From the NCBI GenBank assembly GCA_017499595.2, contig JAFIQS020000017.1:62001-112174 (forward strand): a stretch of DNA of 50,174 nt. Reading direction: 5' to 3'. The first letter of the stretch is position 1, and the number at the start of each line of letters is the position of its first letter. Source of the stretch: Psilocybe cubensis. Lineage: Eukaryota. The notes beneath the pieces are model-generated. The model ran no database searches. It was given only the letters and a program-made list of their open reading frames with translations, and was not told the origin of the DNA. Both the position numbers and the translations under genes were made by a program. Below, in pieces: positions 1 to 50,174 of the stretch.

Positions 1-1672
1 ATGTCGGTCCCTCCTGCGCCTCGAAAGGCGCGCCGGGGTTTTGAGCATCATATGCTTCAATGGCCTCGCGATATCGGTTTGCATGAGACGCCAGTGCTGC
101 AAACGCTTTGGTAAACTCATGGCGAGCTGCCTTATCCACGGGTCCGAGTACCCGCACAAGTCCCTGCCCAAAAGATGAACGGCGGTCCACTTCTAAAGAC
201 AGCCGCATCGCAATCCCTGGAAGTGGTGATATACTACCAGGCCTAGCATGCATCAAGGCATATTGAGCGAAGTCGTCAATGAGTAACGAATGCTCGCGCT
301 TGGGCATTGGGATGCCCATGCCCCGGTTGTTCTTGTGGAGGTTTGCGAAGTTTCGTATGCGGTCGAAGTCGTGCGGCAGGGCGATCTCCATCCATTCGTT
401 CTCATCAACTTTGGGCGTGAACTCGTCCACGCTCACCTTTTCCAAACATTGCATCGCTCGGTCGTGCACCTGCGGGTTACTCATAGCAGCCGCATTCTTC
501 AACACGCGCAACAAGATGTACGCTTCGACGCGAACCCAGGGTTCAAATGTCTCGTCTTGAGTAATGCGAACGAGTCCCTTGACCTCCAGCGGGTTACGTG
601 GGACGCCTCGTGGTGCAGTAGCGTACAAGGGGTTCTTGAACGGGTTGTATGCATTGTCATGGGTGCGCTCCCACTGCATTGCCGCTATGGCAGTGTTACC
701 AGTGAACACGGTATTGCTACGTTCGGAGAACCATGTGTGCCGTGGGAGAGTGTTGCGTAGTATGTTGAGACGTTGCGGCGAAAGCTGCGGGTGTAAAACC
801 ACGCCCCACACGTTGTCAATCCGACCTGAGTACATGTCGAAATCGAGTTGACGTTTGGCAAGTCGCCGATTCGCCTCTGCAGTACTGAGATTACTTTCAT
901 CCTCTGAGTCCTCGTCCTCAGTACGATACCCCACTGGATTTGGGTGATCCCTGGACGGGTCGCGCTTGAGCTTGGGTGATGGGTGCCGTTCTCCAGGAAC
1001 AACCACATTAGTGAGTATGTCATATGTCGGATCATTGTTCTCCGGGTCCCTCGTAGTCACGCCAGCTGTGGGCGTTGACATGTTGGGTGCAGTATCAGCA
1101 TTATGCGTTGGTTTCTTGGATGGGCGGCCGTCATTATCGTCCGTACTTTCCGCCGCACTTCGTTTACTTATGCGCCCATACGCGAGGAGGTTATTGTCCA
1201 GCCTCTTATTCTCGGCTTCCAATTTCTGGAGGCGGAAGAGTAGCTCGGTAGTTAGGAGAAACATTTGCTCGGTTATTATTGCATTCGCCAGGTCTTCCTG
1301 AATGCCGTAGTGAACTAAGGACTCGCGGACAGTGTCAGCATATTCTTGATAATGCTCGCTGACTGCGGTTGTTTGTCCAGTAGTCAAGGCTATTGTCCCA
1401 AGGTTGTTATTTAAGTCTCTTTCCGGTGCGTCTGAGTACGCACCTGTGCCCCGTAAGTTTATTATATTGTTTAAGTTCATTCCCTGGGCTCCCCGATGTG
1501 AGGTTCTCCCTTGTTGCGCCTCTGGCGCCATTGATCTCCCGTTGCCCCATGGTGGACTATACGGTGAGCTTCGATATCCTCCCCCCCCTGAGTGGCCACC
1601 TCCTCGGGGGCCATTGAACTGCCCGCGATAACCCTGATAGTTAGGCCGGCCACGTAAATAGTGAGATTGCAT
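1..1672 (-). CDS. Third ORF downstream of pol (ORF3), unknown function, C-terminally truncated by the window edge (>=557 codons)
   Basis: Manual translation: ATG at 1672 (MQSHYLRGRPNYQGYRGQFNGPRGGGHSGGGGYRSS...) with no in-frame stop down to position 1. The frame is open from 1870. It is absent from the ORF track, presumably because no stop lies in the window. Confidence 0.85.
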   Translation of the reverse strand, partial: MQSHYLRGRPNYQGYRGQFNGPRGGGHSGGGGYRSSPYSPPWGNGRSMAPEAQQGRTSHRGAQGMNLNNIINLRGTGAYSDAPERDLNNNLGTIALTTGQTTAVSEHYQEYADTVRESLVHYGIQEDLANAIITEQMFLLTTELLFRLQKLEAENKRLDNNLLAYGRISKRSAAESTDDNDGRPSKKPTHNADTAPNMSTPTAGVTTRDPENNDPTYDILTNVVVPGERHPSPKLKRDPSRDHPNPVGYRTEDEDSEDESNLSTAEANRRLAKRQLDFDMYSGRIDNVWGVVLHPQLSPQRLNILRNTLPRHTWFSERSNTVFTGNTAIAAMQWERTHDNAYNPFKNPLYATAPRGVPRNPLEVKGLVRITQDETFEPWVRVEAYILLRVLKNAAAMSNPQVHDRAMQCLEKVSVDEFTPKVDENEWMEIALPHDFDRIRNFANLHKNNRGMGIPMPKREHSLLIDDFAQYALMHARPGSISPLPGIAMRLSLEVDRRSSFGQGLVRVLGPVDKAARHEFTKAFAALASHANRYREAIEAYDAQNPGAPFEAQEGPT

Positions 1673-1915
1673 AGTGTCAGGTATTAAAAATCGATGTAAA
1701 GTAGATGGGTAAGGTAGGAAAGATAGGAATGAATCGTCCCATCGATGAGCCTCCTGTCCCCTCCGAAAAGATTGTTTATTGATCAAGCGCCCGGCATGTA
1801 GCTCCCGTTGGAACCCCGCAAGACCACAGTCCAAACAAGGCAATGTCAGTTTGCCAAGCGTGCAAATCCATCAACATCTATATTATCTGACCTGCGCCAC
1901 GCCCATTCGCACATA

Positions 1916-4900
1916 TTAGCGACGCTTAGGCAAAAGAGAAGGGCGCTTAACCCCCATCAACTGTAGGTAACGATCTAAAGCTGCCAGGTCCTTACAGTTC
2001 GCTAACGGCTCCCATGTAGTGTCACCCAATGACCACCGTACCTCAAACTCAAGCTTGTTGTTAACCCATCTGTGCCCGATTAGCTCATCAACGAACCACT
2101 CGTGATCGTCGGGGGCCCCGAAGTCATAGGGCTCAGGGTGCGCACGATTGGGGAACAAAGCATCAGTGGAAGCCTGGTATGGTTTCAGCAGTGATATATG
2201 GAACGTGGGGTGTATGCGCCGCATCGATAGGGCGGCCGGCAGCTCCAACGTGTAAGTGGAGGTTCCAGGTTTGCTATTCAGAATTTTATAAGGTCCAATG
2301 AACTTTGGACACAGTTTACGTGCCCTATTCTTGGGCATATTCAGATTCTTCGTCGACAAGTATACCAGTGAACCCACAGGTAGGTCGGCGTCATCACTAC
2401 GTCTGCGATCGGCTTGCCGTGTCTGTATAATTCTAGCTTCAATGATGGCATCGTGCGCTTCGGCCAGATTTCGGAGTGCAGCCTCTGCAAACGCGCGTAT
2501 CCCGCGTGACACATGCTCATTGGAACGTATTTCTTTTAGCATAGATGGCATGTAACCACCATTCAGTTCAAACGGTGCGTACCCTGTCGTATCGGATACA
2601 CTGGCATTAATCGCAAATTCAGTAAGGTCAAGTTTATCAACCCAGTCCTTTTGGTCAGGGCGTATTACGGTACGTAGTATTTGCCCCACGCTACGATTTA
2701 CGCGCTCAGTTTGCCCATCAGTCTGTGGGTGAAAAGATGTCGACATCAGTAACTGTGCGCCCAATAATTTGTGCAGCTCGCGCCACCATTGAGAGGTAAA
2801 TTTTGAATCACGGTCGCTCACAATGGTCGACGGCAGACCGTGCAGTCTCACAATTTCTCGCATATAGATCCATGACAGCTGGTTTGCAGTCATGCTCGTA
2901 TGCACGGGTATTAGATGTATCATACTGGTCATCCGGCATATAATGACCCATACGTAGTTGAATCCCCGTGATTCGGGGAAAGGCCCAACAAAGTCCATAC
3001 CTATCGAGTCCCAAGGTTTAGTAGGTACGGGTAGGTTGTGAAGTTTCCCCATAGGTTTCTGGTTCGAAACCTTGGAACGCTGACAGGCATCGCAGGTTTT
3101 ACAAAACAATTCAACATCCTTCGCCATGTGTGGCCACCAGTACCAGCGCTTAACATACCCGAGTGTTTTAGCACTAGCAAAGTGTCCCACACACTTGTGA
3201 GCTTCCTCAATTATCCTGGTGACCAGTGATCTCACACGCGGGACCGCCAGGACTTTAATATCACCCGGAGCCATGTACCATATCAACCCATCATCCACTG
3301 AGAACCGATTGAATCGAGTCGGTTGTTCCTTTACTTCTATGAACATCTTATCCTGATCATACCCATCACGAATCTCTTGTATAAATGCATCGACCAAGTC
3401 TTTCTCTGGCTGCCGGTCGGTCAATTCATGGTGATGTAGTATATCACCCAGCGCTACATCCCCTTCTAATTTATGTTCATTTTTCACTGGAGACTCCGTG
3501 ACGTCATCGTTCAGTAACTGCGCCTCGAGTTCGCGCTCCTCTTTCTTCTCCAATAGTCGTTTACTGCGGCGAACTTCAATCGCGCGCATGGCTCGCAGTT
3601 CGATTACGTGCTCTGTTATTTCACGGTATCTTTCCTTAGGCAGGTCCTCCCCTTCGGGGTCAATGCGCCTGTCCGCCTGCACAAATTCATGAACCTCGTA
3701 CACATCATTAGGTGTGTCGCTTTCGTAGTATCGTGACAAACAATCAGCGACCTTATTGTATTCGCCCTTTACATATGTAATGTCAAAATTAAAGCGCGAC
3801 ATATAGTCCATCCATCGACGCTGCCGGTGCGACAAATTAACTTGTGTTTTGAAGAACTCAAGCGCCTTGTGGTCCGTGATTATATGTATCTTCTGCCCCA
3901 CCAACTTATCCTCCCACTTAATTAGGGCTTCTAGGATAGCCAATGTCTCCAGTTCGTGTACAGCGTAGTGTTGCTGTGCATCTGTGAATTTCTTTGACAT
4001 AAACCCTGCAGGTCGGCACATCGTCCATGTGGATCCCTGTCCATACATGGCACCCACTCCAGTCTTGGATGCATCACAAATCAGCCATATAGGTTCGTCA
4101 ATCTTTGGATTAATAGGCCTGATAATCGGAGTCTTACAACATATTCTTTTTATCATATCAAAACACCGTTGATGCAGTGGCCGCCAATAAAACGGTGCAC
4201 CATTTTGTGTCATGTTCATTAGAGGGGCCGTATATGCGGTGACGTTGGGTAGAAATGCCCCAACGTAATTCACAAGCCCTACAAATCTCTGTATGTCATT
4301 ATAATTGCGCGGTATTCTCCATTCACGGATCCTGGCTAGTTTGTCTGCATCGGGGTGAATACCAGCGTCATCTATCACATGTCCTAGGCAATCCACCTTG
4401 TCCGCGTACAATTCACACTTGGCCCATTTCAAGTATAGTTTATTGTCTCTTAGTTTATCAAACACGAATTTCAAGGCTTTCTCGTGGTCCTCGATTGTAT
4501 CGGTGAATATGAATATGTCGTCAAGATACACATGTAAGAAGCGTCCGATTGCATCTCGGAATATACATGTCATGAGTCGTTGGAACGTTGCAGGTGCATT
4601 GCAGTCCCCTTGCTGTACCACGTTACTTACATATGTTCCCGATATAGTTGAGAACGCTGTTTTCCACACATCTTCTGCTCTTACTCTAACTTGTTCATAG
4701 GCATCCGCTAGGTCTATTTTTGACCTAAACCGCGCTCTGGCTACATCCTCCCGAATGATTTCTTGATCAGGTAAGGGTGTAACATCCTTAATAGTATTAT
4801 CATTCCGCTGACGTGCATCCACCACTGTCCGAAGCTTGCCATCCTTCTTCGGTATGCACATGAGTGGTGCTGCCTGTGATGCGGATCTGGCCTCCCACCA

Positions 4901-5413
4901 CCCGGCATCAATATATCGGTTCAATTTATTATAGAACTCCTCGCGCAGGGCCAATGGGCATCGAGGTAAATGGTAGGTATATCTTTTGGATTCATCTATT
5001 AGATGGATTTCGTGGTTTACTTCACGGAAAGGGGGTAATTCATTTCGGGTGCCTTGTACCACGTCAAGGTACTCGTCATGCCATTGTTGTCGTAGCCGTG
5101 GGATGTCAGTTGTTGAATATTGGTCTTCCTTGCCTTTTCCTTTAACATTATGTCTTTTTTCTGTAGCCATTCGTGCCATCCGCAATGGCTTTTGCAAGTC
5201 GTCACTAATTGTTTTTAGCGATGATTCCGACCAATCGTTGTATCTTAAACGAACAGGATTTGTGGGTTTTTTAATATGTATAATCTGAGGCAACGATATC
5301 TCTGATGGTTCGGGCTGTCGATATATTTCTTTGCCCGGTATGTCCCAACGCCCGCGCCTTGCCCAATGCTCTGCTGACATTGAGTCCATCATGTTATTCC
5401 ATTCGCGTGGCAT
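1916..5413 (-). CDS. pol: Pol: reverse transcriptase, RNase H, integrase, chromodomain
   Basis: RT YLDD; RNase H CDAS...ELETLA...TDH...ADCLSR; integrase HHCC (AHKCVGH...CKTCDAC) and D-D-E (GMDF, SDRD, GQTE); GPY motif; C-terminal chromodomain (EWFVDELIGHRW...FEVRW...TTWEP). Confidence 0.97.
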   Translation of the reverse strand: MPREWNNMMDSMSAEHWARRGRWDIPGKEIYRQPEPSEISLPQIIHIKKPTNPVRLRYNDWSESSLKTISDDLQKPLRMARMATEKRHNVKGKGKEDQYSTTDIPRLRQQWHDEYLDVVQGTRNELPPFREVNHEIHLIDESKRYTYHLPRCPLALREEFYNKLNRYIDAGWWEARSASQAAPLMCIPKKDGKLRTVVDARQRNDNTIKDVTPLPDQEIIREDVARARFRSKIDLADAYEQVRVRAEDVWKTAFSTISGTYVSNVVQQGDCNAPATFQRLMTCIFRDAIGRFLHVYLDDIFIFTDTIEDHEKALKFVFDKLRDNKLYLKWAKCELYADKVDCLGHVIDDAGIHPDADKLARIREWRIPRNYNDIQRFVGLVNYVGAFLPNVTAYTAPLMNMTQNGAPFYWRPLHQRCFDMIKRICCKTPIIRPINPKIDEPIWLICDASKTGVGAMYGQGSTWTMCRPAGFMSKKFTDAQQHYAVHELETLAILEALIKWEDKLVGQKIHIITDHKALEFFKTQVNLSHRQRRWMDYMSRFNFDITYVKGEYNKVADCLSRYYESDTPNDVYEVHEFVQADRRIDPEGEDLPKERYREITEHVIELRAMRAIEVRRSKRLLEKKEERELEAQLLNDDVTESPVKNEHKLEGDVALGDILHHHELTDRQPEKDLVDAFIQEIRDGYDQDKMFIEVKEQPTRFNRFSVDDGLIWYMAPGDIKVLAVPRVRSLVTRIIEEAHKCVGHFASAKTLGYVKRWYWWPHMAKDVELFCKTCDACQRSKVSNQKPMGKLHNLPVPTKPWDSIGMDFVGPFPESRGFNYVWVIICRMTSMIHLIPVHTSMTANQLSWIYMREIVRLHGLPSTIVSDRDSKFTSQWWRELHKLLGAQLLMSTSFHPQTDGQTERVNRSVGQILRTVIRPDQKDWVDKLDLTEFAINASVSDTTGYAPFELNGGYMPSMLKEIRSNEHVSRGIRAFAEAALRNLAEAHDAIIEARIIQTRQADRRRSDDADLPVGSLVYLSTKNLNMPKNRARKLCPKFIGPYKILNSKPGTSTYTLELPAALSMRRIHPTFHISLLKPYQASTDALFPNRAHPEPYDFGAPDDHEWFVDELIGHRWVNNKLEFEVRWSLGDTTWEPLANCKDLAALDRYLQLMGVKRPSLLPKRR

Positions 5414-5431
5414 ACGTGGATCAAATACCTA

Positions 5432-5977
5432 GTCCAATTCGACTGGTGCAGTAGGCCTGTCCCAAAACCTATGACGGTCTCGATGATTCTTTTCATTGAG
5501 TTCGGCCACCTGTTCTTGCTCATCTTCGTCGGTTATCAGATCCTCAACTTTTATTTTTGAAGACGTTGGCTGACAATAGTCTTCATTAGCGTGGTTATTT
5601 ACTATAATAGAATCATCCAGATAATCAATCCTCCAGACTCGTTGTCCAGACCCCAGATCTTCCACTAACATCTTCTTTTCATCATTATTACTATTATTAC
5701 TCGGGTCATAATTGGCACAGTGTGAGTTACCGTGTTCATTGTCCGCCTCGCAGCTTGGTTTTTCTGCAATTTGACTGTGGTATTTATGTGGGTTTGGCTT
5801 AGGTCGATCACACTTCTCGACCAATTGTACTGGCGTATCATATTCATCCAGTGTGACCATCAGTCTTGTATCCTCTGTGGGTAAGCTATTTATGTTTTGG
5901 TTGTGCTTTTCAACATCGTCAATCTCAACAATGTTTATTTTCCTTCTATCTGTCTTCTGATGATGCGCCGAGTGTAG
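5432..5977 (-). CDS. 182-codon in-frame acidic spacer between the gag-PR stop and pol
   Basis: Same frame as gag and pol, with no stop between TGA (5978-5980) and TAG (5429-5431). Includes track ORF 5429..5860. Confidence 0.6.
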
Positions 5978-8899
5978 TCAGGTATCGGCATGCTTCTCAG
6001 TTACACGTTGACGGCGTAACCGTCCATCAGTGTCCCTTGGTACACGAATGGCGGGTATGGATACTCCGTTAATGTGTACCACTGACTTATCGAAGTCCAG
6101 CATCACTTTATGCTTGCGCATAAACGGTGTCCCGATGATCATATCATACCGATCGATGTTTATAATGTCGAGGTACGTGGTTGTTGATAAGTTACCCACG
6201 TTAACTTGTGTATCCGTTCCATATTTAATGGATGACCGGCTTCCCGTCGTTCCCAGTTGTAGGATGTGCGGGTCAATTAGAGTATCGACCGATATGTCAG
6301 CAATCTGCGCAAAAGCTGGGGTTAATCCCGAGGTTGTACTCCCCGAGTCCCATAGCGTCCACGCATCCATCCCCGCTACGTTTACATATGTAACCAAACA
6401 CTCCTTATCCTCCGGCTTAAGAACTGGCCTCATGCGCTCCTTTTTTGAAGTGCGTAATCTGACCTTTCGCATCTTAATTTTGTCCTCATCACTTCTAGCT
6501 TGTGCTTCAGGTATCTCCGTCATTGCATGAGTACCATCATTGGTCATATCATGTATTTTTGGTTCCAGGGGTACCAATACGTCCACAAATTCGTTATCTG
6601 AGCTACTTTCGCATTCAACAAAGTTATTGGTGTTTGCAACATCTGGGCTCATCACGCTCATAGCGCGGCATTGGTCACTTTCAATACGTGATTCCGATTC
6701 GTACCAATCGCTGTCGACTACCTCGACTTCGGTGTATTGATCTTCGTCAGCAGGCCCAATATCCTCCGGATCCGCTTCGTCGTCCCCCATGTTGGACATT
6801 GTTTCATCAATGTCATCAGGAGCAACTGTGCGTGCTGCTCTTAATTGTACTCGATCTTTGCGTGGCTCAACGCATTCTTTAGCGAAGTGGCCAGTCTTAC
6901 CACAGTTATAACACTGAATTGTTCGGCCAACGTTATTTCCTTTCGGCTTGTTGGCACCGACTGGATTTGCAGTGGTTGCTTGCGTCTTATGTACAATCTT
7001 TACAGCATTGGACTCTTCAGGCTTGTTATTGCCTTTGTTAGGATCTATCAGTTGAGATCGCAATACCATAAGCTTTCCACGCGAACGTATCCTTAACGGT
7101 TTTGTATCAATATGTTGCGCTTTTAATGGATTAGTCGCCCCGCTTGCCTCGCGGCCGTGGCGTTGGTAATATGCATCAGTTTTCTGACATTCTTCATATA
7201 ACTTTGCTAACCCTACGAACTCATCGACTGAGTTTATCTCAGGCGATAGTCCGTCATTCCTAATCAAGTGAGATCGCATGGCTCGAGGAATCCCCGATAA
7301 GAACACTTCAAGTATAGAGTATTGATCTGGATACTCGTACATGTTCTGCGCATGCTCCAGAATTGTATCATAAAATGCCTGAACTCCTTTGTCAGGGTTA
7401 AACATCGCCGTACGGAATGCTTCGCGTGCATCTTGCATTGATGTTGGGTGCACAAAACGCTCGTACAGGGCAAGTATCACCTCTTCAAAAGTCCAGCTCC
7501 TTTTTTGACGGTTTATATTAGCAACGTGATGGTTATAGAAGAACTTGGCTTCTCCATCCAAGTATTCGGGTAGTATCATTCTACGTATCTGCTCGTTTTT
7601 TGGTCCCCCAAGCTGTCTGACTGCCATTTTTGTACACAGGTCCGACAGCCAGTTTTCTAAGTCAGAAAACTTAGGTGACCCCGAGTATCGTGTACTCTTG
7701 TCACTTTCCATCTTTGTGTTATACTTGAAACCTTCTGGGAACTCGATTCTGGTACCCAGTAATTCATGTATCAACCTAGATAATCGGTCCTGCATATCCG
7801 ATTTATGGGCCTCATTGGCCTCGGATATTCCTGGCTTAACGCGTGTGGCTACCGCCCTTGGCATAGAATAACCTCGTGGTGTACGCCTTGATTCACCATA
7901 ATTAGTAAATTGTGGCGGTATAGTGCCACTGCGTGCATATTTATCTTCACGCTCGATTGTCCTTTTCGAGCGCACTGATCCATATGGTGCGTCTAATAAA
8001 TTCAGACTTGCCATATCCTCTACATATTCCTGTTTTGGTAATGGCGACGTCGCTCGCACCGCTTCTCGTGGTCGATGACCATCGAATTCAATGCCTTGGT
8101 CATCAATGTTTGAGGTTCCGGATTCCCTTAAGGACGCGTTGCGCATGGTCTGGTAGGCCACGCGATCCTTCCAACTTACGGCTCTTGCCACTCTTGCGTC
8201 AGATCTGCGAGTGACGTTAGGGAACCCTGCAAACTGTGCTTGCTGGTCATTCATCGATAGGCTTGCCTCTTGCCCCCTATCTACAGCACTAATGTCTGCT
8301 ACCGACGGTAACTTGTACACCGCATTATCGGGTGGTCGGATGCGTGGTGATGATACTGGCATCTCCAGTATATTGGTCATTTCGGTTATTGGGCTTATGG
8401 GTATGCCCATCGAACTGATATAATGATATCGCGGTCTATCCGCATATTTCTCAGCCATACGGGACGCAGTCTTAACCACTACTGATATGTACTTATCAAT
8501 TCCCCATCCTTCGGTACTCGCATTTCCTATGCGTGTAATCTCCTGTTCCACTATGTCAATGGCCTTGTTACGGAGGGCGATCTGTCTATCCAGACGATCA
8601 ACTCCGTAAATCTCCCATATCGTCTCTAATCGAGCATCGATTTCTCTCTGCAGTCCTTCAATCGCCTCATCCTTGGATGTCTCTGGCGGTTGCGTGTCAT
8701 CTCCAACGGGGCCCTTATCGATTGGTTTCGATGTCCCCGGTTCTGGTGCGTCTACGTTGTCAACAGAGTCTCGAGTGACTCCTGTTTGTGTGACCTTTAC
8801 TTTGTCAAATCGCATTGTCTCTCGGTTAAACACCAAGATGTCATGGCTAGCAGTGTCTTTCGGGGTGTCGTTCCCTTGAGACGGTTGAGGGGATGCCAT
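5978..8899 (-). CDS. gag: Gag-protease polyprotein
   Basis: Retrotransposon capsid-like region, zinc knuckle CYNCGKTGHFAKEC, aspartic protease LWDSGS and IIGTPF. First ATG at 8899 (MASPQP); the track ORF begins at a GTG at 9025, inside the putative LTR. Confidence 0.95.
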   Translation of the reverse strand: MASPQPSQGNDTPKDTASHDILVFNRETMRFDKVKVTQTGVTRDSVDNVDAPEPGTSKPIDKGPVGDDTQPPETSKDEAIEGLQREIDARLETIWEIYGVDRLDRQIALRNKAIDIVEQEITRIGNASTEGWGIDKYISVVVKTASRMAEKYADRPRYHYISSMGIPISPITEMTNILEMPVSSPRIRPPDNAVYKLPSVADISAVDRGQEASLSMNDQQAQFAGFPNVTRRSDARVARAVSWKDRVAYQTMRNASLRESGTSNIDDQGIEFDGHRPREAVRATSPLPKQEYVEDMASLNLLDAPYGSVRSKRTIEREDKYARSGTIPPQFTNYGESRRTPRGYSMPRAVATRVKPGISEANEAHKSDMQDRLSRLIHELLGTRIEFPEGFKYNTKMESDKSTRYSGSPKFSDLENWLSDLCTKMAVRQLGGPKNEQIRRMILPEYLDGEAKFFYNHHVANINRQKRSWTFEEVILALYERFVHPTSMQDAREAFRTAMFNPDKGVQAFYDTILEHAQNMYEYPDQYSILEVFLSGIPRAMRSHLIRNDGLSPEINSVDEFVGLAKLYEECQKTDAYYQRHGREASGATNPLKAQHIDTKPLRIRSRGKLMVLRSQLIDPNKGNNKPEESNAVKIVHKTQATTANPVGANKPKGNNVGRTIQCYNCGKTGHFAKECVEPRKDRVQLRAARTVAPDDIDETMSNMGDDEADPEDIGPADEDQYTEVEVVDSDWYESESRIESDQCRAMSVMSPDVANTNNFVECESSSDNEFVDVLVPLEPKIHDMTNDGTHAMTEIPEAQARSDEDKIKMRKVRLRTSKKERMRPVLKPEDKECLVTYVNVAGMDAWTLWDSGSTTSGLTPAFAQIADISVDTLIDPHILQLGTTGSRSSIKYGTDTQVNVGNLSTTTYLDIINIDRYDMIIGTPFMRKHKVMLDFDKSVVHINGVSIPAIRVPRDTDGRLRRQRVTEKHADT

Positions 8900-8985
8900 T
8901 GTGAGGTGGCAGTGGTATAGGGGTAGCGAATAGATAGGAGGGGTGGATTGGTTAACCACCAATATAGATAGCTGGTTTAAAAAAG

Positions 8986-9177
8986 TGTAAAGCGCTGCTT
9001 TACGAGGAGAATTCTTACGTCGCACGAACTAAACCAGACCAACGTATATTGGGGTCTAGTAAGTACGAAACAAAGAACTAACTAGCTCCTATCTACGTTG
9101 CGTGAAATGTAACCACATCGGCGCTATCCGATGTGGTTTGAAATAAGAAATATCTATTCTGTCCGTCGCCCGTTACA
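8986..9177 (-). repeat. Putative 5' LTR (about 192 bp)
   Basis: Bounded by TGTAA...TTACA and followed on the element strand by CTTTTTT. The inner boundary is inferred because the second LTR is not in the window. Confidence 0.6.
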
Positions 9178-10892
9178 TTAACATACTTAGAGGCACAATA
9201 TAAAAAATCTGCTCTGATAGAGTTGTGGCATATAGAAATTAGATTACTTTATGTCTGCAAAACTACTTGCAGTTTTGAGGCTGTAATGAGTTGATAGCCA
9301 AATACTGGTTATGGATCAATATTACTACCATTATATATATCATAGATGTTATTGATTACATTATATATCATTGAACTAAAATGCCCTTTAAAACAGCATT
9401 CCATCGCAGTTAAAATCATGAGATTTGGTGAAGAAATGACCATTTTACACCTTTAACAATTTTTGGCCTTTGGATGGCTGGGAGCGGGAGCCACTCTCAG
9501 CCGCGTCTATTTTTGGCCGTGTCATTCAGCATTGACCATGTTTAGACGAGAGAGCATATCTACATGAATTCTGCACCGATTTTCATGATTCAAGATGATA
9601 AATGCTCGGTTTTTTAAAGTCAACATGTCTATTCTCATCTCAAATTCCAAACCATATTTCTCAGATCTGCAGCATGCAAGTTCTCTTTGTTATCATCATG
9701 TGATTTTTGATAAATCGCTTATTTCATGTACTATTTGCATTCAAGCCTTACTTTTAAGACTCAAATGTGTGTTATATGTGTGTTGGACTTCATTAGTTCT
9801 GAATTATAAGAAGGTAACTGTCTAGAATGAAGAAATATAGGCATGTATCAGGTTTTGTGACAAAACCTTGCGTGACGTGTGATTATCCCTGCCTGTCACG
9901 CTATCAGGGATTGTGCAACACCACTGTATGTTATCATTGTCAAACAGGAACAATTTACCAACCTGTGCGGGATTCGTGTCGGTTCCGATTGCCCTCCTGA
10001 ATTTTCCGAAGAGAAGAATAAGATTCTAAGCTAACTACTCATTGGTGTGCCTTCTTGGCAAACGACAGCTTCTAACCTTTTCCATGCTCTAGGCAAATAT
10101 TTTCTAGTACGTGCCCCTGTATATAAATATACCAGACTACTACTAGTGGTGTTGCACAATCCCTGATAGCGTGACAGGCAGGGATAATCACGCGTCACGC
10201 AAGGTTTTGTCACAAAACCTGATACATGCCTATATTTCTTCATTCTAGACAGTTACCTTCTTATAATTCAGAACTAATGAAGTCCAACACACATATAACA
10301 CACATTTGAGTCTTAAAAGTAAGGCTTGAATGCAAATAGTACATGAAATAAGCGATTTATCAAAAATCACATGATGATAACAAAGAGAACTTGCATGCTG
10401 CAGATCTGAGAAATATGGTTTGGAATTTGAGATGAGAATAGACATGTTGACTTTAAAAAACCGAGCATTTATCATCTTGAATCATGAAAATCGGTGCAGA
10501 ATTCATGTAGATATGCTCTCTCGTCTAAACATGGTCAATGCTGAATGACACGGCCAAAAATAGACGCGGCTGAGAGTGGCTCCCGCTCCCAGCCATCCAA
10601 AGGCCAAAAATTGTTAAAGGTGTAAAATGGTCATTTCTTCACCAAATCTCATGATTTTAACTGCGATGGAATGCTGTTTTAAAGGGCATTTTAGTTCAAT
10701 GATATATAATGTAATCAATAACATCTATGATATATATAATGGTAGTAATATTGATCCATAACCAGTATTTGGCTATCAACTCATTACAGCCTCAAAACTG
10801 CAAGTAGTTTTGCAGACATAAAGTAATCTAATTTCTATATGCCACAACTCTATCAGAGCAGATTTTTTATATTGTGCCTCTAAGTATGTTAA
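9178..10892. repeat. 748-bp near-perfect inverted repeat (arms 9178-9925 and 10145-10892, 219-bp spacer)
   Basis: The arms are reverse complements. Spot checks found one mismatch (9878 vs 10192). Identical 76-aa track ORFs appear on opposite strands. Confidence 0.97.
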
Positions 10893-11293
10893 AGTGCCTA
10901 TTTTACATGTATATCTCAGAAACCAGGAAGAATTTCAAAATTCGGCTCTGATAGGTCGATTCCAAATTCAATTCTAATGAACAAAACTCTACAGATCATA
11001 CCTATATGTGTATTTCTTGAGGAGATAATGCATAAATATCTTTGAGGTCTAAATTTGGCAGGCAAAACACCTTGATTAAGCATTTAAAACACATTGACAA
11101 CTTTTTACAGCTAATTAATACCATAGGTACAGAGATAAACTATCTTCTGCCTCTATTGACATAAAAAATGGCGAAACCTTGATTTGTGCAAAGCACAAAC
11201 TCAATGTCTCAAGAAATTGCCTGGTCACAGGTGTGACCTCGCCTGTCACTTGGTGTCACACTAACCGGGGATTGGACATCCCCACTACTAGTG
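10138..11293. mobile_element. Non-autonomous CACTA/CMC-like DNA transposon (about 1.15 kb); a second, Gypsy-interrupted inverted copy lies at 9178-9925
   Basis: Right end ...CCACTACTAGTG (reverse complement CACTAGTAGTGG) and left end TACTACTAGTGG, with imperfect TIRs extending about 40 bp (caatccc..tag.gtgaca). Subterminal GTGAC/GTCAC repeats; AT-rich, non-coding interior. No convincing TSD. Confidence 0.55.
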
Positions 11294-11734
11294 CATACGC
11301 GCGATTCAGTTGCAGGGATCGATGATGATTCAAGTCAAGTTTGAGCTGCGAAGTTTTCGTCGAGGCCTGTGATCCCAAACCGCGAGGGCCATGCCATGAA
11401 GTCTAGCGTAGGCTTCTAACTGTCGGTGTTTTGCATGATCCTATGATTCGTCAGTTCAATCATGACACGCTTAAGTGAAGGCGTAGTTTCCTAATGTCGG
11501 TAGATTGAACGAACCCTCTGGCTCGACTGCCTCAAACCAAATGACGGATATCTTTGGCAATATCAAAGCGCATGGTATTCTCGGACCTGAAATGAAAATC
11601 ACTCGCCACTCTTGGATGACCCACATCCAATTTTGCTACTCTAGTACCGCCCTTATGGATTCAAAATTTTACGTCCTCTCTTTATGGTTTGGCATCCAGG
11701 TACCTGCCAATAGGCTCCAGCCTAAACGATATTA

Positions 11735-12096
11735 CAGCTATTTTCATATCGATAGGCCCAACCTTAAAATATATTCATACAGTCGGCCTTGAATTTTTGC
11801 GTAACCTAGTTACATAAGGAATGCTCCGATGTTGAGTTTATATCAAACTATGGTACGATCTGGCAGCAAAGCATCGACATACCTTTCAAGTTTGAGAAGG
11901 GAATGGCTTTAGGGTTGCTGCTAATGTGGTGGTACTGATCTTAGTTCTCATAGCTCGACTTTTTGTAAATACTCATTGACGATTTTGCGAGTTTCCGTGA
12001 TTTTTCCGTCTTCAGATTTTATGTTCCGCTCGATAAAATTCGTTGTTCGTGTATGTGTAAATTTAGGGAATAGGTCTATCGATATGAAAATAGCTA
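11735..12096. mobile_element. Tc1/mariner-type MITE (about 360 bp)
   Basis: TIR cagctattttcatatcgataggcc / ggtctatcgatatgaaaatagcta (2 mismatches in 24), flanked by TA on both sides (11733-34, 12097-98). Confidence 0.65.
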
Positions 12097-13822
12097 TAAC
12101 CATTCAAATATTTAAGGAGTACGTTATGTACAATATGTATTGGCTGAGATCCAAATGAGCTTCGGGAGCTAGTCCAAAGCTAGCCTGAAAGGGGCGATGA
12201 TTGCTCAATTACTTTTATATAACTCGAAGACCACGCTCATTGCAAACAATTGTCCCGGAGATAGGAGAAGCGATATTTCAAGCATCGGAACCAATTACGC
12301 GTCGGTGTTTTCCACTGCTTGCCCTCAACATGGGAAAAAAATGCAGTAGCGTGGCCGTGCTCAGCGGCCGTGGCCGGCGTGTTGGCCATGACGGAGCCCA
12401 TGACGTTCACACGAACGAATTGAAAATCCACAACTTGGGTATCACTTTACTCATTTTTGCTTGCTAGGTAACGTTCTGTCGCGACAAACGTTTGGTCATA
12501 TGCATTCCTCGCTCGTATTTCCACCATAAGAATTGAATGAGCACGTTAGACCCAAATGTCATGACATACTCCGAAATGCACACTCGGTACATTTCCGACT
12601 CGCTGCCAAGGAGCATGCACGTCGCACGCGCAATCTTGCAATATCATTGCCAGCGCCGAAGACAAGATAGTAGCAGATCACGATATATAACACTAGGCAT
12701 TGACTTGGTTGCCCGTGCCAGCGCGCGCGCGAGGCGGTACTCTGAGCTCAGGGTGACCTACGTCCCTGTAACACTAACGTCCCTGTAACTCTAAGCACAA
12801 CGGACCATGTGGCAGCCTTGAGGATGAAGTCATACGTTACTTACGCAATCTTTGCTCACTTTACTGTTTCTCACTCCTCAAGAAACATATGTGTTTACAG
12901 ATATCTACTTACCAACGCAGCATCAAAATAGGGATATAACCTGTAAGAGGCGGTGCTTGATACATACTCAATGAACTTATCCCTCCTTACGGGCACCAGT
13001 GAGGGCTTTGCAAGAGGTTTGTGTTCTGTCCGCCATATTGTCATATAGTTTGTTACGTTTAATTGACAGGATACTGCTCCGAGAATACAGGAAACATAGA
13101 CCGACTCCTGCCGCAAATAAATTGATATGAACTCTGCATTCCCGGTCTTGCATGTTATTTCAAAACGCTAACGTTCTGGTGCGATACAGTTGTAAAACAT
13201 CGTTGGATGATGTTTTGCAAAGCTTCAGTTCACGCGTGGTGTTAGGGAAGGTCCTCCTAACTGAGTACTGTACAAGAACGACCAGTTAAAATAAACGCGA
13301 CATAATACGTTTGTGATGCCTAACACCGTTTAGGCTTAATCATCACTACAGAAAAGGTGTTCAATCTTTGAAGCTGTGATACTATGCTTGGCCTTAATTT
13401 CAGTATGATGATGTGTCATCGCCCAGAACAAGATTTCTCATCGAACAAATTGAACTAAAAGAACGTTTAAATTCCAAAAAGCGGTACGGTAAACATAAGA
13501 ATACGGATAAAATAACTACTATCTAACAAATCCCAACAAACTGAAGCAGATACAACGGGCGAAGCGGTCTTCAACACCCATCAGAGAAAAAACCAAGTAT
13601 ACAATATTATATCACCGACACCGAAACATTGAGCCAAAAAACTTCAGATTCCTATCACGCAACCCTATAACCTGAAAAAAGGTTTCAGAGCGCGAGATGA
13701 AGAAAAGCTGAGAGATGAACGTTTGATATAGTATAGGTAATCTTTGCTTGGGAGAAACCTCCTGCACTGTCGTTGAGCTCATGCCCAGAATGCCCAGGCC
13801 TCCGCTTCACCCAGTCACTCCT

Positions 13823-14610
13823 TCATGCCGAGTTACCAGGTGCTACATCTGGACCAGCGTTAGCACTGGCTTCCCTTTTCCATGGTCGATTCGGTGGAGT
13901 GTCGGCCCTTCTCCAAGGGTAGATAGGATCCTTCCGCCTCCAGTCACGGTCTCCGGGGGTGGGTACTGGAGACGCATCTCGCCTCCAATCGCGATCTCCA
14001 GGAGCGGGGGCAGGAGACGCATCTCGCCGCCAATCCTTGTCGCCGAGGGGAGCAGCATCAGCGACAGCTTCTCGTCTCCAGTCCTGGTTCGGTTGGCCTC
14101 GCTTCCATGATTGGTTTGGTGGGCCTGCAGCATCACGCCTCCAATCGGAGTTTGGCGGTCCTGCGCGTCTCCAATCACTGTTAGGAGGGCCTGCATGCTT
14201 CCAGTCCTGGTTAGGGGGTCCTGCGACGCTGTCGCGCTTCCAATCACGGTCTGGCGGCGTAGCCTCCGCAGTTAGAGCTGAGTCCTCAACGTCGCGCTGT
14301 ACGGTGTGCTCGATGCTATACACGGACTGATGGATGATATGGAAGCTCAGCATGTGAGGCGCAAATGATGGTGAGCCAGCTACGCACCGCAACATCCCTC
14401 TCCACACTAACGACGTGGCGAGCGTCGAGGTCTGCGCTGATCTAGATCGGCAAACGGCATATTAGAACGAGTCGTTGAGCGGGGGTGGTGTCGAAAACAG
14501 AGAGACGGGTGTTAAGAGGGAGTTCAAGAGAAAGGTATACGCACAGGAGATGCTAAAGTAGTTGTAAGGAGCGTGAGAGCAGCGAATACAGTGAGGCTGG
14601 TAAAATGCAT
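13823..14610 (-). CDS. Secreted Kex2-processed repeat protein (KEP) peptide precursor, about 207 aa; exons 14610-14545, 14441-14388, 14326-13823
   Basis: Signal peptide MHFTSLTVFAALTLLTTTLA-SP; two GTGCGT..AG phase-0 introns; TATA-like box near 14652-14660; 11 Trp-ended repeats, 10 followed by KR/RR. Confidence 0.88.
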
Positions 14611-17288
14611 GATAGTGGAACTGGGGGAAAAAGCTCAACTTCGGCACATGTTATTTATATACGTGCCTTTGCTCCTTCGTCAATAGAATTGTCTTCAGGG
14701 TGCACTGACCGCAACTCGGCGTGCCTAGTATCTGAGGAACCATATGCACCGTCGGCTTAGGCAAGATGCGCTACCCCATCTGGAGCATGCTTTCCGATCA
14801 ATCAGCGAACCTTAAGATGCCCTCATACGAACTGTCACCCAGTGGCTCTGTTGTCGTCCCGTCTATGGTAAACATGACCCGCTCCAAGCTCATTCTGAGC
14901 TCTAAGCGAAGATACCGTGCTTCGCTTTACCACTCGCTACCTAATGAATGCGTCATCTCTGGCAGCATGGTAGGAGGAGCAAGAAGGAGACGGCGATTGA
15001 GCCTGAGGGTAGGACTCAGCCGAGCCGAAAGTATGCAGCATGCCATAAAGAATTAACGATATCCGCGTTCCGAGCCCCGTGGTTCAGCACAAGTCCATCG
15101 GGTGGAAAAACACCGGCCAAAAAGGCATGATGTGGGAAAATGCGGGGAACAGGTCTACATCGAGGCAATGAGGGTCCGGATGCCTGTTTCACTTAGTCGA
15201 ATTGACTGCATCTCAGTTTTCTGCAAATCACAGATGATCAGCGGCGCGTGGGGGATCCTGTGCAGTATCCATGAGTAGGGACCTATAGTCTTTGTAAATG
15301 TACCACTCTAAAGTCTATTGCTTTAGTGAGATCGGAAGGCTATACCCCGTATAGCCATCGCGTTCAGGTCCCCGCAGCGTGCTTGACCGGCTAGTCGAAG
15401 AATTACAAAGTGAGTCGCGTCAGAACCTCTCTTAACCCTCCCACTACTCTTCTACCGCCATCTACTGAAATAAACTGTATAAACTGAAAATTTCATGACA
15501 TCGAGTAGTCGGCGATAACGGAATTAGTGAAATACAGAGTGACACGCTATGCGTATGTTCAAATTTCTTCGTCAATTTATGGTCTAGTGCCAGAGAACCA
15601 GCGCAATTCTTGAGAAAACATGAACACGTTGACAGTAAGCCGAGTCACTGTGTGTATGCCGCATAGGTGATATATCCAAACGAAGTAGTAGACTGCAGTT
15701 AATGGTAAATTACCTAGTGTATCCTATACGACATTGATCATAATCGGAAGTTAGTCACACAATGAAGTACCCTGATGCGGATCTAGTATCTTCGGGGTAC
15801 TTTACTCTGGCAGCGCTCCAGCAGAAGTGAAAGGTGCTCATGTCATCGTTAGACTACAACCGTATAAAATATTTCCCTATAGTTAAATTATGGTCTAAAG
15901 ATCAGTTGACTGTTCAATGCTTAAATTCTTAAACAGATGCACACTCTTTTCCATCTTGAGTTTCTGTACATGTCGCAACTCTGATCATAATACTTGTTTG
16001 GAATGGTTGCCAAAAACAATACTCAATATTTTTTCCTGAATTGCTTTGAATTTTCTTGTGCAGTGACCTCAAAGCCCTTTCAAACAAAATAAACCTGTAT
16101 TCTGAGAATTTATATCTGACCATGCTGTTCTGATGAAATATATCCCGAAGTTGTTGTGCAAGTTGGAAAGACTTGACTCGAATTGAAGGTGACCACGTTA
16201 TCTTATCTTATCTCCCCGCCCTTACAGCCACAACATTAGGTAATCCCATTAATTTAAACCCCGCCGTCTTGACGTTTCGTTCCGCTTCGTGGTTTCTTCC
16301 TATTCACAATCCAATCCTAACTTTATAAGTTGACTCTGTCTGTGTTTCTCCCCTTTTATAAGAACTCAATGAGACCAGATGTTTCTCATGGAAATATCGT
16401 GGCTGAATCCTCGTTTGGACTGCTTCTGCCGTTACGAACATGGTTGTGCGCTGGCGTATAACGAAACGACTACCCCCCCTCTATCATTGGTCATTCTGCC
16501 GTTTGTTTTTCCGTGTTCCTCAAATACGTTCAGTCTAAATCGATAATTCAGGTTCTATGACGTGAGCAACAACATAAATGTCGTTTTATTTCAATGTTGA
16601 GCGAATAACGACGTCTAGGTTCATACCTTCAGCTGTATCTATCTGAGCGTGGACGGAGTTGATCGATATCAAGTGGCCTAGTACTCTCTCAACCATACCA
16701 GAACAAGTGTACTTTTGTGCAGTTTAACTTGACGCTATATGGCTATGCGTGCTTCGCAATTCGCCAATTGGACGATGTCATAGGTTCAACCCTTCAAACA
16801 TCATCACTGTCGCAACATATACGAAGTCGAATGTATGTTGCACAGGACATTCCTGATGTTCCGGACACCACTTGACGTCAACTGCCACCAATCCTTGAAT
16901 ACCAGCCGGCCCGTCGCATAAAGAGTAGCAGGTTGTTGGTTGCTGTTCTCTGATGCTTCAAAACCTTCAAAGCCTCGGTTGGCAATCTTAACTCATTCCG
17001 TGGAGTCCAGGGTAGACATCTGACGCCCCGTGCTATTGGTATGTACTTCTATTCTCAACATATAGTTCTCTCTATATGTCACTCACCGTCCTAAAGTTAT
17101 CTCACCTTCAATCTGATTTACGGCTCGTACAAGTCCATGTGATCAATACATCTCCACTGTTCAACACTTACGATACACCATCGAAGGACACGTCTACGGG
17201 CCGCTCAAGGGATCTACCATGACATTCCAATAGATGCATTGTTCAGCAAATAAAAGCATTGCACAATGTCTCGAATCACCAAGTCTTA

Positions 17289-18485
17289 ATGTTTCAATAC
17301 CTCGTACCATTTTTGCTTCTAGCAGTGCCTACTCTTGCGCTTCCCGCTCCAGGCGCATGTACCACTCTCCCTGAAAACATCGATTTCACGACAAACCCCG
17401 CCCTCCCAAATCCCTTCGCGTTTCTCGATGGTACACCCGTCGTTACACCTGAACAGTGGGCCTGCCGCCGCGAGGAGATTGGGCAATTATTCCAGCGTTT
17501 CGAACTTGGTACTCTCCCACCTAGGCCAGAACAAGTTTTTGGATCTTTCTCCAACGGTGTCCTCACCGTCAACGCAACCGAGGCCGGGAAATCCATTTCC
17601 TTCACTGTCCCTATCACCCCACCCAAGAACCTGACCCTGGCGGGTAAAGGTCCTTTCCCCGCTGTCATCGCCGTCGGTGGAGCCAGCGTCCCCATTCCAT
17701 CAGACGTTGCTCTGATCAACTTCAACAATAACGATATCGCTCTCCAGAACGATCAGAGCAGCCGAGGAGTAGGCAAATTCTTCACCCTTTACGGCTCAAA
17801 CCACTCTGCGGGTGCCCTCATCGCATGGACATGGGGTATCGGACGCATCATCGACGTGTTGGAGACCACACCGGGCCACAACATTGACGTGAAACGGCTT
17901 GGAGTTACTGGATGCAGTCGTAACGGCAAAGGCGCATACGTCGCTGGTGCCTTCGAGGAGCGAATCGCGCTCACGCTGGTTCAGGAGTCTGGGTCTGGCG
18001 GCGCAGGGTGCTGGCGCATCTCCGACGACATGCTCAACAAACAGAACATCACCACGCAGACTGCATCCGAGATTGTCCAGGAGAACGTTTGGTTCTCTCC
18101 TAACTTCAATCCATTCGTGAATGAGGTCACGGTCCTCCCATTTGACCACCACATGCTCGCTGGCCTCGTCGCTCCCCGCGGGCTGCTAGTGATCGACAAC
18201 ACCGGCATCGACTGGCTCGGTCCCGAGTCGGTGTGGGGATGCCAGACAACTGGACACCTCATCTACGAAGCACTCGGGATCCCTAGCTCAATGGGAATCA
18301 CTCAGGAGGGTAACCACGACCACTGTGCACTTCCCGCAGACGAAGCACCCGACGTTTCCGCATTCATCAGCCGATTCCTCAAGGGCCAGAATGTGAATAC
18401 CACTGTTTTCGACACTGATGGGCCGAACAATGTTGGCTTTGTTCCATCCACCTACATCAATTGGAATGTTCCCAAACTTCATTGA
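17289..18485 (+). CDS. Secreted glucuronoyl esterase (4-O-methyl-glucuronoyl methylesterase, CE15), catalytic domain only, no CBM1
   Basis: Signal peptide MFQYLVPFLLLAVPTLA; CE15 nucleophile motif GCSRNGK, QESG-GG--CWR, PFDHH and H-HC motifs; single uninterrupted ORF. Confidence 0.95.
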   Translation: MFQYLVPFLLLAVPTLALPAPGACTTLPENIDFTTNPALPNPFAFLDGTPVVTPEQWACRREEIGQLFQRFELGTLPPRPEQVFGSFSNGVLTVNATEAGKSISFTVPITPPKNLTLAGKGPFPAVIAVGGASVPIPSDVALINFNNNDIALQNDQSSRGVGKFFTLYGSNHSAGALIAWTWGIGRIIDVLETTPGHNIDVKRLGVTGCSRNGKGAYVAGAFEERIALTLVQESGSGGAGCWRISDDMLNKQNITTQTASEIVQENVWFSPNFNPFVNEVTVLPFDHHMLAGLVAPRGLLVIDNTGIDWLGPESVWGCQTTGHLIYEALGIPSSMGITQEGNHDHCALPADEAPDVSAFISRFLKGQNVNTTVFDTDGPNNVGFVPSTYINWNVPKLH

Positions 18486-18909
18486 CGCGTACGCATTTGT
18501 AACTAGGCTTGTGTAGCAGAGTCGTGCATGTTTGATTTACTTTCTTCAAGAAAAAAATCTGAACGCATTTGGTTCGTATGTTGGTTGCTCCAATGCTTGA
18601 CATGAGGCCCGACATAATCATATTGTATTGACCATTAGATCCCTAAGTGGGCCTGTGTCATGGCCTCAGAAATTTTTATCATTTTTCGAAGCTTCTAATA
18701 TGTTCTCTTTTGAAAATGGTAATCAAGGCACTACCCATCAACAGTGCCAACACCGCATGCGTCAGTGTAAACAAACTGAGTGCCATTACTAAACTCACTA
18801 TATAATATAGCTCTTCAACGGGGCATTTTATTCCCAATCACTCCGTCCCTCCTCAAAAATTATTTTATCTTACTCTGCGGGCTAACCCATATTGTTACTT
18901 GTTTCTATC

Positions 18910-20061
18910 ATGAATAGATTTGGTACGCCAACTCGAAGGCACTGCTCATCGCAGATGAGACCTAAAAGTCCACACTGGGATAGCCCAAACTCTCCGACAA
19001 AGCGTCCCGCTGCCTTTTACGGCAACAGCGTCGACTACAGAGGCAATCCTTCATCTAGCAGGCTTCCATCGCAGGTTGATCTTCTCCTCTCAACGCCATC
19101 TCGAAGGTCCCAATATCCAAATAATACTGCTGTGTTCTCTGAGGCATCCCTGAACATTGAAGAATGTCGTGAAGAAGTAGGAAAAATGATGAACTTGATG
19201 TCCACCGCTCATACACGCCTTGAAAATCTTCCGTATGGCCAACCACAAAGCTGGATTCAGTACTGGAAAAATGAACGTGCAGCTGCTCTTGTCGCTATTC
19301 GTCGGATGCTTGGAAATATGAACAAATCAAACAATATGACCCCCGCTGAGTACTTTCTCCAGGAGTTCTGGCGCGATCCAGAGAACGGTGTCCCACTTGT
19401 CCTGCCCACTGTCGCATACACTGATGCATGCAACAAAGGCATCGGGTTCTTCATGCCAGCGCCAGGCGGCCACCAGCAGGCTCTAGGGTTGGCCTGGTCG
19501 TGGAAGACAGGAAAGAACTACATAATTCCGCGCATATTAGACGGGTCAGTATATGCCTCATGGGGAGAGTTGATTGCAGTGGAGATCACACTTGAAACTC
19601 TGCTGACTCTTCATCAGTACGAATCCATCCAATCCCGGAGATACCCTCCCGATCCCCCTTGTTTCGTCATTCTTTCAGATAACCAGGATGTAGTCACCTC
19701 CCTCTCAAGCCAAAACAGGTGGGTTGATCGACGAGCCGTCTTTTTGGAGGAGCTCGATTCTGTTGTGGGCAGGATTGGGAAAACATGCTTAGACCATAAT
19801 GTGCAATTGCACGTTCGTTGGATTCGCGGAAGCAACAACTACGCCGACCCATGGTCGCGCATGGAGTTCTCCAAAGAAAACGCTGACTCTATGGAGGAGT
19901 GGCACGAGAAGATAAAGATGAAACTGTTTGATCACGGAATTACTGTGCCAGCCGTCCCGTATCATCACCGTCTGCTTCTCGAACCTTGCTGGTTCAAACA
20001 CCGTACCCAATCCTTCCGTGGGTCTCCCCGGAAGAGCACCCGGTCCTTCCATCCGTATTAA
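18910..20061 (+). CDS. Stand-alone RNase H-fold protein resembling the DIRS/Ngaro retrotransposon RNase H
   Basis: Motifs YTDACNKGIG, WGELIAV, LSDNQDVV, WIRGSNNYADPWSR (four catalytic acidic residues). TATA-like tatataa near 18799. No RT motif in the ORF. Confidence 0.75.
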   Translation: MNRFGTPTRRHCSSQMRPKSPHWDSPNSPTKRPAAFYGNSVDYRGNPSSSRLPSQVDLLLSTPSRRSQYPNNTAVFSEASLNIEECREEVGKMMNLMSTAHTRLENLPYGQPQSWIQYWKNERAAALVAIRRMLGNMNKSNNMTPAEYFLQEFWRDPENGVPLVLPTVAYTDACNKGIGFFMPAPGGHQQALGLAWSWKTGKNYIIPRILDGSVYASWGELIAVEITLETLLTLHQYESIQSRRYPPDPPCFVILSDNQDVVTSLSSQNRWVDRRAVFLEELDSVVGRIGKTCLDHNVQLHVRWIRGSNNYADPWSRMEFSKENADSMEEWHEKIKMKLFDHGITVPAVPYHHRLLLEPCWFKHRTQSFRGSPRKSTRSFHPY

Positions 20062-20206
20062 ATCTGGCCGCAAATAATGCTTAGAATGATGTTATTACAC
20101 GCTCGTTATATTGTCTATATATTCTTATATTGTTACAGGTTAGGTTAAGTTAGGTTTTAGGTGGGTTAACCGCCGATAAGTAAGTTTGCGATTCCATAGC
20201 CGTGAG

Positions 20207-23200
20207 TACGGTTGCCGCCTCAAACATGGTCTAACTTTCTTGCAGATCGTGGAATCTGAGTCCGTTTTTGTTAATCGGGGTCCCTTCCTCGTGGCATAAC
20301 TCTCCGTTACCTCTGTGACACCTTTTGTAGCTTTACAATCTCCGACACTGTACATGTTCTGCCGACCGCCGAGGCTATGAACAATCTAGTGCCATTACCG
20401 AAGTGTTACTGGCTGCTGGCACATGAGCCTGAACAAAATTGAAGTTGAAGTTAGAGTACCAGAATTATTCTATCAGTTTAATATGTAGAGCTGAGTTTGT
20501 ATTATATACATTATGGGAGGTCAGACGCAGAGGTGATTCTGCTCATCAGAAGCGTGGGAAGACGCAGAATCGCCTCTGAATCGTTCATCGGCAAAAGTGA
20601 CCAAGTCCCCAAATGCCTTAGTAAGGCATTTGGGGACGCCCAAAGGCCCCAAGGCGCAAATGGCCTTTTATATCGACTAAGTAGAGACTCGCAATTTTGA
20701 AAGGCTACAAATCCTTCACTAGAATGAATGTTTTATCAAAATCTAAATTTAATGAAATCATTTCGGTAAAATTTGGGAGACCCAAAAACATTTGGACAAC
20801 ATTTGAGTTGCATTTGAGAGACCCAAAAAAGATTTGAGGTTCACACAATGCTACAGCTTGTTTATTCTTATTTATAGCAGCCATTTCCCAATAATCACAC
20901 ACTTTGGAAATACTAACACAATAAAATTTGATTGACTACAATGGAGGGTACATAGAAACGAGTACAGATGACGATAATGGTCAACCAGACCCTGGGAGAC
21001 TCCGTGTGACCAGGTCACAATAACTCGTGTGATTTGAGATCTGGATCTGGATGTGTCACAGTGAGTCATGGTAAGCAAAATGCAAAATGTATGCGCATTT
21101 GATGCGCATATACTCACAATTAATTCAACATGCATGTCCGTAAGACTGTAATCTATACTTGATGGAAAGATGTATCAAAGTCGAAGGAGGAGCAAAGACA
21201 TAAAAGAAATTGTCAGTTGGGTTGCACTGGCAGTTGGGGATAATTGATTTACCTTGTGAGTTTAACTTTCAGGCCTATGTCATGTGCATGGGACACCAGA
21301 AGATTGTGTTGTCAGAACCAGGAGACATGAGAGTGAGGAAAGAAAGGAATTCGGGGCATGTCTCGAGTTATTATACACATAACATTGATTCAATCTCCGA
21401 CTTAATTTGTAATCAGACCTGGGAGGCTCTTTGTCGATGGCTAGACAGAAACGGTGGACTTTGCCTTAAATTGACATTGTGCGATGATACTGTGAATAAA
21501 TTTTTACATTGAAAAATCATTTTTTGCGCACTCTAAGGCCGGTAATCATTTGAGTGCATGTCAAGTTGAACTCAAGCTTTTCTTTTTCTTTTTATTTATG
21601 ATCAATCATTCACTCTAAGTTCTATGGCAAACCAATAATTGAGAAATAAGTGTAAGTATGTGAAATATTTAGTAATAACTTTTGGGCTCTACAAATGTTT
21701 TTGGAGCCTCCAAATGCCTTCTAAATGTTTTGGGTGCCTCCAAATTTTACCCAAATGTTTTGTGTGACATAATTATGTCACATGAATCATTGGCCTTCCT
21801 TAAAAGGCAGCAAAGGCATTTTGGGACTTGGTCACTTTTGCCGATGTTGAAGCGCCTCCGGAGCCGCTTCAATGATTCTGCATCTATGAATACAACAAGT
21901 TACAATGTCCAATTGAAAGAAGCCACTGGGCTGTTAGTATGGCTGTGTTTCTGCCATATTGGATAACAAGTCTGCTTTTCAGTTGCAGAGGTTACAAGTG
22001 AATTGACAAAATTAGTAGTCCTGGCTCATGCTGCTAAGGCGTAATCAACACTCACCTCCGTTTGTCAAGACTCAAAATTAAATATTCCGTGTCCGAGTCA
22101 AAGGTTTCCTCTTTTCCATCGTTCAACAATATGTCAAGGTTTCAATGTTTTTTTTCTTTTTGTTTCGTTGCCTCAGGGACGAGAGCAGCAGCTTCTGAGT
22201 ATTCCTCTTCCGATTTTTCATCTTCACAATGGTCTATATCTTCCTCAACTTCTCATGAGATGGCCCAAATCAAGAGTGGTGCAAACACTGTTATACACGC
22301 ATAGACTCTCGAGGTCCTTGATTGACATGTTGAATCACTAAAAAGTTGCTTTTTCCAATTGTCTATTTTCCTGTTGCTTCCATGTCAAAAGCTTGCAAAC
22401 CAGAAATTTAATGGTTATGAAAGAACATTCAGTTTGTTACTTATAACTGCCTGTCTACAGTGGTCAACATACGTGCGTTCTTGAGGGGAGAACATGCAAC
22501 CATTATGGTTCGAACCTGACGGATAGAAATGGAAACGAACCCCCGAGTTTATCAGAACACGAGGCAGAAACAAGCAAAAACTTAAATTGAAGGGTGATCG
22601 GTATTACATGTTGCTTGTATCCTATGTCCAATTTCTGAGTCACATTCACACTTTCTGGTAAAGCACCTTTTTATAATGTGAAAAATGACATTTCTCATAG
22701 TCCAATTTATGAGCAGTATATAATACAACCTAATTAACCTACTTGTAAGCTGTGTAGAATAAGGGCCAAATTTTACAGCATAGGAATACGCTGGAAGACG
22801 GCGTTGTACACCACCGACTTAAACAAACACACAAAATGCTCCATCTAAACGGGGACATGGCGGCATGCCTGTCTCAAGGTTGGAGGGTAGCCGACGGCAA
22901 GGGAGGTGTAATACGTGGTGACTTGTGGTGTTGTACAGCAAGATAAGAAATTTTACTCACCTGCTTTGGCCTGTATGTCAACCTGTTAGTGAACGAGGAG
23001 GTGGGGTAAGGACATTTCGGAGAAGCACCTCGAGGCTCGCTCTGGGCTTGCTCACAGGATAGAGGTTGGAATTTGAAACTCCGACTGCCCCCGAGCCGGC
23101 CAACCACAGTCACACACAAGAGGGTCTGAACAGCAGTTCTACCTGACGTGACAAACAGGAAAGTAACGCAGTGCCAGGACCCCCATCCACCGCTTCTTGA

Positions 23201-23248
23201 TAGCGGAACAGTTGCCTTATGTAGACCATGTTTGAGGCGGCAACCGTA
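20207..23248. mobile_element. Non-autonomous TIR DNA transposon with TAC...GTA ends and 6-bp TSD (IS3EU-like)
   Basis: Perfect 27-bp TIR tacggttgccgcctcaaacatggtcta (20207-20233 / 23222-23248). Direct repeat CGTGAG at 20201-20206 and 23249-23254. No intact transposase ORF. Confidence 0.85.
20586..21846. mobile_element. Nested non-autonomous TIR element (CA...TG ends, possible 2-bp TSD, subterminal repeats; CMC-like)
   Basis: 34-bp TIR catcggcaaaagtgaccaagtccc(c/a)aaatgcctt with 1 mismatch; TT on both flanks; mirrored CAAATG-type subterminal repeat blocks at about 20765-20840 and 21680-21760. Confidence 0.7.
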
Positions 23249-23829
23249 CGTGAGTCCAAATGGTTCTTCATCTCCAATGCCATCGGCCCGAGAAGCTCTT
23301 AAACTCTGGGTGGCCGTTGAGCAGCGTCATGGCGTCAAAAGCAACAGGAACGTTTACGTGATTTTCGCGATGCCATCTTGATCAATGTGCTCTTGTGAAC
23401 GAATATCACTCATTTCAGTATCTAGTTCAGCTGAAGGAAATATCGATCAATAATTAGACTACGATAGGTAATTTGAACGTAACGGACCTTCATATGACCA
23501 GTCCACGCTGTCATTGACAAGATAGAAGCACTGGATGGAAGCTCAAGAGTAAATGGGCGCCTACTCCACGGAAACTTGTAATGGTGATTTAAATACCGTT
23601 TTCGCTACAGCATATATATCCCTTTACAATTCTTCTTCCATTGACACACCCGACATGTATTAAGTTAAACTTCTCACCTTCTATATTAACATCCGATTAC
23701 TCATTGTGAGTGAAAAAATCGATAAGACTATTGAGCCCACACTGATGAAAGCGAAAGCTGTCTGTCTTATTTAATGTGAGATACAGGTTTTTCATCATCC
23801 AAAAGCACCCCACGATCTATTTGTTCTCA

Positions 23830-24995
23830 ATGGATACTGGTTCCCCCCGCTCCCGTCCTCACGAACAAGAATGCGAAAGGGAACTTGTTCGATTATTGGT
23901 AGAACACGGCGCTACAGATCTTGAACGCTTGATTATCCTGCAAGACAAGGTAAGTCCTCCCGCAGCTACTCATTCACCCATCAACGAGAACTTATGGTAC
24001 ATCTGCAGGGATGGAATGATACCACTACAGAACTTCATTTTTGCAAACAGCGCCACACTTCTGATACCTGCTCGCCCAAGCTCAACCTCATCTGGTTTAA
24101 GAGAATGAAAATTCTGTTTCGAGAGATAGATAGTAATGTTGATGTTGTTTCCTTTACCCATGGTTTGGTCTTCCTCGACTTGGGGTATCTATGTTTCGAT
24201 CGCATTTTAGCAGGAATACATGGACTAACTGATCCTTTACCCAGGTGCTCTCCTGGTGGATTCTCCTCGTAAATTTTAGAGAACAATCCCAACGCCATTG
24301 GTACAGGTGTATCCCTACCTGTAGAAGAGGGCGGACATGAGTTTTTACTGGAAAGTGACTACCTCACGCGGTTCCACTTGCTCTCAGCCAACCTCACCTA
24401 CTTCGAGCTTGGTCCACACTGCAACGACACAGTTGAGCTCCATCGTCTGCCGATGTACATGTCGGTACCAGTTTTCGATCTTGTACTGTTGGACGGACAC
24501 CAACTACGCACCCAGACGACCTCCGTCCCGTGGGATCGTGACAGGCTTCTGATCTCCCAGGTGATAATAGGGTTAAAGTCAGTCAGACAAGGTGGTACGC
24601 TCGTCGTTAAACTTCCTCTACCGCATCGCCATATTGCTGCACGGATCATCTTCCTCCTCCGCATCTTATCAAACGAGCTGGTAGGATGGAAGCCACTTTG
24701 CATGCATGCCAACCGCGGTCAGTTCTACGCTGTTGCAAAAGGCGTTGGCGAAGGAAAGTCGGGTGGAAATTTACAGAATTATATTGAAAAACTAGGCTTA
24801 TTATGGTCCGCGTTGACATTTGGAGGGGAGGATAACGTGGGGAGAGCCATGGTTCCAGAGGATTTAGACTTTATTATATCGATGAACGATCTCAGGGACC
24901 ATCACTTGGAGTGGTTGTTGGAATACGGCAAACCATTCTGGAAAGTTCAGGCAAATGCTATGGAAAGGTTCTACTTGAAGAAAGGTATATATTAG
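23830..24995 (+). pseudogene. FtsJ/RrmJ-like SAM-dependent methyltransferase with an in-frame premature stop; exons 23830-23949, 24009-24184, 24245-24995
   Basis: The spliced motif is FLDLG|CSPGGFSS*ILENNP...GVSLP..GGH, followed by FDLVLLDG and GGTLVVKL. TAA at 24270-24272, with the same frame staying open to 24995. Confidence 0.75.
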
Positions 24996-25160
24996 CATAT
25001 GTATACCTTATTCAACCATTTGCACCTGAAGGGCTGTGGCAGTGATATTGTAAAAATTAAAATGCGCGAATAATAGCTTGGAGTTCAGGTGATATATTGG
25101 GATGTCGCGTCGCCACATGGTGAAATGGGGAACAACAGGAGGCAGGCCGAGCTTATTAGC

Positions 25161-26830
25161 GCAAGCTGATAAGATCTCTCTGATTACCCACGGATGTGCA
25201 CACAAAAACGTAATCACACAGAGTTGGATCTTGTTATCTGGTGTCTAAGATATTCTCAGGCTTTTTGACACTGTAACAAATCCGTACTTTTGCCGATGAT
25301 GAAGATTCGAGTCAGCACCCAGTCCTTTAAAATACCCTTTAGTGAGTTCACTACGATGTACAATCGTTTGAGATATAGGTGTGATATATGCACTCAGATC
25401 CCAGTGGCCAGTGCGCGCTGTGGTGTCCTGCTCCGGTTAAAGAACAATTATGCATGTGAGTCGATTATCAGATGTTGGTCATATCAACACGTTGTTAGAC
25501 AAATCAGAGCCCAGTTGTTCGGATTAAGAGATGGAGCCTGGGATTTTCCATACACACATTAGAGTGCCATTGTTCCCTTTCGACAGATTATTCCTCCCCT
25601 CTTCCATTACCCGTCAACCGCTCAAGGTCCAAATCATGCCATATTTCTTCAATTTGTCTGATTCAGAAAGCATGGGAGTTACTGCCCGCAACACAGCACC
25701 CGATGCCGTCGACGGTACTTCCTATCTTCTGGATAACGGGACAAGTAAGTTTGTTCAACTATTAATCTAATAACCATTACCAATCTTGTCATTCCCAGAC
25801 CTAATGCTTGACCAGCATACGGCGCCCGTCGAAAACGCGGATGGCAATAAGTTGTCAGTCTTACCAGTACATTCACAACTGATTTCGCTTAAAAGACCAT
25901 GATTTTCAGGTCATCTTTCCTATCTCCCCACATAGAGGGTTGCGCTGATGCAGCCCAACATCAGGGCTTATTTTCCGACAATGCTCGGCCATGGTTCGAG
26001 TTGGGTGAGGATTCCAACACCCATCATCCATCAACATCTTTGTCCACAGAAAGAGAGGAGAAAAAAAGGTGTACAAGTGAATCTATCAACGATGGACGCG
26101 AAGAACTCCGCTCCAGGCTCACAAACGAGCTTGTAGAGCGACAAGACGTCAACGAAGCCCAAAGGAATGATGGAGGGTATGCCGTTTTTTCCTCCTCTCT
26201 ATGAAGTAGACATTGACATTGCGTTATCATATGCAGATACGGCGGGCGGAGAGAGATAGGGCCCAGCCAAACAATTGGAAGGTATGGTCAGCAGCAATGA
26301 CTTCAAGGCTGCGAGCTCACGAGGAAAATGTTCGTTCTAGGGGTGAAAGCGCGCCTCGAATCGAAGAGACGACGCAATGAGTTGGACTCAGAAGGCTATC
26401 GCCGATACAAGAAGCCCAGGACGACAGAGTCCCCAGATTCCGCGTGTGGTCTCGGACAACAGAGGTACTGGGCATTCCGCATCGTCCAGATAAGATTGCA
26501 ACTTACGTGCTGTAGTTATTAAAGGATTGGGAGCCCCGAAGTATCCAAAAGAAAGGGTCTATGGGATGCAAAAATTCAAAGGCAGCTCAGTGACGGGGTA
26601 TCGGTGGAACCAATCGTCTACGATAGTCTGTAGGCAGTAGGGTACGTCGTCGACGGTAGTGAAAGCCCATTTTTTTTATCTTATCAGTCTCGCTCATCGA
26701 TGGGCGGCATTAATTTCTCACGGTAAATTCCGGCGCATCAATGTTCTTATTAAAAGCAAAGTTGCTTGTCTTAATTATACGTGGATTTTTTCCTGTAATC
26801 CTCTTCATGATTCCATTTCTCGGATCTTTG
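25161..26830 (+). pseudogene. Internally deleted, degenerate paralog of the gene at 27557-29348 (copy A of a tandem duplication)
   Basis: Colinear similarity to about 27010-29720 (e.g. 25161~27010, 25530~27452, 26185~28846, 26690~29588) but lacks the equivalent of about 27575-28315. Boundaries are approximate. Confidence 0.55.
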
Positions 26831-27556
26831 TGGCATTCAGAAAGCAACACTTTCCTTTAAAATGGTCATTTATTGCCACTTTATTGCCACAATTATTGAC
26901 ATTTGTCCTTTCTGACCTTTTGACTACTGCGACGAACAATGTCCCAGGAATCAACAGTGAAAAAAAATATTGTCTTCCAGCCATTACTCCCAGGTTACTG
27001 CTTACATGCGCAAACTGATAAAATCTCTCTGATTCCCCACGGATGTGCACACAACAACGTAACCACACAGCATTGGGTGTCGTTATCAGATGTCGAAGTA
27101 TTCTCAGGCATTTTGACAGCGTGACAAATTTATACTTTTGCCGACGACGAAGATTCGAGTCAGTGCCCAGTTCTTGAAAACACCCTGTAGACCGATTTTC
27201 AGTAGTTAAAAGATAACGGTGCGAATTAAGCAATTAAACAAGATCACGTCGTTGTTCGCCATGAGGTTGAGTGAACGAGACTTCAGACTCTTAACATGCG
27301 CCTTGTTCAAGGTTGTAAAGTCAGAGCGCAGTCTTGCATATACCTCCTGTGCACCAGTAAAGAAGACTCTGGCATGGGAATCGATCATCAAATCTTCGTA
27401 ATACCTACACGTTGTAAGCGTAAGTCATAACCCAGTTCACCGGATTAAGAGCTGGAGCCTGGGAATTTCTAAACACATATTTGAGTACCATTGTTCTCTT
27501 TCTACAGATTAGTCCTCCCCTTTTCCACCATCCGTCAACCACTCAACGTCCCAATT

Positions 27557-29348
27557 ATGCCATATTCCGATTTCACTTTGGCTGACCTGCAAGACTACGC
27601 GCCACAAAACCCATGCGATGACAACCGCGACCTTGGTGCATTGAGTGGCGCTTCGTATGGAGCCGGAGACAGTAATCCCGTCGAAGCCATCGATGCACCT
27701 CTTCCTGACCCTACCTTTCAATTCTGTGCGGATGTGTTGCGCAGTATATCGCGAATTTTTCCAGGCCTACCCACCTACCATAAAGGTAAAGATGAAAGAG
27801 GGGCTACCATTGATGAGGTCAACGTACAAGCTCCAGCCACGAGTGGCGCGAGCTCGAGACATCAGGATAATCACCAACTAATTCCTGGTGAAATCGAGGA
27901 TTCACACCACCGTCATACTCTATATGCCACTCCCTCGGCATATAACAGCAATCAATATGAGGTACTATCCCCTCCAGCGGTGGTACCTGTACACATGAGC
28001 TCCTTTCCGGTGCTAATCAATTGTCGGGATACGACTTCTTTAGGCAGTAGGCATGAACCGTCAGTCCTCAAATCCCATATGTGATATCCCGATTGACAAC
28101 AATTTTCTCATTTAGATCAGCATCACCTTCAATACCGTCAATGGGACAGCCAGGTCTCTCTAATTGGCATCAAGGTCAATTCGACGAGCCGTTCCAGCCA
28201 TCGATTGACCGGAGTGTATGGCCGGAGCACGATATGGCGGGTGCGTCTTGTGGTGATTTGTTTTTTAAATATAATTACTCATTAATTTGTATACATACAG
28301 CACCATCCGCGCTTCACCTGGATTCAGAAAGGGCGGGTTTTCCTACCCACCAAACAGTACCCGATGCCTTCGACGGTACTTTGAGTCATCGGGATAACGG
28401 GAAGAGTATGTTTGTTCAACTATAAGCCTAATGATAATTGCTACTCTCATCATTCGCAGACCTAATGGTTGACCAGCATACGGCGCCCGTCGAGAATGTC
28501 GATGGCAATGAAATGTCAGTCTTACCAGCACATTCGCAACAGATTTCGCTGAAAGGACCTTTACTTTTAGGTCGTCTTCCCTATCTCCCCACATAGGGGG
28601 TCGCGCTGATGCAGCCCAGCACCAAGTAATATTTTCCGACAATGCTTGGTCATGGGTCGAGTTGGGTGAGGGTCCAAACACCCATTATCCAACAACATCT
28701 TTCTCCTTATTAAGAGAGGAGAAAGAGAATTGCACATCTACATCCATCAGGGATGGACACGAAGAACACCGCTCCAGGCTCACAAACGAGCCTGTAGAGC
28801 GACAATACGTCGACAAAGCCCAAAAGAATGATGGAGGGTATGCCATTTTTTCCTCCTCTCTATGAAGTAGACATTGACATTGCGTTATCATATGCAGATA
28901 CGGCGGGCGGAGAGAGATAGGGCCCAGCCAAACAATTGGAAGGTATGATCAACAGCAATGACTTCGAAGCTGCGAGCTCACGAGGAAAAATGTTTGTTCC
29001 AGTGGGGAAAGTGGATCTCGAAAGAGACAACACGAGGAGTCGGACTCGGAGATTGAGTCTGCTGGAGGCTCCCATAAGCCCAAAAAGTCCAAGGTGAAGG
29101 AGTCCCTGGACTCCGTACCAGGAGACCGAAGCACAGGGGTGCAGGGAGCCAGGGGGAAGCGCAGAAACCTGAACCCGAGGGCTCCAGCAATGATGAAGTC
29201 GTACGCACACGACTTAACGCCGTTGGCGACGTCGGAGGCCAAGCAAGGTGGGTTCATCCCATTCGTCGCCGCAGAGACAAAGGCGGCTAGCAAGGCGTTT
29301 GCTCACCATCAAATGTCCGTCAACATGGAAAATATGACAATAGTGTAA
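27557..29348 (+). CDS. Multi-exon low-complexity protein of unknown function with basic NLS-like patches (copy B)
   Basis: ATG at 27557 and several ORF pieces separated by short GT-AG introns. The last two introns splice in frame to ...KRQHEESDSE...KPKKSK...GKRR... Middle exons were not fully resolved. Confidence 0.5.
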
Positions 29349-29949
29349 GTGCTTTCTTGATTCCGCATCGCCCAGATAAGATAATGACTCATATGCCGTG
29401 ATTTTCAAAGGACTGGTCGCCCCGATGCACCACAAAGAAAAGGTTCCAGGGGACGCCGGAAGTCGAAGGCCACTCAGTGATGTGGTATCGGAGGACACCA
29501 TCGCGTACGATAGTCAGTAGTCGGTAGGGCACATCGTCGACGGCGGTGGAATGCCATTTTTTTCGATCTCGCACTTTTTATCACTCCCACTCATCGATGA
29601 GCCGCGTTGATTTCTCACGGTGAGTTTCGGCAGCGATGTTCGCTGCAAAAATTACCCATTACTTATTCTTCGTGACTTTTTTCATTGATTATCTTCTTGA
29701 TTCTGTTTTACCTATTGATGTGAAGCTATGAAAGTCCTTAAATTACCCCCCGAACGCCAGCTAGACATCACGATGCAGTATGCTGCCCTGAAGAAGTTTC
29801 TCAATCACTTGATTATACAAGACGGTGAAATAAAAGTTGGAGTAAAGTAACAACGCTGAGGTACTATATTGATTTTAACTCGTAATTGTAAAGGCTGCCG
29901 AACAGTCGTCTTCAATCATGACTTGATAACTTTTTGAAGTCATGGGTAT

Positions 29950-31112
29950 CTAGTAACTCGTGGGAAATTGTTCACTGCTGATTTTCGTATTCATGATGTC
30001 CGCAATAGTGATACGTCCCACAAGAATTGTCGGGGATATTCCCTGGGTTAGGTTAGTTATGAGGTGAGATAAATAAAATTTCAACTCACTGCAGTAATTG
30101 GAAGCACTACGGCCAAATAATATGTCAATTGGAAAAGTTTTGGAGCATTCAAGTCATTAAATGCTGGTATAACAGAGGTAATTCCATTCATTAGGATAAT
30201 CAAGGTGTAGCCAACGGATGACTCGATTAAGAGAAGAATTATACGCCTAAAAACCTTTTTGCGGTAGGTACTGATTCCTCGTGTCGTCCAGTACATCTTA
30301 TATCCAATGAGCGAAGTCGTCAAAAAAGTGACCCCCAATGATATGAATGTAAAGGCGCCATTGACATTATTTACCAAGGCCGGGCTCTGTATCGTTCTGG
30401 AAGCCAGTACAGTGTCAGCTATTACAAGGACTATATGAAAAGGATTTATTACTGATCTGACGTAAGAAGTATAAGACATACCAATTTCTACCGCAATGAT
30501 TACCAGGGTTATGCAAAATACTCCAAGCTTTTGGTCCCATAAACGGTAGCATCTCCACAGCTGTTAAGAAAATACATATTGATTTTGTTCAAACACGTAG
30601 TGCATTTGAAAGGAAATGCACCCACCAGTAGACCATCAGCTACGATGATCGATGAATCGTTCACAAATTGAAGAAACAGACTGTTCTTTTTTGTGGGATT
30701 CATTAACAATAAAAATGACAATGCTATGCTTTCTGCTTGAACAACAGACGAATTGGTCCGGTTCCACATGGTCATGACCGAGCAGAAGGAAAGCAAGTAT
30801 AACAGTGATACCACAATTAAAATATATCGTCGAATACCCTTTGCGGGTTGCTTGGTGTCTGAAGAATTTGTCATCCTTTCCAGTGTTCAAAACGATATTC
30901 AAAGGGCTTACAATATAGGTAGACAGTCACCAAAAACACCACAGTGTATACGCCTGTCTGAAATTGGTAGCAAGCTCTAGAGTGTGAATACATAGGAGAT
31001 CACCTAAGAGGAAGCCCGCAAGCATCGTAGCATTTATGCCACTGGAGATGACAGCAACTTGCGAGTCTCGATGGATGGTAATGTTCATTTCGACAGGAGA
31101 AAACCCTTCCAT
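29950..31112 (-). CDS. Agaricomycete-type 7-transmembrane protein, paralog 1
   Basis: Spliced motifs ADGLL|LWRCY, LIESSVGYTL, GISPTILVGRI; seven hydrophobic segments; intron positions shared with the other paralogs. Confidence 0.8.
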
Positions 31113-31330
31113 TTACACGATTCTGCTCTCATAATATAGTACTAGACCATTTGATATCAATCCTCGTGTTATGTCACCATGGAGAGAAGATAGATGTCAT
31201 CAGGAACGAATACCTTGATTCATTGAGCACATCAGTGATGTATTTGTATAAATCAGAAACGTCGTATTTTTAACTATTCAGGATGCCATAGTAGCTGTGA
31301 TCATAAAATATCCATCCTAATATGTGAGTC

Positions 31331-31480
31331 CTCTCTGCGTCTGTACCTCATCAATCACAGCATAATTCCGTTTGTGTTTCAAAACAAAACACAAAGGTTC
31401 TAATATATGAGGCCTCTCTGTGTCTGTACCTCATCAATCACAACATCATTCTGTTCGTGTTTCAAAACGAAACACCAAGG
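31331..31480. repeat. Two-copy diverged direct repeat, about 83-bp period
   Basis: ctctctg(c/t)gtctgtacctcatcaatcac...gtgtttcaaaac(a/g)aaacac at 31331 and 31414. Confidence 0.85.
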
Positions 31481-32202
31481 CTGGATGAAAAACTTTGGAA
31501 GGTTTTTGATGATGATTTTACAGAGCATGGAAAACATTGAGTCGGATAAGTTTTGGAATAGTAGGTTGAGATTTGCACGTCTGCTAGTTATTGATGTGGG
31601 CCTCCTCAAATTAAACCTTTGTGTTGCGATTAAACAGAAAGGATATCTCCGGAGTGCACCGAACACCACTGACCTGTCTGAGTAGATGGCCCAACAAGAG
31701 GACGTTTTCTGGAGCAAATTGCGAATATTAGATTTTATACTTGAACTTTGGCTGACAATTCCCCATCAATCGCGATGATTATTCTGCAAAATATTTCTTT
31801 GAAATGCTTTGAGGTGACCTTTGAGCGACAACGGCATCTCGCATGCCGAACAAAGGTCACGTGTAGTTTGAACTTGGCAAAATTCGCATTGAAATGCCCA
31901 CGAATCTGCCGAATCTCAAGCTTCGTCGTTTCCAATCGTTTAGGAGAAGGAAGGGCAGACGGCTCCGCTGGCTACCAACCGTCTCATGCCGGCCATGTCT
32001 CCTTCTCCAATGACACAGCCTTGACCCGCGTCTTGGGCCTCTGCAGTCGACAACCTGTGTTTTTCCAGTGTAGACCTCTACTTGTCTGCCAGCTGCGCAG
32101 GTATGTGGGTTATACAAGGATGCGCTGCAGCATAAAGAAGGCCTACAAGCTCCCAGTCATCCTTTCCTTAGCACCCACCTCTCGTTGGGAGCACCAAAGC
32201 CA

Positions 32203-33835
32203 ATGATGTTCCAAAATGCACGCAACATCCGCATATCCGGCACACCTACTTTCCAGAACATAAACGGCTCCTACCATTATCACGATCACACCTCAAACAC
32301 GACCAACAACAACACAACCACCATTACAGGCAACGACTTTTCGCAGACCGTGCACAATCATAACACATACACAATTGGTACGTTGCCTCTTATCATCATC
32401 GACTCTCTGTCTTTTGACTAACCTAACTCTATATAGAAGGAGGGAGAAGGTCGTATAGTCAGCCTGAGGAAAGTTCTGGGGTTCCACAACATAGTACGCC
32501 GACCATTTTTTGTTCACATTCACTAGACTAAGCGTTGTCCCAGCCCCTCAAGCCCCCCGGCCGCCTACAATCCACTCCCTTCCCAATTCGCAACACATTT
32601 CCCCTCCCCCCGACACCCAAGTATTCCACATGCAACCGTACCCGCACCGATTTATTACTAAGAACCCCATGTCGGCCACCATACCGTATACGTACCCTTC
32701 CCTAGGCGGTGCCGCCTACGGCTTCCACGAAGGGCATCATATGGCCGCGTCCATTCTCCCAGGACATATCGTGGCGATGTCGCCAGAAGTCAGCTTGAGC
32801 CTTACACAGTTCTTCCGCAAGCTCGAGGATCAGGTATCATGCGAGAAAACGCGGGACGCCGGTACAATAACTGACACGGACCTGGACATGGATGGGGATG
32901 GGGTTAGGGATGGCAGTGGGGATGGGGAACAGGTGTACCAGGACACGGTATACCAGTCACACCCTACCACCGCACCCCCACCGCAGCTCACTTTTGAGAG
33001 GTCTGGTGCAGCCCATATCGGTGTTTGTACCCAAGTACCACAAACAGGAAACCAGTGGGAATGGGCTACGCCACATCGTGAGTGGCAGTCGCAGAATCCA
33101 TCCTCACCCACATGTCTGCATAACTAATTCTATCTTTCCATAGAACCAGCACAACAACCCCTTCCTCAAAACTCGCACCTTCAAAACCAAGATAACGACA
33201 CCAACGCACCCTATACATCCTACACTCCGGTGCCTAACCAGTTCAACCTAGCAGATCAACAGCCTAACGCGAACTCAAATTTGAACGCAAACTCAAACTC
33301 GAACTCGAACTCCAGTAGCAATCACAATCATAAAAAGAACCCCATTCCCCCACGCGTCCGACGAACGCTCCAAGCCGCATTCACATTCAACTCGCACCTC
33401 GGCGAGTCCTCCTCCTCCACAACATCCAGCACAGAATACGACTACACTGCCGCATCCAAAAACACCACCTCCCTCCCCTTCGCCTACACACACTCCCCCG
33501 AAGCAGGTACAACCCATACAGACGCGGTAGCACCGCGTATGGAGGTGTGTGACGGCACAGTCGTCGAGATGCGGCGCGCAGAGAATGTGCATACGACCTG
33601 GGATGTGCGTGGGGACGATGTGGGTCGGGTACCGGTGCATGTGCAGAGGCTGTGGCATTGTGAGGGTGAAAGTGAAGGCGAAGGCGAAGAGGAAGAAGGA
33701 GAGGGAGATCGTGGGGATGGAAAAGGGGTGGTTTATGCTGGTGAGAGCGGCGATATGGATGGAAGGATGAGATGGACGGGCAATAGGTCACCTTTGGAGT
33801 CGATGCAGATATCGATGGGGTATTTGAGGGTGTGA
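32203..33835 (+). CDS. Multi-exon low-complexity protein with an N-terminal N/T/H-rich amyloid-signalling-like motif
   Basis: MMFQNARNIRISGTPTFQNINGSYHYHDH...; GT-AG introns join ORFs 32185, 32510 and 33230 in phase (via a micro-exon near 32437); P/Q-, N/S- and E/G-rich tracts. Confidence 0.65.
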
Positions 33836-34959
33836 GGTCCTGACTTCGTCGCTTTCTTTGACCCTTTGATACATTAAAAGCAATTGGTCTGTGTCATTCA
33901 AGAAGCTCCATGGGTCTTGGAATACGTACTATAGAGGTATGTTGTTCCAGTAAAAATCACTGTATATGTTCCTAAAGCTTTTCGTGAACAACGAATAATA
34001 TATTCAGTTATCATATTATTTCATACCCATTAGAAGGTTTAACAACATTGCGGGGTGAAGTCCTGGAAAAATTGGACCAGTATCTTCATCAAGGTTCTCT
34101 TCAATTGCAAATGTGAACTATACGGTTTTTGCAGCCATAATTGGTTTGAGCAGAGGTGACAAAAAGAGGGCCGTAGTCAGCGCTACCATCCCACACCTAT
34201 ATACTTTTTGTGAGGTGGCATCTGAATCTAGAAGCTATGCGGGTGCGGTATTTACAGCTGAACCGTCAATCGACAAATTACTGGTTACTATGACTCAAAA
34301 TCGCATCTAGAACCAGACTCTCTGATATGATATGATCTTATAGCTAGTATGCACGTAATGAAACGGTTTTCAAAATGCAGAATACGTACAACGAACTCAT
34401 CTGATTGTATAGACACATATGGTAGAGGAAGGCTTTCCATGAAGCTCAGGTACGAGAAGGGAATATTCATATTTCTACATTACATCTTTGTAATCATGAT
34501 ATATTGTGATGATACCGCTAACTACTTGGCAAAATTATGTTCAGCCAATTTGATGGTATCGGGGTACCTGGGAACGTAATGAAGCAAGATCACTATCTTT
34601 AGAAATTATTACATGATATAAATTTAAACCCGACAGGCCAACGTGTCCTTAGTAAAAATTGGTCTTGTCAACAAAGGCTCTATAGATCTACTTAATAAAT
34701 ATACTTACAGGTTGTATCTGTATTCGTAATCTGCTGCAATAAGAATCTGCAGCCTGTAGGCGCAATGAATAGACGAATTCAAACCTTCAGTCTACTTCAC
34801 TCTATATGTAGAATGCATATCGGCTTCCTCATCCTTCGTGGCCCCCAATACAGCCTTGTCTTGATCAATTTACTTGATAACCATTTAAGTCATTTCTTTT
34901 GCCTGGAACGATCATGAGATTTTCGCTATACTGTGTAATCAAGGCAGGTATAGAAATTC

Positions 34960-36115
34960 TCACGTCACTGTGTTGCTGGAGTCAAAAAGAATCAATCTGG
35001 CGACCATGATCGTTGGTGCCATTCCCTTGACCAATTAATCATAAATATATAATTGGCGAGTGTTATACGCATTCTACTCACAGAAGTAATGATTACCAGC
35101 CCTTGAGTGAAAGGGGCCATTACCTTGGGCACAGTCGAAGATTGCGGGAATGGTTCGAAAGCCATGATTAGGGCTCCAATAACGCCATGAAAGATGAGAA
35201 AAAATGAATAAACCCCAGATGACTCGATAATCGCGATGATAATACGACTATAGACCCTTCCAGATACCGGTGTGGCCGAGATGTTGCTTTTTGAGGCAGT
35301 GAAGATTCGGAATGCGATGTAAAATGTAGTGTATGCTGTGGTTACGAGAGAGGCGAACACCACGGTATCCTCTTCAAATGTAACAAAACTAAATTGAGCT
35401 AATACCGCAAATACGCTCATCCCTTCATCACACGCCTTTAATATGGCAATGAAATGTGAAGTGTGACTGTATAAGTAACGTACCTAGTTGAAGAAAAAGA
35501 GCAAGCAAGGGGAGTGTAATTACTGTCCATGATTTTGCTGAGACGTGATAACATCTCCAGGTCTGTAAGTGGCTAAGTCATTGCACACTTAGCAAAATAA
35601 TGATCAGCGAACCAATAGAGCATCGGATATGACCAGAGAAGCGTTAAATGTGAATGTCTTGAGAAATTTGACCGACAGTGGCGAATTATTGTCCGTGCCT
35701 ATGGGGTCTATCCAGGCGCCATCCATGACAGGGGGGTGATCAAGGAGATACCATTGTGAAACGAAGTAGAGCAGGGAGAAAAGGTACAATAAGCACAGCG
35801 CCATGAGCACAGTAATATGTCCAGAATCGTTTGATTTCTTCGAAGCTTTGATGTATAAAAAAGTTGGTCCGAAAAATTTAAGGAGATTTGATTGTGATAG
35901 AGCACGTACTACAAAAGAATACTGTTGCAGTAAAAACTGTCGTATATGTTCCTGGAGTCTGTGGTGAGTAATGCCAAAATATCTGCTTGCCCTGCAGAAA
36001 TACCCATGAAAATGTTCAAAAACATCGAGGAATTAAGTCCTGGACCAATTGAATCAATATTCAAAAAGCTCTCATTGTTGAGAGAATAAGGAACCGATGT
36101 GATATGGGAAGACAT
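34960..36115 (-). CDS. Agaricomycete-type 7-transmembrane protein, paralog 2 (short C-tail)
   Basis: LNSSMFLNIFMG, SDALL|TWRCYHV, IIESSGVYSF, GMAPTIMVARL. Confidence 0.75.
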
Positions 36116-36934
36116 GATGGGTTTGGGGCAGCAACGAGCGAGTATTCTGAGGGACGTGGCCACTGGTGTTACCACCCCTGCTTATATTGTCTCTGAGGTG
36201 GCATATAGAAACGAAAGTGATACAGTAATTACATATCCATCAGTAGATAACTTTCTGGTTGCTATAACAAGCATTACATCTCAAACAAGAATCTGATCTG
36301 ATCTGATTTTATATTTGCCAGGTGGTATAGGTGTAATGACAAGGTTCATTGGTAGGGCGCACGCAGAATACATTCAATACTTAGCAGTTTTAAAGGACAA
36401 AGATTGTGGAATGATATGTTTATGCAGTTCAAAGTAGAGAAAGCAGATTATAGTATGCTTCGTAAGATTACCTGTCGAAACCATGTTCTGTTCAACAATT
36501 TGACGGTATCAGTAACAAGTGATCAAACATGATTTCTATCTTTAGTTATGCATAGACGATAAATGTTCTGACTCGTTTCAGTTTAATATCTCTCTCTGGA
36601 GGTCCTACTCCTATTCTCATAGTTGTTTAGCCATCACATAGCTTTGCTTAGCTTCGACGCGACTGGGAGACGCCGAAAGGGGCTAGCGCTTTCGCGACAT
36701 AGATCACGTGACCGAGCACATCGAGTCATCGACAATTAATAAAATTCCTTCAAAAAAGTCTTATCGATTTTCAATCTGGCCGTCTTTTCATTTTCCCGCT
36801 ATATTTCTGTTCCTCTTTCGCCTTTTAACTATCGCAGACCTGTTCACTTGATTTCGTATTTTCGATATTTTCACTTACCAGTATCCTACACGCCGCTAAC
36901 GAAGGCAAATCGAACAACACGTATAACCAAAAGG

Positions 36935-38983
36935 ATGGCCTCGACAATGCCCTCGCTACCTTCAGTTCCAGGAACGGATCCCACAAAATGTGTTTTGGAC
37001 TCCTTCCGGATAGCTATTGCTCAGAAGCTTTCCAACGCACTACCATTGACGTTGGAACAAGCATTTTCTGGAGTTGACTACGGCAAGAAGGGTGAGGACT
37101 TTACCGTTGCGCTTCCTCGGTTCAGAATACCGGGAAAGCTCGAGGAAACAGCTGCGAAGGTGATAGACAGTGTGAGTATCACAACTAGACTTTTATTTCA
37201 ACGCTCATGCTTTAAGCTAACAGTTCCAATCCGACGAATGGGTCGAGGCAGTCGTTCTTGACAAATCTTTCCTCCACTTTCGCGTAAACACGAAGAGCAT
37301 GATCCGTGAAGTACTCAACCAGATCGACAGCCTCACTCGCAGCTCTCCAACTGGTGAGGCGACGTACGGAACGAACGATTCTGGCAAGGGAAAGAAAGTT
37401 ATCATCGAGTATTCGTCGCCCAACATCGCCAAGTCTTTCCACGTTGGTCATTTGCGCAGCACCATTATTGGCGCATTTCTTGCGAATCTATACAAGGCGT
37501 GTGGATGGGAGGTCATTTCGATGAATTACTTGGGAGATTGGGGAACTCAGGTGAGAAGTCTGTTCTTGGCTTTCCCATTGCCCATTTGCATCCATGCTCT
37601 CCCTCGGTTCAATGCCCTAGCCCTTTTAGTTCCTTCCGTACATTTAAGTTGACTATTTTTCCAGTTTGGTCTGATCGCCACCGGTTTCGAAAAATATGGC
37701 TCCCAAGCCGAACTTGAGAAGGACGCCATCAAGCACCTCTTCGATATCTACGTCGCCATCAACAAGGATGCAGAATCCGACCCCTCCGTAAAAGCCGCCG
37801 CAGCCCAATGGTTCAAGCGCATGGAAGACGGCGACGAAGACGCACTCAAGAACTGGCGTGTGTGGCGGGAGATGAGCGTGAAAAAATACGAGAAGGAGTA
37901 CGAACGGTTGAATGTCAAATTCGACGTGTATACCGGCGAGAGCAAGGTCGGCAAGGAGTCGATGGACGCTGCGTTGGAGAAGTTGGAGACGATGGGTTTG
38001 ATTTCTGACAGCGATGGTGCAAAGTTGGTAGAGCTCGAAAAGTGGAAACTGGGCAAGGCTGTCGTTCGCAAGAAAGGTGCGTCATCCATTCTCGTTGTTT
38101 CCGGTCTCGTACTCAGCCATGTTTAGACGGAACCTCGATTTACCTCACTCGTGATATTGGTGGGGCCATCGAGCGATACGAGAAATACAAATTCGACAAA
38201 ATGATCTACGTTGTCTCATCTCAACAGGACCTCCATCTCGCTCAATTCTTCAAAGTCCTCGAATTGATGGGCTTCCCTTGGGCGAAAGACCTTGTCCATA
38301 TCAACTACGGTCTGGTGCAGGGTATGTCCACGCGTAAAGGCACAGTCGTCTTCTTGGACCAGATCATCAAGGAGGCTGGAAATGTCATGCACGAGCAGAT
38401 GATGAAGAACGAGGAGAAATACAAGGCTGTCGAAGACCCGGAAGAGACTGCATTAGAGATCGGTATTACGGGTGTTAAAATCCAGGACATGGCCGCTAAG
38501 AGGTACGAAAACAGCATTCAAATCTTTCTTTCAACCTAAACGTTTCACAGGATCGGCAACTACACATTTAACTGGGACCGTATGAAGTCCTTCGAAGGCG
38601 ACACTGGCCCATATCTCCAATACGCACACGTCCGCCTTGCATCCATCGCGCGCAAAAACCCCACCCTGACCCCGCTCCCACCCTCATCCGAAATCCAAAC
38701 CGAGCTGCTCGCGCAATACGCACATGCGCGCGACATTGCCTTCCTCCTGGGCACTTACCCCGACGTCGTCAAGGTGGCGATGAAGACACAGGAGCCGAGC
38801 GGGGTGGTGACATTTGCGTTCCGCCTCGCACACGCGATTAGCAGCGCCTGGGACTCGGTGATCGTGAAGGGTGAAGAAGACCTGGAAAAGGCACGCGCGA
38901 AACTGTATCTGTACGAGTGTGCGCGTGAAGTCTTGGGTGCGGCCATGAGGTTGTTGAGTTTGAGGCCTTTAGAGAGGATGTAG
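36935..38983 (+). CDS. Arginyl-tRNA synthetase (ArgRS), 5 exons
   Basis: [22 protein letters not shown] (HIGH motif), [42 protein letters not shown]-terminal LERM. Confidence 0.97.
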
Positions 38984-39470
38984 TAGGGTATTGATACTGG
39001 AAGTGGTATTTGAATTGCTTTCTTTGACTTAATTTATATTCTTTTGCTTTTTCTGTCTCCTCTTTATTCAGTGATTTCTTTTGGTTCTGTACTCCGTGGT
39101 ATCCTTCACTCCGACTGTGGATGACAGTGGTGGTGGTAGGTAGAAGTTCTAGGTCAGCCAAACCAGCCCGGTGAAATGGTTCCCGTGGCTCATGGCGAAT
39201 TCGGATGACGTTAATGTCGGATAGGAATTGGAGGCTGGAAAAACCAGTTTGGCTAGAACATTCCCGTTGGGTAGGCAGATATATGGTCTCGTGGAACAAT
39301 TAGGACCTTTTTGGAGAAAAGAAGAAAGGTCGAGTGCCTTCAAACCTAGTTATTAGGATCCAAAACAAAAATCAATTGGCTAATATAAGCAAGATATGAT
39401 ACAATGGTAAGTATAACATACACATTACAATCAAGGATATACGCATTATGGCAAGGGTACAGCAAGATAA

Positions 39471-41444
39471 TCAAAGGTAAAAAGGAACATCTTCGGCGCT
39501 ATCCAAAATCTTAGAAACGCCTTCGAAACGAGGGGTCAAATGCACTCTAAACGGCTTTGGAGTACGACCAGATAGTCCATCATATTCCTCCAAACTAATT
39601 GGCTCGTTCGGAACGGATTTGAAGTTGAACGACCAGAGTAAACGTGAACACACTAGCCATAGCTCGCGTTCTGCCGTTTGAATTCCGGGACATATTCGCC
39701 TCCTGAAATATAAATAGAACTTTATGAGCGTCTATTTGAAGGAAATGTAGAGGGGTTAGCGCCTACCCGGCTCCAAATGCCCAATGATCACGAGCCATTG
39801 GATCAGAGAGTTTTGAAGATTCGTTACAGCTAAGACCGTCATCGAGATACCGGTCAGGATTGAAGGAAAATCTTGCGAGAAAAGTCAGAACATATGTGGC
39901 ACAGAATAGTAAAAGCAGCTCACGGATCAGGATATCTAATTTCATTATGATGGATAGTATAGCAGTTCAGGATCACGACAGTGTCTTTGGGTATATAGTG
40001 TCCCTTGTAGGAGAAATCTTCGGTTGTAAAATGAGGTGTTGCATTCCAAAATGGCGCGTGTAGTCGTTCCAACTGGTGGCATAAATTCATGATGAGCATT
40101 GTTCCGGTGGAGGAAAAAATTCTGAAGTCACCTCTTTGATTATAGCTCGGACATATGGGAGATTAAACTCGTCCTCAATAGTAGGCCAGCGATCACGTCC
40201 AATTACTCTGTCCAGTTCTTCTTGCGCTTTTGCACATATTTCGGGATGTGAAGGGAGAGTTGCAATAAACCATTGGATCATTCCAGAAACCTGGGGAACG
40301 ATAAAGTTAGGGCCTATAAAGATAACAATGACAGATACACCGCACCGAATGTACTCCTCCCAATGTAAATACAGCTGACAACATGCAGATATCTTCCCAG
40401 TCGAGCTTTTCCGACTCCTGATTCTCAAGAAGAGTTTTGATCAAACAATCGGGAACTTCCTCCCCGGCTAACATCTTGGTCTTGAACTGGAGAAGCATTG
40501 ACCCGTAGGTGTCCACCATATCGGCATATAGTTGATGTCCTCTTGCTTTTTTTGGAGTAGGAATGTACTGAAGAATCTCGAAGAAGTCAATTACATTCGC
40601 CCACGGTCCTGCGTTAGCTAATGAGAATGGGCGCTTAAATATTTTTGGATTATTACAGACCAGTAAGTTCCATAAATTCCATAGTCAGTCTCAGGGCCTT
40701 TGCAACCAAAGGATCGTCCAGTGAGGTAGTTCGAATCCCAAAGGAAAGTATGAGCATGTTACTAATATAAACCCGTCAGTTTCATCAATTCAAACCAGTG
40801 ATTGGTCCACGAACTTCAACGCATATCTTCCAGTAGCTTGTGTCGTATTCAATGGGGTTGTTCCTCGTTGACTTTCCTCATAAAGAGCTTTCATCAGCAT
40901 ATGAGCCTCGTAGTCCATAATATCTGCATGTCCCTCCATTGATTTGGGACTAAGGGCCAGAGTCGCAAGACGTCGATGTTGTCTCCACGTGTTCCCATAC
41001 GGAGAGCCAGTGATAGCGCGTCCTCTAAGAATAACCTGGCTTTTCATGAAGTATCGCTTCCGGCTCGAAAATATTGCTCCGTTGGTGACGAACAGATCCT
41101 TGGCAACTTGCGGATCCGAGATGATCACAAATAGTTGACTGCCCATCCAAATGGAGAAGAGGTCCCCATACTGCTTTGCCCAACTATCCAGTGCACGCTC
41201 AGCATATTTGCGCAGGTAGGCGTATCGTGTTGGGGGGCCGGGAGGGATTGTATTTCCGTCTTTGTCCTTTACAAAGCGACGAAGTGCGATGGGGCTTAGA
41301 AAATATGCTCCAATAAGCAGTATACATGCAAGAGTTGTCTAGCAATAGTTTTATTATCAGTAGGGCCGACATCTCTGGACAATGCAAATTTACCTTTAGA
41401 GCTAGGTTGATGGACTGAGTCACAACAGTTCCAACTAACGACAT
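39471..41444 (-). CDS. Cytochrome P450 monooxygenase (multi-exon)
   Basis: N-terminal anchor plus PPGP, W..+R (WRQHRR), E..R (IKE|LER), FNPDRY, and heme motif WAFGAG|RRICPG across an intron. Confidence 0.95.
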
Positions 41445-43493
41445 CGTAGCGCAAAGATATTAAGAAAGTTGTCTGTCGTGTGCTGGATGGTTTCTCCGTC
41501 CTTTTATACTTATATTGTACGCACAAATCGATGATGAAATGGTAAATTGGTTCCCATACAACCTACATGCCACCATTCCAATGGTCTGTGCCTATACCAT
41601 AGTTGAAGAACATTCCTTTTCTGATAAGTCCGAATGAGCTACCATGAAGAAACAAACATCTCCAAGCATTGTTGGCATCGGTTATACGACTAATCTGCGG
41701 CATGCTCTCGGTATTGCCTCTTTTGTAAAACCTCCCGCCCTTTCTATCGTTTGGCAATGCATTCTAGGATATATAGTACGTCCTGAAATGTGTACCTAGA
41801 CTGAATCTGCATAGTGTAATGACATTAATGAGTCGGGATCGGACAAGCGGTCGGCGGTCCGGGATCAGAGTTATAAATTACATCGGTTACCTGCTCTTTG
41901 ACTTTGAGACGGGTAACACTGTGGACTCTGGCGGCCGTCAACCTCTCACAAAGCGCCGCGGCAGGGTCCATCTCCATCGTTAGCTTCAGCGGCTTTTAGA
42001 TCGCAACAATAGCTAGAATTCAATTAAGCAAGTCTGCACTGTAAATAATCACGACACCGGAGATACCGATGGGCGGTCGTTACAGCGCTTAAATATAAGG
42101 TTAACCTGACTTTTGTTCCGGAAGATTGAATGTAATAGGTGTACAATGGAGTCAGACTCAGGCTGGCCAGCGCTATACTGGTATATATAAACAAGAGACA
42201 TCCTAACTTCTGTGCCAACGACGGCATAAAGTAAAGCTCCGAGAAACGTAGAGCCATGAGTGACGGAAAACTCAATTTTGGTTGGGCTGTACCCTATGTA
42301 CAATATTAGGGGCTTTACCAATGGGGATGTGCATCAAATTTCTACATAAATTTCGGTAATTAGCGCTGCTATAAATAGTTTGGACATCGCCACAGTTCCC
42401 CAGACTTTCACCTCCAAGATGGCAGGGAAGAGGATGCTGCGAGTTGACGGTCATCAAATATATATAACGGGCTGAGAAACAAGTGAGACCGAGCTTTATG
42501 CACGCAATTATATTTTAGGTCAGACACTCAGGATCTAGGACGTATATTCAAGATGCCTACCTGACCAGCAGTAGATGTTTGTCATTCAAGACGCAATGTG
42601 CTCCTCTAAACGAGCAACTCAACCCACTCGTAAATGAGCATGAAGGTGGTGCCTGCTCTCCGTCATCCGGGATCTACGCTTGCTCCCCGAGTGGGATGCT
42701 GGCTGGCTGTACGGGATGCGCTGGAAGGCTCATGCAAAAATGCGCGGCTGCATGCATCTTTTTGATTGGGCATTAATTCATTATTAGAAAGTCTCCATAA
42801 CATTTTATACGGGATATATGAGGAATTTAATAGGGATATAGTTCAGACGCAGACAACCAACAAGGTATTGACCGTAAGGTCACACAAGGAGGGTTCATAG
42901 GTGGATAGATGGAGCGGATAGGATTGTCCACAGAGCTGCTCTTCGGAGAGGTCAAAGAATGCTAGTGCATCGCTGAATTTGAATGTTTGAGTGATGCAAG
43001 GCTCGATTTGCAAAAATTCTATGAATATTCGTTCAAGTATAATGAAGCTTTCAGAAGATAAATGATTCTGTAAGCAAAGATTAATTGAGAAAACAGTGCT
43101 TTGACTGGATCATCTCTTCGATACATAGAAAAGATAGAGCTGCAAGAGAACAAACAACTTTATGCAGGCGCGCATCGTTGGGGTAGCAACGTTTAGGGCA
43201 GGTTTGCACGTGATTAAAAGCCTTTGAACCTCATGAGTACACATCGAGGCATGGGTTTAAGTTGATTCAAACGTTTTCTAGATGCCTTCGACATATCAAT
43301 CCAATAATTAAAAAATAAGTATCATTCGATAGGGGAGCATACATGGCATTTGGCAATATGACATTTGGCAATCATAGATAAATTACGAAGTCTATTTGGA
43401 GGAACACATTCATCAAGAGATCAAGCTAAGTGCTATCAGTGAACGAGCAAAAATAATCCCGTGCTACACTACTACTACTCGGACAGGGAGCCG

Positions 43494-44779
43494 TCATACA
43501 ATCCCATGGTGGACATCCTTTGTCGTTACTGATTTTTCTATGGCTAACACAGCAGATGCAATAACGTCCTGGCTAGAACCTGCACTGCCATACTGATGAT
43601 TGAAGTACAGATTTGATATTGGTGGTACAGTCGTACTGCAGTTATGTGAGGTTTCGGGCTCCTCCAATGCTAGTCGGGCCACCATTACAGTTGGAGCCAA
43701 ACCCTAAAACATACATCAGAATTACCAAATATCAAGTACAACGGACTGTGGAAGATACTTACAGCACCTACAGTCAACACTATTTCCACATATGGGACAA
43801 CCTCAACCAATGGAGATTCTAAATTGTGGAATATTGGTATGACCAGAATAATCCCCCAGAAGAGGAACACCAGTGAATACAGTGCTGCAGACTCGATGAC
43901 AATCAACACTATGCGATTGTAGAATGACTTGAAGGATAGGACGTGCGAGTTTGATAGAATATGAACTCTGTATCCAATGAGAAATGTCGCAGAGAATGTG
44001 GTGCCCAGGGACACAAATGCTAGAGCTGTAGAGATGTTGTTGGATAGAGTTTCCCTAGCCTTGGTGGCTAAAATGGGAGAAGTACCGTCAAATATTGTGC
44101 TTGTAAGTGATAGAGCTGATTGAAGAACGATGAGTGTCATTTGTTAAACTCCATCAGAGTGACATACCAAGCTCTGCAGTCAGAAAAATCAGAGAAATGG
44201 AAATCATCTTGATCGACTGACCCCATACGTGATAACACCTCCAAATCTAGCAAAAGCAAATCAGACACATTCAATCTATTATCACACAGTGATTAACTAA
44301 CAAGTAGTGCATCAGATACAACAAACAGGAGGTTGAATAAAAATTCATTGAATATGTGGAGCCAAGTCGGAGACGACAGAGATGCCACAAAAATTGAATT
44401 TCGAGTGGATCCGTTGACGACGATCGACCAGTTGAGATAGTACCATTGAAGTGAAAAGTCTAAAAGACAAATCAAATATAATAGGGAAATGGAAAAGACC
44501 ACAATGTTGCGGCTTGAATTCGATGTTTTTCTTGACACTGTTAGCAGAATCAGAAATAGTAACACCAAAAATGAAAGGAGAAAATGCACAGTAGATATAC
44601 ATCGTTCCACAGTATACCACTGTATATATGCCTAATAAACGTTAATCAATATATTGAGGTCAGTATAGTTCTGTTAAGGCCTTACCCATTAGCAAATTGA
44701 ACGTCATAGAGCTGTTGAGATTGGAACTAATTGCATAGTTCTCGACATTTACTGGCACCGAGAGATTTGGAGTGGTCAT
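43494..44779 (-). CDS. Agaricomycete-type 7-transmembrane protein, paralog 3
   Basis: LNSSMTFNLLMG, IYTVVYCGTMYIY, SDALL|IWRCYHVW, VIESAALYSL, GLAPTVMVARL. Confidence 0.85.
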
Positions 44780-46451
44780 TTTGGAGGGATGGAAGAATCA
44801 GTACAGTGTTTACAGGGCAAATAATGTATAATCACTCTTTTATAGCTGTACAGGTAAACCCAGAACACGGTAAATGTGCATAAAATATCTTCTTTGATGT
44901 AAGGTTTGACTGACCGCTCAGTGCTTACTGGCAGGCCCATAGTCAATCTCTCAGTTTTCTTGGGAGGGTGTATCTACTTATGGCGAGTTCCTGGTGAAAA
45001 AATGATGTCTTTTGTAAGACTTTGTATCATTCATGATACTCCACTCGTCAATATGCCAAAGTAGACTGATACGCAATCTCCCTATGCATACCTGTTGTTG
45101 CCATCATTGTGTCGTCCAAAAACAGACTTGTAAGGTGGGCCGTTGCTACGCACGGCAGATATGAGTCCTTGTGATCAATTCCTTTGGAATTTATAAGACA
45201 TGTCGTTTAGGAGGGGCATCATCCAGTATATTATATGATTGTAATAGCTCCATCTAACTTGAAGACAAAGACTGGACTGAAATGAATGAAATCACTAATG
45301 TTTAAGTTGTCCTATTGTAGATAAGCTATATAGGTAAGTAAGCCATGAATGCAAGGGTAATGAACAACTGGTGAATTTCTTAGGTCTACATAAATAAGTA
45401 GGCCTTTAATGATATAGTCATAAATAACTATTTAGTTGCTGTAGGTAACTAAGTAGGCCATACAATGCTGGAGCAACAAGAAACCTTTGAAAATTCAAAC
45501 AGCTTTTGATCAATGTCGAATGGCAAGATATTTGAAGTTCCGACTTCCTTGCCGAGCCATTGCCGGCTCAAAAAGCGTTTCATTCCCTGCCAAAAGCCTG
45601 GATTGACAGGCTTTTTGACAGCAACTGAAATTTAAACACCGACGTTGAGCTGATCGATCGCCGGCCCATCAAAACAGCGATTCTTGTGCATGTGAACGGC
45701 CAAAATCGCTCATTCAATCGCCGATCAAACCCTGCCGATTGATCGCCGGCTCATTAAGCGTTTCACGATTTTTCGGATATACGTCGAGTTCGATATAAAA
45801 ACGATTCCTCCAAGGGAGGACTCGTAACATGTGATCATACCAGGCAGTATTTATAGTAAAGGAATCGATTTTGGGGCCATTTCGCACCTTGAAACGACCT
45901 CGATATTCTGGAGGAGCAGGGAGACCAAAAAATTGGAGTGAAAACCGGAGTTTTGTGGAGTTAAATTGTTCAACACGTTGATGAGCCGTTTCTTGTTCCT
46001 GGTTCAGAAAGATTGGGGAAGGCTCACAGAAGGCCTGGTGCTGCCTGGTTTGCAAGGCTGAAAATTTGCTTTTGTTTCGCTTCAAAGGTCCGAGGATAGC
46101 TTGTAATTTATCCTATCAGTATCATAGAGGTCATGGTTATGAAATGCAGCTCGTCATTTCCATTATCCTACTCTCTTAAGGAGGAAAGATAAGCGAAGCG
46201 GGATATAGTGAGATAGTGAGATAGTGAGATAGACAGGTTCTATGATATGATAGGTGAAGTCTCAAGGAGAGCGTGTGCTGCTTTCTACATGAAGTTATGC
46301 ATCATCCTTCACTTTCTTTGTTTTAGATCGCAATGATGAAACGGTTTGTAATACAAAGAAAGAATTTTAACCTGCTATTCTACAAAGTCCGACTTGGAAC
46401 TAATCGTACAAAATTACACAATATGGAAGAAACCTGACGCATACTCAAATA

Positions 46452-47815
46452 TCAAACATGACTTATTTTAGAGGGTACATCGTCAATACTCTTCGCTCTC
46501 CAAAATTCGCCTGTTGAGTTCAGTTGTTCTTCATTCTCAATACTGACTGGCGAAATGATGGGTCTTGCATTGCAGAGGTTATCGCTACGTGTACCCCAAC
46601 TGCACCACCGCGTTGGCCCATCAAATTGTAGTCCAGAAATGTGGGAAATTGCGGCCGCCACAGTGGCTGGCCTACTGGATGCGGTCAAAGCTAGTCTGGC
46701 AACCAGTATTGTCGGCGCCATGCCCTATACATGTCTTAGGACCATACACACATGGGACAACCCTTGAAGGTATTAAGTACCCACCGAACATACAGTGAGA
46801 ATTGCCCTGACATAGTAGCTTGCCTGGAGTACAGGGGACCCAGCTGTGTTGAATGACGGAACGACGGCCATGACAGCGTAGACGATGAGCAGAATAGAAT
46901 AGAGGGCTGCAGACTCGAGTAGCATCACTATAATATTATTCAGCTTTCTCTCCGACGTGAATCTATGACCCATTTCCTTGACATAGTGGTGGATTCGGTA
47001 TCCGATCGCGAACGTCGTGCTGACGGTTGTTGCCAGCGATGCAAAGAGCAACGCGCTCGTGATGCTATGGCAAAGTCGGAATTTTGCGTCACTGCTCATT
47101 GAGCTGTTGATTCCGTCTAAAAGCGTGATAGCGAACGAGAGACCTAGATTACCATTCAATCAGAGAAAATATATGTCGATGATGGACTCGATTACACACC
47201 ACATTCAACTACCAGTAGAAAAGATGGGACAACAATAATCCTCCATGATTTACCCCATACGTGATAACATCTCCAAATCTGAGGTGGTTTTCAGTAAATC
47301 TGGAGATAAAGCATGAAGTTCCCTTGCAGCGTACCAAGAGCACGTCCGATACCACAAATAAGCAATAAAACAGAAAATTGTTGAGAACCCACATCCATCT
47401 CTTTCCTCCAACAATAATCCAGTTAAAAATACTTTCTCTGGTGTCTCCATTTGACACTATGAGAAAATTGAGAAAGTACCATTGAAGTAGGCAGTCTAAA
47501 AAGCATAGGAAGTAAAGCACAGAAATTGCCGATATGACAATGTGGCCCGTTGACTTCAAAGACATTTTGGACACTGTGGAACTCTTAGCATGTAGCATAC
47601 CAACGAGTAGGAGAAATCCAGGTTACTGTAAAGGTACATGGTTCCACCGTACACCATCGTGTATATTCCTGAGTTAAAGTTAGCATATCAACAACATCGT
47701 AGATCAAAACAGAGAGCAGACCCATCAGAATGAAGAATAAAATGACTGAATTGAGGTTCGCACTGATTCTACCATCCTCAACAGTGGCTGAAGACTGGGT
47801 ACTGGATGTAGGCAT
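46452..47815 (-). CDS. Agaricomycete-type 7-transmembrane protein, paralog 4
   Basis: LNSVILFFILMG, IYTMVYGGTMYLY, SDVLL|IWRCYHVW, LLESAALYSI, GMAPTILVARL. Confidence 0.85.
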
Positions 47816-48647
47816 CCTAATAGAGGTTATGAGGTATTACAAAAGATGCTCTGGTGAAGTAGGCCCTTTATATAAGAAAATATATTGGACTGTTAAGATA
47901 TATGGTAGACCCTGCTTGTTCATGGACCAGTTATCTTATTTTAAACACCACGAAAAGTCATGTGTGACACTTCTGTATGTATGAGAAGGTACCCCAGATA
48001 TGCCAATAAGCTGTATAAGGGTACTATTTACAGTCAGCTACAACCATCCGAGTATAATCGATGCCATTGTACAGGTCCAAGGAATGAACTGAGTCCTGAG
48101 TCTATCCAGGCTGCTACCCCCACAGTAATTGCATGACTCAGCATACGTCAAATACACAATTCCAACACGAAGAACGTCACCATGTTCAGCTATACCAGTG
48201 TCGTCGCACTCGGCCAGGGGGTCTGTGCTTATACGAACTATGTCAACTTGAAATGAATAACACCATGGCAGCCGGTCTGTACAACTCAGCATTGTGCAAC
48301 GTATACGCCATGGAGTCTTTAGAAACAACTTTAGGGACATCGTGACCATGTGAGACGGGCAATACGACTGTGATATGATGTTGGGAACTTGTTTAGTGGA
48401 TAAAAACAAGCGTGTCAACAAATATAGAGCAAGGATCGCCAACCTTGGGCTAAAATTAAATACGTCCGAGGATCTCTAGTGCGGTAGCCCTCTGCGCTGA
48501 TTATTTGGTGATAATCCTGTGGAAAACCTCGAAATCTTTATCCCAAGTTACATTTTGCTATAGTAATCACATAGCTTAATGCAAAAATGTTTAGATAGTC
48601 CCTCTTTGTTATTTCCGACGCGGTGACATGTAAGAGCACCAGAGTGG

Positions 48648-49872
48648 CTAGCCACTACTAGAACTTTCTTCATCCCCACGATCCCCAGTTTTAGAGGTGA
48701 ATTGCAGACCGGAAATATTGCCGATGGTTCCCGACGAAGCCGTAGTACTTCCACCAGTAAGTGCAAGCCTCGCAACCATAACGGTTGGTGCCAGTCCCTA
48801 CAGGAACTCATCAACATTGCCTTTTCTCAACCCTGAAGTGGGCTACATACCGCGGAAATTGACAAAACTGCACCAACGTAGTACGTTGCCTGAATCGACG
48901 GCAACTGGAAGTTTTGCAACTGGGGAATTACCCCAGTCATGGCATAAACCAGGAGGACAAGTGAGTAGAAGGAGGACGATTCTACAATTGTTACAACAAT
49001 GCGCTTATAAGCTGCTCTCGAACCGAGGATGTTGTTTTTGGAGGCGCTGTGGATTTTGTACCCGATGAGTGAGGTTGCGCATACCGTAGTCCCAAGTGAC
49101 ACGAAAGCCAGTGTTGTAGCAATGTTATTGAACATGTACGTATTGGATTCACTGGTCAGTGAAGGTAACATCGCGTCCAGTACGGTTGTTGTTATGGTTA
49201 GGGCTGCATATTATAATAAATTACAATGTAATATCCATTTATACACGTGGTAGAGACGAAACATACCAATTTCTGCAATCAACAAAAACACAGGAATCGC
49301 TATAACCTTACGAGAGTCACCCCAGACGTGGTAGCATCGCCAAATCTGCGGAATGTTGATGAGCATATCATAACTATTTCAAATCGTCAAGAGGATCATG
49401 CCAGAAGTCCATCGGCCACAATGAGCAAAGAACTGAACAGGAAATTATCCACTGCTTGATACCACACAGGTCCTTGTAGAGAAGACCAAAAGATGGTATC
49501 TCTGGTGATCCCATAGGTGATGAACGACCAATCTAGGAAGTACCACTCCAAAATTGTGTCGGCCAAAGTAAGTAGGTACAATGTCGATATCATTGCAATA
49601 ACGACGCGGCGACTTTTGTTCGAGGATTTCCTGGACCCTGCAGTTGAAATTAGGAAGGGAAAAGCATAAATGCGCGCCAGTTTCTCACAGTAAAGGTACA
49701 ACGTTCCGCCATATACAACCGTGTACACCCCTATGTCTGAATCAATATACAGCAAATCTGTGGGTTAATAACACACACCCAGCAATAAATTAACCAGCAT
49801 TGAGGCGTTCAGGCTCGCGCTTAGTGTATATCCTTCAACAGTAGATGAAGGGAAACTGTCAGAGCTAGACAT
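48648..49872 (-). CDS. Agaricomycete-type 7-transmembrane protein, paralog 5
   Basis: LNASMLVNLLLG, VYTVVYGGTLYLY, ADGLL|IWRCYHVW, IVESSSFYSL, GLAPTVMVARL; one intron has a GC donor. Confidence 0.82.
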
Positions 49873-50174
49873 GGTGGAAATGTTCAGTATGAGAATGTAA
49901 GTGTACAACGACTCGAATTAAATATCTGACTCTGAACAGTGGCTGCGCAAGGCACAAGTTCGCATTATGTACAAACTGGTACCCAACAATCAAGAAAATG
50001 CCTCGCATAACTGTTTCTACGACAAACTGAGACCTCTCCTCGCATGCGATCAGGAATACAGCTGTCCATTCTTAACAAACCACAAAGCCAGTATATTATT
50101 ACGTTCCAGAGAGGTGATATGGGTAGCATAAACTAAGTTGCCGCTTGTACATCAGTCTGCCCGATAATCTCAAT

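Follow-up and report, generated by a model that had tools for sequence, protein, structure and literature searches.

A spliced and transcribed gene of Psilocybe cubensis encodes a further tryptophan-terminated KEX2-processed repeat protein

The minus strand of the window, by which we mean the whole 50,174-nt stretch of Psilocybe cubensis DNA analyzed here, carries a gene (ATG at 14610, stop codon at 13825-13823) which is transcribed and spliced and whose 207-aa, Cys-free product is a further agaricomycete Trp-terminated KEX2-processed repeat protein (KEP), a class that has already been described. Secretion of this precursor and its processing by Kex2, Kex1, and Ste13 to linear peptides are very probable, judging from its layout and its relatives. 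The most likely reading of their function, to which we assign a probability of about one half, is that the peptides would be linear diffusible signals within the fungus, acting via a receptor for which the C-terminal Trp is the recognized feature. The accessible portions of two papers (PMC9769878, PMC6339444) ask why basidiomycetes retain alpha-factor-like precursors despite having lipopeptide pheromones. The locus gives no answer to this question; it contributes verified splicing and a measure of selection on the cores between two gene copies, and its genome also encodes two other Trp-ended precursors.

Gene structure

The repeat frame, rich in Trp followed by KR or RR, opens 284 nt past the ATG at 14610, where the leader is hydrophobic, and removal of the introns brings the signal peptide of exon 1 into frame with the repeats. 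Exon 1 (14545 to 14610, on the minus strand like all other features of the gene) is covered by spliced contigs and encodes a predicted signal peptide of residues 1 to 20, with hydropathy up to 2.3, followed by S-P; signal peptidase would cleave after T-L-A. Intron 1 (14442 to 14544; 103 nt, GTGCGT..TAG) and intron 2 (14327 to 14387; 61 nt, GTGCGT..CAG) are both in phase 0 and enclose exon 2 (14388 to 14441), a 54-nt micro-exon of the pro-region that encodes residues 23 to 40. Exon 3 (13823 to 14326) encodes the end of the pro-region, 11 Trp-ended units, a tail, and the stop; like exon 2, it is supported by spliced contigs and by translation.

The segments 14544-14442 and 14387-14327, and exactly these, are absent from the contigs of two of four sequencing runs (X1 and X2, from one study), which we guess to be RNA because of the skipped introns themselves, RNA not being stated in the records. 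Outside the skipped segments, both of which are GT..AG on the minus strand, the X1 and X2 contigs are identical to the window, while both introns are retained in the other two runs (X3 and X4, of a kind not on record). An earlier note on this DNA had proposed the two introns, and they are skipped just as it modeled them; of the many splice models that the sequence alone would allow, the one-intron and the alternative two-intron ones are ruled out by the same contigs. The 3' untranslated region, whose ends are undefined, covers at least 13500 to 13822, as the X1 contig runs to 13692 and the X2 contig past 13500. A putative TATA-like element (14654 to 14661), named from its sequence, is situated 51 nt upstream of the ATG. 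The X1 contig starts at 14672, upstream of this element, and the contigs cannot mark the start of transcription.

Repeat units and predicted processing

All 11 Trp residues of the precursor close a unit, followed by KR or RR in ten cases and by KH in one, and each of the ten dibasic sites in exon 3 is preceded by Trp (7 of 10 by D-W). The resulting number of W-[KR]-R sites, ten, compares with a maximum of four in 100,000 residue shuffles and with two or fewer in every other frame among the 285 open frames of at least 60 aa in the window.

As read from the translation, unit 1 (14234 to 14293; ...TA-EA-TPPDRDW plus KR) follows a single Arg, at which monobasic cleavage would take place. Units 2 and 3 (14165 to 14233; ..AGPPNQDW and AGPPNSDW) are separated by the KH junction at 14195-14200 and end in RR. 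They are followed by unit 4 (14135 to 14164; AGPPNSDW plus RR), unit 5 (14099 to 14134; DA-AGPPNQSW plus KR), unit 6 (14072 to 14098; GQPNQDW plus RR), unit 7 (14024 to 14071; EA-VA-DA-AP-LGDKDW plus RR), unit 8 (13979 to 14023; DA-SP-AP-AP-GDRDW plus RR), unit 9 (13934 to 13978; DA-SP-VP-TP-GDRDW plus RR), unit 10 (13907 to 13933; KDPIYPW plus RR), and unit 11 (13874 to 13906; ADTPPNRPW plus KR). The C-terminal tail (13826 to 13873) consists of EA-SA-NA-GP, which is the fourth long spacer, and a remainder of eight residues without Trp.

The boundaries of units 7 to 9 and of the tail are also supported by a dipeptide test. Four leading X-Ala/X-Pro dipeptides are present in 4 of the 10 fragments that follow a dibasic site, one dipeptide in another, and none in the remaining five. 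The four-dipeptide register in 4 of 10 fragments was reached by 0 of 100,000 within-fragment shuffles, and it still has P = 3e-5 once one duplicated unit is left out.

These results support the KEP, or alpha-factor-like, reading put forward in the earlier note, through the splicing, the W-[KR]-R sites, and the spacer register, and the four spacers and eight mature peptides it quoted are all found in the spliced translation. The layout of repeats ending in Trp plus KR or RR stands as well, with 11 units in place of 9. Its description of the repeats as dibasic throughout holds for ten units, the first following a single Arg and one junction being KH, and the exact dipeptide register that it ascribed to the spacers applies to four of them, beyond chance, whereas 5 of 10 fragments lack a Ste13 spacer.

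In the processing that we propose, the precursor would enter the endoplasmic reticulum, Golgi Kex2 would cut after KR or RR, Kex1 would trim the basic residues so that Trp becomes the C terminus, and the X-Ala/X-Pro spacers would be stripped by a dipeptidyl aminopeptidase of the Ste13 type, to yield about ten linear, unmodified 5- to 9-mers. Carried out in silico, the three steps give AGPPNSDW, AGPPNQSW, GQPNQDW, LGDKDW, GDRDW (twice), KDPIYPW, and ADTPPNRPW, besides a 21-mer if KH is left uncut, the first unit after the single Arg, and the Trp-free tail. On the enzyme side, Pfam matches in the genome comprise three proprotein-convertase P-domain loci, one DPPIV_N locus, and several S10 carboxypeptidase loci; these are matches at the family level, and the S10 loci are not assigned to Kex1 orthology.

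Nine distinct cores are encoded overall, AGPPNSDW and GDRDW twice each. Six of the units make up one series, with the pattern P-N-x-(D/S/P)-W and mainly (A)GPPN-x-(D/S)-W-like, and four make up another, D-(R/K)-D-W or GD-(R/K)-DW-like, with KDPIYPW as an outlier. The predicted cores are polar, Cys-free, mostly acidic or neutral, and Pro-rich at the N terminus, which should make them resistant to aminopeptidases. Trimming back to G-P-P, as in Coprinopsis, is plausible here by analogy, since both DDDPEGPPAPSW and GPPAPSW, the latter in the supernatant, were detected in that fungus according to the accessible text of PMC9769878.

Second gene copy

A second copy of the gene is found on another contig (C8) of the same genome. 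C8 is colinear with the window from ~9.9 kb to the window's end, the identity being 95-99.7% if transposon indels are set aside, and both gene versions are present in run X4; the C8 copy is probably the other haplotype, that is, allelic. It may also have originated by recent duplication, while an independent paralog is ruled out by the colinearity over 40 kb. The haplotype-like copies differ by up to 6% per kb at window 12100-28100 and show no differing aligned site at window 29001-50174, the last 21 kb.

Between the two copies, residues 61 to 191 show 13 synonymous changes and a single nonsynonymous one, which lies in a spacer (pS 0.14, pN 0.003; binomial P ~7e-8 against neutrality); residues 1 to 60, by comparison, hold three nonsynonymous and no synonymous changes, which fall in the pro-region. 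Since the changes in the repeats are 13 synonymous ones and one in a spacer, the cores look constrained, in a test that compares two copies only and whose synonymous count may be inflated by conversion among repeats. The KH junction is a decayed dibasic junction and occurs in both copies.

Genomic surroundings

The next gene upstream of the KEP gene is an intronless CE15 glucuronoyl esterase without CBM1 (window 17223-18485, plus strand), whose protein is 100% identical to one of Psilocybe cubensis and whose next named matches are from agarics. The flanks further hold transposons, an arginyl-tRNA synthetase (window 36743-38983, plus strand), and a cytochrome P450 (~39470-41340, minus strand). 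On C8, some 12 kb downstream of the second gene copy, they also hold an NTPase-type gene with ankyrin repeats (L004:1727-4363), which is NLR-like in combining NPHP3_N with these repeats. Among the flanking frames compared with Pfam (14, 95, and 47 frames, a comparison that misses small exons), we found neither a tailoring enzyme cluster nor a receptor.

This bears on the possibility that the product is a cross-linked, dikaritin-like RiPP whose Trp would be cyclized in trans by UstYa or a P450. The invariant aromatic residue would suit such a product, as would the 21 UstYa matches in the genome and the P450, 26 kb off. None of these 21 matches, however, lies on the gene's contig (C16), where a dikaritin cluster would have one within ~15 genes of the precursor, and the nearest one, at ~3.0 Mb on C8, is ~2.9 Mb from the copy at 0.136 Mb. 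Together with the lack of tailoring genes among the flanking frames, the Ste13 spacers, which mark linear products, and the detection of related Trp-ended peptides in linear form in the available portion of PMC9769878, this makes cross-linking quite unlikely.

That the gene specifies a true alpha-factor-type mating pheromone is highly improbable. The layout is canonical for an alpha-factor, and one core starts with G-Q-P, as does the C-terminal portion of certain alpha-pheromones of ascomycetes. The STE3 matches, however, form clusters on contigs C10, C3, and C2, away from the precursor locus, and a genome search run without a positive control gave no STE2 match, so that a receptor of the alpha-factor type is not evident. 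The cores are identical in both copies, which leaves no room for mating specificity, and the mating pheromones of basidiomycetes are a-type lipopeptides, as stated in the accessible parts of PMC9769878 and PMC6339444. On C10, an STE3 receptor cluster with adjacent UstYa genes is present twice (0.59-0.66 and 1.07-1.14 Mb), perhaps as both mating-type haplotypes assembled in line.

Several mobile or repeated segments were seen in the window. A Ty3/Gypsy chromodomain retrotransposon (1916-9028, minus strand), with gag, protease, reverse transcriptase, RNase H, integrase, and chromo domains in one frame with two interrupting stops, is absent from the aligned C8 stretch. Two multi-copy elements are likewise missing there, one with ~28 bp terminal inverted repeats (20204-23249) and, nested in it at 20586-21846, a 1.26-kb inverted-repeat element. 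Other multi-copy, nonautonomous elements are found at 10141-11291 (with inverted termini), 11730-12100, and 45120-45830. A 391-aa open frame without a Pfam match (18886-20061, plus strand) has a C-terminal half that looks like an RNase H-like domain of a retroelement. Two related segments at 25400-29050, with 80-86% identity and relatives on C2 and C9, may be a small tandem gene family without a Pfam match.

Relatives of the precursor

Two further Trp-ended KEPs were found in the genome. One, on contig C11 (1.4717-1.4725 Mb; L042:882-1673), has 13 Trp units with long EA/EP spacers and the cores QRGRNPSW (six times) and GGKNPAW (three times), which resemble those of Lentinula GAW01176.1 (EP-QRGNAPDW). 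The other, on contig C1 (3.2358-3.2364 Mb; L044:1005-1176+), has 12 units ending in RGNVDW and no Ste13 spacers and resembles the GNSDW proteins P0004, P0132, and P0138. In the models of both genes, built from sequence only, a phase-0 intron follows the signal peptide after two or three codons, and in the C11 model a second intron follows a 45-nt micro-exon, like the 54-nt one of the precursor gene. The match of these intron positions suggests that the three genes are one family. The first of the two patterns used on the genome gave 72 matches, versus 25 in the control; five of the loci were translated and proved to be the KEPs on C1 and C11, a short tandem repeat on C13, and two chance matches, the rest being judged by eye. 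Since the second pattern mostly matched a dispersed 36-bp repeat among the 100 of 124 matches listed, the number of Trp-ended KEP genes is at least three.

Beyond this genome, a word-seeded search with exon 3, which is ill suited to a low-complexity repeat, gave no hit among 217 candidates at E <= 0.01. A full HMMER search at E <= 0.001 returned nine matches, namely, four W-[KR]-R repeat proteins, one protein with two sites, and four unrelated repeats. The profile search at E <= 1 returned 13, of which two were its inputs and the 11 new ones all carry at least three W-[KR]-R sites, a partly circular outcome. The layout was thus found in Trametes elegans, Tricholomella constricta, Macrolepiota fuliginosa, and Pluteus cervinus in proteins of unnamed source, and, as a weak match, in the ascomycete Zasmidium cellare. 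In proteins P0139 and P0141, one of which is from Z. cellare, the repeats end in Trp, the sites are K-K/K-R, and the spacers EA/DA, so the Trp-ended layout extends beyond the basidiomycetes. The HMMER and profile matches included no ortholog with GPPN-x-DW cores, and one protein with G-D-R-D-W-K-R was the only core-level relative found in other genera. As to the conservation of W-[KR]R, which the earlier note had proposed to follow in homologs, it is the layout that recurs in relatives, while an ortholog was not found. The available part of Umemura 2020 (PMC7329392) lists 19 KEPs of Psilocybe cyanescens, including, in Table S2, PPQ80393.1 as a stand-alone KEP without DUF3328. On the basis of accession numbers, this protein may be the syntenic ortholog, being six numbers from the P. 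cyanescens relative of the gene's neighbor.

The spread of the layout weighs against a further reading, in which the product is surface or matrix material (Rep1-like), or a Trp store linked to indole-alkaloid metabolism, without a signaling role. Psilocybe cubensis is known for its Trp-derived psilocybin, which may be counted in favor of a store, and all 11 Trp residues are located at unit ends. However, the layout is shared by proteins of Trametes, Tricholomella, Macrolepiota, Pluteus, Pleurotus, Lentinula, and Coprinopsis, a secreted store is implausible, the cores are polar and Pro-rich, and selection appears to span whole cores and not just Trp. We therefore regard this reading as unlikely.

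Possible functions

In the literature covered, which took in few of the subscription journals, we found neither a published function for Trp-ended KEP peptides nor a paper on this gene. In the reading that we prefer, the peptides would be low-abundance diffusible signals between hyphae, serving density sensing, self-sensing, or development, with the free Trp C terminus read by a membrane receptor. Such a ligand role fits better than bulk material because of the invariant end, the variable body, and the low expression of the Trp-KEPs of Pleurotus, three of which have a mean FPKM of ~1-11 in the portion of Le Marquer 2019 that could be accessed (PMC6339444). Two observations count against it: no receptor gene is near the locus, and six kep knockouts of Coprinopsis, two of them of Trp-ended KEPs (490115 and 405832), had no growth or fruiting phenotype in axenic culture, as far as the accessible text of PMC9769878 reports. 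Redundancy among Trp-KEP genes could explain silent single knockouts, and redundancy is indicated here by the two further Trp-ended precursors that share the intron position.

The same silent knockouts are also what would be expected under the main rival, which accepts the processing as proposed but has the peptides deter, or mimic the signals of, bacteria, fungi, nematodes, or insects of the dung and litter niche. The authors of Vogt 2022 themselves prefer roles in biotic interaction for KEPs in the available portion of their paper (PMC9769878). The nine distinct cores in a single precursor would widen the range of targets, and the near absence of core-level relatives in other genera, GDRDW in one protein excepted, agrees with such a role. 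On the other hand, the short and polar cores, few of them basic, do not resemble membrane-active defense peptides, and they are invariant between the two copies and not diversifying. They also lack a Gly before the dibasic site and therefore would not be amidated, whereas the Trp-amide neuropeptides of animals carry amidation. Synthetic Trp-ended relatives, moreover, did not inhibit five bacterial strains in the accessible account of PMC9769878. Action on other organisms is thus possible, but clearly less likely than signaling within the fungus.

A bolder form of the signal reading is rather doubtful: Trp-ended KEPs would be one ancient family of nonsexual mushroom hormones and ligands of the orphan, nonmating, Ste3-like self-sensing receptors, and the precursor gene would send several messages at once. 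The shared introns, a phase-0 intron past the signal peptide in three genes and a second one after a micro-exon in two, can be cited for an ancient family. As far as the sources could be accessed, Schizophyllum has orphan Ste3-like receptors for which a phenotype of self-avoidance is described (PMC8161036), the alpha-pheromone of Fusarium has nonsexual autocrine roles, and Le Marquer et al. speculate on hormone roles for Ste13-type KEPs (PMC6339444). If true, mushrooms would have their first nonsexual peptide hormones, through which mycelial growth and fruiting might be influenced.

Comparison with known systems

With ascomycete prepro-alpha-factor (S. cerevisiae MFalpha and the Sordariomycete alpha-pheromones), the precursor shares the pre-pro-repeat layout and the Kex2/Kex1/Ste13 signals; it differs in its shorter, varied, Cys-free cores, in the absence of an MF_alpha Pfam match among the frames of the locus, and in its basidiomycete host. 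The Atlas score of the alpha-pheromones, 0.76, is under the 0.9 mark and is a weak lead at the feature level, as the best scores, 0.77 and 0.78, are leads only. Unlike the a-type pheromones of basidiomycetes, the precursor has a predicted signal peptide and no Cys, hence no CaaX box, and the STE3 loci are elsewhere. Dikaritin precursors (ustiloxin, phomopsin) have in common with it a signal peptide and Kex2-separated repeats, but not a Tyr-x-Ile core or a UstYa cluster at the locus.

The closest systems are published agaricomycete KEPs, which are Trp-ended, Ste13-spaced, and heterogeneous in the accessible parts of PMC9769878 and PMC6339444, so the unusualness that the earlier note implied was overstated. 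In the portions available, Vogt 2022 (PMC9769878) describes many basidiomycete KEPs as having Ste13 motifs and cores that end in tryptophan, and the detection of Trp-ended peptides in four species, among them QYKAPSW and QMRPPSW in Pichia and -AADW peptides in fruiting bodies of Lentinula and Pleurotus, and Le Marquer 2019 (PMC6339444) describes Ste13-type basidiomycete KEPs with a conserved XSDW motif. Two units of the precursor end in N-S-D-W, in agreement with this motif, whereas the others end in Q-D-W, R-D-W, K-D-W, S-W, or P-W. As far as their reports are accessible, the Pleurotus ostreatus KEPs 171464, 1091723, and 1070124 and Lentinula edodes KEP 2599 / GAW01176.1 share Ste13 spacers and a KR or RR directly after W or DW; their core sequences are others and mostly near-identical repeats, compared with nine distinct cores here. 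A mixed core library nevertheless has precedents in Pleurotus 171464, which, like the precursor, holds several different Trp-ended cores in one protein, and in Coprinopsis 447393. In the same partly available sources, the Coprinopsis cinerea KEP 447393 / 377821 has mostly single Arg at its junctions, while the precursor has KR or RR at 10 of 11 and longer, exact Ste13 spacers. The two share a signal peptide ending in L-A and followed by S-P and heterogeneous, Pro-rich units with a Trp end; GPPAPSW of Coprinopsis and GPPNQSW of the precursor agree at five of seven positions, and a late Coprinopsis unit reads, by eye, E-T-V-A-D-A-A where the precursor reads E-A-V-A-D-A-A.
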